Shown here: piece by piece, positions 1 through 52,702 of the stretch
Numbering within the stretch: the first letter of the stretch is position 1
Layout: each line of letters starts with the position of its first letter
NCBI GenBank assembly: GCA_043823125.1
Contig: JBDRBC010000437.1
Location: 1-52,702, forward strand
DNA: 52,702 bases
Reading direction: 5' to 3'
DNA from: a bacterium
GTDB lineage: Bacteria > Krumholzibacteriota > Krumholzibacteriia > LZORAL124-64-63
Notes under the pieces: generated by a model
Database searches by the model: none
What the model was told of the DNA's origin: nothing
What the model saw: only the letters and a program-made list of their open reading frames with translations
Position numbers and translations under genes: made by a program

Positions 1-1011
1 CAGCCCCGTCAATCTTGCCATCGCCTCCGTTGTGTCCGCGCTGTACCCGGCGGCGCGGCGTTGGCCGTGAACCCAGAAGCGCTGAAACGTGTAACTTGCA
101 GGCGGTGTGCTGTACGACTTGAAAAACGCCGTGAGTTGTGGCCCCTTGGCCAGGGTGGCGGCGCCGAGGCCCGCCCGGGCTTCAAGCGCAAATCCGGCGT
201 CCTCTATCTCCTGGTCCAGAACCCACGCTTCGCCGAGTCCCCCCAGCCAGCACGCCAGCTTATCGTTCCCGGTTTTAGGTGGAATGGCGGGGAGCTGCCG
301 CTGACGCCGCTGGGCCACCCAGATGGCCCAGGCCGAGCGAGAATCGAACGATCCTAGTTCGAACATCTCCGGCCAGATGGGTTCGTCGGTCCTGGGTTTG
401 GTGGCCGCCTGCTGCTCCTGCAGCTGCCGCAACCGCAGTGACCAGACGAAGATCTCCTCATCCGATAGATCGAGTTCTGCGGCATGGTCCAACATGCTCG
501 CAATTGCGGAAACCGACTGAAGGTATCTGGCATGTTCGTAACATGTAACGGCATATGCCTGACAGTAATCATGAAAGAACAGATGGTTTCCGGCAAGTGG
601 TGGCAACGTATCCGGGCCCACCACCTCGAGCTGGAGGATCCGCGCCAGACCGTTCTCCACTCCGGTTCGCCAGGTATTCCGTTCCGTTTCCGAACCGAGG
701 GCTGGCCAGACGATAAGCCGGGTCAACAGCTGATGGTTCTCACTGCTGTCCAGGGCGGCGAGATACCGCGCCACCCCGAGCCGCCAGGTGGAATCGGCCT
801 GCAACGGCTGAAAAAGATCGGCGGGCCACCCCCCCTCCAGGGTGATATCGTCCGGAGCGCGATAGTCCCCGACCCGGAACCGTTCCAGAAACGGGTCGAA
901 CGAGGGACCGGCGACGACATCCGGCCCGGCAAGCAGACAGAAAAGGGAACCGGTCAGGCAGAGCAGCGGCAGCAGACCGGCCGTTGAGCGCGGCCACTTG
1001 TTTCTGGTCAC
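1..1011 (-). CDS. Exported hypothetical protein, N-terminal 337 codons (runs off window start)
   Basis: Manually translated open frame absent from the ORF track. Its GTG at 1011 overlaps the upstream TGA (GTGA coupling). It begins MTRNKWPRSTAGLLPLLCLTGSLFCLLAG (signal-peptide-like) and has no stop down to base 1. Confidence 0.8.
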   Translation of the reverse strand, partial: MTRNKWPRSTAGLLPLLCLTGSLFCLLAGPDVVAGPSFDPFLERFRVGDYRAPDDITLEGGWPADLFQPLQADSTWRLGVARYLAALDSSENHQLLTRLIVWPALGSETERNTWRTGVENGLARILQLEVVGPDTLPPLAGNHLFFHDYCQAYAVTCYEHARYLQSVSAIASMLDHAAELDLSDEEIFVWSLRLRQLQEQQAATKPRTDEPIWPEMFELGSFDSRSAWAIWVAQRRQRQLPAIPPKTGNDKLACWLGGLGEAWVLDQEIEDAGFALEARAGLGAATLAKGPQLTAFFKSYSTPPASYTFQRFWVHGQRRAAGYSADTTEAMARLTGL

Positions 1012-3956
1012 GGCAGAAAAACCACCTTCCGGCTGGCGGTGCGTCCCGCCGCCTCCATGCGAAAGAGATACACACCGGCCGCCACTCGCCGTCTGGCGCC
1101 GTCGCGACCGTCCCAGACCAGGAGCTGGTTGCCGCCGGCGATTTGCCAGCGACGCAGCAGGCGACCACGCGGATCGAACAGCAGCAGACGGCCGTTCTTG
1201 CCCCGCGGCACCTCCAGTAACAGATGCACTTCCGAGTGAGCAGGATTGGGGTACGGTTCCGCCAGCAACAGGGACGGCTTGGCCCCACCGTCACGATAAT
1301 ATGCCACCGGCCGCGAGGCGACGCGACCGTATGGGACCGCGGCCAGTACCCTGAACAAGGTTCGACTGCTCACGCTGCCTTCAAGAGACCCTTCGAAGGT
1401 CGAGAGCGGCACTCCCCAAGCGAATTCTCCGATGTCACCGCTCGGCTGTCCCGCCCAGATGGTGCGCCAGGAACTCCCCCCGTTTTCACTACTCTGAATG
1501 GCAAATTCCGTGGCGGTTTCCCCGAACCAGTTCCAGGCCAGATGGGGCGGGCCAATATCCTGGCGCGATAACCAGGCGATACTGAACGCGCTGGCATCCG
1601 GAAACGTCGCGAGGGGCTCGAGCCTGGCCAGCAGCCACCCGACACCGGTGGGGAAAATGGGGTCGCTGGCGAAACGGAGTCTCAGACGCACCGGCACGTT
1701 GCTGGCCGGTGTCGGCACCACGTCCACCCGCCAGGCGATCGGTCCGGACACCTGCAGGGAATCATCGCCCACGAAGGCCGGACGCCCGTGCAGATCAGAA
1801 CGGGTAGATGGGTCCACGATACCGTCGTACCCGTCCAGTGGATAGCCGCCGACAACCGACCCGTCAGGCAAAACGAACTCGACCAGACCGGCATCCCAGG
1901 CGACGCCCGGGCGCACTTGTTCACCGTCCATGGCGTGAACGATACGGACGGCTGCAGTGCCCGTCGGTAACGGCGCAGACTGCAAAACGGCGTCGGCGAA
2001 ATTATGATAGCTGACGTCGGGCCAGCTGGTACTGCTCGTGAATTCGACGCCGGTACAGATCAGGACCGGACTGCCATCAGCAGTGAGCGTCGGCTCGTCA
2101 GACCAGACCGTCCAGCTGGTCTCGAGATTGTCACCGGGATAGGTCTGCTCCCATGACTCGGGCCAACTGGTGGCGAAATCGAGGGCGTTTTCCTCGGCGC
2201 GCCAGATCCAGTTCCTAGCTGCCGTTTGTGACTGCCAGTCGCCGCTACGGCAGACGATGGTGAACCGGGTCTCGGCGCCCGGTATCACCCCCGGATTCAA
2301 CTGCCAGGTGCTGGTCTGCCCGGGTGTCCAGCTCCCGGAAGCGTCACGCTGCAGGTCCATCTCCCGTTCGAGGCCGCTGCCGGCGAACTCTCCCCAGGAC
2401 GGCGTCGAGACGGCAGTGACGGTGGCGGAAAGTGTTGGCAGCTGTAGCCCGGTCTCCCGCACCGCCAGCGTGAGTTGTGGTGGATCCGCGTCGGTGAAGC
2501 CGAATTCGATCTCAACGCCGAACGCAGTTGCATCCTGCAGCTCGAACGCCACACCCACCGGCAAGCTGGTGATGGCGGTGAGGGACACCTCGGTGATTTC
2601 CTGATAGCCCCAGCTGGCCGGGGAACTGGTCGGGGTCAGTTCAGCCACGCCGAGTGGACCGGGAAACTGATCCTCGGGTCGCCCCACATCCTGCCCCGTA
2701 CGCAAGCGGTCGTCCCCGTCCGCCTCCAGCAGTGCCACCCGCAGGTGTCGATCCTCAGGCGAGACGCTGGACGCCAAACCCTCAGGCAGCGTTTCGTCCA
2801 CGTGATACACGAGAAGCTGGCCGGGTGGGATGTCGGCGTCGAACGGTGCGGCGTCGGGATCACCCCGGGTCTCCAGCAGGAAGTACTCCGCTTCCGTTCG
2901 GCCGTGACTCCAGATCCGCCAGGTCTCACCGGTAGTCAGTCCCGGAGACAAGGTGTCCACCCCGGCTGGATTGCCCCGCTTGTTCACCACGGAATACCAG
3001 CCGAGCTGGGCGGCACTGTAGGCGTCCAGCAGGGCGGCGCCGTGTCCCTCCCCACTGCCCCAGGCGCCGGCGGACATGAGACTGAATCGGCCGAGCCCCC
3101 CCCGCGACCGGGGATCATCCAATCCCACCGCCAGGTCGGGATCGTAGCGATCTTCCAGCCCGATCAGATGGGCCACTTCATGGGCCCAGATTCCGACGCC
3201 ACTTTGCATGCTGGCCACGGCGTAGAGACTGGCCGCCACGCCCCGATCCATCACCGGTTGTTCCAGGAAATACTGCAGCGCGATGATCTGGCCGTTCACG
3301 AGGTCGTTTTCGGTCCCGATTCCGGCGTGGAGCAACAACACTCCATCCACCTGGCCGTCATCATCGTCGCTGCCGGGCAAACGATCGGGGCCTTCCATGT
3401 CGAGCAAGCGGAAATCGAGGCCGCTGGCCGCCACCAGTTGCAACGCCTCCGCCGCCAGAAGACGCGACCTCGGCACGGTTGCGTAGTCGGCGCGGTTCCC
3501 TGCCAGGTGCACCGGCGGGGTCAGGAAAAGGCTCAGTTCCAGATGGTTGCGAGAGGCGAGACGATAGTAGTTGGCCAGCGATTCGCCCGTCAGCGGAAAC
3601 AGCCGGCTGCCGAGATCACGATTCTGCTCCCAGTTCACCGGCAGCCGGAGATCGGCGAAATCGACCGGAATCACGAGCAGCCCGAAACGGGTGGGCAGAG
3701 AATCCGCGACGGCCTGCGCGGCAGCGCGGCGCATGACCGAGCGACGATCGGCCCTGAGTTCATGGAGACGACTCGAGGGGTCACTGTCGGCCGGGAGCGG
3801 CCAGTGCAGAATCAGTAAAATCATCAGGAGTGGAAACAACCACCAGTGACGCACAGGCACCGGTTGCGATCTGCTCCCCACTCTCGCGACCGCGACCCGG
3901 TGTGGAGACAGATGCCCGCCGCGTCGAAAGACCGTATACAACAGCCTGCGTGTCAT
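1008..3956 (-). CDS. M6 family (immune inhibitor A-like) metalloprotease with C-terminal FlgD-Ig/T9SS-type sorting domain
   Basis: Motifs PVDFAD, DGQVDGVLLLHAG, HEVAHLIGLEDRYD (HExxH), FSLMSAGAW, EYFLLETR and LLVYHVDE. C-terminus PYPNP...LFDPRGRLLR...VWDGRD...AGVYLFRM...SRKVVFLP. Start uncertain (ORF open to 4067). Confidence 0.9.
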   Translation of the reverse strand: MTRRLLYTVFRRGGHLSPHRVAVARVGSRSQPVPVRHWWLFPLLMILLILHWPLPADSDPSSRLHELRADRRSVMRRAAAQAVADSLPTRFGLLVIPVDFADLRLPVNWEQNRDLGSRLFPLTGESLANYYRLASRNHLELSLFLTPPVHLAGNRADYATVPRSRLLAAEALQLVAASGLDFRLLDMEGPDRLPGSDDDDGQVDGVLLLHAGIGTENDLVNGQIIALQYFLEQPVMDRGVAASLYAVASMQSGVGIWAHEVAHLIGLEDRYDPDLAVGLDDPRSRGGLGRFSLMSAGAWGSGEGHGAALLDAYSAAQLGWYSVVNKRGNPAGVDTLSPGLTTGETWRIWSHGRTEAEYFLLETRGDPDAAPFDADIPPGQLLVYHVDETLPEGLASSVSPEDRHLRVALLEADGDDRLRTGQDVGRPEDQFPGPLGVAELTPTSSPASWGYQEITEVSLTAITSLPVGVAFELQDATAFGVEIEFGFTDADPPQLTLAVRETGLQLPTLSATVTAVSTPSWGEFAGSGLEREMDLQRDASGSWTPGQTSTWQLNPGVIPGAETRFTIVCRSGDWQSQTAARNWIWRAEENALDFATSWPESWEQTYPGDNLETSWTVWSDEPTLTADGSPVLICTGVEFTSSTSWPDVSYHNFADAVLQSAPLPTGTAAVRIVHAMDGEQVRPGVAWDAGLVEFVLPDGSVVGGYPLDGYDGIVDPSTRSDLHGRPAFVGDDSLQVSGPIAWRVDVVPTPASNVPVRLRLRFASDPIFPTGVGWLLARLEPLATFPDASAFSIAWLSRQDIGPPHLAWNWFGETATEFAIQSSENGGSSWRTIWAGQPSGDIGEFAWGVPLSTFEGSLEGSVSSRTLFRVLAAVPYGRVASRPVAYYRDGGAKPSLLLAEPYPNPAHSEVHLLLEVPRGKNGRLLLFDPRGRLLRRWQIAGGNQLLVWDGRDGARRRVAAGVYLFRMEAAGRTASRKVVFLP

Positions 3957-4120
3957 GGACAACACCTGGAGCTGGGTGACCATCCCGGCGGGATCGTGGT
4001 ATGCCGTAGGGGCGGCAAGATCATCAACCTCAAGATACACACGCCGCCGGGTGGCTGGCGAGTCCAAAATCGAGCCCCCTTGAAACCACGTGCCAGGGCC
4101 GCGCGCTCCGGACCGTGGAC

Positions 4121-5674
4121 TCAGTGCCGGAAATGCCGGCGATCACAGAAGACCAGGGTGACACCCAGCTCCTGGGCACGCGCCGCCACCTCGTCGTCCC
4201 GGATGGAGCCGGCTGGGGAGATGACGGCCCGAATCCCCGCGCCATGAAACAGCTCGATGCTGTCGGGGAACGGAAAAAAGCCATCGGACGCCGCCACAAC
4301 TCCGTTCAGATCGATCCCCTGCTCGCCCGCCTTGTGGATGGCCAGCCGTGCCGAATCCACCCGGCTCATCTGGCCCGCACCCACACCCAGAGTGCACTCC
4401 GCATCGGCCAGGACGATGGCGTTGCTCTTGACGTGTTTACACACCTTCCAGGCGAGGGTCAGGGCGCGGGTCAGTGCCGCATCCGGTTCTGGACCGGCAA
4501 CCACCCGCCAGTTCTTCAGCTCCGGGAACCCGGCGTCCTCGTCCTGATGCAGGACCACCCGACCGAACGCCCGACTCTGTCCGTCGGTAGCCGCCAGGAA
4601 TTTGCCCCGGTCGAAAGTCAACAGTCGCACGTTCTTTTTCTTGCGCAGGATCTTCAGAGCATCCTCGGCGATGGCCGGCGCGGCGATGATTTCCAGGAAC
4701 CGCTTGCGTAAACCTTCAGCGGTCTCGAGGTCGAGTGGTGCGTTGAAGACGAAAACACCGCCAAAGGCGGAGACCGGATCACAACGCAAGGCACGCTCGA
4801 GCGCCACCGACGGTTCCCCCAGACCGAAGCCGCACGGATTAGTGTGCTTGATCACCGCACATCCCGGGCTGGTAAAATCGAGGGCGAGCTTCAGAGCCGC
4901 GATGAGGTCCACCAGATTATTGTATGAAAGCGGTTTCCCACCATGGAGTCTCAGGCCACACGTTTCGAGTTCCTCCTGCCCCTGGGCCGGCGCGGGCAGT
5001 TCCAGCCGCGCCGCCTGGTGTGGATTCTCCCCGTAGCGGAGCGGGATCGCCAGACTGCCTTCCTGATCACCCGGGGCCGCGGTGTTGAACCACGCCGCGA
5101 TGGCCCGGTCGTATTCCGTGACCTGCTCGAAAACCGCACCGGCCAGCCGCCGGCGAAAGTCGAGGCTGGTGTCACCGCCATTCGCTGCCAGCTCACGGAT
5201 GCACTCGGGATACCAGGCGGGATCCGGCAACACGGCGACTCGCTGAAAGTTCTTGGCTGCCGCGCGGAGCAAGGTCGGTCCGCCGATGTCGATCTTCTCC
5301 ACGATTTCCGCGCTGTCACCGCCAGCCGCCACCGCGGCCACGAACTGGTACAGGTTCACACAGACCAGATCGATGGGCTGGATACCGAGTTCCGCCACCT
5401 CGGCGAAGTCCTGCTCTTGTGGCCCGAGGATTCCTCCGTGAATCACCGGGTGCAAGGTCTTGACCCGCCCGCCGAAAATGGCCGGGTAGCCGGTCAGATC
5501 GCTCACCGCGGTGACGTCGAAATCGTGTTTTCTCAGGAACGCCGCCGTCCCTCCGGAGGCGAGCAGATCGTACTGGTGATCACGCAACGACGCGGCCAGC
5601 TCGGCCAGGCCGCTCTTGTCCGTCACGCTGAGCAGCGCCCGGCGCCGGCGATTCACGGGAGATAGGTCTGCCAT
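4121..5674 (-). CDS. purH: Bifunctional AICAR transformylase/IMP cyclohydrolase
   Basis: Motifs RALLSVTDK, GGRVKTLHP, IDIGGPTLLRAAAKN, LRYGENPHQ, KHTNPCG, GAGQMSRVDS and RHFRH. Confidence 0.98.
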   Translation of the reverse strand: MADLSPVNRRRRALLSVTDKSGLAELAASLRDHQYDLLASGGTAAFLRKHDFDVTAVSDLTGYPAIFGGRVKTLHPVIHGGILGPQEQDFAEVAELGIQPIDLVCVNLYQFVAAVAAGGDSAEIVEKIDIGGPTLLRAAAKNFQRVAVLPDPAWYPECIRELAANGGDTSLDFRRRLAGAVFEQVTEYDRAIAAWFNTAAPGDQEGSLAIPLRYGENPHQAARLELPAPAQGQEELETCGLRLHGGKPLSYNNLVDLIAALKLALDFTSPGCAVIKHTNPCGFGLGEPSVALERALRCDPVSAFGGVFVFNAPLDLETAEGLRKRFLEIIAAPAIAEDALKILRKKKNVRLLTFDRGKFLAATDGQSRAFGRVVLHQDEDAGFPELKNWRVVAGPEPDAALTRALTLAWKVCKHVKSNAIVLADAECTLGVGAGQMSRVDSARLAIHKAGEQGIDLNGVVAASDGFFPFPDSIELFHGAGIRAVISPAGSIRDDEVAARAQELGVTLVFCDRRHFRH

Positions 5675-6558
5675 TGGGCGGCCTCCGCGGGGAAAAGGAT
5701 AGCCAGAACTTCACGGTACCGTGATGCGGTTCGCTTGAGGATCTCCGTATCCAGTTCCGGTGGGGGCGGTTCCTGGTTCCAGTCGAGAGTATCGAGATGA
5801 TTACGCAGGATCTGCTTGTCCCAGCTCGGCGGATCTTCGCCCAGCCGGTGTTCGGCCGCCGGCCAGAACCGGCTGGAGTCCGGAGTGAGCACCTCGTCGA
5901 TGAGGGCCACCTGGCCATCGATGATGCCGAACTCGAACTTGGTGTCGGCCAGCAAGACGCCGCGCGGTGCGGTGAAAGCCAGTCCCTCGCTGTAGAGCCG
6001 TAAACTCAGCTCTTGCAAGCGAGCCGCTGAATCCTCACCGATGATCCGCACCACCTCGCTGTACGGGATGTTTTCGTCGTGCCCTTCCTCGGCCTTGGTG
6101 GACGGCGTAAAAAGCGGCTCGGCCAGTTGCTGTGAGCGTTGCAGACCCGCGGGCAGCTCGATGCCGCAGATGGTGCCGTCTTGCTGATATGATCGCCAAC
6201 CCGAGCCGGTGAGGTACCCCCGGACCACACACTCCACGGGAAAACGTTCGGCCTTGCGGACCAGCACGCTGCGTCCGCCCAGTTGGTCGGGGTACCGATC
6301 GAACGGCGCCGGGAATTCCGCGGGGTTGGCGGTCAGGAGATGGTTCGGCACGTCGGCGAACCGATTCAACCAGGCGAGGGTCATGACCGACAAGACGACG
6401 CCGCGCCCCGGGACGACATCATTCATGATGACATCGTAAGCGGAAATCCGATCCGTACTGACGATGAACAGCTCACTGCCCAGATCGAAGATATCCCGTA
6501 CCTTACCGGTGTAGTCCGGCTTCAGTCCCAGCTCGGTGGTACAACGCAGCGGCTCCAT
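5653..6558 (-). CDS. purC: SAICAR synthetase
   Basis: Motifs GKVRDIF, TDRISAYD, PVECVVRGYLTGSGW, ADTKFEFG and DEVLTPDSSRFW. The ATG at 6558 follows an AAGGAG RBS. Confidence 0.97.
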   Translation of the reverse strand: MEPLRCTTELGLKPDYTGKVRDIFDLGSELFIVSTDRISAYDVIMNDVVPGRGVVLSVMTLAWLNRFADVPNHLLTANPAEFPAPFDRYPDQLGGRSVLVRKAERFPVECVVRGYLTGSGWRSYQQDGTICGIELPAGLQRSQQLAEPLFTPSTKAEEGHDENIPYSEVVRIIGEDSAARLQELSLRLYSEGLAFTAPRGVLLADTKFEFGIIDGQVALIDEVLTPDSSRFWPAAEHRLGEDPPSWDKQILRNHLDTLDWNQEPPPPELDTEILKRTASRYREVLAILFPAEAAQWQTYLP

Positions 6559-6625
6559 GACTCTCCTTTGCTTGATCGTGCCGGTTCGGCGGTGGGAACA
6601 CCTTCCACGGACCATTGTCGGCGGC

Positions 6626-6655
6626 ATGTTAGGCGGGGGGGTGGATAGGTGTCAA
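6626..6655 (-). promoter_or_regulatory. Sigma70-type promoter of purC-purH
   Basis: TTGACA-N18-TAACAT on the minus strand, ~70 nt upstream of purC. Confidence 0.65.
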
Positions 6656-6722
6656 GCTTCCCGCCGTAACTGCCGACAGAACCGGTGACTGATCCTGTCG
6701 TGCGGCCTCACGGCGCCCGCGA

Positions 6723-9167
6723 TCACGGTGTCACGCGACCGTGTTTCCCCCGCCCGCAGGACCACGCCAACCGCCCATCGGTTTCCCAGGTCAGGCGAAC
6801 ACTTCCGTCCAGGTCCGTCCGGATGATGGGCACGGTATCTCCCGAAGCCAGATAGGGACCGTGGCTCGGGTGGTCGTGCCGATTTTCCACTCCGCAACTC
6901 ACCAGAACCAACCGCGGACGGCTCCAGGCCAGGAATGGTTCACCACCGGAGGTGCTGCTGCCGTGATGACCGGCTTTCCAGACCTGCAGTCTGTTCTCGA
7001 GATGGGGAGGTGATCCGGCAAGCAGGGCGGCTTCACCTGCCAGTTCCAGGTCCCCGCCCCACAAGCCGACGACCCGTTCCCCTCGTTGCAACGCCAGGAC
7101 CACGGAACGATCGTTTTCCGTTTCGCTCGACTCGCTGTCAGTCGGGGCATGGAGGCACAGCAGCACCCACTCCCCACTTCGATGCACTTGTTGGCCGACA
7201 ACCGGTTGCCGAATGTCCGCCTCGGGAAACCGCGCCGCGAAATGTTGCCAGGTCCCGCCGCCCAACCACCAGGAGCCCACCGAAATCGATGACAGCAGAT
7301 CGTCCAGACCGCCGATATGATCGGCATGATCGTGGGTCAGGACCACCCCGTCCAGATGCCGGATCCCGTGCCGTCGCAACCACGGGAGCACACTCCAGGT
7401 CACTGCGGAACCTCCCGTCCAGCCCGGACCCAGATCGATCAGCAACCGTGACTGATCAGGAAAGTGCAACAGAGCACAATCCCCCTGCCCCACATCGAAT
7501 TGATACACCAGCATCCGCCCGGATCGGCCGTCGCGTCCCAGCGGTAGGAGCAGCACCAGCCCGGCCAGCAGGCAACCCAGCAGTCCACGTCTTCGCCAGT
7601 GCGTCACCACGTCGTTTGACCGCCACCGATGCAACAGCCTCAGAAGACATCCCGACAGCACCACGAATCCGAGCAGTCGCCACGGGCCGAGCGGGGCGAT
7701 ACCCAGCGTGGGAATTGTCCGGGCCACCTGTCCGGCCCCGACACCCAGGCACCGGAGCAAGAGCCAGCAGTTGGCCAGCAGCGCCTCCCCGAGCCACGGC
7801 CAGGCGATTCCGGCCACCAGTCCGAGGACTGCGAACCACACACTCAGGGCGAATGCTGGGACCGCCACCAGATTCGCCAGGGAAGCGCCCGGATGGAGCC
7901 AGCCGAATGAACCGATGATTTCCGGCAAAGTGAACCACTGGGCGCTCAGAGTCACCAGGAGTGCCGTCAGGAGCCAGCGCCACCAGCCCGGTTTGGTCGG
8001 CAAGAGCGGTTGGGTGAGCCGGTTGACGGCGACGATGCCGCCCGCGGCGAGATACGACAACCGGCACCCGGTATCGAGGATGCTCCAGGGCGCTAGCTGG
8101 AGATTGATCCAGAACAGGACACCCAGGGCCGTCAACGGCTGGCACCGTCGACCGAAATACGGCGCGGCCAGGATCAGGGTGGCCAGACTGGCGGCACGCA
8201 GCACCGAACCCGACATGCCGGTCAGTATCACGTACCCCGGTAAAAAAAGCAGTACCGGCAGGAGTCGCCAGCCAGGGCCCAGGGTTAGCCGACGAGTTAG
8301 CAGGGCCAGGATCCCCAGCAGGATGCCCACGTGTAATCCACTCACCGCGAACAGATGGGCCAGGCCGAGTTGCGTGAACGGTTGGCGGGCGCGGTTTCCG
8401 ATTTCGTCCCGCTGGCCCAGCAGGATCGCGCCCACCAAGCTGGATTCCGGAGACGGCATCCCCGCTCGCAACTCGGTGAAAATCCGCTCCCTGAGCGGCT
8501 GGAGCAGGTGTCGCGCTCCCCAGCGCAACGGATCGAAAGCTGGCCCACCGGATAAGGGCGCCGCTAGCGGCGAATAGTCCGTCATCTTGCCTAGCCAGAG
8601 CAGATTGCGCCCCGCCAGATACCGTGCGTAATCAAAACCACCCGGTATGGTGGCGCCGGCAGGGGCGGTGGCTGCGACCGACCCGGCCACCAGGGACCAT
8701 AAAACGGGAGGCGGCCCTTTCCCCTTGAGCAAGATGCCGTCCCCCACTCGTGGCGCCACCACCGCCCCCGTTTCCGTGCAGGGTCCCAAGGCGACGATCA
8801 CCGCCGCACAGGTCCAGCCTTCGCTACGGTGCTGGGGCCAGGCAGAAAAACGCACTGTCGCTCGTCCCTGCCAACCACACCGCCGGCTCGGTTCCCAGGC
8901 CGCGGCCGCCTGGGCGTGGATCCGACTCTGCCGCGCCACGCACTCTTGACGTCCCACCCAGACCGCGCCAACCGCAGTCACGCCCCAGACGGCGAGCACC
9001 GCCACGGGATGGTTCGCTCCGGCCAGCAGCAACGGCAGCAGGATCGCACCGCGTTGCAGATTCGGCGACGGTGGCCGGCGCGGTTCCCCCACCCCGGCGG
9101 GCCATTTCCCGGCGCTCCAGCCACCCGCACTGAATGCCAGGAGATACAGGCAAACCCATACCAGCAT
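6723..9167 (-). CDS. comEC: DNA internalization competence protein ComEC/Rec2
   Basis: PGGFDYARYL, GLAHLFAVSGLHVG, multiple TM segments, and an MBL domain (DVGQGDC, THDHADHIGG, GHHGSSTS). Start approximate. Confidence 0.95.
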   Translation of the reverse strand: MLVWVCLYLLAFSAGGWSAGKWPAGVGEPRRPPSPNLQRGAILLPLLLAGANHPVAVLAVWGVTAVGAVWVGRQECVARQSRIHAQAAAAWEPSRRCGWQGRATVRFSAWPQHRSEGWTCAAVIVALGPCTETGAVVAPRVGDGILLKGKGPPPVLWSLVAGSVAATAPAGATIPGGFDYARYLAGRNLLWLGKMTDYSPLAAPLSGGPAFDPLRWGARHLLQPLRERIFTELRAGMPSPESSLVGAILLGQRDEIGNRARQPFTQLGLAHLFAVSGLHVGILLGILALLTRRLTLGPGWRLLPVLLFLPGYVILTGMSGSVLRAASLATLILAAPYFGRRCQPLTALGVLFWINLQLAPWSILDTGCRLSYLAAGGIVAVNRLTQPLLPTKPGWWRWLLTALLVTLSAQWFTLPEIIGSFGWLHPGASLANLVAVPAFALSVWFAVLGLVAGIAWPWLGEALLANCWLLLRCLGVGAGQVARTIPTLGIAPLGPWRLLGFVVLSGCLLRLLHRWRSNDVVTHWRRRGLLGCLLAGLVLLLPLGRDGRSGRMLVYQFDVGQGDCALLHFPDQSRLLIDLGPGWTGGSAVTWSVLPWLRRHGIRHLDGVVLTHDHADHIGGLDDLLSSISVGSWWLGGGTWQHFAARFPEADIRQPVVGQQVHRSGEWVLLCLHAPTDSESSETENDRSVVLALQRGERVVGLWGGDLELAGEAALLAGSPPHLENRLQVWKAGHHGSSTSGGEPFLAWSRPRLVLVSCGVENRHDHPSHGPYLASGDTVPIIRTDLDGSVRLTWETDGRLAWSCGRGKHGRVTP

Positions 9168-9217
9168 CCAGTGGCGCCGCCAACCCGTGCACAGTTGCGC
9201 GCCGCGGAAATATCCGA

Positions 9218-10714
9218 TCAGTCGTTTTCCGGCTCGGGAAAGATACTCTGATGATTCTCGGCAGGATCGTAGAAAGTGCACTGATTGCGCCCGTTGTGCT
9301 TGGACCGGTAGAGCATCTGATCCGCCTTGCTGTTGAGCTCGGACGGATCGGTGCCGCACTCGGGATAGGTCACCACACCGAAGGAGAGCGTGACTTGCAG
9401 TCGCCCTTCACTGTCGGGTAGCTGGATACTCTGGCGGGACATGCTCGTCAGCAGACGCGACATGACTTCCCGCGCCGCTTCCGCGGAGGTCTCGGGCAGG
9501 ATGAGGGCGAACTCCTCCCCCCCGATCCGGCAGACATGGTCGATCCGACGTAAAACCTGTTGCAGTTCCTGGGCCACCATTTGCAGCACGGCGTCGCCGA
9601 ACTGGTGGCCGTGGGTGTCGTTCACCTGCTTGAAGTAATCGAGATCGGCCATGACCAGCGTCAGGGGACTGTTGCTCCGCTTGGCGCGCTCCAGTTCCAG
9701 GACGAACTGGTTGTCGAAGAAGGCGCGGTTCTGCAACCCGGTGAGACTGTCGGTGTGAATACGCAGATTCATCTCCCGGATACTTCGCCAACGGCGGGAG
9801 ACGAATCGGGAAAGCTGCCGTGCCAGACGGAACAGATCGAGCCGCGGAAGGGGACTACGCGGCACCACGAAGAGCAAGCCCACCTCCGGCCCCAGACCGT
9901 TGGCGCCCTGTTCGGACACAAACGGTTCGAACAGCGGCATGGCGATGGCGCCGTGGAAATTGAAGGTCTGATCAGCAGCCACCTCGTTCGCCGAAGTACG
10001 GGTCAAGACCTCATGAATGTCGGAGGGCAGCTTGGCCCGCTGCTGGATCCAGATAGCGGCGCCCTTTTCGCGCGCCGTCTCCCAACCGGCTCCGGTCTGC
10101 CCACTCCGCTTGACCAGGATCGCCGGATCGGCTTGCTCCTCGATCCAGCTGGGATCCGCCTCCTCGAGACGCAAGTAGATATGAAGATCGGAACGGATGC
10201 GGCGAAGCAATTCGAGGATGCCGCCCAGGATCACCTCGCGCTCGCCACTGCGTGGATCATTGATCCGCAGATCCTGCGCCGCTTCCATGGCCGTGAGCAG
10301 ATGATCGAATTCCGGCTGTGAAGTTCGGCCAGTCGATGGCGCCGGTGTGGACTGTTGCGGCGTCGGTGGTGGCGCGGGTTTCGGTTTCGGCTCCGGTGGC
10401 GGCGACGTCGGCCTTGTCGGGACGTGACTCGTCGCACTCAATGGCGCCAGATCCACAAGGTGGGTATTGGATCGGATGAGAAAAAGCGTGTCGTCCCGGG
10501 GCCTGGTGGGTCGATTGACGGTGACGCGGATCAACTCGCCCCGCCTGATGAGATCGGACGCCACGGATCGAGTTATTGTCAGCAGTCGCCGGCTGTCGGT
10601 GGTGGCCAGAACCCGACGAGCCAGACGACGTTGCTCGGGGCCCACGGCATCCAGTTTCAGCAGAACCTGTAAAAGCTGTTTGATTTTTCGTTCGGAACCG
10701 TTCACGTGTCCCAT
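9218..10714 (-). CDS. Diguanylate cyclase (GGDEF) with unknown N-terminal and GAF-like regions
   Basis: TDSLTGLQNR, DLDYFKQVNDTHGHQFGD, RRID I-site and GGEEF active site. Confidence 0.93.
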   Translation of the reverse strand: MGHVNGSERKIKQLLQVLLKLDAVGPEQRRLARRVLATTDSRRLLTITRSVASDLIRRGELIRVTVNRPTRPRDDTLFLIRSNTHLVDLAPLSATSHVPTRPTSPPPEPKPKPAPPPTPQQSTPAPSTGRTSQPEFDHLLTAMEAAQDLRINDPRSGEREVILGGILELLRRIRSDLHIYLRLEEADPSWIEEQADPAILVKRSGQTGAGWETAREKGAAIWIQQRAKLPSDIHEVLTRTSANEVAADQTFNFHGAIAMPLFEPFVSEQGANGLGPEVGLLFVVPRSPLPRLDLFRLARQLSRFVSRRWRSIREMNLRIHTDSLTGLQNRAFFDNQFVLELERAKRSNSPLTLVMADLDYFKQVNDTHGHQFGDAVLQMVAQELQQVLRRIDHVCRIGGEEFALILPETSAEAAREVMSRLLTSMSRQSIQLPDSEGRLQVTLSFGVVTYPECGTDPSELNSKADQMLYRSKHNGRNQCTFYDPAENHQSIFPEPEND

Positions 10715-10759
10715 CCGACAGGAGGTGAATCCGTGCCCATCTTTGCCATTCTGCTACTA

Positions 10760-10788
10760 ATTATGACATATAATGCATTTTCATGCAA
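10760..10788 (-). promoter_or_regulatory. Sigma70-type promoter of the diguanylate cyclase
   Basis: TTGCAT-N17-CATAAT with a TG extension, in an AT-rich divergent intergenic region. Confidence 0.55.
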
Positions 10789-10993
10789 TAACCACGCGGC
10801 TTTCTCTTCATTTAATCTGCGCCGGCCCGACAATCCTTTTCCGATCTTCAATCCGGTCTGAACCAGGTATCTATCTTGCCTGGGTTCGAAATCATCTGGT
10901 ATACATTGCTGTTCGTGGCGGGGAATTCAATTCCTCGAAGTTTTCGCCTCCGTTCCCGACCAGGCGTGAGGATCCTGAAATCAGGTGGTAACG

Positions 10994-12760
10994 ATGCAGT
11001 TCCAGCTAATAGCTTCGCTTCGGAGTATCCGTCACACGGCGCGGCCTCGTGGGGGGCCGGCCCGTCTCTGGTTGGTGCTGCTGGCCGCTCTCGTGCTGGC
11101 CGGTTGTGGTTCCATCCCGTTCGGTGGTGGTCCCGCCTCCACCACGGAATCGGCTGGCGATTCGGCTCCCGCTGAGCTGACGCCCTCCCCACAGGATACG
11201 GTATCGTCAGATAGTCTATCGCTTCTACTGGAGTTGCCGACGCCGGTCCCAGCGTCGCTGCCCGACTCTCCGGATGGGTTACTCGCCATTGCCGACCTCG
11301 AAAGCTTCTACCGCCAGGCCTTGAGCGCCATCGCTGCGGGCGAACTCACGCGGGCCGAGGACCTGCTCTTCATCCTCCAGGACCAGGTGCAGCAACCGGT
11401 ACCCGTTTCTGCCGACTCCAATTATGTCACCTTCCGCCGGAGCTTTGCCCGGCGAACCCTGTTCCTCGGCGGCCTTCTGGCCGAGAGTTCGGCTTTCAGC
11501 CGGGGTGTCACCGCTACCGATTCCGTGCTGCAGGTGGCGTATTCCACGCTCACCGGACCGGCCTTTCCGGATTCGCTGGTCCCTATCACCGGCAGCAGTC
11601 GGCCGCCGCTAGTAGCGGATATGTTACGCATCGACAATGCGCTGGTGCGCAAGTGGGAAGAGTACTTCAAGGGATCGGGTCGCAAACATTTCGGCCAGTG
11701 GTTGGAGCGCAAGACCGAGGTGGACTCCCTGGTGCTCGCCATCTTGCGCGAGGCCGGTCTCCCCGAGGAGCTGATCTATCTCGCGGTCATCGAGAGCGGT
11801 TTGAGTTTCTACGCTCGCTCCAGTGTCGGGGCCGTGGGACCGTGGCAGTTCATGCCCGGTACGGCCAAGATGTTTCGCTTGCGGTACGACTGGTGGGTGG
11901 ACGAACGGCGCGATCTGGAGATGTCCACCCGGGCCGCCGTGGCCAATCTGCAACGGCTGTACGATCAGTTCCACGACTGGGCCCTGGTACTGGCTGCCTA
12001 CAACGCCGGTGAGGGACGCATCGAACGCGCCATCCGGCTGGCGGGGCACAACGATTACTGGCGCCTGCACCTGCCCGAACAGACCAAGAATTTCGTCCCG
12101 AAATTCATTGCGGTCGCCAGGCTCGGCGAGAACTACGCGGCGGAGGGATTCAGTGTCGAATCACGGGGCGACCTCCGCTACGACGTGGTGCCGGTGGACG
12201 ACGCCACCGATCTCGGGCTCATCGCTCGCTGTGCGGGGGTTCCCGTCGAGGAGGTCCAGTCACTCAATCCCGCCCTCCGTCGCATGGCCAGCCCCCCGGA
12301 CAGTCCCGAGTACCCCATCCGGGTCCCGCCCGGCACCGGTGGCGTCTGCGCCGCGGCCCTTTCCCGCGTACCGGCCTCGGAACGGCTGACCTGGCGCAAA
12401 CATCGGGTGAATCGTGGAGAGACGCTCAGTGAGATCGCCTACCACTACGGAACCACGGCGCGAGAAATTGCGGAACTCAACAATGTCCAGAGCATCAATC
12501 ACATCAAACCTGGCGATCAGTTTCTGATCCCCATGCCCGCGCGCCTGAGCGACAAAGCCCGCCAGCGCGCTCAGGAGCGGGGCCACTACGTCCCGCCGGA
12601 CGGGTATCAGCGGGTGGCCTATACCATAAAAACGGGCGACACCTTGCTCGGTATCGCCCTCAAGCTGAACGTGTCGCTGAATCACCTGCTCCGGGTGAAC
12701 GGACTCAAGAAGTCGAGCGTGATCCATCCCGGGCAGCGGCTGTACGCCTACCGACCGTGA
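10994..12760 (+). CDS. mltD: MltD-like lytic murein transglycosylase lipoprotein with LysM domains
   Basis: Lipobox LAGC. SLT motifs IESG, GAVGPWQFMPGTA, DERRD and AAYNAGEG. Two clear C-terminal LysM repeats. Confidence 0.9.
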   Translation: MQFQLIASLRSIRHTARPRGGPARLWLVLLAALVLAGCGSIPFGGGPASTTESAGDSAPAELTPSPQDTVSSDSLSLLLELPTPVPASLPDSPDGLLAIADLESFYRQALSAIAAGELTRAEDLLFILQDQVQQPVPVSADSNYVTFRRSFARRTLFLGGLLAESSAFSRGVTATDSVLQVAYSTLTGPAFPDSLVPITGSSRPPLVADMLRIDNALVRKWEEYFKGSGRKHFGQWLERKTEVDSLVLAILREAGLPEELIYLAVIESGLSFYARSSVGAVGPWQFMPGTAKMFRLRYDWWVDERRDLEMSTRAAVANLQRLYDQFHDWALVLAAYNAGEGRIERAIRLAGHNDYWRLHLPEQTKNFVPKFIAVARLGENYAAEGFSVESRGDLRYDVVPVDDATDLGLIARCAGVPVEEVQSLNPALRRMASPPDSPEYPIRVPPGTGGVCAAALSRVPASERLTWRKHRVNRGETLSEIAYHYGTTAREIAELNNVQSINHIKPGDQFLIPMPARLSDKARQRAQERGHYVPPDGYQRVAYTIKTGDTLLGIALKLNVSLNHLLRVNGLKKSSVIHPGQRLYAYRP

Positions 12761-12766
12761 CCTCGG

Positions 12767-13846
12767 TCAGAACCGGGCGGTCAGGCTGAGCCGATGGGTC
12801 ACCTCGTCGATATCCAGGGTGTCCCCCGCATAAGCGTAATCCACGGTCAACGGTTTCAGGACGAAACCGACACCCGCAGTCAGATCGTTCATCTCCCAGC
12901 CGCTATCGAAACCGCCGCGCAGGAAGACCCGATCGCTGAATGCCATCTCGAGTCCGAGATGGGCGTTGGTGCTGATGGACCCCGTCCAGTACTGGTCGGC
13001 GCCGCGCCGGTTTTCGAACCGGGTCTCGAAGGCGCTGGTGAGCAATACCGCGGCGTTCCAGCTGGGTAGCGGGAAGGTGTACGCCACGCCCGGGATGACT
13101 GCCGGGGCGATGATCTCGTTGGTGCCGGTGCTCCAGGAGAGATACGTGGTCGTGATGTCCTGAAATTTGACCCCGAAATCGAGCCGGCGCCAGATCTGCG
13201 GTCGGAAGAGACCGGCGTCGAAACCGATGCCGATACTGGAGAAGTCTCCCACACTCTGACGAATCATTTTCAATGAACCGCCCACCTGCCACTGTCCCTT
13301 GCGTTCCCCGTAAGAGAGGAACAGCGCCCACTCCTGGTCGCTCTTGAACCGGATCTGATCCTGCATATTGAAGAGCTCGAGGATCTCGGTATTGTCGACT
13401 TCACCGTCGCCGTTCTCATCGAGCTGATCGGTCAAATGATCCGTGAAAGGAATATCGTCGATGCCCAGCCGGATGACGGAGACGCCGAAGCCCCCCTCCT
13501 GGCCACCGAACAGCGACCAGTCCACCGGCTGCACATAGGCGGCGAAATCACGATCGATGAGGTCGCCGAAACGTTCGGAATGCATGAGCAGGAGCTGCCG
13601 TTCCTGGGCCGTGGCGAGACCGGCTGGATTCCAGAACGTGGTGGACGGATCATCCGCCAAGGCCACAAAGGCGCCACCGAGGGCCAGGGCGCGAGCACCG
13701 CCACCATTCTCCATGAAGGCTCCGGCGTACTTGGCAGCCTGCACGGGTGTCGTCACGACACACGAAATCAGCCCCATCACGAACAGGGTACAAAAGGCAC
13801 ACCACGATCTGGTGCGAACTGACGAGATCTGCATGAATGTCCTCAC
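12767..13846 (-). CDS. PorV/PorQ-family (FadL-like) outer-membrane beta-barrel
   Basis: Signal peptide, KYAGAFMENGGGARALALGGAFVALADDPSTTFWNPAGL, and a terminal barrel strand DYAY...THRLSLTARF. Confidence 0.85.
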   Translation of the reverse strand: MRTFMQISSVRTRSWCAFCTLFVMGLISCVVTTPVQAAKYAGAFMENGGGARALALGGAFVALADDPSTTFWNPAGLATAQERQLLLMHSERFGDLIDRDFAAYVQPVDWSLFGGQEGGFGVSVIRLGIDDIPFTDHLTDQLDENGDGEVDNTEILELFNMQDQIRFKSDQEWALFLSYGERKGQWQVGGSLKMIRQSVGDFSSIGIGFDAGLFRPQIWRRLDFGVKFQDITTTYLSWSTGTNEIIAPAVIPGVAYTFPLPSWNAAVLLTSAFETRFENRRGADQYWTGSISTNAHLGLEMAFSDRVFLRGGFDSGWEMNDLTAGVGFVLKPLTVDYAYAGDTLDIDEVTHRLSLTARF

Positions 13847-13933
13847 TCACCAGGGGAGAATGTGTCAGAGGATTCAGCGCAACAATGAGACCCGACCCGC
13901 AGGTGGTCAAGGCAATGGCAATTGCCTACAGTC

Positions 13934-13962
13934 ATTATATAGCAGAATCCTATCGCTGCAAA
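13934..13962 (-). promoter_or_regulatory. Sigma70-type promoter of the PorV-like gene
   Basis: TTTGCA-N17-TATAAT on the minus strand. Confidence 0.6.
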
Positions 13963-13981
13963 GCCACTCTTTTCTAGTCGG

Positions 13982-15487
13982 CTACAACTCGTAGCGCTTG
14001 ATCTTCCGATACAGGGTTCGTTCACTGATGCCCAATCTTGCGGCGGCCTGCCGGCGCCGCCCACCGGTCGCTTTGAGGGCGGCTTCGATGAGGGCTCGCT
14101 CCGCTGTCTGGAGATCGCCCCCTTCCGAAAAGGCCACCGGGCTGTAACCGGTGGCGCCGGAATAGGTCTCCACCACCTGCTCGCCGTACGGTATGGCCTG
14201 ACCGGTGGCGCCCGGCATTGTGCCCAGCAGCGCCGCCTTGATGGCCTTGATGTCTGTACGGAGTTCGAGCAGGGTGGCCATCATCAGCTCCCGCTCCAGG
14301 CTCTCACGGTCACGCTGGACCGGCACCGGCAACTTGCTGCCCAGGGCGGGCGTGCCGGCGAAACGAATCTCCGCCGGGAGATCCGCCAGCTCGATCATTC
14401 CCGACTGCTTGAGTACCGCCGCCGCCCGGATGACATTCCGGAGCTCCCGGATGTTGCCCGGCCAGGAAAACTCGGTCATCCGTTCCAGCGCCGGCCGGGA
14501 AATCCCCCGCACCGACAGACCGTGCTCCTGGTTCTCCAGCTTGATGAAGGTCTCGGTCAGGACCGGGATATCGCTCGGTCGATCGCGAAGTGGCGGGGTG
14601 GGGATCACGATGACCCGCAGTCGATAGTACAGGTCCTGGCGGAAACGTCCCTCCTCCACCTCCAGCGCCAGATCGCGATGGGTGGCCGCCACGAACCGGA
14701 TGTCGCTCCGGAGTGTCTGCCGTCCACCCACCGGGTTGAACTCACCGGTCTCCAGGGAACGGAGGAAACGGGTCTGCATGCCGAGCGGCATCTCTGCCAC
14801 TTCATCCAGGAACAGGGTGCCGCCGTCCGCCCGCTTGAACACCCCGTCGTGGGCGGCGACCGCGCCGGTGAAAGCGCCCCGCGCATGCCCGAATAGCTCA
14901 CTCTCCAGAACGCCTTCGCTCATGGCGCCGCAATTGACGCTGAGGAACGGCCCGGTGGCTCGCGACGAGTGGGCGTGAATGGCCCGCGCCACCAGTTCCT
15001 TGCCGGTGCCGCTTTCTCCCAGAATCAGGATGTTGACATGGATGGGCGCCGCCTGGGCGATGAGCGAGATCATCTCCGACACCGCGCGTGATCGTCCCAC
15101 GATCCCGCTCCGTTGTCTGACCTCGCGCAGTAACAGCAGCCGCTGGATGACCCCCCGCAACTCGGCGGCCGTTACGTCCACTGGCAGCAGCCGGCTGGAC
15201 CCGATCCGTGACTGCTCTTCCCAGTCGGACAGGATGCCTTGGTCGCCGAGTACTACCAGATCCGAATCTCCCCGCAGGGAGAAGAACTTCCGGATGACGT
15301 GACGATGACGCGTGTATTCCGAGGTATCGAACAGCAGCATGACGGACTGTCCAGCCGCCACCTCGGCCAGCGCTTCGGAAGGCGAGTCGTACAGGTAGAG
15401 TTCGACCTCCGGCAACTGCCAATCGGCCACCTCCTTGTACAGAGCCGGCCGGCGGCTGAGAACAACCAGTGGCTTCTTGCTCGACAT
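13982..15487 (-). CDS. Sigma54-dependent enhancer-binding protein with degenerate receiver-like N-terminus
   Basis: GESGTGKE, ESELFGH, GAFTGA, LFLDEV, WPGNIREL and a Fis-type HTH (LGISERTLYRKI). Confidence 0.93.
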   Translation of the reverse strand: MSSKKPLVVLSRRPALYKEVADWQLPEVELYLYDSPSEALAEVAAGQSVMLLFDTSEYTRHRHVIRKFFSLRGDSDLVVLGDQGILSDWEEQSRIGSSRLLPVDVTAAELRGVIQRLLLLREVRQRSGIVGRSRAVSEMISLIAQAAPIHVNILILGESGTGKELVARAIHAHSSRATGPFLSVNCGAMSEGVLESELFGHARGAFTGAVAAHDGVFKRADGGTLFLDEVAEMPLGMQTRFLRSLETGEFNPVGGRQTLRSDIRFVAATHRDLALEVEEGRFRQDLYYRLRVIVIPTPPLRDRPSDIPVLTETFIKLENQEHGLSVRGISRPALERMTEFSWPGNIRELRNVIRAAAVLKQSGMIELADLPAEIRFAGTPALGSKLPVPVQRDRESLERELMMATLLELRTDIKAIKAALLGTMPGATGQAIPYGEQVVETYSGATGYSPVAFSEGGDLQTAERALIEAALKATGGRRRQAAARLGISERTLYRKIKRYEL

Positions 15488-15592
15488 CACGCTCCGCCTG
15501 GGTTGAAACAGCCTCAGCACATATCGCGACGTAGCGGATAATACAACGATCCGTCGTGGTTGCCAGGGAAAAACCGGGGAAACACGCCAGAG

Positions 15593-16501
15593 TCAGACGA
15601 AGATTTCCATCTCGTTCTCCAGCGTGTGCTGCAACTTCTCGGCAATGCTGTCGAGCACCTCGGACGGAATCTGCAGGATCTGATTGGAACGGCAAGACTG
15701 GAGATCCAGCGCCGCGTTCTCCACAAAACCGATACCTTGCCGCTTGCAGAGATTGTTGGCGAGATCGAGGTACAGCAACAACGGATTGTCGGGCATGAAA
15801 TTGGCGGGATCGTGGTGATGAGCGATGCTCGCTTCCATCAACGGCGACAGCTTCCATTTGTTCACCAGCAGCGCACCCACCTGGGTGTGGTCGAAGCCAA
15901 GCAGTTCCTGTTCGGTCTCGACGAACATCCGGTTCTCGTTGTAGACGATCTGGACGATCTCGTCGAACTGTTCAGCGGCCTGGTGGTTCAGCACCAGCTT
16001 GCCGATGTCGTGCATCAGACCGGCCAGGAACGCCTCCTCGGCCAGTTGCGGATAGCGGTCCTGCACCAGCAGACGACAGCCGAAGGCCACCCCGATGGAG
16101 TGTTCCCACAGCAGCCGTTCCTTGAGCCCCATGCGCTTGCCGCTGCTGAGATACAGGTTACGCGAGGCACTGGTGATGACCAGGCTACGAATAGAGTTGA
16201 AGCCGAGCATGACGATGGCTTCGGTCAGGGTCTTGATCTTCCGGCTGCAGGCGTACATGGCGGAGTTGGCGATCTTGAGGATTCGCGCCGCCATTGCCTG
16301 GTCGTCAGCGATGACCTGCTGCAACTGCTGGGCCGAGGAGTTGGGATCGGACGACAGCTCGAGCACCTTGCTGGCCACGTGGGGCATGGCTGGCAGGTCC
16401 CGGGTGTTCATGATGATCTGCTTGAGCTGTTCCTTGTCGGCTCTCGGCTCGGCCGTGGTCACGGCCGAAACCGGTTGCACTTCCCTTTCACCGCTGGTCA
16501 T
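15593..16501 (-). CDS. HDOD domain protein
   Basis: LPAMP, DQAMAARILKIANS, AIVMLG, LWEHS and AFLAGLMHDIGKLVL. Confidence 0.93.
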   Translation of the reverse strand: MTSGEREVQPVSAVTTAEPRADKEQLKQIIMNTRDLPAMPHVASKVLELSSDPNSSAQQLQQVIADDQAMAARILKIANSAMYACSRKIKTLTEAIVMLGFNSIRSLVITSASRNLYLSSGKRMGLKERLLWEHSIGVAFGCRLLVQDRYPQLAEEAFLAGLMHDIGKLVLNHQAAEQFDEIVQIVYNENRMFVETEQELLGFDHTQVGALLVNKWKLSPLMEASIAHHHDPANFMPDNPLLLYLDLANNLCKRQGIGFVENAALDLQSCRSNQILQIPSEVLDSIAEKLQHTLENEMEIFV

Positions 16502-16563
16502 CGTTGGCTCCCGGCCAGATACGGCACGCGGTCCGAAGCTCGCGTCGCCGTGGGTGTTCGTGA

Positions 16564-17058
16564 CTACAGTTGACTCGCCTTAAAGACATATTCGACCTCT
16601 CCCCCCCACCGCTTTAGGGAGGATTCGGAATTCGGCTCCCCAGACGATTCCGACCCGACGGCCACTCGCTCCAACCGGTCGGCGGCGCTGTGCAATCGGT
16701 GCAGGAGGCTGGAGAGAAGTGCGTCGGGATTCGGCTGTGGCTCGCCACCGGTCATGAACTGCTGATTTTCCGCCAGACGGTGTTTTTCCTGCATATCCTC
16801 GGCCTCCCTCTGATATGCCGACAGGACATTCTGGATATCCGGATAATTCCGTGGGGTGCCCCGGGGTTCCGGTGATGACGGTTCCAGCAGCTGGTTCTTC
16901 ACCACGGTGACCACTGGTTTCCGCCAGCTTCTCCAGACAGCGCGCAACCGCCAGATGCAGCCGCCAACCGTTAGGGAAACTCCGGCGACCATCAAGATAA
17001 GCGACAGCCAGAATCCCAAGCCGTTACCGCTGTGCAGATAATCATGAATCACATTCAC
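16564..17058 (-). CDS. Hypothetical single-TM protein in the fliA operon (possibly SwrB/DUF6115-like)
   Basis: N-terminal hydrophobic helix. It fills the gap between co-oriented genes. Confidence 0.65.
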   Translation of the reverse strand: MNVIHDYLHSGNGLGFWLSLILMVAGVSLTVGGCIWRLRAVWRSWRKPVVTVVKNQLLEPSSPEPRGTPRNYPDIQNVLSAYQREAEDMQEKHRLAENQQFMTGGEPQPNPDALLSSLLHRLHSAADRLERVAVGSESSGEPNSESSLKRWGGEVEYVFKASQL

Positions 17059-17077
17059 CCCGTTCTGGCCCCCGCCG

Positions 17078-17422
17078 TCACGCCCGCGTGTCGATGTTCA
17101 AACCGATCTCCTGGGCCGTATCGGTCTGTTCTTCTGCATCGTTCTCCTCACCGGTCTGTTCTGCGGCCTGCTGCTTCTTCTCTTCCTCTGCCGCTTCCTG
17201 CTGAGCCCGCTGGCGGTCCTTCTCCGCATCCGGATCGATCTTCCCCTTGTCGGCCTTCTCGGCCTTCTTGACCCGGTTGACTTTCAGATCCTTGCTTTGA
17301 CCGACCTGCTCCGAAAAGGTCGTTGTGTTCTGATTGGCCTGCTGCTGGCTCTTCACCTGCGTACGCGCAACGTTGCCGAGCTGCGAGAGGGAGGTCTGAA
17401 GGGATACGCCGTCCGCGGCCAT
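17078..17422 (-). CDS. Hypothetical charged protein of flagellar operons (C-terminal GxxIDxxA)
   Basis: RBS present, Q/K/E-rich, ends GLNIDTRA, directly downstream of fliA. Confidence 0.8.
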   Translation of the reverse strand: MAADGVSLQTSLSQLGNVARTQVKSQQQANQNTTTFSEQVGQSKDLKVNRVKKAEKADKGKIDPDAEKDRQRAQQEAAEEEKKQQAAEQTGEENDAEEQTDTAQEIGLNIDTRA

Positions 17423-17452
17423 GATCTCACCGCCTTGCCGTCAGGCTCACTG

Positions 17453-18418
17453 CTATATGGGCGGTCCGAGCCCAGCCCCGAGAGCCAGTAATCCGGTCGG
17501 AATCAGCACGGTCAACGAGACCAGGACATCCACGGGCGACGGTTTCTCGGCCGAACTCGTCGGCAAACTCACCGGCTTGTCCCGCTTCACCGTGGCCTGC
17601 TGATTCTTCTGCTGAATTTCTTCCGTGATGCGCCCGATGGACATCTTGCCTTCGTGGCGTCTGATCTTACCCTGGAGTCGCAGTATGGCCTTGGTGTGGA
17701 CCTGGCAAACCCGGGATTCGGTAACATCCAGAATCTCCCCGATCTCCTTCAAGGTGAGTTCCTCGTAGTAATACAACACGAGGACGAGCTGTTCTTTTTC
17801 CGGAAGCTCCGCCAGCCGCTGGGAGATGAGGGTTCGCATCTCCTGTTCGGCGAGCATCTTCTCCACATCGTCGGAACGAGGGTCGGCGAGATACTCGCCG
17901 AGGTTGGTGGGCTGCTCGTTCTCGTCCCCGGTGGTGTCGGCATCCAGGGACATGATACTGGCCACCGCCACTTCCCCGAGCATGTCGTCCAGTTCACGCA
18001 TATCGACGCGGAGTTTCTTGGCCACTTCGCGGTCGGTGGCGGGACGGCCCAGCTTGACCTCAAGGGTGGAGTAAGCCTCTTCGAGTTGCTTGGCCTTGCG
18101 ACGCAGGGAACGCGGGAACCAGTCCTGACTCCGCAACTCGTCGAGGATGGAACCCCGGATTCTCGGGATAGCGTAGGTTTCGAACTTGATACCACGCTGA
18201 TGGTCGAAATTGTCGATGGCCTGGATCAGTCCCAGCAGTCCGGCCGAGATCAGGTCGTTGAATTCCACGTAATGCGGTAAGCCGATGGCCATGCGGCCTG
18301 ATACGTATTTGACCACTTTGACGTACTGCTCAACGAGCAGCCGACGCGCATCCTGATCCCCATGCTCCAAGTGCTGCTGCCAGAGTTCGTAATGAGCTAT
18401 CCGCACGTTCTGGGACAT
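17453..18418 (-). CDS. fliA: FliA/WhiG family sigma28 factor with hydrophobic C-terminal extension
   Basis: DLISAGLLGLIQAIDNFD, KFETYAIPRIRGSILDELRSQDWFPRSLRRK and LYYYEELTLKEIGEILDVTESRVCQVHTKA. Confidence 0.96.
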   Translation of the reverse strand: MSQNVRIAHYELWQQHLEHGDQDARRLLVEQYVKVVKYVSGRMAIGLPHYVEFNDLISAGLLGLIQAIDNFDHQRGIKFETYAIPRIRGSILDELRSQDWFPRSLRRKAKQLEEAYSTLEVKLGRPATDREVAKKLRVDMRELDDMLGEVAVASIMSLDADTTGDENEQPTNLGEYLADPRSDDVEKMLAEQEMRTLISQRLAELPEKEQLVLVLYYYEELTLKEIGEILDVTESRVCQVHTKAILRLQGKIRRHEGKMSIGRITEEIQQKNQQATVKRDKPVSLPTSSAEKPSPVDVLVSLTVLIPTGLLALGAGLGPPI

Positions 18419-18456
18419 TTCCGCGCCTTTCTCAAGAGGTCGAGTGGGTCGACACT

Positions 18457-18472
18457 TGCACTATTCGTGCCA
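18457..18472 (-). promoter_or_regulatory. Sigma54 promoter of fliA
   Basis: TGGCAC-GAATA-GTGCA (GG-N10-GC), ~40 nt upstream of the ATG. Confidence 0.75.
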
Positions 18473-18538
18473 GCAATTCTTGTCGGTAAATCGTTACCGA
18501 GCCGTCAGTTGTTCCTCTGGACTCCACCTTGAACAATC

Positions 18539-18778
18539 TCAGCCATTCTTCGAGGCAGTGGTCGCGGGCTTGTCCGCCACCGCCGCAATTTTGGTCTCCT
18601 GCTCGGCGTGAACGCCGATCCGGTAGGCCAGCATCAGGATCGAGCCGACGAAATAGAAGACCAGGTACGAAATGACCGCCCGTTTCAGGACCATAAGCAG
18701 GGTGTGATTTCCCCAGAGCCCGGCGATCACCGCCACCAGGGCAGCCGCCAAAGCTATGGTGTTGACCAATCTCTGCAT
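18539..18778 (-). CDS. Small two-TM hypothetical membrane protein
   Basis: 79 aa with two hydrophobic helices and a GGAG RBS, located between flhF-like and fliA. Confidence 0.8.
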   Translation of the reverse strand: MQRLVNTIALAAALVAVIAGLWGNHTLLMVLKRAVISYLVFYFVGSILMLAYRIGVHAEQETKIAAVADKPATTASKNG

Positions 18779-18792
18779 CCGAGTGGCTCCAT

Positions 18793-19950
18793 CTAGGCTT
18801 CAGCAGCCTCGGCTGACTGAACCCCTTGGTGTTTCAGAATCAGGTCGGCCAGCAGTTCCGACTCGGCGAGGAATGGCTCCTGCTCCGGCCACGGTCCCAC
18901 CGTCCCCAGGGAAAACGGCAACTGCAATCTGCTCTGCAGGTCCAGGATCTTGCCGGGCCCCCGGCTACGGTCCAGTCGAGTCAGCACGGTCCAGTCGCAG
19001 TTCCAATGGCGAGCCGCTTCCCAGTACTTGCTCCCATTGATCAAATCGATGTCCAGCGGCACCACGAAATGCCGGTGAAACATTTCATTTTGCGCGATGA
19101 AGCATTGCAATTCGCCCGCTTCGAGGAATGCCGACGAGAACACGGAAGGTGTATCGATGAGGACCGCCTCGTATCGAGCCATATGCTCTGTAACGCGTGC
19201 AATTTGCTCTCCGTGCTTGATAATGGCGGCGTCGTAACTGTGTTCAGCTGCTTCCAGCTGGAGCCGCCTGACCTCGCCACCGTGTTTCGGTAGCAAATTC
19301 AAAACCAGAACATTGCGATCGGCCCGACGAAGCATGGCGGCCAGTGCCAGGATGAGGTCACTCTTCCCCGCAGCGTGATCTCCCAGGAAGACGTGACAGC
19401 CGCCAAAATTTTGCCAATCGCTCTGCCCGGCGTGGATGGAACCACGCAGGTGCTTCACGGCCGCGGGCAGATTGCTCTCCCCCCCTGCAACTTCTGCCGC
19501 GAAAGCGCTGGCCAGCCGCCGGACGCTCTCCAGGGACGCCCCGGCGGCGAGTAACGGCGTGGCCAGCGGGTACTCGTGCAGCTCGGCAGCCATCGCGTGA
19601 GCCGGGTGGTTCCGCCCCGCCAGTTGCTGGACGAGACGTTCGATGCGAGTCACTTCACTCTCGATCACCTTGACCAGATCGTGGGAACCTGTCTCGGATC
19701 GCGGTCTCACATCCGGCGCCGAAAGGGCAGACAGGGTTGGTTGCGGGCGGCCGGTTTCAACCAGGACCTCCACCATCTTCTCCTGGCCGAGTCCGGCTTC
19801 CTGCCGCTGGTGAATCGTCCGGCTCTGGACGATCCGCACTTCCTCGCCGTACCGCATCTGGGCTTCGCGGAGCGCTTCCTGCAGCGTCGGTGCGCGCACG
19901 GCCGCCTGGTTTCGCTTAGCCGACGGCCGACTCTTCCTGTTGGATTCCAT
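18793..19950 (-). CDS. flhF: FlhF-like SRP-family protein with degenerate GTPase motifs
   Basis: Follows flhA. FlhF-type N-terminus (APTLQEALREAQMRYGEEVRIVQSR). Motifs GDHAAGKS, LIDTPS and LTRLD. Confidence 0.8.
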   Translation of the reverse strand: MESNRKSRPSAKRNQAAVRAPTLQEALREAQMRYGEEVRIVQSRTIHQRQEAGLGQEKMVEVLVETGRPQPTLSALSAPDVRPRSETGSHDLVKVIESEVTRIERLVQQLAGRNHPAHAMAAELHEYPLATPLLAAGASLESVRRLASAFAAEVAGGESNLPAAVKHLRGSIHAGQSDWQNFGGCHVFLGDHAAGKSDLILALAAMLRRADRNVLVLNLLPKHGGEVRRLQLEAAEHSYDAAIIKHGEQIARVTEHMARYEAVLIDTPSVFSSAFLEAGELQCFIAQNEMFHRHFVVPLDIDLINGSKYWEAARHWNCDWTVLTRLDRSRGPGKILDLQSRLQLPFSLGTVGPWPEQEPFLAESELLADLILKHQGVQSAEAAEA

Positions 19951-22045
19951 CGGTCACCACCGTTCCTGCCGCCTGGACCCGGGCGGAGGCCGCAACCTCC
20001 GAATAACCCAGAACGGCCAAGTTTGGGTAAGTTGGTTCGATCAATCGCTTCATGAACAGTCGAATGGGCGACGGCACCATCAGTACCGGCGGATGCCCCT
20101 GCGCGTAAGCCTGGCGCAGGGTCGCATCGAGCTTGCCCAGGTATTCCTGGGTGAACCTCGGATCGAGGATCAGACCCCCGGTCTGATCCGAGTTCTGCGC
20201 TGCCCGCATGAACTGCTGCTCGGTGAAAGGATGCAGGGAGATGGCGTGGATCCTGCCGTCCGATTCGGTGAACAGACTGGAGATGGTCCTCGCCAGCGCC
20301 TCCCTGACTTTTCCCGTCAAGTAATCCGCGGTGGTGCTTGGCGTACAATGATTTGCCAGGGTCTCGAGGACGGTCGTGATGTCCCGGACCGGCACCCGCT
20401 CGTGCAGGAGCGAGCGCAGGACATTGTGGAGAATGTTGACCGGAACCTTGTCGGGAATGATCTCTTCCACCAGCGCCGGAGCGAACTCGCGAACCGACTC
20501 GCACAGATCCTTCACGTCCTGGCGCGACAGGATCTCGCCGGCGTTGCTGCGGATCACCTCGGAAAGATGCGTGGACAGAACGGCGGTCGGTTCCACCACC
20601 GTGTAACCTTCCATTTCGGCCGTCGTTTTCCGGTCGGGCTCGATCCAGACTGCCGGCAGATTAAATGCCGGCTCCACGGTCTGGATTCCGTCGATGGAAT
20701 CGCCGTCCGGAGTGGTGCACATGGCCAGCAGCCGATCCGGCAGCAAGGAACCACGCGCGATCTCTACTCCCTTGAGCTTGATGTTGTAATCGTTGGCGTC
20801 CAGTTGCAGGTTGTCCCGGACCCGGATGGGATGGATGAAGATGCCCAGTTCGGTCCCGAGCTGGCGCCGGATGCTGCCGATTCGTTGCAGCAGGTCGCCG
20901 GCCTTGGATTCGTCTACCAGGGGAATGAGACCGTAACCGATCTCCAGCTCCAGCCGGTCGGTGATGAACAGCTCCTCGCTCCAATCCGACGGCGCCTCCG
21001 CCACCGGCGGCAGGGAGGCTGCCAGGGCCTCATCCTCGGTCTCCTGGTCCAGCTTCTTCACCCGGTTTCCCACCACGTAAGCCAGGCCGGCGATGATACC
21101 GGCCAGGAGCAGGAACGGTATCGTCGGCAGCCCCGGAATGAGAGCGAACAGCACCAGGGTTCCCGACGACAGGAAGATGGCCTTGTTCTGCCGGAAGAGC
21201 TGCAGGGTCAAGACCTGTCCCAGGTTCATACTGCTCGACTGGCGAGTGACCACGAGACCGGCGCTGGTGGATACCAGCAGGGCCGGGATCTGACTCACCA
21301 GCCCGTCGCCTACGGTGAGAATGGTGAATCGGGCCAGGGACTCGCCGGCCTCCATGCCCATCTGGAGCATGCCGATGATGAAGCCGCCGGCGATGTTGAT
21401 CAGAGTGATGATGATGCCGGCGATGGCGTCCCCACGCACGAACTTGCTGGCACCGTCCATGGCGCCGAAAAACTCCGCTTCGGCAGCGATTGCCGCCCGG
21501 CGTGACCTGGCTTGCTGCTCGTCGATGAGGCCGGTGTTCAGATCGGCGTCGATGGCCATCTGCTTGCCCGGCATGGCGTCCAGGGTGAACCGCGCCGCCA
21601 CCTCGGCGATGCGGCCCGACCCCTTGGTGATCACCATGAAGTTGACGATGATAAGGATCACGAAAACGATGACGCCGATGACGTAGTTGCCGCCCACCAC
21701 GAAGTCGCCGAAGCTCTGGATGACCTGCCCCGCGGAAGCGTTGGAAAGGATGAGCCGGGTGGAAGCCACGTTCAGCGACAGCCGAAACAGGGTGACGATG
21801 AGCAAGAGGGACGGGAAGGCGGAAAAGTGCAGCGGCTCCTTCAAGTAGAGTGAGACCAGCATGATCACCACGCCGAAGGCGATGCTGAAGGTCAGCAACA
21901 GATCGAGTAGTAACGGCGCCACCGGCACCACCAGCAGCCCGAGAATACTGACCACCCCGATGGCGCTCAGCACGTTGGTGTTGGCCAGAATCAGATCGCG
22001 ATCGATGCCTTTTTCCTGCTTCAAGAAATCTCCTCGTCGCGTCAC
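19916..22045 (-). CDS. flhA: Flagellar export gate protein FlhA
   Basis: LFRLSLNVASTR, RIAEVAARFTLDAMPGKQMAIDADL and GDGLVSQIPAL. Confidence 0.98.
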   Translation of the reverse strand: MTRRGDFLKQEKGIDRDLILANTNVLSAIGVVSILGLLVVPVAPLLLDLLLTFSIAFGVVIMLVSLYLKEPLHFSAFPSLLLIVTLFRLSLNVASTRLILSNASAGQVIQSFGDFVVGGNYVIGVIVFVILIIVNFMVITKGSGRIAEVAARFTLDAMPGKQMAIDADLNTGLIDEQQARSRRAAIAAEAEFFGAMDGASKFVRGDAIAGIIITLINIAGGFIIGMLQMGMEAGESLARFTILTVGDGLVSQIPALLVSTSAGLVVTRQSSSMNLGQVLTLQLFRQNKAIFLSSGTLVLFALIPGLPTIPFLLLAGIIAGLAYVVGNRVKKLDQETEDEALAASLPPVAEAPSDWSEELFITDRLELEIGYGLIPLVDESKAGDLLQRIGSIRRQLGTELGIFIHPIRVRDNLQLDANDYNIKLKGVEIARGSLLPDRLLAMCTTPDGDSIDGIQTVEPAFNLPAVWIEPDRKTTAEMEGYTVVEPTAVLSTHLSEVIRSNAGEILSRQDVKDLCESVREFAPALVEEIIPDKVPVNILHNVLRSLLHERVPVRDITTVLETLANHCTPSTTADYLTGKVREALARTISSLFTESDGRIHAISLHPFTEQQFMRAAQNSDQTGGLILDPRFTQEYLGKLDATLRQAYAQGHPPVLMVPSPIRLFMKRLIEPTYPNLAVLGYSEVAASARVQAAGTVVTDGIQQEESAVG

Positions 22046-22068
22046 GCCGGACAGGTCGGCAATTCCGG

Positions 22069-23130
22069 CTAGGCCCGTTTCAGTCGATAGACGTAGGCCA
22101 GGATCTCGGCCACGGCCCGGTAGAGTGATTCCGGAATAAGGTCGCCGAGTTGAGCCTTGCGATAGAGCGCCCGCGCCACCAGCTTGTTCTCGATGATCGG
22201 CACCCGGCTCTGCCGGGCGATCTTCTTGATGGTCTGCGCCAAGCTGTCACACCCCTTGGCCACCACTCGCGGCGCCGGCTCGCCCGGCTTGTACCGCAAC
22301 GCCACGGCGAAGTGCTCCGGGTTGGTCACGACCACATCGGCCGTGGGGATCGCCGACAGCATCCGTCTACGCGCCATCTCCAGCTGGATGTGCTTGATAC
22401 GGGCTTTGATCTGGGGATCGCCGTCCAGGTCCTTCCGCTCCTGCTTCACCTCGGCGCGGGTCATCTTCAGGCTTTCCTCGTACTGATACTTCTGGAAGAT
22501 CCAGTCGATGACGGCCAGGACCATCACGAACACCAGCAGCTTGAAGATGAGCAGCAGGAAGATGTGCTTGCCCATATCGGTGATCACGTCCAGCGACATC
22601 AGCGGCGCGCTGATGATCCTGTGCACCTGGCCCTTGACGGTGATGAAGGCCAGGAACGCCAGGATGGCGATCTTCACCAGATTCTTGCTGATCTCGAAGA
22701 ACGCCTTCTTGCCGAAGAACTTCTTCATTCCGGTGAGGGGATTCAGCTTGCTGAACTGGAAGGACATGGCCTCGGTGCTGAAATTGAAGCCGATCTGCAG
22801 CAGATTCGCGGCCAGCCCCACGATCAAGATGCCAGCCACCATGGGCGCCAGCGCCTTGAGCATCTGCAGCATGTTGCCGCTGGCGATGTCGCTCAGACCG
22901 AACACATTGCCGGGGCAAAACATATGCGCCTGGGAAAAGAGGTACGAAGCATTACGCGTCAGGACTCCGGAAATATGTCCGCTGCTCAACAGCAACAGGG
23001 ACATGCCCGCCACCAACACGAAGAAACTGTTCACTTCCTTGCTCTGAGCGACCTGCCCCTTCTTGCGGGCGTCCTGCCGCCTTTTGGGGGTTGCTTGTTC
23101 TGTGCGATCGGCTCCAGAATTTTCCGCCAT
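22069..23130 (-). CDS. flhB: Flagellar export switch protein FlhB
   Basis: RTEQATPKRRQDARKKGQV, DGDPQIK and ADVVVTNPEHFAVAL. Confidence 0.98.
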   Translation of the reverse strand: MAENSGADRTEQATPKRRQDARKKGQVAQSKEVNSFFVLVAGMSLLLLSSGHISGVLTRNASYLFSQAHMFCPGNVFGLSDIASGNMLQMLKALAPMVAGILIVGLAANLLQIGFNFSTEAMSFQFSKLNPLTGMKKFFGKKAFFEISKNLVKIAILAFLAFITVKGQVHRIISAPLMSLDVITDMGKHIFLLLIFKLLVFVMVLAVIDWIFQKYQYEESLKMTRAEVKQERKDLDGDPQIKARIKHIQLEMARRRMLSAIPTADVVVTNPEHFAVALRYKPGEPAPRVVAKGCDSLAQTIKKIARQSRVPIIENKLVARALYRKAQLGDLIPESLYRAVAEILAYVYRLKRA

Positions 23131-23178
23131 GCTTCACCTCCTCTCCGTTGTCGGCTGACGGTCCACCCGCCGCCGGGC

Positions 23179-23973
23179 CTACATCAATGCCGTCAGCAAG
23201 CGCACCAACCGCTCTTCCATGTTCGCCCCCGCGGACAGGAAGACATCCTTGAAAAAAACCAGGGAAAGCCCGAAGGTCATCAAACCGGCAGCGATGCGGA
23301 TGGGGAACCCGACGATCAGGACGTTGATCTGCGGGACGGTCTTGACGATGACGCCCATGGTGGCGCTCACCAGCAGCAGCACTATGATACACGGCGCCGC
23401 GATGCGTAGACCGATATGAAAGACCGAGCCGAATTCCTTGAGCATGATCCAAGACGCCGCGCTCCCGTCCACCGGGGCGAACAGCGGCACGACGGTGCAC
23501 GACTGCACCAGTCCGATGACCACCGCATGGTGGGCGTTCACGGCGAAAAACAGGAGACTGCCCAGCAGATAGTAGATCTGGCCGATGACGGATATCCGCG
23601 CCCCGCTCTGGGGATCCACCGTGTTCACGATGGCGAAGCCCACCTGCACGCCCAAGACCTGGCCGGCGAACTTGACCGCCGTGAACGGCAGCCCGATGGC
23701 CAGGCCGAGCAGCATACCCACCAATACCGAGCGACCGAATTCCGCCACCAGCTCCGGCCAGCCGATGTGGAGATCCGCCAGCGACAGGTTGTGCGCCACC
23801 ACCGGCGCCGTGGCCAGGCCGATGACGCAGCCCAGCGCGATGCGCCAGGCGATGGGCACGCTCCGGTGTCCCAGAAACGGCAGGGTCACGCTCAGAATCG
23901 TGAACCGCAGCATCAGCACCGCCACGATGGCCAGATAGGTCAGCTGTACCTGGATCTCCAAAAGGTCCCCCAC
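23179..23973 (-). CDS. fliR: Flagellar export protein FliR
   Basis: Hydrophobic, with AGQVLGVQVGF and KTVPQINVLIVGFPI. Gene order fits. Confidence 0.95.
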   Translation of the reverse strand: MGDLLEIQVQLTYLAIVAVLMLRFTILSVTLPFLGHRSVPIAWRIALGCVIGLATAPVVAHNLSLADLHIGWPELVAEFGRSVLVGMLLGLAIGLPFTAVKFAGQVLGVQVGFAIVNTVDPQSGARISVIGQIYYLLGSLLFFAVNAHHAVVIGLVQSCTVVPLFAPVDGSAASWIMLKEFGSVFHIGLRIAAPCIIVLLLVSATMGVIVKTVPQINVLIVGFPIRIAAGLMTFGLSLVFFKDVFLSAGANMEERLVRLLTALM

Positions 23974-23974
23974 C

Positions 23975-24238
23975 TCACATGGCTGCTAGACGGTCGAAGA
24001 TGGAGACGGTGAAGCTGGTGACCTGGTTGATGATCCAGGGCAAAGCCAGGATCATGGTCACGAACACCGTGATGATCTTCGGCACGAAGGTCATGGTCAT
24101 CTCGTTGATCTGGGTCGCCGCCTGAAAGATGCTGATGAGCAGACCCACCAGCATGCCGGCCAGCAGCATGGGGCCCGCTACCAGCAGCACCGTCCGCACG
24201 GCTGACTGTCCGATCTCGATCACTGTTTCCGGAGTCAT
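23975..24238 (-). CDS. fliQ: Flagellar export protein FliQ
   Basis: GLLISIFQAATQINEMTMTFVPKI. Confidence 0.97.
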   Translation of the reverse strand: MTPETVIEIGQSAVRTVLLVAGPMLLAGMLVGLLISIFQAATQINEMTMTFVPKIITVFVTMILALPWIINQVTSFTVSIFDRLAAM

Positions 24239-24272
24239 GTCGCTCCTTCTCCCGGTGTCACCAACCCCGACG

Positions 24273-25064
24273 CTAGGTCTGAAAGGCCAGGACGAGGGAC
24301 TTGACCACCAGGAACCAACCGTCCACCAGCACGAACAGCAACACCTTGAACGGGAGGCTGATCAGGATGGGCGGCAACATCATCATGCCCATGGACATGA
24401 GCACCGAGGCCACGACCATGTCGATGATGAGGAAGGGAATGAACAGGATGAAGCCCATCTGGAAGGCGATCTTGAGTTCACCCAGCACGAAGCTCGGGAT
24501 GATCACCAGCATGGGCAGATCTTCGGGACTGTCCGGCGTCTCGGTGCTGGTCAGCTCTATGAAGAGCGCCAGCTCCTTCTCGCCGGTCTGTTGCAACATG
24601 AATTCCTTGATGGGCGCCTGAGCCAGGGCCAGTGCCTCGGACTGCTCGATCTCCTGAGCCAGGAACGGCTGCAACGCCTCTTCGTTCACCTGGTGGAATA
24701 CCGGCCCCATGATGATGAAGGTCAGGAAGAGGGCGAGTCCGATGACGATCTGGTTGCCGGGCATCTGGTGCGTGCCCATGGCCTGGCGCAGGAAGCCGAG
24801 CACGATGATGATCCGGGTGAAGCTGGTGAGCAGGATCAACATGGCCGGCGCCAGCGAGATGAGGGTCATCATCGCCGCGATCTGCAGCGCCACGTTCCAG
24901 CTCGCCGGGCTTTCGACCCCTTCGAAGGACACGGTCAGGGCCGGCGGCATTGCGGTCCCACTGTCCGGGGCGGTCGGATCCTGTCCCCAGGCCAAACCAC
25001 TGCCAAACAGCAACAACGACCCCACGGTCGCCATCAGTACCAGTCGTCTCGTGACCCTTGGCAT
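24273..25064 (-). CDS. fliP: Flagellar export protein FliP
   Basis: TSFTRIIIVL, IPFLIIDMVVASVLMSMGMMMLPP and LFVLVDGW. Confidence 0.98.
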   Translation of the reverse strand: MPRVTRRLVLMATVGSLLLFGSGLAWGQDPTAPDSGTAMPPALTVSFEGVESPASWNVALQIAAMMTLISLAPAMLILLTSFTRIIIVLGFLRQAMGTHQMPGNQIVIGLALFLTFIIMGPVFHQVNEEALQPFLAQEIEQSEALALAQAPIKEFMLQQTGEKELALFIELTSTETPDSPEDLPMLVIIPSFVLGELKIAFQMGFILFIPFLIIDMVVASVLMSMGMMMLPPILISLPFKVLLFVLVDGWFLVVKSLVLAFQT

Positions 25065-25119
25065 TCCCTGTCTCCTGCCATCATCGGCCCGTGCGCACTA
25101 TTCTTTCCAGAGGTCAAAA

Positions 25120-25135
25120 GGCAATGGCTATGCCA
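25120..25135 (-). promoter_or_regulatory. Sigma54 promoter of fliPQR-flhBA-flhF
   Basis: TGGCAT-AGCCA-TTGCC, with an IHF-like AATCAA element ~70 nt upstream in an AT-rich patch. Confidence 0.8.
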
Positions 25136-25318
25136 AGGGGGGCGCGTCGTTTCCCGGTGATGAGTTGTCGGCAGCAGTGGGGATCTGACTCGCTATCTTG
25201 TTGATTACTAATCAGTTGAGTTGTCTGCTAAAAGAATGCTTTGGATATGCGGGACCGGTTGTTCAGGCATGTGAAATGGAGTCGGCCGGGAACCGGCCAA
25301 AACATGGTCAGCTTCGGA

Positions 25319-25774
25319 TCAGCCCGCGGGAAGTTGCTCGCCGGCGGCGGGGGAATCCAGACGACCCATCGGGACGGTCTGGGCCGGTCGCACGAGACCG
25401 TTCAATCGGGTGAGTAGTCCGGGCAGCACGCCGCCGCCCCGGGCGTCCTCTGTCGACGCCGTGGCGGCATAGTCCGCATGGGGTTCCGTGCCGAGCAACA
25501 GCAGGGCCGACTCGTGGCGGTAGATGTAGTGCACCGTGTCCCGCAGCCGCAGAATCTGCACCTCCGCCCGATGACCGAGGGGCAGCACCCGCAACAAGAC
25601 GGCGTCCCCTTGCCGCTGCTTCCCGTGCCAGCGACCGAGCAGGCGCATGAACAGCACCAGCAGGGCGAAGACCACCAGGATACCCCCGACGGCTTGCCAC
25701 CAGGAGAAGCCGGCCAGCGGCCAGCTGCCGCCTCCCAGTTCCGTCAACGGTCCCGCTGTGGTGGCCAGGAACAT
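25319..25774 (-). CDS. fliO: Flagellar protein FliO
   Basis: One TM followed by LLRVLPLGHRAEVQILRL, located between fliN and fliP. Confidence 0.8.
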   Translation of the reverse strand: MFLATTAGPLTELGGGSWPLAGFSWWQAVGGILVVFALLVLFMRLLGRWHGKQRQGDAVLLRVLPLGHRAEVQILRLRDTVHYIYRHESALLLLGTEPHADYAATASTEDARGGGVLPGLLTRLNGLVRPAQTVPMGRLDSPAAGEQLPAG

Positions 25775-26205
25775 CAGAGGATCCTCTTCAGACGTTCGAC
25801 CCGGTTGAGCAGCTTGATGATCCGGATTGCGAAGTGATCGTCCAGGACCACCACCTCGCCGGTGGCAAGCAAGGCGTCGTTCACCAGGATATCTACCGGT
25901 TCGCTGGTCTGCTTGGACAGCTCCACGATGGAACCGGGCGACAGGTCGAGCACGTCCCGGAATTTCATGCGGGCGCGTCCGAATTCCACGGTGACCTTGA
26001 GATTCACATCCAGCAGCATCTCCAGATTCTTGGGATCGGCCACTGTGTCCTGCAGGTCCTGGGTCAACGAATTCGGTTCCGGAGTCGCCGTCCTCTCCTT
26101 GTCCACGGTGGGAATCGGCGACGCTTGGCTTGCTTCAGGATTATCTGTTTTGGCGGTACTGTTGTCGGTTTCGTCGAGCACGCCAATGACATCGTCTTCA
26201 GCCAT
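25774..26205 (-). CDS. fliN: Motor switch protein FliN
   Basis: SpoA domain LLDVNLKVTVEFG...GEVVVLDDHFAIRI. Confidence 0.96.
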   Translation of the reverse strand: MAEDDVIGVLDETDNSTAKTDNPEASQASPIPTVDKERTATPEPNSLTQDLQDTVADPKNLEMLLDVNLKVTVEFGRARMKFRDVLDLSPGSIVELSKQTSEPVDILVNDALLATGEVVVLDDHFAIRIIKLLNRVERLKRIL

Positions 26206-26208
26206 TAC

Positions 26209-27246
26209 TCACTCCTTGTTCATCCGCTGGGTCAATTTCACGGCCCGCTGCTGGTGAATCCTCCCGGCCTCACCGATGAAGACCAGCTTGTCGGCCACTT
26301 CCACCAGCATGGGACTATCCACCGGTTGCGTCAGGTGCAGGATGTCCCCTTCTCTCAACTGCGTGATCGTTTCCAGATTGGTCTCCATCTCGGCGAGTTT
26401 CACCACGATCTCGGTACTCGTGTTATTGAGCACATCCATGATGTGGCGTCGCTCCTGCCTGACCTCGTGCGGCGCCCGCATCTCCCGCCGTTCCTGGGGA
26501 TCGAAAACGTCACGTACGGGCGCGAAACTCGACATGGGGATACAGACGTCCAGGTCACCCGTCTGCATGTCCAGGGTGAACTCGAAGCTGAGCACCACCA
26601 GGGTATCGCCGGAGGCCACGCCGGCGATGTAATCGGCGTTGTTCTCCAGCACCACCAGCTCCGGGGTCACCGTGATCAGTCGGGAGCACGCCTCTTTCAA
26701 GACCTCCAGGAGTCGGGACAACAGTCCCTGCACGATGGTCCGCTCGATCTCCGTGTACTCCCGGAGATTCTCCTCGGGCTCCACGGCGCCACCCATGAGT
26801 TTCTTCACCAGGGTGTAGCAGAAGCTCAGGTCCAGATTGAGCACCGAGCGGCCCTGGAACGGCGGCATGGTGAACGTGGAGATACAGGTCGGTTTGGGCA
26901 GACGGTCCAAATATTCGCCACACGGCGCCAGGGTGACTCCCTTGAACTCCAGGGCGCTGTTGGCCCGGAACAGGTTCGTGAAGGAGATGGCCGCGGCCTT
27001 GGACAGGTTCTCGCCCACGCTGCGCAGATTCTGCTCGAAGATTCGGGAGATGTCGTGGGGCTGGGTGAAATCGAACGCCACTTCCACACCCGCGCCCTGG
27101 TCCAGTCCACTGGACTCGGCGTCGAGCAGATCATCCAGATCGTCGCCGAACGGATCTTCGCCGTCGTTCTGCTGCGCTTGATCTTTCGCGCCAATGATCT
27201 CGTCGTCAGACACGCCGTTTCCTCGCTGTGGCTCCGGGTCTGCCAA
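26209..27246 (-). CDS. fliM: Motor switch protein FliM
   Basis: FDFTQP, LMGG, REYTEIE and a C-terminal SpoA domain. Gene order fliL-fliM-fliN. Confidence 0.92.
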   Translation of the reverse strand: MADPEPQRGNGVSDDEIIGAKDQAQQNDGEDPFGDDLDDLLDAESSGLDQGAGVEVAFDFTQPHDISRIFEQNLRSVGENLSKAAAISFTNLFRANSALEFKGVTLAPCGEYLDRLPKPTCISTFTMPPFQGRSVLNLDLSFCYTLVKKLMGGAVEPEENLREYTEIERTIVQGLLSRLLEVLKEACSRLITVTPELVVLENNADYIAGVASGDTLVVLSFEFTLDMQTGDLDVCIPMSSFAPVRDVFDPQERREMRAPHEVRQERRHIMDVLNNTSTEIVVKLAEMETNLETITQLREGDILHLTQPVDSPMLVEVADKLVFIGEAGRIHQQRAVKLTQRMNKE

Positions 27247-27276
27247 TCGCCGGCGAACCGGCCGGCCGATCCGCTC

Positions 27277-27804
27277 TTACTGGATGACCAGTTCCGAGAA
27301 ATAGATGTCGCAGAGTGCCCCAGGCGGCAGCTTCTCGGCCAGCTTGCGCATGATCTCCGCCCGCGCCGCCAGATTGCCCTCCGGAGTTGTCAGTTCCCTC
27401 GCACGCTTGTTCGACAAGGCGAGTATCACGGTATCACGGAGCTGCGGTAAGCGGAGCATTACCTGGTCCGCCGCCGCCTGATCCACCACCTCGAGATTGA
27501 CCTCGATCCGCAGATAACTGGGGATGTCGTCATCGCTCTGCAAGGTGATGATGAGTTCCTCCAGTCCCACGATGATGCCCGGCTCGTAGTCCACCAGATC
27601 CTGCCCCGCGGCGTCGTTCATGGCGGCCAGGGCCGGATCCTGGAACTGCAATTTTGGCACGAGGACGAACTGGGTCAGACCGATGGCCAGCACGGCCTGT
27701 ACCACCACGATCACGCCGAGCAGCACGACCTTGTTCTCCAGCAGGCCAACCTTCTTCTCGCCCGATCCGGCGTCATCTTGTGCGTCCTGTTTCGCGTCAG
27801 CCAT
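27277..27804 (-). CDS. fliL: Basal body-associated protein FliL
   Basis: Single TM, PQLRDTVILALS and IYFSELVIQ. Confidence 0.93.
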   Translation of the reverse strand: MADAKQDAQDDAGSGEKKVGLLENKVVLLGVIVVVQAVLAIGLTQFVLVPKLQFQDPALAAMNDAAGQDLVDYEPGIIVGLEELIITLQSDDDIPSYLRIEVNLEVVDQAAADQVMLRLPQLRDTVILALSNKRARELTTPEGNLAARAEIMRKLAEKLPPGALCDIYFSELVIQ

Positions 27805-28540
27805 CTTCGTTCTCCTCGCTCGCCAGCGGCAGTGACCAGTTGAAGTCCCGCTCGTTATCCACCATGAGGAAGATTTCGACCCGCCGGTTCCGGTCCCGCC
27901 CTTCGGCGGTGTCGTTGGTCGCTATGGGCTGGAATTCGCCCCGGCCCACGGCAGACATTCGTTCGGGCGCGATGCCCAGCACCTGGAAATGACGGGCCAC
28001 CGCAACCGCTCGCGCAGCGGACAGATCCCAGTTGGACGGAAAGCGGTTCGTGTTGATCGGCACCGAATCGGTATGCCCCTCGATGCGCAACGGATAGGGG
28101 AATTTCTCGCAAAAGGCGTCGAGCTTTTCCAGCACCGCCACGGTCGTCTCTTTCAGATCAGCGGTTCCCGAAGCGAACAGGAACGGCGCGTTGATCCGGA
28201 AATTGACCCCCTGCTCCGTGATCGTGACTTCGACCTCCCGGTCCGCTTGATCGTCGAGCAGGGATTGTTCCAGTTTGCGTACCTCGTAGATGATATCCTC
28301 GCGCTCCTTCTTGGCCAGGTGCGGGATGACCACCTTTTTCAGGTTCACCACCGTGGGGGGTGATTTCATCACGCCGAAGGCGCCCTGCAGCGATATGGCG
28401 GCCTCCTGAAACTTGGCCTCCTGCATGGATGAAAAGCTGACAATGAGGACAAAAAAACAGAGCAGCAAGCTCATCATGTCCCCGTAGGTCATCACCCAGC
28501 CATCGAGGCCTTTTGGGGCTTTTTTCTGTTTACGGGCCAT
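27797..28540 (-). CDS. motB: Stator B subunit (PomB/MotS-like)
   Basis: WVMTYGDMMSLLLCFFVLI and an OmpA-like domain (EGHTD, NWDLSAARA, NRRVEI). Confidence 0.96.
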   Translation of the reverse strand: MARKQKKAPKGLDGWVMTYGDMMSLLLCFFVLIVSFSSMQEAKFQEAAISLQGAFGVMKSPPTVVNLKKVVIPHLAKKEREDIIYEVRKLEQSLLDDQADREVEVTITEQGVNFRINAPFLFASGTADLKETTVAVLEKLDAFCEKFPYPLRIEGHTDSVPINTNRFPSNWDLSAARAVAVARHFQVLGIAPERMSAVGRGEFQPIATNDTAEGRDRNRRVEIFLMVDNERDFNWSLPLASEENEDG

Positions 28541-28564
28541 ACGCGTGCGCTCCGCTCTGCGGGG

Positions 28565-29350
28565 TTAGGCGGCCGCCTTTTCCTTGCTCGCGTCGAGCTT
28601 GCGCCGGTTGGCGGGCGAGAGGAAGGAACGGAGTTTCTCCTCCACGATCCGGGGTGAGTCGCCACTCTGGATGGCCATGATGCCGTCGATGACCATCTCC
28701 TTGACGAGCATCTCCTCCTCCGAGCGCGTGCCGAGCTTGTTCGCCATGGGCAGGAAGAAGGCGTTGGCCAGCACGGCGCCGTAGAAGGTGGTGATCAACG
28801 CCGTGGCCATGCCGGCGCCGATGCTGCTCGGATCCTCCAGCGCCGACAGCATGTTGACCAGTCCCACCAGGGTGCCGATCATGCCGAAGGCCGGCGCGAA
28901 GGTGCCGCCGGTATCCAGGATCCTTTTCCCTTCCTGGTGCCGGGCATCGATCTGGGCGATGTCGGTTTTGAGGATCTTCGCCAGCAGTTGCGGATCGGTC
29001 CCGTCCACCGCCAGCCGCAACCCCTTGCGCAAGAAATCGTCATCCTCGTTTTCGGAGTCCTCTTCCAGGGCCAGGATACCTTCCCGGCGCGCTCGTTCCG
29101 CGTACCCCACCATCTTGCCGATGACGGCGTCCGGATCGGGCGCGGCGAACAGGATGGTCTTCTTGATGACTTTCGTCAGACCGATCACCTTGGGTAACGG
29201 CGTGCTGATCATGATGGCGGCCAGCGTGCCGCCGACCACCATGGCCATGGAAGGCACATCGACGAATCCGCTCAGGGATCCACCCAGGTTGATGGCCCAG
29301 ATAATGAGACCAAAGGCCGCGACAATCCCGACTATGGTTGCGATGTCCAC
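28565..29350 (-). CDS. motA: Stator A subunit (PomA/MotP-like)
   Basis: ARREGILALE, APAFGMIGTLVGLV and MATALITTFYG. Confidence 0.96.
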   Translation of the reverse strand: MDIATIVGIVAAFGLIIWAINLGGSLSGFVDVPSMAMVVGGTLAAIMISTPLPKVIGLTKVIKKTILFAAPDPDAVIGKMVGYAERARREGILALEEDSENEDDDFLRKGLRLAVDGTDPQLLAKILKTDIAQIDARHQEGKRILDTGGTFAPAFGMIGTLVGLVNMLSALEDPSSIGAGMATALITTFYGAVLANAFFLPMANKLGTRSEEEMLVKEMVIDGIMAIQSGDSPRIVEEKLRSFLSPANRRKLDASKEKAAA

Positions 29351-29388
29351 TACGGAACCCTTCGCCTAGCTCGACTCAGCTATTGATG

Positions 29389-29613
29389 TCAACCTTCGTA
29401 CACCGAACCGGTGCCGCCGGTGGGCACCGGGTAACAACGAGATGTCGCCCGGTACCCCACGGTCTTCTGAATGACTTCATCGAGCGGCTCGAGCACCAGG
29501 ATCTTGCGCCCGGTGGTCAATGTGATCAGGGTGTCCGGCGTGCTCTCGATGAACTCGATGAGATCGGCGTTCACCACCAGTTCGTTCCCATTTAACTTCG
29601 TTACTTTAATCAT
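29389..29613 (-). CDS. flbD: FlbD/SwrD family flagellar protein
   Basis: MIKVTKLNG...NADLIEFIESTPDTLITLTTG, located between flgE and motA. Confidence 0.93.
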   Translation of the reverse strand: MIKVTKLNGNELVVNADLIEFIESTPDTLITLTTGRKILVLEPLDEVIQKTVGYRATSRCYPVPTGGTGSVYEG

Positions 29614-29645
29614 CTACTTTAGCTCCTTACGGGCTAACCCCCTAC

Positions 29646-31745
29646 TTACCGGAGGATCGACACCATCTCCTGCAGGATCTGGTCGCCGGCCGTGATGACC
29701 CGGGCGTTGGCCTGGAAGGCGCGCTGGGCCACCACCAGGCGGGTGAACTGCTCCGCCAGATCAACGTTGGACGATTCCAGGGTGCCGGGCACCAACGAAG
29801 TGCCGTGACCCTCGCCGGGGAAGGTTGCCAGCGGCGTACCGGAGTTACCGCTGCGCCGGTAGGTGTTGTCCGCAGCGCGGGACAGACCGGCCGGGTTGCT
29901 GAACTGCACCAACCCGATCCGCGCCAGGTTCTGCACCGTATCGTTGGAATAGTGCCCGATGATCAAACCGTTCTGATCGATCTCGAAATCCACCAGCGAA
30001 CCGGTTGTGTAGCCGTCGGCGAGCGCCTGCAGGCTGCCGCTGGCGTCGAACTGGGTCAGACCGTCCAGTTGGCCGAGCGTGCCGAAATCGATATCCAGGG
30101 TCACCAGATCGGCTCCCTCCTCGCCGATGGGTTGCGGCCGGAAGGTGAGCTGGCTCGATCCGTCGTCGAAGGTGAAGCTGCTGACGGCGCCGTTCTCGGT
30201 GAAACGAGCGCGGCCCTGGCTGCCCAGCAAGATGGCCTCGTCACCCTCCATTTCGGCCCGCCAGATCCACTCGTTCAGGCCCGATTCTTTCTGGAACACG
30301 AAGTGGATGGTGTGCCCGGTGCCGAGGGAGTCGAACACGGTGGTGGCCACGGAGAACGACTGCTCGTCACGCGCCTCCTGGGTCTCCAGGAAGTGAAAGG
30401 AGCTCTCCATCACGTCGTTGGACGCACCCGGTCCGAGTACCTCACGGATGGTGATGTCACCGATGGCATTGGTGGTCCCCACGTCGCCACGTACGACAAT
30501 CTGGCCGGTGTCGTTGACGGTCACCGAACCGGAGGCGATGCGGAAGGCGCCCTGGAGTCTGGTCAGGAACTCGTTCAGTGTCGTGGTGTCGTCGACGACC
30601 ATGCTCATGCTGGTGATGGCCTCGCCGCCCTGGGTGCCGTTGATCTCCACCACGGCCGAGCCGGAGGCCATGTCCAGGCCAAGATGCTTACCGTCCACGC
30701 CGTAGAGCCGGGAGAACAGATCGTCGGCCGACGCGGGGGCCCGCATTTCCCCGCGATCCGGGCCATTCTGGGCGGTGTCCGTTGTCGCCCCGGCGGCGAT
30801 TTCCGAGGGGAACGCGAAGTTCTGGTTGAAGTGCACCCGGCCGCCCACGTTGAGCGCCAGGTTGGTGAGAACATCGCCGCCCCCGTTGTCCACCTGGAGC
30901 GCCCCGGTGTTGGTGTTGATCGAAAAGTCGATGTTGCCATATCCAGCATCAAAGAATGACTGGTCCAGCCAGTTCACCAGGTCGTTATACGTATCACCAC
31001 CGCTTCCAGCAACACCACCAACCAGGAACGGGCCGGGGGGCGACCACGGCGTACCGCTGCCGATCATGACCGAGACGGAGATGAGGTCGCCGTCGTGCAA
31101 ACCGAAGGAATTGGCGCCCTGCCCGTACATGTTGGTCAATAGATCGTTACCGTCGGCCACGGCCAGGAAGGTGTCCGACTGGAGCACCGTTTCCATGGCG
31201 TCGGAATCGGAGTCGAGGTTGCCGAACAGCTCCACGTTCTCCGTGGCCTGGGCTTCCATGACCAGGGAGGTATCTATGAACAGGTCATCCAGGGTGCCGG
31301 GCAGGATCTCACCGTCGGCATTGGCCATGACACCCTGGACGTGGTGACCGGTGGCCGGGTTGACCAGGAAGTTATTGCTGTCCAGCCCGAAGGCGCCGGC
31401 GCGGGTGTAGTAGCTGGAGAGGCCGTCGCTCATGATGAAGAAGCCGTCGCCCTGGATGGCCAGATCGGTCTTGATGCCGGTGGTCTGGAAGTTGCCCTGG
31501 TTGAAGTTGGTGTCCACGGACCCGACGATGGTGCCGAGACCGATCTGGATCGGGTTGGTCCCGCCCTGTCCGCCCGAGATGGGACGGCTGGCGGAGCGGA
31601 TGTTCTGGGTCAACATCTCCGCAAAGGTCACCCGGCCCGCCTTGAAGCCGATGGTGTTGCTGTTGGCGATGTTGTTGCTGATGACGTCGATCTCGGTCAG
31701 ATTCGCGGTCAGACCCGAGACACCGGAGTAGAGCGAACGAAACAT
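29646..31745 (-). CDS. flgE: Flagellar hook protein FlgE (large, 699 aa)
   Basis: SLYSGVSGL...NNIANSNTIGFK, DLAIQGDGFF, YTRAGAF and LESSNVDLAEQFTRLVVAQRAFQAN. Confidence 0.97.
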   Translation of the reverse strand: MFRSLYSGVSGLTANLTEIDVISNNIANSNTIGFKAGRVTFAEMLTQNIRSASRPISGGQGGTNPIQIGLGTIVGSVDTNFNQGNFQTTGIKTDLAIQGDGFFIMSDGLSSYYTRAGAFGLDSNNFLVNPATGHHVQGVMANADGEILPGTLDDLFIDTSLVMEAQATENVELFGNLDSDSDAMETVLQSDTFLAVADGNDLLTNMYGQGANSFGLHDGDLISVSVMIGSGTPWSPPGPFLVGGVAGSGGDTYNDLVNWLDQSFFDAGYGNIDFSINTNTGALQVDNGGGDVLTNLALNVGGRVHFNQNFAFPSEIAAGATTDTAQNGPDRGEMRAPASADDLFSRLYGVDGKHLGLDMASGSAVVEINGTQGGEAITSMSMVVDDTTTLNEFLTRLQGAFRIASGSVTVNDTGQIVVRGDVGTTNAIGDITIREVLGPGASNDVMESSFHFLETQEARDEQSFSVATTVFDSLGTGHTIHFVFQKESGLNEWIWRAEMEGDEAILLGSQGRARFTENGAVSSFTFDDGSSQLTFRPQPIGEEGADLVTLDIDFGTLGQLDGLTQFDASGSLQALADGYTTGSLVDFEIDQNGLIIGHYSNDTVQNLARIGLVQFSNPAGLSRAADNTYRRSGNSGTPLATFPGEGHGTSLVPGTLESSNVDLAEQFTRLVVAQRAFQANARVITAGDQILQEMVSILR

Positions 31746-31799
31746 AAAGGGCCTCCTTGCTTATCGCTAAACCGGCCGTCAGTTACGGCCGGACAGGGA

Positions 31800-32450
31800 T
31801 CACATGCTGACTTCCTGGATATCGGAGATGTAGAACTCCTCACCACCCACTTCGATGATGCCGATGTTGTTGATGAAACGGATGCTGTCCACGGGGGCGT
31901 TCATGTACGACCCGTGGGGAATGGTATTGCCATCGGCGTCCCGCACGGTGATGTCCAGCTTGTACTCGCCATCCTCGGCAACCTCGCCGTCGTCGAGTTT
32001 TCCGTCCCACGAGATATCCGCCAGACCGCTGTCGACATCCTTGGTGTAGGTGGTCACCACGGCATTGTTGGCGTCGCGCACCTCGATGGTCGCCGTACCG
32101 CCGCGGTCCACCGCCACCCGGTTACTGGACGCCTCGCCGTCGGTGACATCCACCTGACTGCCAGGCACCGTGACCCGCCGGCCCACCAGCGTCACCAGCA
32201 TGGTGTTGTTGAGGGACTGGGTCATGGCCATGTTATCTTCCAGCCGGGAGTTGATCCCCTCGAGCTGTTCCAGCGAGGAGAGCTGGGAGAGCTGGGAGAT
32301 AAACTGCTGGTTGTCCATGGGGCTCAGCGGATCCTGGTACTTGAGCTGGGTGATCAGCAGATTCAGGAACTGATCCCCCAGTTCGGCTGACGAGGTGCTC
32401 AACCCGGTACTCAGCGCGCTTTGACCTGCTTGGATTGCATCCACCGCCAT
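31800..32450 (-). CDS. flgD: Hook capping protein FlgD
   Basis: FLNLLITQLKYQDPLSPMD and an Ig domain with ISWDGK. Confidence 0.97.
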   Translation of the reverse strand: MAVDAIQAGQSALSTGLSTSSAELGDQFLNLLITQLKYQDPLSPMDNQQFISQLSQLSSLEQLEGINSRLEDNMAMTQSLNNTMLVTLVGRRVTVPGSQVDVTDGEASSNRVAVDRGGTATIEVRDANNAVVTTYTKDVDSGLADISWDGKLDDGEVAEDGEYKLDITVRDADGNTIPHGSYMNAPVDSIRFINNIGIIEVGGEEFYISDIQEVSM

Positions 32451-32471
32451 CGGTCTGCCTCCTTGTTCCCC

Positions 32472-33776
32472 TTACACTCCGGACGACGGCGTGTCACGCC
32501 GCTGCCGATTTTCAACGAACTGTCGGTCGTTTGCCGCTTCTGACTGCGGTTCTGGATTACCGTCGGGGTTGTGCTGTGCGTTTGGATCGTTAGGAGTGTG
32601 CCGATTGTCCTGGTCGTTCGGATCATCCTGGTTATCCTGATTGTATTGACCGTCCTTCGCCTCGCGGGCCTGCCGGATTTCCACCGAGGTCCAGCGATTG
32701 CCCTTGGACACGATGGCCTCCACCAGGTCTTCCGCCCTTTCGCGCAGGGCGGCCGCCACTTCCGGACTGGCGGCGTGGAAGGTGATGATCAGCTTGTCAC
32801 CCTGGGTCTGCAGCTGCACCTCGACCTTCCCCAGGGAGGGCGGGTCGAGTTGCAGGGTGATCCGTTCCTGGCCGTTGGTGACGGTGTCGGGCTGCGTTAT
32901 CTGGTTGAGAATCTGTGTCAGCACCTGGCCGCGGACCTGGCCCGCCTCCGCTTGAGCCTGACTGCCACTGGCAGTGATGTTGATTTCCCTGCTGGTGGTC
33001 TCGCCGCCTCCCAGAAGCGTGACGTGCTGCCAGGTAGTGGACTGCAGCACAGGATCCAGATTCTGTTCAGCCGGCTCCACCGGGAGCATCTGGACCGTAT
33101 CGGTCCTGGTCTGCGTCCCCTGGGGCATCACGACGGCGGGACTGTAGGTAACCGCCGGTGTCGACTGCTGTCCGGGAGGCTGGTCGGTGGTGGTTTCTCC
33201 CTCCCCTTGCTGACTGCTCTTTTCACCGGTCATCGTCGCTTGCAAGGCGCCGAGGTTCAGCAAGACCTGTTCGCCCTGGCTCGGTTGCCCGGTCCCGACC
33301 TTGGTATCCGTACCTGGTGCCAGCGGTGTGGTACTGACCCCGCCGCCCAGAAAAGCCGGGTTCACTCCGGCCAGTTCGCCCTCCGGTTTGGCCTGCCCCA
33401 GAACGGAGGCAAGCAGCACCGCCGGGGGCGGGTTCTTGCCGGGCACCTGGCTCGTGAGGAAGGTCGGCAACTCGGTTTCCACGATGCCGCCGAGCACGTT
33501 GCCCGGCGCTGTTCCCACGGGAACTGCGTTCAGGGCTAATTGGCCGGGATTTGGGCCGGCCGCCGATTCTCCTCCGGAATCGGCCGAACCACTCGTCGGT
33601 TTCTGGGCCGCCAGCAGACCCGGAAACGAGCCCGCGGTTTCGCTGTCACCCGACTTGCCATCAGCACTGTTTCCTGGTTTGGCGCCGATGTTCCCCAGCG
33701 CTTGGATCTCGCGGGGGAGATTCTCGGGCATGGTCAGGCCGCCGGCCGCGCTTTCGATATCGATACGATCCATCAA
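32472..33776 (-). CDS. fliK: Hook-length control protein FliK
   Basis: Low-complexity N-terminus and C-terminal ITLQLDPPSLGKVEVQL. Confidence 0.9.
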   Translation of the reverse strand: MMDRIDIESAAGGLTMPENLPREIQALGNIGAKPGNSADGKSGDSETAGSFPGLLAAQKPTSGSADSGGESAAGPNPGQLALNAVPVGTAPGNVLGGIVETELPTFLTSQVPGKNPPPAVLLASVLGQAKPEGELAGVNPAFLGGGVSTTPLAPGTDTKVGTGQPSQGEQVLLNLGALQATMTGEKSSQQGEGETTTDQPPGQQSTPAVTYSPAVVMPQGTQTRTDTVQMLPVEPAEQNLDPVLQSTTWQHVTLLGGGETTSREINITASGSQAQAEAGQVRGQVLTQILNQITQPDTVTNGQERITLQLDPPSLGKVEVQLQTQGDKLIITFHAASPEVAAALRERAEDLVEAIVSKGNRWTSVEIRQAREAKDGQYNQDNQDDPNDQDNRHTPNDPNAQHNPDGNPEPQSEAANDRQFVENRQRRDTPSSGV

Positions 33777-34300
33777 CCATCTCCCTTGATGCTCATCTGC
33801 ATACTGATCCGGGCAGCCAGCCCCGCATCCATGGCGGACAGGATCTTGGCTGCCGGCCGCTCGTTCATGCGACTCATGATTTCCAGGATGATTTCCATGT
33901 CCAGGGCGGCCAGGATGGGCGCCGCCGCGGCGGGTTTCATGCTCTCGTACATTTTGGCCAGCTTACGGGCCGATTTCTCCTTCTCTGCACTGAAGATCGC
34001 CTGCTGGGATTCCATTTCCTGAATGATGCCGCGGAGCGTCAACGTCGCCTGGTCCATCACTGCTTCCTGCACGTCGAGCTGCTGTCGCAGCACCAGCACA
34101 CCCTCCTTCTCGCACTGAATCCGGTCGCGTTCGGCCGCGATGTCGCGGAATACCCGGTCGCCCGAATCCTGATCGAAGTCACTCAGTTCCGGCACTACCC
34201 GGGCCGGACGCGAAACCGACTGTACTGAGTTGATCACGACAAAGACCGTGCCGAAGATAAGCACGAAGGTGACGGCGGAGAAGATGATCACCAGTTTCAT
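33773..34300 (-). CDS. MotE/FlbB-like (MgtE_N-type) flagellar protein
   Basis: N-terminal TM, coiled coil, then KLAKMYESMKPAAAAPIL...AAKILSAMD. Located between fliJ and fliK. Confidence 0.85.
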   Translation of the reverse strand: MKLVIIFSAVTFVLIFGTVFVVINSVQSVSRPARVVPELSDFDQDSGDRVFRDIAAERDRIQCEKEGVLVLRQQLDVQEAVMDQATLTLRGIIQEMESQQAIFSAEKEKSARKLAKMYESMKPAAAAPILAALDMEIILEIMSRMNERPAAKILSAMDAGLAARISMQMSIKGDG

Positions 34301-34362
34301 CGCTTTTCTCCTTAAGCTTTGACTCGATCTGCCGAAACAGGCAGCGGTACAGGGGGCGCGCA

Positions 34363-34378
34363 CGCAACCCCGGTGCCA
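34363..34378 (-). promoter_or_regulatory. Sigma54 promoter of the motE-like/fliK/flgDE/mot/fliLMNO unit
   Basis: TGGCAC-CGGGG-TTGCG in a 200-bp intergenic gap. Confidence 0.85.
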
Positions 34379-34502
34379 AACACCGGGTCTGCCCCTTATC
34401 GTGCCCCGACCTTGTATCTTCCCAATCGACTAACGGTTGCCAGATCCAAAACCGATCACGGAACTGGCACGATCTTGTCCCGACGGCAACTCTTGCCTCC
34501 GC

Positions 34503-34958
34503 TCACGGCAGGTGTGTCGCCCCGTGCCGCCAGGCGCGCTGGGACCCGACCTCGTCCATCTGCTTGCGCTCCCGACGTTGTTCCTCCTGCTGCCACTCAC
34601 GGTGTTGCTTCGCTTTCAGCCGCTCCAGGACCTCCCGATCCTGATGCGCCCTGGTGAGCAACTGCTGCTGCTTGCGCAGTTCGTCCTGGGCAGCCATCTC
34701 ATCGAGGGCCAGCGCATCCAGCAAGGTCTGCTGCCGGGCGAGGTAATCCGTCTGCATCCGCCAGAGCCAGATGGACGGCGATTGGTTTCGCACCTCGGCT
34801 CCGTCCTGCGCCAGCGTTTTCATGGTGGCCCGTACCAGTTCCTGCCGGCCGCGAATCTTCTGGAGCGTCGCCGCGGCCTGTTGCACTCGCCGCGCCTGCT
34901 GGTCTTCCAGTCGCACCCGGTAACGCAAGACACGCTGGAGCCGAAAACGGAACATCAC
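34503..34958 (-). CDS. fliJ: Flagellar export protein FliJ
   Basis: FRFRLQRVLRYR...ERKQMDE, follows fliI. Confidence 0.93.
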   Translation of the reverse strand: MMFRFRLQRVLRYRVRLEDQQARRVQQAAATLQKIRGRQELVRATMKTLAQDGAEVRNQSPSIWLWRMQTDYLARQQTLLDALALDEMAAQDELRKQQQLLTRAHQDREVLERLKAKQHREWQQEEQRRERKQMDEVGSQRAWRHGATHLP

Positions 34959-36283
34959 GCCACCTCGGCGGCGATGAGCTGCAGCAGACCGGCGAACGAC
35001 TCCTCGATGCTCGCTTTTTCGTCGATGCCCTGCCGCAGGAACTCGATGATGGCCTGTTCCTTGGCGCGAGCCTCGTCAACCAGGGGATCCGACCCGGCCA
35101 CATAGGCGCCGATGTTGATGAGGTCCCGGTTCTCCTCCAAGGCCGTGAGCCAGGTGGCGATCTTGACCCCGGCCTGTTTGACCTTATCGTCCACCACGTC
35201 GTTGCGCAGTCGGCTGATGCTGCCGAGCACATCGATGGCGGGATAGCGGTGCTGTCGGGCCAGATCACGACTCAGCATGAGGTGCCCGTCGAGGATGGCC
35301 CGCATGGCGTCGCCGATGGGGTCGTGGATATCGTCGCCTTCGATGAGCACGGTGAAAAAGGCGGTCATGGCGTTGGTGGCCGACCAGCCGGCCCGTTCGC
35401 ACAGACGCGGCAGCGCCGAGAAGACGGACGGCGTGTAGCCCTTGGTGGTGGGCGGCTCGCCCGCCGCCAGTCCGATCTCGCGCAGGGCCATGGCGAACCG
35501 GGTGGCCGAATCCATGAGGAACAGGACATCGTGGTCGCTGTCCCGGAAGGACTCGGCGATGGACATGGCGGTCTGCGCGCCCTTAACTCGCATCACCGCG
35601 CTCTCGTCGGAGGTCACCACCACCACGACACTACGCGCCAGCCCCTCCGGCCCCAGGTCGCGCTCGATGAACTCCCGTACCTCGCGGCCGCGTTCACCGA
35701 TGAGCGCCAGGACGTTGACCTGCACCCGGGCGTTCCGCGCCAGCATGCCGAGCAACACGCTCTTGCCCACGCCGCTGCCGGCGAAGATCCCCATCCGCTG
35801 CCCGCGGGCCACGGTCACCAGACTATCCAACGCCCGCAGACCGGTTGACAGCGGCGCCGAGTGTCGCTGCCGTGACAGGGCCGGCGGCGGGGTCCCGTTG
35901 AGCCTGGTCCGTGCCTCACGATGGAGCGGCGGACCGCCGTCGATGGGTTGTCCCAGTCCATTCAGCACCCGCCCCAGCAGGGCGTCGCCCGTGGGCACCG
36001 TCAACTGCCGCGCCACCAGGGTCACCACCTGGCCTGGCGCCACGCCCGCTGCTTCTTTGTACGGCATCAGCAACAGGGTTCCGCCCCGGAACCCGATCAC
36101 TTCACACAGCACCGGCGACTCGTGGCGCGAGATCTCGATGCGGCAGAGAGAGCCCACTGGCCCCCCGAGCCCCTCCACCTCGATGACCATACCCACGAGT
36201 TGACTCACCCGACCCACTGGCCGAATCAGATCGAGATTCTGAATATCTTCACGACAGTCACGCCACGGGCGTGTCGATATCAT
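34955..36283 (-). CDS. fliI: Flagellar export ATPase FliI
   Basis: GQRMGIFAGSGVGKS, LIGERGREV and GEPPTTKGY. Start set at MISTRP. Confidence 0.97.
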   Translation of the reverse strand: MISTRPWRDCREDIQNLDLIRPVGRVSQLVGMVIEVEGLGGPVGSLCRIEISRHESPVLCEVIGFRGGTLLLMPYKEAAGVAPGQVVTLVARQLTVPTGDALLGRVLNGLGQPIDGGPPLHREARTRLNGTPPPALSRQRHSAPLSTGLRALDSLVTVARGQRMGIFAGSGVGKSVLLGMLARNARVQVNVLALIGERGREVREFIERDLGPEGLARSVVVVVTSDESAVMRVKGAQTAMSIAESFRDSDHDVLFLMDSATRFAMALREIGLAAGEPPTTKGYTPSVFSALPRLCERAGWSATNAMTAFFTVLIEGDDIHDPIGDAMRAILDGHLMLSRDLARQHRYPAIDVLGSISRLRNDVVDDKVKQAGVKIATWLTALEENRDLINIGAYVAGSDPLVDEARAKEQAIIEFLRQGIDEKASIEESFAGLLQLIAAEVA

Positions 36284-36974
36284 CGTCCCTCTCCATTTCC
36301 GTGAGGTCGCCCTCCAGGTTCTGCTGAATGATTTCCGTGATGGTCGCGAGCTGCTTGGACAAGGTGACATCCCATTCCTGTCGTTCCGTTCGCGCCAGGC
36401 AGCCACCCGCTTCGACCCGGCGGTCTGTCACGACCTTGCTGATCCGCAACTTCTCGAGCAGTTCGGGATCGGTTTTCAAGCGACTGGCATCTTCTGGATT
36501 CACCACCACTTCCAGCGTCGCGCTGGAGTCCAGCTTGTAGAGGACCGTCTCGAGGGTGCGCTGCAGAACCGTCACGTCCAGCGTCACCTCGTGCCGGATG
36601 ATCTTCTCGGCGATACTCAGCGCCAGGGTGGCGGTTTCCCGGGCCAGGATGCCCACATTCTGCTGATTCTCGGTCTGTAGTTGCTGGGCCATATCCGCGA
36701 GGAAATGAGCTGATTGCGCTTCCTGTTCCTTGGCATGCTTTTGATACTTTTCACGGTATGCCGCCTCCACATCGGTCTCGACAAGCTGGTAGAGCTGTTC
36801 CCGCTCGTCACCCGTGAGGTGACCGAGCAACGAATTGCTCCCATCGAAACCGTAAGCCGGTCGGTAATCGCGCAGACGGCTCGCCAACGGGTCGTCAGAC
36901 CATTCCTTACCCACCGGAATGAACGGCTGTTCCGTCGCCGGTGCGGCGAACGGCTCAGGAGACCATTTCTGCAC
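36258..36974 (-). CDS. fliH: Flagellar assembly protein FliH
   Basis: LALSIAEKII, VVVNPED and GGCL, between fliG and fliI. Start approximate. Confidence 0.85.
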   Translation of the reverse strand: MQKWSPEPFAAPATEQPFIPVGKEWSDDPLASRLRDYRPAYGFDGSNSLLGHLTGDEREQLYQLVETDVEAAYREKYQKHAKEQEAQSAHFLADMAQQLQTENQQNVGILARETATLALSIAEKIIRHEVTLDVTVLQRTLETVLYKLDSSATLEVVVNPEDASRLKTDPELLEKLRISKVVTDRRVEAGGCLARTERQEWDVTLSKQLATITEIIQQNLEGDLTEMERDDDIDTPVA

Positions 36975-37953
36975 CAGCACCACCCTTGCCGAGAACGATG
37001 GTGCCAGCCTCTTCGAGACTCCGCACCACTTCCACGATTCTCGCCTGCGCGTCCTGGACATCCGCTACGCGGACGGCGCCCATGTACTCCATGTCTTCCC
37101 GGATCCCGAGGGCGGCCCGCTTGGACATGTTGCGGAAGATCTTGTCCGTGATCTCCTCGGTGGCGCCCTTCAGGGCCATGGTCAGTTCCTTGCCGTCGAT
37201 CTCCTTGAGGATTTCCTGGATGTAGCGGTCGTCCAGTCCCTCGATATCCTCGAAGACGAACATCAGATTCTTCACGTCCGTGGCCACCTCGTCATCGATC
37301 TCCCGCATCTCGTCGAGGATTTCCTGCCAGGTCTCCTTGGCGATCTCGTTGAGCACCTCGGCCACCTGTTTCTTGCCACCGAACGTCCGTTGCGAGTCAT
37401 TGAATTCGGCCTGGATCTGCCGGCCGAGCACCTGCTCCACCAGCGCCAGGGTTTCCTGATTGGGCTTGTCGAGGATGGCCATGCGGTGCGAGACGTCGCC
37501 CTGCATGGCCGGGGGCAGCATGGCCAGGATCGGTCCACTGTCCCGGGGGTCCATGTACGCCAGCACCACCGCCACCGTCTGCACGTGCTCGTTCTTGAGA
37601 TAGTTGGCCACGGTGAGCGGATCGACGTTACGGAGATGTTCGAAACTCTGGCACTCGGTGTAGTTGGTGGCCCGGTCGAGCATGGAAGTCGCCTTGTGCG
37701 CCCCGAAGGTCGCCTCGAGGATGCTCCTGGCGTACTCCTGACCGCCGAACTCGATACCGGCGGTCTCCTTGCTCTTTTTCACGAATTCCTGCAGCACCCT
37801 CTTCTTCTCGTCACGTCCGACCTGGCCGATCCGGGAGATGGACGCTGTGATCTGCTCGATGAGCGTTTCCGGCATCATCTTCAAAACCGGTCCCGCCGTC
37901 TCGGGTCCGAGCATGATGAGAAAAACCGCTACTTTCCGGATGGTCTCGTTCAA
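36955..37953 (-). CDS. fliG: Motor switch protein FliG
   Basis: KVAVFLIMLG, EHVQTVAVVL, MFVFEDI and NMSKRAA. Confidence 0.97.
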   Translation of the reverse strand: MNETIRKVAVFLIMLGPETAGPVLKMMPETLIEQITASISRIGQVGRDEKKRVLQEFVKKSKETAGIEFGGQEYARSILEATFGAHKATSMLDRATNYTECQSFEHLRNVDPLTVANYLKNEHVQTVAVVLAYMDPRDSGPILAMLPPAMQGDVSHRMAILDKPNQETLALVEQVLGRQIQAEFNDSQRTFGGKKQVAEVLNEIAKETWQEILDEMREIDDEVATDVKNLMFVFEDIEGLDDRYIQEILKEIDGKELTMALKGATEEITDKIFRNMSKRAALGIREDMEYMGAVRVADVQDAQARIVEVVRSLEEAGTIVLGKGGAGAEMVS

Positions 37954-37993
37954 CTCACACCTGGCCTTGCACTCGTTGGTTCAGGTTGCTTTC

Positions 37994-39508
37994 TCAGCGG
38001 TCGTCGGCGATCCAGGCCTGGATCATCTCCGCCACTCGTTCCGGATTCTCCGACGCATATTCCTTGACGTCCTCGGCCATGTTATCCGTGTCGCTGCCTG
38101 CGCCCAGGTCGAGGGACGGCCGTTTGCCCCGCGTCTGCACCGGCGGTTCATCCGCCACGGTCGGCGGTCGCCGGGTCGGCAAGCCCTCGGTCAAGATCCG
38201 GCCGAGGTTCTTGCGCAGGCTGAGCACAAGGATCGTCGCCACCAGGAAGAGGAGGAGCCGGCCGCCGTACTCGGGCAGCAGCTCCAGCCAGACGGGTGAT
38301 CCGGGCCCGCCGAGCGGCTGGCCGACCGGAGAACCCTCGCCCTGAAACTGCATGTTCACCACTTCGATCTGGTCGCCGCGGCCACTGTTCAAGCCCACCG
38401 CGGTCTGCACGATGCGCTGGATCTGGTTGAGCTGCTCTTCACTCAACGGCGTGTAGACCGATTCGCCGCCGTCCGCGTCGGCGGTGTAGGTCCCGTCCAC
38501 GAACACCGCCACCGACAGGCCGTTGACCCCGCCCGTCTGCCCGACGATCCGCTCCACCGTGCGGTTGATCTCGTAGTTGGTGACACTGTTCTCGCTGGTG
38601 CCGCCGCTGCCGGGATCGGTGGACTCCGTTCGCTCCTCGCTGCGCACGACGGCGGCCTCGGGATCGAAGGTCTCCCGCTCGCGATCGATCTTCTCGAAGT
38701 TCAGGGTGGCATCCACCCGGACTATGGATCGGCCGCTGCCAAGAACCTCGGCCAGCATGCTCTCCGCCTTGGTGGACAGGTAGCCTTCCACTTCCTTCTT
38801 CAGGGCGAGCTGGCTTTCCGAACGTCCCACCTGGTCGTCCGCAAAGCCGCGGGAAAGCACCTTGCCGTTCTGGTCGATGACCGTGACGTTGGTCAGTTGC
38901 AACCCCTCGACGCTGCCGGAGACCAGGCTCTGGATACCGTTGATCTGGCTCTCACTCAGACGAGCGGCGCGCCCCAGACCGACCACTACGGAGGCGGTGG
39001 GTTCGGTCTGCAACTGCTTGAAGATGGAACTCTTGGGCAACACCAGGTGCACCCGAGCCGAGGTGATGCCGGCCAGCGATTCGATGGATTTGGTCAGCTC
39101 TCCCTCGAGCGCGCGCTTGAAATTCACATTCTGCAGGAATTCAGTCAGACCGTACTGCTTGCCGTCGAAGATCTCGAAGCCCACCACCCCACTGGCCGGG
39201 ATACCCTTGCCGGCCAGTTCCACACGGAGTCGATACACTTCCGACTGCGGGACCAGGATGGTGGTGCCACCGTTGGACAGGTCGGCCTCCACGTCGAGCT
39301 TGGTCAACTCTTCCAGCGCCGCCGCCGCGTCCTCGGGCTCCAGATTCGTGAACAGGACCGACTTCTCCTCGTGCTGCAGCCAAAGGGAAAAGATCCCGAC
39401 ACTGACCACGGCCGCCACCAGAATCGCCCCCAGGAGCACTTTCTGGTTGAAGCTGAACCGGGCCAGCCATTCGTTGAGCCTGTCGAGCTGTTGCTTTATG
39501 CCGTCCAC
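37994..39508 (-). CDS. fliF: MS-ring protein FliF
   Basis: GFEIFD, RALEGEL, ARVHLVLP, NYEIN and two TM segments. Confidence 0.97.
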   Translation of the reverse strand: MDGIKQQLDRLNEWLARFSFNQKVLLGAILVAAVVSVGIFSLWLQHEEKSVLFTNLEPEDAAAALEELTKLDVEADLSNGGTTILVPQSEVYRLRVELAGKGIPASGVVGFEIFDGKQYGLTEFLQNVNFKRALEGELTKSIESLAGITSARVHLVLPKSSIFKQLQTEPTASVVVGLGRAARLSESQINGIQSLVSGSVEGLQLTNVTVIDQNGKVLSRGFADDQVGRSESQLALKKEVEGYLSTKAESMLAEVLGSGRSIVRVDATLNFEKIDRERETFDPEAAVVRSEERTESTDPGSGGTSENSVTNYEINRTVERIVGQTGGVNGLSVAVFVDGTYTADADGGESVYTPLSEEQLNQIQRIVQTAVGLNSGRGDQIEVVNMQFQGEGSPVGQPLGGPGSPVWLELLPEYGGRLLLFLVATILVLSLRKNLGRILTEGLPTRRPPTVADEPPVQTRGKRPSLDLGAGSDTDNMAEDVKEYASENPERVAEMIQAWIADDR

Positions 39509-39547
39509 GTTCCCTCTCCAGTTGTACCGTCATCCCACCACTGGTGG

Positions 39548-39847
39548 TTAGACACTCATTCTCATGACTTCCTTGTAGGCGTCGAGCAGCTTGTTGCGAA
39601 TCTCGAGCATCAGCTCGAAGGCCAGCGACGCTTCCTCGGACGCCATCATCACGTCGTGCACCTCGGTGACTTCTCCCGAGATCATGCCCTCCACCATCCG
39701 TTGGCGGTGGGCGCTCAGTTCATTCACCTCGTCCACGGCATTACGCAGCGTGTCCGCAAAGGACGACCGCTGCACGGACTCGTCGATACTCTGGTAGATC
39801 TTGCGAGGATCGATGGAACCAAGAGAACGTATCGCATCGACACTCAT
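39548..39847 (-). CDS. fliE: Hook-basal body protein FliE
   Basis: HDVMMASEEA...IRNKLLDAYKEVMRMSV. Confidence 0.96.
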   Translation of the reverse strand: MSVDAIRSLGSIDPRKIYQSIDESVQRSSFADTLRNAVDEVNELSAHRQRMVEGMISGEVTEVHDVMMASEEASLAFELMLEIRNKLLDAYKEVMRMSV

Positions 39848-39912
39848 GGAAAGACCTCCTCGCCCCGGTTTTCGCTACGGACAACACGGCCGCGCCGCAC
39901 GCCCGATCACGG

Positions 39913-40431
39913 TTACAGTTCCAGGGCCTGTTTGAACATCGCCTTGGCCGCCTGCATGGCGCTCACGTTGGCCTCGTAGGCCCGACTCGCTCGGATCATA
40001 TCCACCATCTCGGTGATGACATTCACGTTGGGCAACAGGACATATCCCTCGTCATCGGCATCCGGATGTCCGGGATCGTAGACCACGCGAAACTCGGAAG
40101 CGTCTTCCGCCGTGGCCACCGAGGGCGCCACGCCAAACCGCGTCTCGGGAGCCTGCAAACCCTGGCCGCTGCCCAGATGACCTTTGTGAGTCTGGGACAG
40201 CGATATACGCGGGCCGTTGCCCTGGGCCCGATTCTGCATGGCGTTCAAGCGTCCCATCTTGGTTTCCAGCAGGTGCTGGAAGACCGCGCGCTGGCGCCGG
40301 TACGGAGTACCGTCTTCGGTGCGGGTGGTCTCGGCATTGGCCAGGTTCTGGGACACCACGTCCATTTTCACCCGCTGGCCGTGGAGACCGGTGGCGCTGA
40401 TCTGTAACGATCCGAATAATCCGCTACTCAT
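39913..40431 (-). CDS. flgC: Rod protein FlgC
   Basis: NLANAETTRT, YDPGHPDA and PNVNVITEMVDMIRASRAYEAN. Confidence 0.97.
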   Translation of the reverse strand: MSSGLFGSLQISATGLHGQRVKMDVVSQNLANAETTRTEDGTPYRRQRAVFQHLLETKMGRLNAMQNRAQGNGPRISLSQTHKGHLGSGQGLQAPETRFGVAPSVATAEDASEFRVVYDPGHPDADDEGYVLLPNVNVITEMVDMIRASRAYEANVSAMQAAKAMFKQALEL

Positions 40432-40454
40432 GATTCCTCCTCAGACCGTTACGG

Positions 40455-40859
40455 CTAGGAGCCCTTGATGGCGAGTCTGATCCCATCGTACTTCTTGCTG
40501 AGCAGCCGGGTGACCAGCCGATAAGTGAGATCGTTGGTCACCAGGTCAGCCATTTCCTTATCGATGTTCACGTTGTTCACGCCGTTATCGAAATTGTTGT
40601 CCTGTTCCTCGATCCGGCCCTGGGTATCGGCCAGACCGCGCCGGCCGATGGCCAGATGATTGGCCCGGGTGGACACGCCGCGCAGCTTGCCCCCCGCCCC
40701 TTGCAGATACTCCTCGAATCGGTACTCCTGCGCCCGATAACCCCGGGTCTCGATGTTGGCGATGTTGTCCGCCGTGACCCGATGCCGCTTGGCGTAGACC
40801 TGCAACGCCTGCTTGAGTTCGCCCAGATGCGCCGCTTCGAAAATCGAGGTCTTGATCAT
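40455..40859 (-). CDS. flgB: Rod protein FlgB
   Basis: NIANIETRGY and NNVNIDKEM. Confidence 0.95.
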   Translation of the reverse strand: MIKTSIFEAAHLGELKQALQVYAKRHRVTADNIANIETRGYRAQEYRFEEYLQGAGGKLRGVSTRANHLAIGRRGLADTQGRIEEQDNNFDNGVNNVNIDKEMADLVTNDLTYRLVTRLLSKKYDGIRLAIKGS

Positions 40860-40864
40860 GATTC

Positions 40865-42235
40865 TCAGCTAGGAATCTTCACGCCCAGCTCGTGGTAGAG
40901 GTGCAGCTTGTTCCGCAAGGTCCGCACGCTGATGCCGAGTTCCTGTGCGGCCTGGGTCCGGTTCCCGTTGGTCTTGCGCAGCTTGCGCAGGATCAACTCG
41001 CGCTCCATGTCCTTGAGGGTCATTTCGCCGCCGATTTCCAGCTCGCCATCGACGCCGTTCATCTCGTCGGCGAGATTGAAGATGGCCTCGTCGATGACCG
41101 GCCCCCGGCTCATGATCACTGCACGTTCGATGACGTTCTGAACCTGCCGTACATTGCCGGGCCAGTCCAGCCGCACCAGATTGGTCAACGCCTTCTCGCT
41201 GATTTCCAGCAAGGCCTTGCCGTTCTCGGCGCAGAATGTGTCCAGGAAATGACTGACGAGCAGCGGGATGTCCTCTTTACGTTGGCGTAGCGGCACGATG
41301 GTCATGGGAATGACATTGAGCCGGAAGAAGAGGTCCTCGCGGAAACGTTTCTCGCGAATCTCGGTGCGGAGATTACGATTGGAGGTGGCGATGATGCGGA
41401 CGTCGGCCTTGGTGGAGAACTTGGCCCCCAACCGCATGAATTCCCGCTCCTGCAGCACCCGGAGCAGCTTGGCCTGCATGGCGAACGGCATCTCGCTGAT
41501 CTCATCCAGCAACAGGGTGCCACCGTGGGCCAGCTCGAACTTTCCCTTGCGCGCCTGGACTGCTCCGGTGAAGGCGCCCCGTTCATAGCCGAACAGCTCG
41601 GATTCCAGCAGTGTTTCCGGGATGGCCGCACAGTTGAGACGGATGAACGGCCCGTGGCTGCGCGATCCAGACTGATGAATGGCCCGCGCCGCCACTTCCT
41701 TGCCGGTGCCACTCTCACCCAGCAGCAGGACAGTGCCCCGGGTGTCGGCGATCATGCTGATCTGTTCCCGTAACTGCACGATGGCGGGGCTGTTACCCAG
41801 CAGCCCCCAGTGTTCACGTTTTTCCTGCAAATTGCGCCGGAGTGACTTGTTCTCCGCCTTCAGCTTCCGCATCTCGAACGCCCGCTGCAGGGTGTGATCG
41901 AGCTGGTCCAGACCGAACGGTTTACTCAGATAATCGAAGGCGCCGCGTTTGGTGGCGGCCACCGCCTCCTTGATGGTGCCGAAAGCGGTCATGATCACCA
42001 CCACCGGCGGCTGGGGCAGCTTCGCCTGGATCTCGTCCAGCAAAGCCAATCCGTCCCGCCCCGGCATGCGGACATCCGAGAGCACCAGGTCCACCGGTGA
42101 ATCGATGAGGATCCCGATCGCCTCGGCGCCATCCTTGGCGGTGGTCACCTGGTAGTTGCTCGCCAGGGAAGCGAACAGGAAGTCGCGCATGGTCTGCTCG
42201 TCATCAACCACGAGGATGCTGGGCTTCTTCACCAT
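40865..42235 (-). CDS. Sigma54-dependent response regulator (FleR/FlrC/FlgR-like)
   Basis: Intact REC domain (VVDD, SDVRMP, KPF), GAFTGA and HTH GISVRTLRNKL. Directly upstream of flgB. Confidence 0.95.
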   Translation of the reverse strand: MVKKPSILVVDDEQTMRDFLFASLASNYQVTTAKDGAEAIGILIDSPVDLVLSDVRMPGRDGLALLDEIQAKLPQPPVVVIMTAFGTIKEAVAATKRGAFDYLSKPFGLDQLDHTLQRAFEMRKLKAENKSLRRNLQEKREHWGLLGNSPAIVQLREQISMIADTRGTVLLLGESGTGKEVAARAIHQSGSRSHGPFIRLNCAAIPETLLESELFGYERGAFTGAVQARKGKFELAHGGTLLLDEISEMPFAMQAKLLRVLQEREFMRLGAKFSTKADVRIIATSNRNLRTEIREKRFREDLFFRLNVIPMTIVPLRQRKEDIPLLVSHFLDTFCAENGKALLEISEKALTNLVRLDWPGNVRQVQNVIERAVIMSRGPVIDEAIFNLADEMNGVDGELEIGGEMTLKDMERELILRKLRKTNGNRTQAAQELGISVRTLRNKLHLYHELGVKIPS

Positions 42236-43011
42236 CGTTCGTTTATCCTTCCGTTCAGAGTGCTCGCGGTGACAGCGGGCGGAATGTCCGCCACTTCCAT
42301 CACGACGCTGGTGCCCCCGCCGTCGTCGCTGGCGATGGACCAGGCCAGTCCGTACATATCCATCACGGTATCCACTCGGGCCAGACCGATACCGAGGTGC
42401 CCGGCCTTGGTGGTCACGAAGGGATCCGCCGCCTTGGCAGCGAGTTCGGGGATCATGCCCGGACCGTTATCCTCGATCCGCAGTGCGAGCCGGTCTGCGC
42501 CAGAAGGTTGGATCGAGAAACGTACCCGGAGCGGGACTGTCGCTGGCTTGGTCGACCGGCCCTCGGCGCTGTTGCACAGGATCTCCTGCACAGCCATTTC
42601 CAGATCGCGGGCCGGCAACAAGAGGGGACCGGTGGACCGGGTGGCCAGCTCGATGCAGAGCTGGGGATACCGCTGGCGACAGCGGTTTGCCGCCAGGGCC
42701 AGCACCACTGTGAGATCTTCACCGGAAACTTTCTGGTGGTTCGGAAACGCCATCTCCTGGACGGAGGCGTAGATCTGTTCCATCCGCTCGACTTCCGCGA
42801 GGATCCTGGCGGCGTAACGCGCCAGCTGCTCGTCCGGATCGGCCGCGGCGATGAGGCCGGCGTAGCCCTTGATGCCGCAGAGACTGTTGCTGGTCTTGTG
42901 CAGATACCCGTGCAACAGCCGCGTCTGCCGCCCGGTGACCAGCGCCGGCTGAACGCCGGTCTGCTCGCCGGCACGGGATGGTTCCTGTAGACAGGGCGCT
43001 GTTTCCATCAT
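42229..43011 (-). CDS. Sensor-less histidine kinase-like protein with atypical H-box
   Basis: LHKTSNSLCGIKGYA, and HATPase boxes EILCNS, DNGPG, PFVTTK, GIGL. The ATG overlaps the upstream stop. Confidence 0.85.
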   Translation of the reverse strand: MMETAPCLQEPSRAGEQTGVQPALVTGRQTRLLHGYLHKTSNSLCGIKGYAGLIAAADPDEQLARYAARILAEVERMEQIYASVQEMAFPNHQKVSGEDLTVVLALAANRCRQRYPQLCIELATRSTGPLLLPARDLEMAVQEILCNSAEGRSTKPATVPLRVRFSIQPSGADRLALRIEDNGPGMIPELAAKAADPFVTTKAGHLGIGLARVDTVMDMYGLAWSIASDDGGGTSVVMEVADIPPAVTASTLNGRINERW

Positions 43012-43403
43012 TGGGCACTCATCTTCTGCAGCAGGTAGCGGTCGGTCTCTTCCTCGCAGCACAGGATCTGTTCGATGAGTGCGCTGACCTGGCGCAAGAC
43101 CTTGTGCAACTTGGCCTGCCCTACACTGCTCCATTTTTCCTTGCCATTCTCCCAGAGCGAGCGGGCGCCGCCATCGGCCTTCTCCAGCCGATCGATGCGG
43201 TCGAGGCAGTCCCGTTTCTGTTCGAGAATGACCCGGATTTCCAGTAGGTCGCCATCACGCCGCACCGTGGTCCCTTGCTGACGACTCAGCTCCAGGACCT
43301 GCTGATACAACCGAACCTCCTCGGCGTAGAGGCCGAGCAGATTCTGCAGCAACCGCCCCTCCTGGGCAGCCTGGTCAGGGCCGGAAAAACGCGGCTGTGC
43401 CAT
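43008..43403 (-). CDS. FlgN/FliT-like helical export chaperone
   Basis: Helical pattern LYQQVLELSRQQ...LEQKRDCLDRIDRLE, 131 aa, flagellar context. Confidence 0.65.
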   Translation of the reverse strand: MAQPRFSGPDQAAQEGRLLQNLLGLYAEEVRLYQQVLELSRQQGTTVRRDGDLLEIRVILEQKRDCLDRIDRLEKADGGARSLWENGKEKWSSVGQAKLHKVLRQVSALIEQILCCEEETDRYLLQKMSAQ

Positions 43404-44463
43404 ACGGCTTGCCCTCCGCTCGGAGTCGTTTCATTTGATCCGCGAGATCTGCCATCTCGCAGGCGCGTTCTTGCCAGGCAGGGAGATCTTCACCCTCGCA
43501 AAGCCGAATGAAAGCCGACCAGGCCAGGGTGTACCTCGCCGCCAGAAAATTCAGATTGGCCAGTTGATATTCGCTCCAGGCGCGGACGTCCGGGAGCTGA
43601 CACGACACGAGCTGCTGGTAGAGCTGGGTCGCGGCGGCGACGTCGTCGGTCAGATAGAGCAGATCGGGGACGGCGATCAGCACCCAGGCGCGTTGCGCCT
43701 CGGTCAGGCCGTGGGACATGCCGCCTCCGGCCACGAGGACCCGGAGATTGGCCAACGCTTCCGGCCACTGCTTGCAGGTCGCCAGGGCGAATGCGTGCCA
43801 GTAGCGCAGCTCCGGACCGATCTGGTCCGTGCTGCTGGCAATCTTGCGGACGAGCAGATCCAGATCCGGTTCGGCGTCGTGGACCAGGAGGTACCGATAG
43901 GCGAGCACCAGTTCCGCTTCCCATTCCCGACAATCGTTGCTGCCGAGAATATTCAGCAAGTGCCGAACCACCCGCAGGGAATCCGCGACCACCACGGCGT
44001 TGGCTAGCGATTCGGCGCGGATTTCCCGGGTATGGATGCCGTTCTCGTCCAGCTGGGACGCCAGGTCGTACCAAACCAGGGCGCTATCGAACTCGCACAG
44101 GTTGCTGTAGTTCCTGGCCATGGCCAGGGCCGAGAAAGCGGTCTGTGCATATTGCTGTCGTGGATTATCGGCCGCCTCCAGCTCGTTCAGGGCGCGCCCG
44201 ATGGACACGTGATGATCGGCGGTGGTCCGGCCACGTGCCGTCATGATGCGTGAGAAGGGAAACAGGTAGGTCAGTTCCGGGTTGCCGGTCTCCTGGCGAG
44301 CGTTGATGGTCTGTTGCAGGGAATGGAGCCACTGCTGGTACCCGTGGGTCTCGGCCTCCGTCAGACCGGCCGCCGTGGCCGTGCCGGCAAACAACACGAG
44401 CAGCCAGATGAAACCGACCTGCAGTAACTGAATAATGTGGTTCCGTGAATCACCCGACGGCAT
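43375..44463 (-). CDS. Exported TPR-like helical repeat protein
   Basis: Signal peptide (WLLVLFAGTATA) and TPR-like units (YWHAFAL...WPEALANL, YQLANLNF). Confidence 0.75.
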   Translation of the reverse strand: MPSGDSRNHIIQLLQVGFIWLLVLFAGTATAAGLTEAETHGYQQWLHSLQQTINARQETGNPELTYLFPFSRIMTARGRTTADHHVSIGRALNELEAADNPRQQYAQTAFSALAMARNYSNLCEFDSALVWYDLASQLDENGIHTREIRAESLANAVVVADSLRVVRHLLNILGSNDCREWEAELVLAYRYLLVHDAEPDLDLLVRKIASSTDQIGPELRYWHAFALATCKQWPEALANLRVLVAGGGMSHGLTEAQRAWVLIAVPDLLYLTDDVAAATQLYQQLVSCQLPDVRAWSEYQLANLNFLAARYTLAWSAFIRLCEGEDLPAWQERACEMADLADQMKRLRAEGKPYGTAAFFRP

Positions 44464-44515
44464 GTTCAACTCTGCCTTCCTCCGGAAATTCCTGCCGTTT
44501 TTCGTTTCGGTCATC

Positions 44516-44531
44516 CGCAAATGACGTGCCT
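44516..44531 (-). promoter_or_regulatory. Sigma54 promoter of the TPR/flgN-like/kinase/regulator/flgBC-fliEFGHIJ operon
   Basis: AGGCAC-GTCAT-TTGCG. Confidence 0.75.
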
Positions 44532-44614
44532 TTTCGAGGACGTTCCGCCCCGGACGTCTTCCCGACACCCCGGGCGCTCGCGCGGGTTAGCCGCTAATAG
44601 CCAACATATTGTGT

Positions 44615-44627
44615 TATCAAGGGGTTA
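44615..44627 (+). promoter_or_regulatory. IHF binding site
   Basis: TATCAAGGGGTTA matches WATCAANNNNTTR exactly, ~85 bp upstream of the sigma54 site. Confidence 0.65.
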
Positions 44628-44854
44628 TACGAACGTTTACTGGTTGGCTGATCTCGATAATCTCACCCTGTCGGCGCCGGAATCGCTGGCAACCGAGTCC
44701 CGAGAGACCACTCTTCAATCAGTACTGGCCAGAAGCTGCCCAGGGACGTGTACGATTCCTCACCGGCAAATTGTGTTTCGATACCAATGGCGCGGCCCAC
44801 CCCGGCGAGGGTGGGCCGCGCGTGGACTCGGCTGATCTCCGGCCTACAAATCTA

Positions 44855-46303
44855 TCACGCCTCGGCGGATGCCGACTTGGCTTCCGTCTCCTCCTGGGTG
44901 AGCTGTTCGTACTGCCGGAGCTTCTCGCGCAGGGTCTGGCGCGAGATGCCAAGGATCCGGGAAGCCTTGGACTTGTTGTTGTTGGTCATCTCCAGGGTGT
45001 GCAGGATCTGCAACCGCTCCACTTCAGACAGCGGAATCAGCCCGGTGGCCGCGCCGAGGGCGGCCTGCTTGGAGGAAGCCCGAGGGCTACGACCGTCGCG
45101 AATGTAGCCGGGGAACTGTTCAGGTTCCAGCTTCTCGGGCTCCTCCAGGATCATGATCCGTTTGAGCACATTTTTCAGCTCACGCACGTTGCCGGGCCAC
45201 GGATAACGCTGCAACACTTCCAGCAACGCCGGGCCTACCGACGCCGTCTGCAGGACGAGCTGCTGGTTCAATTCATCGATGAAGTGATTCATCAACACCT
45301 CGACATCTTGCGGTCGCTCGCGTAACGGTGGCATGTGGATCTCAACGACCTGCAAGCGGTAGTAGAGATCGTTCCGGAAGGTGCCGTCTTCGATGGCTTC
45401 CGAGAGCCGGCGGTTGGTGGCCGCCACGATACGGGCATCCACGGTGAGTTCTTCCTTGGCGCCACCCACCCGCCGGAAGCGCCGATTCTCGATGACCCGC
45501 AGCAGGCGGCTCTGCAGCAAGATCCCCATCTCCCCGATCTCGTCCAGGAAGATGGTGCCCTTGCCCGCCAGTTCAAACAACCCTTCCTTGCGCATCTTGG
45601 CATCGGTGAAAGCGCCTTTTTCGTGACCGAACAGTTCGCTTTCCAGCAAGGATTCCGGCACGGCGGCGCAGTTGATCTCCATGAACGGCTCGTGGCACGC
45701 CTCACTCACCTCGTGCACGGCGCGCGCGATGATCTCCTTGCCCGAGCCGGACTCGCCCTGGATCAGTATGGAGGTCTCGTTGCCGCTCCGGCTGGCCCCG
45801 ATCTTCTCGAGGATACGCGCCACACCGGCCAGACCGGGACAGGCACGGATCATGTTCATGTAGTGACCGTCGAGGTTCACGGCGGTTTTCGCCGCAATGG
45901 TGGGCGCTACCGGATCAGAGGCCGCCACGGTCCGCCCCCGGGTGGCCCGCAAGGCGGCCCGCACCTGATTCTTGATGAGACTGAGTTTGAAAGGCTTCTG
46001 CACGAAATCGTAGGCACCGGAGCGCATGGCCTCCACGGCCGTATCCACATCGCCGTAGGCCGTCATCATGATGACGGGCGTGGCCCGGCCCTGATTCCGC
46101 AAGGCTTGCAAGATCTCCAGGCCGGAAACACCGGGGAGTTTCAAGTCCGTCACGATCAGGTCGTATACGGATCCGTGGCAGGCGGCAAGGGCCTCCTCCC
46201 CGGTTTCCGCTGTTTCCACCTCGTACTCGGCCGTGGTCAACGCCTCGGCCAGCGAGCGGCGAATGGTCGCCTCGTCATCGATGATCAAGATCCTCGGCTT
46301 CAT
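44855..46303 (-). CDS. Sigma54-dependent response regulator (candidate flagellar master activator)
   Basis: REC domain (IIDD, TDLKLP, KPF), GESGSGKE, GAFTDA and HTH. The ATG at 46303 overlaps the kinase stop. Confidence 0.94.
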   Translation of the reverse strand: MKPRILIIDDEATIRRSLAEALTTAEYEVETAETGEEALAACHGSVYDLIVTDLKLPGVSGLEILQALRNQGRATPVIMMTAYGDVDTAVEAMRSGAYDFVQKPFKLSLIKNQVRAALRATRGRTVAASDPVAPTIAAKTAVNLDGHYMNMIRACPGLAGVARILEKIGASRSGNETSILIQGESGSGKEIIARAVHEVSEACHEPFMEINCAAVPESLLESELFGHEKGAFTDAKMRKEGLFELAGKGTIFLDEIGEMGILLQSRLLRVIENRRFRRVGGAKEELTVDARIVAATNRRLSEAIEDGTFRNDLYYRLQVVEIHMPPLRERPQDVEVLMNHFIDELNQQLVLQTASVGPALLEVLQRYPWPGNVRELKNVLKRIMILEEPEKLEPEQFPGYIRDGRSPRASSKQAALGAATGLIPLSEVERLQILHTLEMTNNNKSKASRILGISRQTLREKLRQYEQLTQEETEAKSASAEA

Positions 46304-48630
46304 GAGACCTCCTGTCTGTGCCGTGTTTCGTGTCCCGGAAACGCCTCGGGCAGCAGCACCCGGAACCGCGTGCGGTTTCCTTCCCGCTCCGCCTCGATCT
46401 CTCCCCCGTGGGCCGCCACGATCTTGCGACAGATCGACAACCCGAGCCCCGTCCCGGTGCTCTTGGTGGTGAAGAAGGGACGGAAGATCTTCTCGTGATC
46501 CGCTGGTTGGAAGCCAGCTCCAGAATCGGTCACTTCCAAAACCGTACCCGCCGTGAGTTGACTCGTCCCGCTCCGGCCGTCGGTCAATTCCATGGCGCCT
46601 GCCCGCTGCAACCGCAGGTACACCGTGCCACTCTCTGGCGAAGCATCCACGGCGTTGATGAGCAGGTTGAGCAGAACCTGCTTGATCTGACCACCATCCA
46701 GCTGTTGCAGCCATGCTGTCGCCTCGGCAGCGGCCGGTTCCAGTTCCAGCTGGAGAGCAACCTGTTTCTCGCTCGCCTTGGGGCGCACGAGATCCAGACA
46801 GTCATATGCAAGACGGAGCAGATCGGCAGCGTCGAGCTGCGGCTCGTACGGACGGACGAAATTCAACAGGCGGTTGATGGTGTCGTTGATCCGCTCCACT
46901 TCCGAAGTGATGACATCGATGTAGCGCGCGCGTTCGTCGCCGGCCGGCAACTGATCCGCCAGCAGTTCGGCCTGGGCGCTCAGCCCCATGAGCGGGTTCC
47001 GGATCTCGTGAGCCAGGGTCGCCGACATCTCCACCAGCCCTTCGAGCCGGTCCGCGCGGACCCGTTCCGCTTCCAGTTTCTTCCCCTCGCGCAGATCCTC
47101 GGCCACCACCACGAGCCACTGTTCTCCGTGTCCCCGTCCCGCCATGAGTGACGTCTGCACCAGGACCGGCACCGCCTCGCCATCGGCCCGGACGACCCGC
47201 CCCTCGCCCCGGAACGGCGTATCTTCCAGGGCCCAGAGCTGGCTGAAGAGCACCCCTTGCAGGTCATCGAGCCGCAGGAGTCCATCCAGGAACAGTTCAG
47301 GATGCTCCACTTCCCGGAGCAGCTCACTGGGAACCGGGGCGCGGGTCTGGATTCGCTTGCTTTCGCAACCGCGCCCCCGGCCGATTCCGGGCTGGATGTT
47401 GAGGGCCACCGGACCCGTCACGTCGGATTTCCCGGTCAGGATGGAGCGCGCGGTGCGGTTGCAATAAATGGTGCGGCCCTGCTCGTCCAGCACCCAGATG
47501 CCGCTACGAACCGTCTCCAGTACCCGAGCGTTGAAGGACCCGATCTCGCGCAACCGGTCGAGCATCTGCGCGCCGGCCACCTCTTCGGCCAGAATCACCT
47601 GGACCGCCTGGAGGAACGGGAGCTGGTTGTTGGTCGACGACTCGCGGTGCCGATGGTCACGATCCAGCAACAGCAGATACCCGAGCCGCAACCCCTGGTG
47701 CTCCAGCGGCAGGGCGATGATCCGACGGGATGGCAGATCCCGATTCTCGGCCTCCGCCTCCAGACGAAAAATTCCCGGCGCCAGCAATCCTTCGGCGACC
47801 TTGCTGGATATCTTGTCCTCGAGACTGACCAGCACCCGATCCCAGGCGGTCTCTTCCCACTGGTAGGTTTGCCGGGGTGAATAGCTGCCGCCCGGCGCCG
47901 ACCGCAAGATCAACGCGGCTCCTTCGGCGCCGATGAACTGCGCCAGATGTTCCAGGATGTTCTTGAGGGTGGCGTCCCAGTTTTCCGCGGCGCTGAGCTC
48001 ACGGCCGAACTGGTAGAGCAACGAAAGCTGCGCCATGTGATCGGACAGCTCACGATTGGCCTCTTTCAGATCGTGTTGCGCCGCGATGAGCTGTTCGCCC
48101 ACCTCGGCCACCTGATCCTGGAGGCGACGGCGGTGCAGATGGAGTTGCCGACTGGTGGCTTCCGACTGGGACAAGACCAGCTGACTCGTGGCCACCAGCC
48201 GCGATCGGCTCTGGACCCGCGCCAGCAGTCCGGCCCAGGCCGTTTCGGTCACCGGAACCGGAATGGCATCAAACAGCCCCCGCCGGAACAGGGTGGCGCA
48301 CTGCCTGACTGAGAGGGTGTGATACAGCAGAACCGGCAGCACCTCCGGATTCCGCTCCAGCAAAACTTCGAGCTGGTCGCCGAGACGTGACGGCGCCGAG
48401 TCGGCCGCAACGTGGTCGCCGTGGATCAACACCATACGCGGCGCCATCCCTACCGTCGCGGCGGACGGCGTGTCAACGGGTGTAGCGGCCGGAGGTATCT
48501 GGTCCAGCGACAAGACAGACGTGAATTCGCCGGTCCGGGACACAGGTATCCCCGGCCAGTGCTCCGGGCCGACGCAAACCGTCCCGTCCGGCAAGTCCAG
48601 CGTCTGTGCAAATGGATCCCGATCATCCAT
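46300..48630 (-). CDS. Cytoplasmic sensor histidine kinase (pseudo-REC, coiled coil, GAF, PAS, HisKA, HATPase)
   Basis: LAHEIRNPL, QVLLNLLINAVDA, DSGAG and PFFTTKSTGTGLGL. No TM segment. Confidence 0.93.
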   Translation of the reverse strand: MDDRDPFAQTLDLPDGTVCVGPEHWPGIPVSRTGEFTSVLSLDQIPPAATPVDTPSAATVGMAPRMVLIHGDHVAADSAPSRLGDQLEVLLERNPEVLPVLLYHTLSVRQCATLFRRGLFDAIPVPVTETAWAGLLARVQSRSRLVATSQLVLSQSEATSRQLHLHRRRLQDQVAEVGEQLIAAQHDLKEANRELSDHMAQLSLLYQFGRELSAAENWDATLKNILEHLAQFIGAEGAALILRSAPGGSYSPRQTYQWEETAWDRVLVSLEDKISSKVAEGLLAPGIFRLEAEAENRDLPSRRIIALPLEHQGLRLGYLLLLDRDHRHRESSTNNQLPFLQAVQVILAEEVAGAQMLDRLREIGSFNARVLETVRSGIWVLDEQGRTIYCNRTARSILTGKSDVTGPVALNIQPGIGRGRGCESKRIQTRAPVPSELLREVEHPELFLDGLLRLDDLQGVLFSQLWALEDTPFRGEGRVVRADGEAVPVLVQTSLMAGRGHGEQWLVVVAEDLREGKKLEAERVRADRLEGLVEMSATLAHEIRNPLMGLSAQAELLADQLPAGDERARYIDVITSEVERINDTINRLLNFVRPYEPQLDAADLLRLAYDCLDLVRPKASEKQVALQLELEPAAAEATAWLQQLDGGQIKQVLLNLLINAVDASPESGTVYLRLQRAGAMELTDGRSGTSQLTAGTVLEVTDSGAGFQPADHEKIFRPFFTTKSTGTGLGLSICRKIVAAHGGEIEAEREGNRTRFRVLLPEAFPGHETRHRQEVS

Positions 48631-48680
48631 GATCGTCTCGTACGGTGTTGTACAGTGGATCGCTTTCCGTGGCGCTGCCT

Positions 48681-48709
48681 ACTGTAAGGATATTGACCAC
48701 TCCGGGCAA
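48681..48709 (-). promoter_or_regulatory. Possible sigma70 promoter of the kinase-regulator pair
   Basis: TTGCCC-N17-TACAGT on the minus strand. Confidence 0.45.
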
Positions 48710-48758
48710 CTAAAAAAGTGCGCGATGAGCAAAATTTAGGAGGGGGGTAAAATCCGAG

Positions 48759-48796
48759 AAAAAAAGAACCCGGAGTGGTTGAAAAACTCCGGGTTC
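48759..48796 (-). terminator. Rho-independent terminator after flgM
   Basis: 11-bp perfect stem GAACCCGGAGT/ACTCCGGGTTC followed by T7 on the minus strand. Confidence 0.88.
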
Positions 48797-48829
48797 CGAA
48801 CCATTCCGAACTTTCCAGAACGAACAGGA

Positions 48830-49204
48830 TCAATCGAGCAGTGTCTCCAATTTCTTCAGAACGGCGCCGAGCCGGCCGGCCACATCCTGGCGAACCTCAT
48901 CGGAATTGTAGTACCCCGATTCCAGTCGCTCCCGGGCCTGGGCAATCCGGTCCTGACGGACATCGGGAACGGACTCCATGGCGCGCTGCCCGGCTTTGTG
49001 CAGCGTGCTCAGGTCCTCCAGTTTCCGGGCATTCTCGGATATCTCGGCCCGATCGGCGGGGGCGGATCCCGGCCCTACATTGAGCGTCCCGTCATCCGGG
49101 GACCCGGTTTCGTTCTGCCGACGGGTTTTGCCGGCACTCTTCTGGAACTGTTCCAGGATTCCTGGCTGTACATGCGATGGCCTGTCGATGTTGTTCATGG
49201 CCAT
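48830..49204 (-). CDS. flgM: Anti-sigma28 factor FlgM
   Basis: DRAEISENAR...VPDVRQDRIAQARERLESGYY...DVAGRL, with a sigma28 promoter upstream. Confidence 0.9.
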   Translation of the reverse strand: MAMNNIDRPSHVQPGILEQFQKSAGKTRRQNETGSPDDGTLNVGPGSAPADRAEISENARKLEDLSTLHKAGQRAMESVPDVRQDRIAQARERLESGYYNSDEVRQDVAGRLGAVLKKLETLLD

Positions 49205-49472
49205 TACGAAACCTTCCGCTTGACCGAGGGTGGCGCAGTTCGTGTGACTGCAGGTTGTCGAACTGACCACGGATCTTAGCAATCTCGATTCCCGTCAGCA
49301 ACCGTTTTCCCGGAAGATGTCTGGTCAGGCCATTTTCCTGAGCCAGCTCCATTATTCCGGTGATTACCTGCCTTTTGCGGACTGACGATTTTTCGACTTG
49401 CCCGGTCGGTTGTCCTGCTTGGTTGTGTTTGCTTCCAGATGGGTGGTCACTGTCTGACCACCTTAAACCGAA

Positions 49473-49499
49473 ATATCGACAATTACCGGCAAAACTTTA
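49473..49499 (-). promoter_or_regulatory. Sigma28 promoter of flgM
   Basis: TAAA-N15-GTCGATAT. Confidence 0.8.
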
Positions 49500-49523
49500 G
49501 GTTGTACTGCCGGGCTCTTCAGG

Positions 49524-50684
49524 TCATTTGGTGTCGAGTACGGTTCCGACCTGGTCGTCGAGCGCCGCCGTACACTGTTTCGCCAGCTCCTGCGCCACCT
49601 GCCAATCCGGACACCGCTTGGCCAGCTTGCGGGACAGTTCTGCCGCCGCCTCCAGTTTTCCGCCCAACAGGAGCAGACGGCACTTCTGCAGCAACAGTAC
49701 CGGTTTGGGGCCGAACAGATTCAGCGCTTGCTGGAGTTGCTGCGCGACATCCGTCCAGCGCCCCCGGCTGACCGATACATCCAGCAGCTCGATCCAACCC
49801 TGCAACCAGCGTGGACGTTGGGTCACCACCCAGCCCAGCTCGTTGCTCGCGGCGAGCAGATCGCCTTCCTGACGGAGGATTCGCGCCAGCAGCAGGCTCG
49901 CGCTGACCACCGCGTTGTCCACCTCCCCGGTCCGTTCCAGGGAGCGGAGTAAATCTTTGGCTTCCGCCGGCCGTTTTTCCTCCAGCAGCCTGCTGGCCAT
50001 TTCCAGTGTCACCTGGGGATCGTCCGGATTGTCTCGCCATTTCTGGCGTACCAGCTGGCCGTAGAGTTCGTATCGGCGTCTTGTCACCTCCGGAGACCGG
50101 ACGTGGCCGTAGTGGTGAACCGGCGCCTCGAGATATTTGACCGGAAGCCCGAGTCGGGTGACGTCACGATCCACGCCTTCGTGCACTCGCCCTTCGTAGC
50201 GGAGATCCGGTCGTTGGGGAAACAGCCGGATGATGTTGCTGACCACGAAGCCGTGTTGTCCGCGTTCCTGTTCGGGATACCGTTTGGCCACCGGCTGCCA
50301 CCCCGGCAGACCGCTCCGCGAAGTGTAATTCCATTGCGGCAACACGAAACAGCACGGTTCGGCGTCCAAAACCGCCTGGCGAATCAGACCCAGGTCACTG
50401 GCGTCGATTCTCTCGTCGGCATCGAGGGTCAGGATCCACCGGCCACGAGCCTGGTCCAGGCCCCGATTCCGCGCCGCGGCGAAGTCGTCGCACCAGGGGA
50501 ACGTGATGACCCGGGCACCCGCTTGTGATGCCACTGTCGTGGTGTCGTCACTGGATCCGGTATCCACCACCAAGGCTTCGTCGTACAACGGCGCATGGTC
50601 AGCCAGAACCTGCGCCACCATTTCGGCTTCGTTCTTGACGATCAATACCAGCGTTATGACCGGAACCTGCATCGTGCTCCTCAT
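49524..50684 (-). CDS. GT2 glycosyltransferase with C-terminal TPRs (putative flagellin glycosyltransferase)
   Basis: IVKNEA, VVDTGSSDDT, WCDDFAAARN, LDADE, YEGRVHE and HYG. Confidence 0.93.
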   Translation of the reverse strand: MRSTMQVPVITLVLIVKNEAEMVAQVLADHAPLYDEALVVDTGSSDDTTTVASQAGARVITFPWCDDFAAARNRGLDQARGRWILTLDADERIDASDLGLIRQAVLDAEPCCFVLPQWNYTSRSGLPGWQPVAKRYPEQERGQHGFVVSNIIRLFPQRPDLRYEGRVHEGVDRDVTRLGLPVKYLEAPVHHYGHVRSPEVTRRRYELYGQLVRQKWRDNPDDPQVTLEMASRLLEEKRPAEAKDLLRSLERTGEVDNAVVSASLLLARILRQEGDLLAASNELGWVVTQRPRWLQGWIELLDVSVSRGRWTDVAQQLQQALNLFGPKPVLLLQKCRLLLLGGKLEAAAELSRKLAKRCPDWQVAQELAKQCTAALDDQVGTVLDTK

Positions 50685-51676
50685 ACGGAATCAAAACCCC
50701 AGACGGCCAGCTTGCACTGCCCTTCGTGAACCGAGCCGTCGGGATCGACCCTGCCCAACCAGGCGTGCACACCTTCCGCCCCGTCCGGGGGCATGTCGGT
50801 ATTTGCGGCGGCGGCTCCCGCCCGCAAGAGGTCGACATTCAACACTTTCCAGAGACCGCTGGGAAACGCACGGCATCCGGCCGACTGCTGCTGCAGCAGA
50901 TCGCGGAGCGGCTTGGCCCCCTGGGGCGCCAGCAGCCAGCGTTCGACACCACTGCCGTGGACCTGGGCCAGCAAGCGAGTCAGTGTTGCCGGATCGCCGC
51001 CCCATTCCAGACCGTAGCGCGGGAAGTCAGCTCCCTTGCCGCAAAAGAGATACGCCTGGAGTGTCTGCTCCGCATCCACGAGCACCCAACCCTCGGTTCC
51101 CGGCATGTCGTAGAGCTGTTTGGCCTCGCCGTCGCGGCGGACGGTACGGTAGGAACAGGCAGCGTGGAGATCGCTGATGGCAGTCACGTCGCTGGTCTGG
51201 TACCTGCGGACCACGAATCCTGCCGACAGGGCCCGCTCCGTCGGTCGCCAGGTCGCCAGATCCAGGTGGTACTCCACGCCCGCCTCGACGAAACCACGCC
51301 CGGCGTAGTACTCCGGGTGATCGCTCCAGAGAACGGCCAACGGGACACCGCGCTGACAGAGATGGTCCAGCACCGCCTCTTGCAGCCGGCGGCTGTGGCC
51401 GTTTCCCCGATGGTCCGGATGGGTCACGACACTGCCGATGCCGGCCACTTCAAGCCGCCCCACCGAGGTGAGGAACGGGCGGACCAGCGTGGCCAGACAG
51501 GCGACGACGTTTCCTTCGGCAATCACCCCGAATATCCCCTCCAGGTTGTCCCTGCCGAGGGCGATGGGGAAATCGTCAGCCGGACCGGTCTCACTCCCAG
51601 GTGGCCGTATCTCAGCCGTCACCAGGTCGAGCACCACCGGGTGTTCATCAGGTCTAATGTTCCTTATCGCAACCAC
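50681..51676 (-). CDS. GNAT N-acetyltransferase (Eis-like tandem GNAT)
   Basis: AGIGSVVTHPDHRGNGHSRRL, LAVLWS and YYAGRGF. Confidence 0.88.
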   Translation of the reverse strand: MVAIRNIRPDEHPVVLDLVTAEIRPPGSETGPADDFPIALGRDNLEGIFGVIAEGNVVACLATLVRPFLTSVGRLEVAGIGSVVTHPDHRGNGHSRRLQEAVLDHLCQRGVPLAVLWSDHPEYYAGRGFVEAGVEYHLDLATWRPTERALSAGFVVRRYQTSDVTAISDLHAACSYRTVRRDGEAKQLYDMPGTEGWVLVDAEQTLQAYLFCGKGADFPRYGLEWGGDPATLTRLLAQVHGSGVERWLLAPQGAKPLRDLLQQQSAGCRAFPSGLWKVLNVDLLRAGAAAANTDMPPDGAEGVHAWLGRVDPDGSVHEGQCKLAVWGFDSV

Positions 51677-51734
51677 TTCACTCCACTGCCGAAAAGGTCA
51701 GACTCCGCAATCGGGTGGTCTTTCCCGGTTCCGC

Positions 51735-51750
51735 ATCAAGCCACATGCCA
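51735..51750 (-). promoter_or_regulatory. Possible sigma54 promoter of GNAT-GT2
   Basis: TGGCAT-GTGGC-TTGAT (the -12 GC is replaced by GA). Confidence 0.5.
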
Positions 51751-51769
51751 ACTTTCCCGCAATTTCATC

Positions 51770-51797
51770 TAAAGGTCTCGCCGCTCCGTGTCGATAA
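51770..51797 (+). promoter_or_regulatory. Sigma28 promoter of flagellin
   Basis: TAAA-N16-GTCGATAA. Confidence 0.85.
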
Positions 51798-51900
51798 CGT
51801 GGGTGTACGAGCACCAAGAACGCACCAGCAGAACCGGGAACGTTCGAGCGATGAACCCGAAGGAAAGGAGCAAGCCCCCAACCATAATCCCACATTCAGG

Positions 51901-51960
51901 CAACCCGAGGAATTACGGGTTGAAGGGCAAGGAAGTCCAAACCGCTTTCATGGAGGAAAG
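51901..51960 (+). promoter_or_regulatory. CsrA-type GGA-loop hairpins in the flagellin 5' UTR
   Basis: CAACCCG-AGGAATTA-CGGGTTG, GGGC-AAGGAA-GTCC, and CTTTC-ATGGAG-GAAAG, the last overlapping the SD. Confidence 0.7.
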
Positions 51961-51965
51961 AAACA

Positions 51966-52702
51966 ATGGGACTCAGAATCAACACGAACATCCAGTCAAT
52001 CAACGCACAGCGTAACCTGTACAACACCACCACCACGCTCAACAAATCCCTGGAGAAGCTCAGTTCCGGTCTGCGGATCAACCGATCCAGCGACGACGCT
52101 GCCGGTCTGGCCATCTCCGAGAGCTTGAAGTCCGACATCCGCGCGCTGACGCAGGCGTCACGGAACGCGGCTGATGGTATCTCCCTGGTGCAGACGGCTG
52201 AAGGTGCCCTCGATGAGGTCAGCGGCATCATCCTGCGTTTGCGTGAACTGGGCCAGCAGGCAGCGACCGAGACCCTCGGCTCGCAGGAACGGGATTACCT
52301 GGACAACGAATTCCAGGCTCTGGTGGGCGAGATCAACCGAATCAGCGACTCCACCGAATTCAACGGCATGTTCCTGTTGAACGGCGGTGGGGGGAGCATG
52401 GACGTCCAGGTCGGCATGGGCACCGGTGCCAGTTCCCAGATCACCCTGGACATGAGCGACGACATGGACGCCGCGGCCCTGGGCCTTACCGCCTCGACGG
52501 TGAACATTCAGGGAACGGACAACACGGCGGCCACGACGGCTCTTGGCTATGTCACGGCGGCCACGAGCACGGTCAGCGCCAAGCGCGCCGCGTTCGGTTC
52601 CTCCCAGAACCGGCTGGAGACCGCCATTAGTAACATCGGTACGCAGGTGGAGAACCTCTCCGCCGCCAACTCGCGTATCCGGGACGTGGACATCGCGGTG
52701 GA
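51966..52702 (+). CDS. fliC: Flagellin (3' end truncated by the window)
   Basis: Manual translation: MGLRINTNIQSINAQRNL...LEKLSSGLRINRSSDDAAGLAISE...QTAEGAL...QNRLE...ENLSAANSRIRDVD. Confidence 0.98.
   Translation, partial: MGLRINTNIQSINAQRNLYNTTTTLNKSLEKLSSGLRINRSSDDAAGLAISESLKSDIRALTQASRNAADGISLVQTAEGALDEVSGIILRLRELGQQAATETLGSQERDYLDNEFQALVGEINRISDSTEFNGMFLLNGGGGSMDVQVGMGTGASSQITLDMSDDMDAAALGLTASTVNIQGTDNTAATTALGYVTAATSTVSAKRAAFGSSQNRLETAISNIGTQVENLSAANSRIRDVDIAV

Follow-up and report, generated by a model that had tools for sequence, protein, structure and literature searches.

A conserved hydrophobic C-terminal tail on the flagellar sigma factor FliA of a Krumholzibacteriia family, a candidate membrane tether

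The flagellar sigma factor FliA (sigma28), which is regarded as soluble, forms with its anti-sigma factor FlgM the textbook example of gene expression tied to the building of a machine. Other transcription factors are kept at the membrane, as we propose below for a FliA: pro-sigmaE and pro-sigmaK of Bacillus sporulation are membrane-kept and activated by proteolysis, and ToxR and CadC, which are not sigma factors, are membrane-bound and act from the membrane. The pro-sequences of pro-sigmaE and pro-sigmaK are N-terminal, whereas the FliA described here has a C-terminal tail.

In the RseA-sigmaE/DegS/RseP system a single N-in helix keeps sigma activity at the membrane. RseP cleaves RseA at the Ala108-Cys109 bond, and its PDZ domains keep out substrates with large periplasmic parts (excerpts of PMC10024687). 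In that system the helix belongs to the anti-sigma factor, whereas in our FliA it belongs to the sigma factor itself. ECF sigma factors with C-terminal extensions (ECF41/42-type) are alike in that an add-on in the same chain regulates or localises the sigma factor, and ECF263 has 5 or 7 predicted TM helices (excerpts of PMC7826278); ECF factors, however, are group 4 and lack region 3, whereas the FliA here is group 3, with region 3 and one terminal helix. Among tail-anchored proteins, Fluke (Flk) of Salmonella and E. coli regulates the switch in flagellar export, according to excerpts of PMC13344023. It is not a sigma factor and its anchor (GRAVY 2.83) exceeds the median KD19 of 1.72 of the family FliA tails, but the hydrophobicity range of natural tail anchors covers these tails (excerpts of PMC13344023 and PMC6794478).

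Compared with the canonical FliA/sigma28-FlgM pair (1rp3, 6pmi, 6pfv; Salmonella), the locus analysed here is alike in its FliA/WhiG core (264 bits against TIGR02479), in having flgM in the genome, in the position of fliA behind flhA and a flhF-like gene and in a sigma28-type promoter before the flagellin gene. Canonical FliA, however, ends a few residues past region 4.2, whereas the protein here continues for ~68 residues to a hydrophobic helix. The window, by which we mean the whole 52,702-nt stretch of DNA analysed, holds a flhA/flhF-like/fliA cluster together with rod, hook, motor and export genes, and the features around fliA that enter the argument are the following.

18793..19950, (-) strand: flhF-like GTPase gene upstream of fliA; TIGR03499 44 bits (cut-off 174), SRP54 18 bits, below its cut-off
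18539..18778, (-) strand: 79-aa ORF (orf79) located between fliA and the flhF-like gene; two hydrophobic helices; homologues in 26/30 loci
17078..17422, (-) strand: 114-aa ORF (orf114) directly downstream of fliA; found in 22/30 loci by phmmer
16564..17058, (-) strand: 164-aa ORF (orf164) with one N-terminal hydrophobic helix (KD19 2.03 at residue 18); found in 10/30 loci by phmmer
48830..49204, (-) strand: flgM (anti-sigma28), 124 aa; PF04316 31 bits, above the cut-off
51770..51797, (+) strand: sigma28-type promoter-like site TAAAGGTC..GTCGATAA, from a consensus scan with shuffles

The PF04316 match confirms the reading of the first-pass annotation, made from the DNA alone, that FlgM is encoded in the window. 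That annotation also placed sigma28 promoters before both fliC and flgM, and here the two genes part ways. The promoter-like site precedes the flagellin start (51966; Flagellin_N matches 51978-52385) by ~170 nt and is the 1 match to a sigma28-type consensus against 0.07 expected, with 7/100 shuffles reaching 1; the region upstream of flgM fits this consensus only loosely.

A sigma28 core and a three-part tail

The fliA ORF divides into a canonical core and three tail segments.

17453..18418, (-) strand: fliA ORF, 321 aa plus stop, sigma28 with a C-terminal extension (ORF list, Pfam, NCBIfam)
17660..18418, (-) strand: canonical sigma28 core, residues 1-253, regions 2, 3 and 4 (Pfam, NCBIfam, solved chains)
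17609..17659, (-) strand: conserved post-4.2 helix, residues 254-270, RHEGKxSIG(Q/R)(I/L)TxEI (alignment, AF2)
17537..17608, (-) strand: variable polar charged linker, residues 271-294 (alignment, AF2)
17456..17536, (-) strand: motif and hydrophobic helix, residues 295-321, VDVLVSLTVLIPTGLLALGAGLGPPI (KD/Hessa windows, AF2, conservation)

Pfam places Sigma70_r2 at residues 28-100, region 3 at 109-169 (24.8 bits, slightly below the cut-off of 25.3) and region 4 at 202-249, and finds no family past residue 249 at E <= 0.01. The NCBIfam FliA_WhiG match spans residues 28-252 at a cut-off of 189.6, so that by its sigma-70 regions 2, 3 and 4 and its score the protein is a FliA/WhiG sigma28; no second protein passes the TIGR02479 cut-off in its own genome, a fragmented MAG of an uncultured bacterium with 663 contigs and 87% completeness. 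With region 3 present and FliA/WhiG as the best models, membership of the ECF group (group 4) was rejected, and the likeness to ECF factors is functional only. The solved FliA/WhiG chains in the PDB align to residues 11-253, every match stopping at residue 250-253.

Region 4.2 ends in HTKAILRLQGKI (residues 241-252) and is followed by RRHEGKMSIGRITEEIQQKNQQATVKRDKPVSLPTSSAEKPSPVDVLVSLTVLIPTGLLALGAGLGPPI and the stop. The first-pass annotation had described a long extension here, with an uncharged stretch of ~21 residues lying three residues from its end and the whole reaching up to the ribosome-binding site of the next gene, and the ORF agrees with it: ~68 residues follow region 4.2, the uncharged stretch VLVSLTVLIPTGLLALGAGLG occupies residues 298-318 and is followed by PPI, and the stop at 17453-17455 lies 30 nt from the start of the next ORF (17420-17422), which sits behind AAGGCGGTGAG.

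In the first tail segment R254, E256, G257, S260 and G262 are invariant among 66 aligned sequences, and AF2 puts the helix at 261-277; a weaker counterpart is present in two tail-less class relatives, L026 and L027. The linker varies in length, has no conserved column in the tail alignment (A2) and falls below pLDDT 50 at residues 279-290; across the family it is flexible, polar and about 20-40 residues long. The terminal segment has the family consensus (E)PVN(V/I)MA(C/G)L.L followed by ~15 uncharged residues. AF2 predicts a helix at 295-314, with pLDDT means of 66, 84 and 77 in blocks of 10 residues, a higher confidence than in the linker, in a single-chain model whose mean pLDDT is 68.8 and whose region 4 reaches only about 47-55.

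Conservation in the terminal segment is position-specific. Among 156 tails the consensus residue is kept at V1 in 128, N2 in 133, A5 in 151, L7 in 115, L9 in 112 and L16 in 113; the motif Ala at position 5 is followed by Cys, Gly or Ala at position 6, and 133/156 tails have Q, P, H or N at position 11. Position by position, a stripe A5-L9-L12-L16-L19 emerges with spacing 4-3-4-3, the remaining helix faces being formed by uncharged residues (C, T, S, Q, Y, W, A). Searched against PDB sequences, the tail profile gave 0 matches at E up to 1, no chain resembling the tail, and in the ESM Atlas residues 255-321 gave no usable feature match, all structure rows having TM <0.5.

Distribution of the tail

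The family set comprises 91 species genomes in 28 genera, mostly titled Candidatus Krumholzibacteriia. FliA is present in 88/91 and the full tail in 83/88, and a tail with a hydrophobic end is found in 119 of the best 120 database matches to FliA, so that relatives do not end directly after region 4.2. Outside the family, all five class relatives have just 23-40 non-hydrophobic residues after region 4.2, and in other phyla FliA ends, at 37/37 loci, 10-20 residues past the matched region-4.2 motif, that is, 3-13 residues beyond region 4.2. The tail is confined to this lineage, and its retention in 83/88 FliA-bearing species genomes makes it real, under selection and beyond chance.

The fragmented source genome, together with frame errors in the tail region of a few relatives (G069, G050, G102, G070), might suggest a lost-stop read-through, a frameshift or an assembly error in the MAG. 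The same architecture in 83/88 species and 28 genera refutes this reading, whose probability we regard as negligible. Moreover, the tail has the codon usage of a coding sequence, as had been noted at first pass, with a GC3 of 0.76 (core 0.75; the other two frames of the tail 0.61 and 0.45). Short, shallow contigs from three other public runs, which held 0.07-0.20 of the words, were also compared with the locus; none covers the entire fliA, and the uncovered parts carry no information. Contig X1 covers 17215-17567 with 5 substitutions, of which those inside fliA are P307S and two synonymous changes, X3 covers 17506-17656 and X4, from an RNA library, covers 17314-17482. No insertion, deletion or new stop occurs in the tail parts that they cover, and the early judgement that the tail is not read-through junk stands.

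The tail is linked to the flagellum by what is so far a single case. Genome G006 (98% complete) encodes a FliA whose chain stops directly behind the motif (VNVTV), and searches of it for flagellin (PF00669) and FlhA (PF00771) found neither. In a whole family of 91 species genomes and 28 genera a hydrophobic C-terminal helix of conserved sequence has become a fixed part of FliA, and the tail is cut off in the sole genus without a found flagellin or FlhA, which suggests a further layer of control on FliA, whether spatial (membrane or export gate) or proteolytic.

Against 1.84 billion representative proteins, the tail profile (A2) gave 19 matches. Among the nine that were examined we found no further protein family with the tail: six are C-terminal pieces of FliA or gene calls that are chimeric or frame-shifted, one is a fusion of the FliA and orf114 frames and two are repeat proteins. 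The other ten are mostly proteins of 41-186 residues aligned at the same tail positions. A general C-terminal sorting signal was also considered and rejected for the source genome, since a six-frame search with an HMM of the hydrophobic end finds FliA alone (E 0.5), followed by noise.

Membrane tether or binding helix

We take the terminal helix to be a tail-anchor-like membrane tether of sigma28, a reading to which we give a probability of about 0.5. It starts from hydrophobicity, computed on the KD, Hessa and Eisenberg scales. The best 19-residue window of the query, at 298/299, has a KD19 of 2.03 and a Hessa-type sum of +1.48. Over 19 residues the window's bona fide membrane helices score between -3.4 and +0.9 (MotB +0.91, orf164 +0.13, FliF -1.78, FlhA -3.44), and its soluble proteins, at their most hydrophobic, between +4.9 and +11.4. 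On two scales, therefore, the query segment is membrane-like, as first read, and close to the window's own membrane helices. It is the single hydrophobic helix of the protein, at its extreme C-terminus, the remainder being a soluble sigma fold without any TM segment or a signal peptide.

Across the family the values are more spread. KD19 has a median of 1.72 and a range of 1.24-2.52 when two truncated tails are excluded, with at least 1.6 in 90/145; the median Hessa-type sum of +3.0 is borderline and higher than that of every bona fide TM helix of the window, and 15/145 tails, two of them truncated, exceed +4.9. The uncharged run has a median length of 24 residues, the best window is free of charged residues in 122/145 tails, and a median of 6 residues remains between it and the C-terminus. 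Hydrophobic moments are low (0.03-0.28 among the tails listed), so the helix is not amphipathic. Over the 12 residues upstream of the segment K+R have a density of 0.165 per residue, versus 0.013 downstream, but that of D+E upstream, 0.155, is nearly the same, which leaves no net positive flank. Excerpts of PMC6794478 report that a GRAVY of 1.04-1.57 is already enough for a C-terminal TMD to drive insertion as a tail anchor in E. coli, and give 1.03-2.83 as the span of natural tail anchors; the query (2.03), the family median (1.72) and all intact tails (at least 1.24) fall in this range, but in 28/83 species one or more charged residues occur among residues 3-20 counted from the start of the motif.

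These charges, with the borderline median and the conserved motif, are what qualifies the earlier proposal that sigma28 is held at the membrane, the part of it that stands being a hydrophobic and conserved tail. None of the three refuting conditions checked, namely relatives that end after region 4.2, a stop or indel in independent contigs and a segment unlike a membrane helix, was borne out. Most charge-bearing species form a subgroup with tails ending in ..PPMIKLAAVLLDLQVPLRT. The 26 tails classed as ending in ..LALPPMIKLAAVLLDLQVPLRT have Hessa-type sums of +2.4 to +8.7 (median 5.7), and by these sums alone would fall short of a TM-helix call. In the ..PPMIK.. subgroup the Lys and an Asp/Glu lie seven residues apart and share one helix face.

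Such a face would also suit a helix that binds protein outside the bilayer, either in the hydrophobic groove of a partner or folded back in cis on sigma28 as an inhibitory element; candidate partners are the FlhA cytoplasmic domain or another part of the export gate, FlgM, RNA polymerase and the small neighbouring proteins. The conserved VN(V/I)MA(C/G)L and the A5-to-L19 stripe are as expected of helix-helix packing, and cis-acting C-terminal regulatory extensions are known in ECF sigma factors (excerpts of PMC7826278). The uncharged other faces and the low hydrophobic moment, however, are unusual for a solvent-exposed docking helix, and the tail has no match to FlgM (PF04316) or another Pfam family, hence no FlgM-type anti-sigma domain in cis, and no similar PDB chain. 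A prediction of the complex between core (1-258) and tail (259-321), both taken from alignment A1 and run without controls, scored 0.01 and 0.00, where the mark is 0.32, and was counted neither way. We hold protein binding outside the bilayer to be a possible but clearly less probable account than the membrane tether.

Exposed hydrophobic C-termini can serve as degrons, and the tail might mainly be one, setting sigma28 turnover through a cytoplasmic or membrane AAA+ protease unless masked, with the disordered linker as a protease handle. This seems improbable, in that degrons are short and the element here has ~25 residues, helical periodicity, a fixed distance from the C-terminus and conservation across 28 genera.

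Returning to the membrane tether, from the observed anatomy, conservation, lineage restriction and hydrophobicity values we infer an insertion, a topology and a transcriptional consequence of the following kind. A working sigma28 would have gained, in the ancestor of the family, a three-part C-terminal module in which a short conserved helix is joined by a flexible polar linker to a ~20-residue terminal hydrophobic helix opening with (E)PVN(V/I)MA(C/G)L. The terminal helix would lie in the cytoplasmic membrane in an N-in orientation, with no more than about 11 residues exposed outside. For FlgM, sigma28 acts as the secretion chaperone (excerpts of PMC3372961), and not only sigma28 but the sigma28-FlgM complex would be leashed to the cytoplasmic membrane near the flagellar export gate. 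The start motif, the central Q/P/H position and the Leu stripe imply that a partner helix or a membrane protease may recognise the terminal helix; motif and stripe point to specific recognition rather than passive anchoring, and a sequence conservation this strong, unusual for a passive anchor, would equally fit a protein-binding helix. The tethering at the basal body, proteolytic release and second checkpoint envisaged at first pass may be part of such an arrangement, in which sigma28 might either work while tethered or first have to be cut loose.

A bolder version, which we consider doubtful, would have the tail-anchored sigma28 park with FlgM at the export gate until an intramembrane protease cuts VN(V/I)MA|(C/G)L in the manner of the Ala|Cys cut in RseA. 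The likeness, which draws on excerpts of PMC10024687, is a lead: a motif Ala followed by Cys, Gly or Ala, a predicted short outside stub and an M50 site-2 protease gene in the genome. In an inserted helix the stub would measure 0-11 residues. Substrates of site-2 proteases are expected to have a single-pass N-in helix with a short outside stub and small or helix-destabilising residues; the predicted stub, the Q, P, H or N at position 11, the Ala-(Cys/Gly/Ala) at positions 5-6 and the M50 gene would be compatible with an RseA-like substrate without being diagnostic of one. Were this version true, late flagellar transcription would need two events, FlgM export and proteolytic release, and no group 3 sigma factor before FliA would have been both tethered to the membrane and released by proteolysis; the tether by itself, if true, would carry membrane tethering of sigma factors beyond the ECF group into group 3. 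A literature search, at the level of search results, found no description of a membrane-anchored FliA, and a conserved hydrophobic tail is an arrangement not described for FliA in the literature found.

Small conserved genes beside fliA

Three conserved small proteins encoded around fliA are flagged as candidate parts of the same control, although the ORFs for all three also occur in tail-less relatives. Homologues of orf79 keep the same place in the 26/30 loci that have them, the tail-less L026 and L027 among them, and orf79 is therefore not specific to the tail. Its hydrophobic helices were considered as a co-varying membrane partner and rejected, no acidic residue being specific to the Lys-bearing subgroup. 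The orf114 product appears disordered and contains runs of basic and of acidic residues; both its ends are conserved, the C-terminal one as ..G.L(I/V)D(T/L)(R/K)A, and neither it nor orf79 has a Pfam or NCBIfam match. ORFs visibly like orf114 lie downstream of fliA in L025-L027, L029 and L030, and ORFs built like orf164 are present in the same five loci. Co-occurrence of orf114 and orf164 with the tail was rejected as well, like ORFs being found downstream of fliA in the tail-less L026, L027, L029 and L030. The source genome also contains ParA-family matches.

The sigma28 core and its C-terminal tail

The query protein is a member of the FliA/WhiG family: the NCBIfam model FliA_WhiG (TIGR02479) matches residues 28-252 with 264 bits against a cut-off of 189.6, and no other protein of its own genome (87% complete) exceeds that cut-off. 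Having a region 3, it falls outside the ECF sigma factors, and no FlgM domain is fused to it in cis. The alignment with solved sigma28 and WhiG chains covers query residues 11-253, and those chains end a few residues later. In the query, region 4.2 ends with ..HTKAILRLQGKI (residues 241-252), the open frame extends for about 68-69 residues more, and a Pfam search returns no match C-terminal to residue 249. The ORF reading bears out the first-pass annotation in both description and coordinates of this tail, a polar linker and an uncharged stretch ending three residues before the stop.

Layout of fliA and its product
17453..18418, minus strand: fliA, 321 residues (ORF listing)
Residues 28-100: Sigma70 region 2 (Pfam)
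Residues 109-169: Sigma70 region 3 (Pfam)
Residues 202-249: Sigma70 region 4 (Pfam)
Residues 254-270: tail part 1, conserved helix
Residues 271-294: tail part 2, polar, charged linker
Residues 295-318: tail part 3, segment VDVLVSLTVLIPTGLLALGAGLG, then PPI and the stop

The first tail helix has the family consensus xRHEGKxSIG(Q/R)(I/L)TxEI, with R254, E256, G257, S260 and G262 invariant in 66 sequences, and the linker that follows varies in length and has no conserved column. For the terminal segment we analysed 188 tails, which after removal of four truncated or run-on cases gave 157 unique sequences and, less one that did not match the anchor pattern, 156. Its start, the motif VN(V/I)MA(C/G)L, is strongly conserved among these, with V in 128, N in 133, V/I in 143, M in 105, A in 151, C/G/A in 142, L in 115 and, after one variable position, L in 112. 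Position 11 is Q, P, H or N in 133 of the 156, L/I is found at position 12 (113), L at 16 (113) and W at 18 (81), and a common ending is ..G.GG.WPG... A stripe spaced 4-3-4-3 runs through positions 5, 9, 12, 16 and 19.

The tail is not junk, which agrees with the first reading: its GC3 of 0.76 is like that of the core (0.75; the tail's other frames have 0.61 and 0.45), it is conserved, and no insertion or deletion is found over the stretches covered by short contigs from three other public sequencing runs. The fliA stop lies 30 nt ahead of the next ORF start.

Contigs from other public runs
X1: covers 17215-17567
X3: covers 17325-17474 and 17506-17656
X4: covers 17314-17482 (RNA library)

The fliA substitutions in these contigs are A312A, S294S, P307S, P282Q and T163S. 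Since the contigs are short and shallow and none spans the whole gene, conservation is the stronger argument.

Distribution of the tail

A protein search gave 5815 matches at E up to 0.001, and among the best 120, the ones listed, lengths are 303-331 residues, all 120 have the extension and 119 have its hydrophobic end; the exception, database protein P0082, stops directly behind ..PVNVLV. Titles of related records mostly name Candidatus Krumholzibacteriia or Krumholzibacteriota, and some read uncultured Fibrobacteraceae, Gemmatimonadales, Latescibacterota or just bacterium. The window's GTDB family comprises 91 species genomes in 28 genera. A FliA matched at E up to 1e-60 is present in 88 of the genomes, and completeness of the remaining three is 84, 75 and 85%. 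We read the fliA 3' end in all 88 species (loci L025 and L172 were judged intact, and L174 frame-shifted, by eye) and found the tail intact in 83, so that the relatives, which the first-pass annotation had named as a check, keep the hydrophobic tail and do not end after region 4.2. The five non-intact tails comprise a stop after ..KVNVTV (genome G006), a stop within the motif (G070), frame changes just 3' of the motif (G102 and G050) and a frame change ahead of it (G069). Among the 83 intact tails, that of G073 has a shorter helix, and those of G068 and G047 extend beyond the usual stop. In G047 (locus L151) the fliA frame continues in frame into a homologue of orf114, the small ORF directly downstream of fliA, giving a FliA-orf114 fusion, and database protein P0129 joins this pair of genes with a frame shift. 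Assembly errors or genuine variation may account for P0129 and for the run-on frames of G047 and G068 (locus L140).

Outside the family, all five same-class relatives continue for just 23-40 residues after region 4.2 with no hydrophobic stretch there (maximal 19-residue KD score, KD19, -1.58 to 0.37), and two of them (loci L026 and L027) have a counterpart of the first tail helix. A pattern scan of species genomes yielded 80 loci, 43 from this lineage and 37 from other phyla; all 43 carry the tail, a set that overlaps the family genomes and is not independent of them, and the 37 end 10-20 residues past the matched region-4.2 motif, which is 3-13 beyond region 4.2. A tail-only profile searched against 1.84 billion representatives retrieved 19 proteins. 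Each of the nine that were read is a fragment of FliA, a call that is chimeric or frame-shifted, or a repeat protein; the other ten are mostly short and aligned to the same tail positions. An HMM of the hydrophobic end finds nothing besides FliA in the query's own genome. From what was read, the tail module appears confined to the FliA of this family. Database protein P0128, a 210-aa metagenomic sequence, contains QQVNIMAGL(A/T)LC.. four times, the unit being the start of the tail motif within Cys- and Arg-rich repeats, and may be a translated DNA repeat.

Membrane likeness and readings of the terminal helix

Membrane likeness was scored by sliding windows on KD and Hessa-type hydrophobicity scales. 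The best 19-residue stretch of the query, at 298/299, scores 2.03 on the KD scale and sums to +1.48 on the Hessa-type one. Hessa-type sums for membrane helices encoded in the window are -3.44 (FlhA), -1.78 (FliF), -0.65 (ComEC), -0.30 (MotA), -0.06 (orf79), +0.13 (orf164) and +0.91 (MotB), and those for the most hydrophobic stretches found in ten soluble proteins run from +4.9 to +11.4. In a set of 145 tails, duplicates included, KD19 has a median of 1.72 (at least 1.6 in 90) and the Hessa-type sum one of +3.0 (at most 1.5 in 33, at most 3 in 74, and above 4.9 in 15, two of them truncated). The median uncharged run in these tails is 24 residues, 122 have no charged residue in the best stretch, and a median of six residues follows it. 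According to PMC6794478, natural tail anchors have GRAVY values of 1.03 to 2.83, and in E. coli tail anchors of GRAVY 1.04-1.57 insert, a threshold far below that of internal helices; by this yardstick the family tails would qualify as tail anchors. Counted per residue, K+R density falls from 0.165 over the 12 positions ahead of the motif to 0.013 after the first 22, and D+E density from 0.155 to 0.007, the two upstream values being so close that the flank has no net positive charge. AF2 places a helix at 295-314 (10-residue block pLDDT means 66, 84 and 77; preceding linker below 50), in a model of poor quality (mean pLDDT 68.8, region 4 about 50) given without contacts.

Because all faces of the helix are uncharged and the hydrophobic moment is low (0.03-0.28 in the tails printed), we rank a membrane element first among the readings, at a probability of roughly one half; the same two properties make a place in lipid or within the membrane likelier than a docking helix exposed to solvent. 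A plain passive anchor would not need the strongly conserved motif and Leu stripe, which speak against one. Also against a plain anchor, at least one charged residue occurs 3-20 residues past the motif start in 28 of the 83 species, mostly one subgroup of several genera with the tail ..VNIMAGLALPPMIKLAAVLLDLQVPLRT; its 26 classed tails have a median Hessa-type sum of 5.7 (range 2.4-8.7), and place Lys and Asp/Glu seven residues apart on the same helix face. This charged subgroup, the motif and the stripe would fit a helix that packs on a second one, whether inside the membrane or in the groove of a protein.

Were the membrane element to insert with its N-terminus inside, sigma28 would be held at the membrane on a leash of ~25-40 residues. 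As sigma28 is a secretion chaperone of FlgM (PMC3372961), such a tether would put the sigma28-FlgM complex near the export gate, and sigma28 may work while still tethered or may be freed through cleavage. RseP cleaves RseA at the Ala108-Cys109 bond and shuts out substrates whose periplasmic part is large (PMC10024687). The query's own genome has an M50 site-2 protease gene, and the near-invariant Ala followed by Cys/Gly/Ala, the weakening Q/P in mid-helix and a very short stub outside would suit an RseP-like protease, by analogy and as a lead only.

Full-text literature on FliA extensions and on membrane-tethered or tail-anchored sigma factors yielded no membrane-anchored FliA, and the passages of one Krumholzibacteriota paper mention flagellar genes and not FliA. 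The nearest functional analogues include Fluke/Flk, a tail-anchored flagellar regulator (PMC13344023), RseA-sigmaE, and ECF groups with C-terminal extensions; ECF263 has five or seven predicted TM helices (PMC7826278).

Flagellar neighbourhood and regulation

The window is a flagellar region.

Features of the window, all on the minus strand
19916-22045: flhA (Pfam/NCBIfam context)
18793-19950: flhF-like gene (TIGR03499, 44 bits against a cut-off of 174; SRP54 GTPase match below cut-off)
18539-18778: orf79, 79 aa, two hydrophobic helices, between the flhF-like gene and fliA
17078-17422: orf114, 114 aa, directly downstream of fliA
16564-17058: orf164, 164 aa, one N-terminal hydrophobic helix, two genes downstream of fliA
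13982-15520, 40865-42235 and 42229-43134: sigma54 activators and histidine kinase
48830-49204: flgM

We read the flhF-like gene as a divergent FlhF. Behind orf164 on the minus strand come an HDOD gene and the gene of a sigma54 activator, and further along the window are motAB, hook, rod, fliF, fliI and fliJ genes and a two-component sigma54 pair. In many polar flagellates flhG has the position that orf79 occupies here; no MinD/ParA-type gene is found within the window, and ParA-family matches lie elsewhere in the genome. By phmmer, orf79, orf114 and orf164 are kept near fliA in 26, 22 and 10 of 30 loci, and ORFs resembling them are present in tail-less class relatives, so these ORFs predate the tail and are not bound to it.

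Across the class, orf114 is conserved in its place directly downstream of fliA. Its N-terminus resembles M.GDGVSLQTTLAQLGNVAKTQ and is followed by a stretch rich in Arg and next by an acidic one; the C-terminal ..G.L(I/V)D(T/L)(R/K)A is conserved. Neither Pfam nor NCBIfam has a match for this protein, which looks largely disordered and might serve the flagellum in a secreted or a regulatory role. Builds like that of orf164 are kept in the class. In Bacillus the SwrB gene lies behind sigD. In size, N-terminal anchor and place behind the flagellar sigma gene, orf164 recalls SwrB, whose N-terminal anchor is described in PMC13344023.

Flagellin (PF00669), FlhA (PF00771) and orf114 were sought in G006 (98% complete, 2.9 Mb) and not found. 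Its locus (L013, G006:C16) retains the flhF-like gene and fliA, FliA terminates right behind the motif with the HDOD gene directly next, and the locus thus lacks the hydrophobic helix as well as orf114 and orf164. In this single case retention of the hydrophobic helix is tied to having a flagellum, and G006 may have kept sigma28 for non-flagellar targets.

Between flhA and motAB, at 22150-27450 (plus strand) and 25319-25774 (minus strand), the five largest ORFs (419, 198, 343, 151 and 538 aa), picked by length and possibly on the wrong strands, have no Pfam match.

The FlgM reported for the window was found, and of the two intact sigma28 promoters claimed with it, at the flagellin gene and flgM, the former stands as a promoter-like site, TAAAGGTC-N12-GTCGATAA, ~170 nt upstream of the flagellin start (one match against 0.07 expected; at least one in 7 of 100 shuffles), and the region upstream of flgM is a loose match to the sigma28 consensus. 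One of the two sigma54 activators is without a receiver-domain match; its counterpart, which adjoins a histidine kinase, contains such a domain, an arrangement that by analogy suggests a sigma54-then-sigma28 flagellar hierarchy in the style of polar flagellates.
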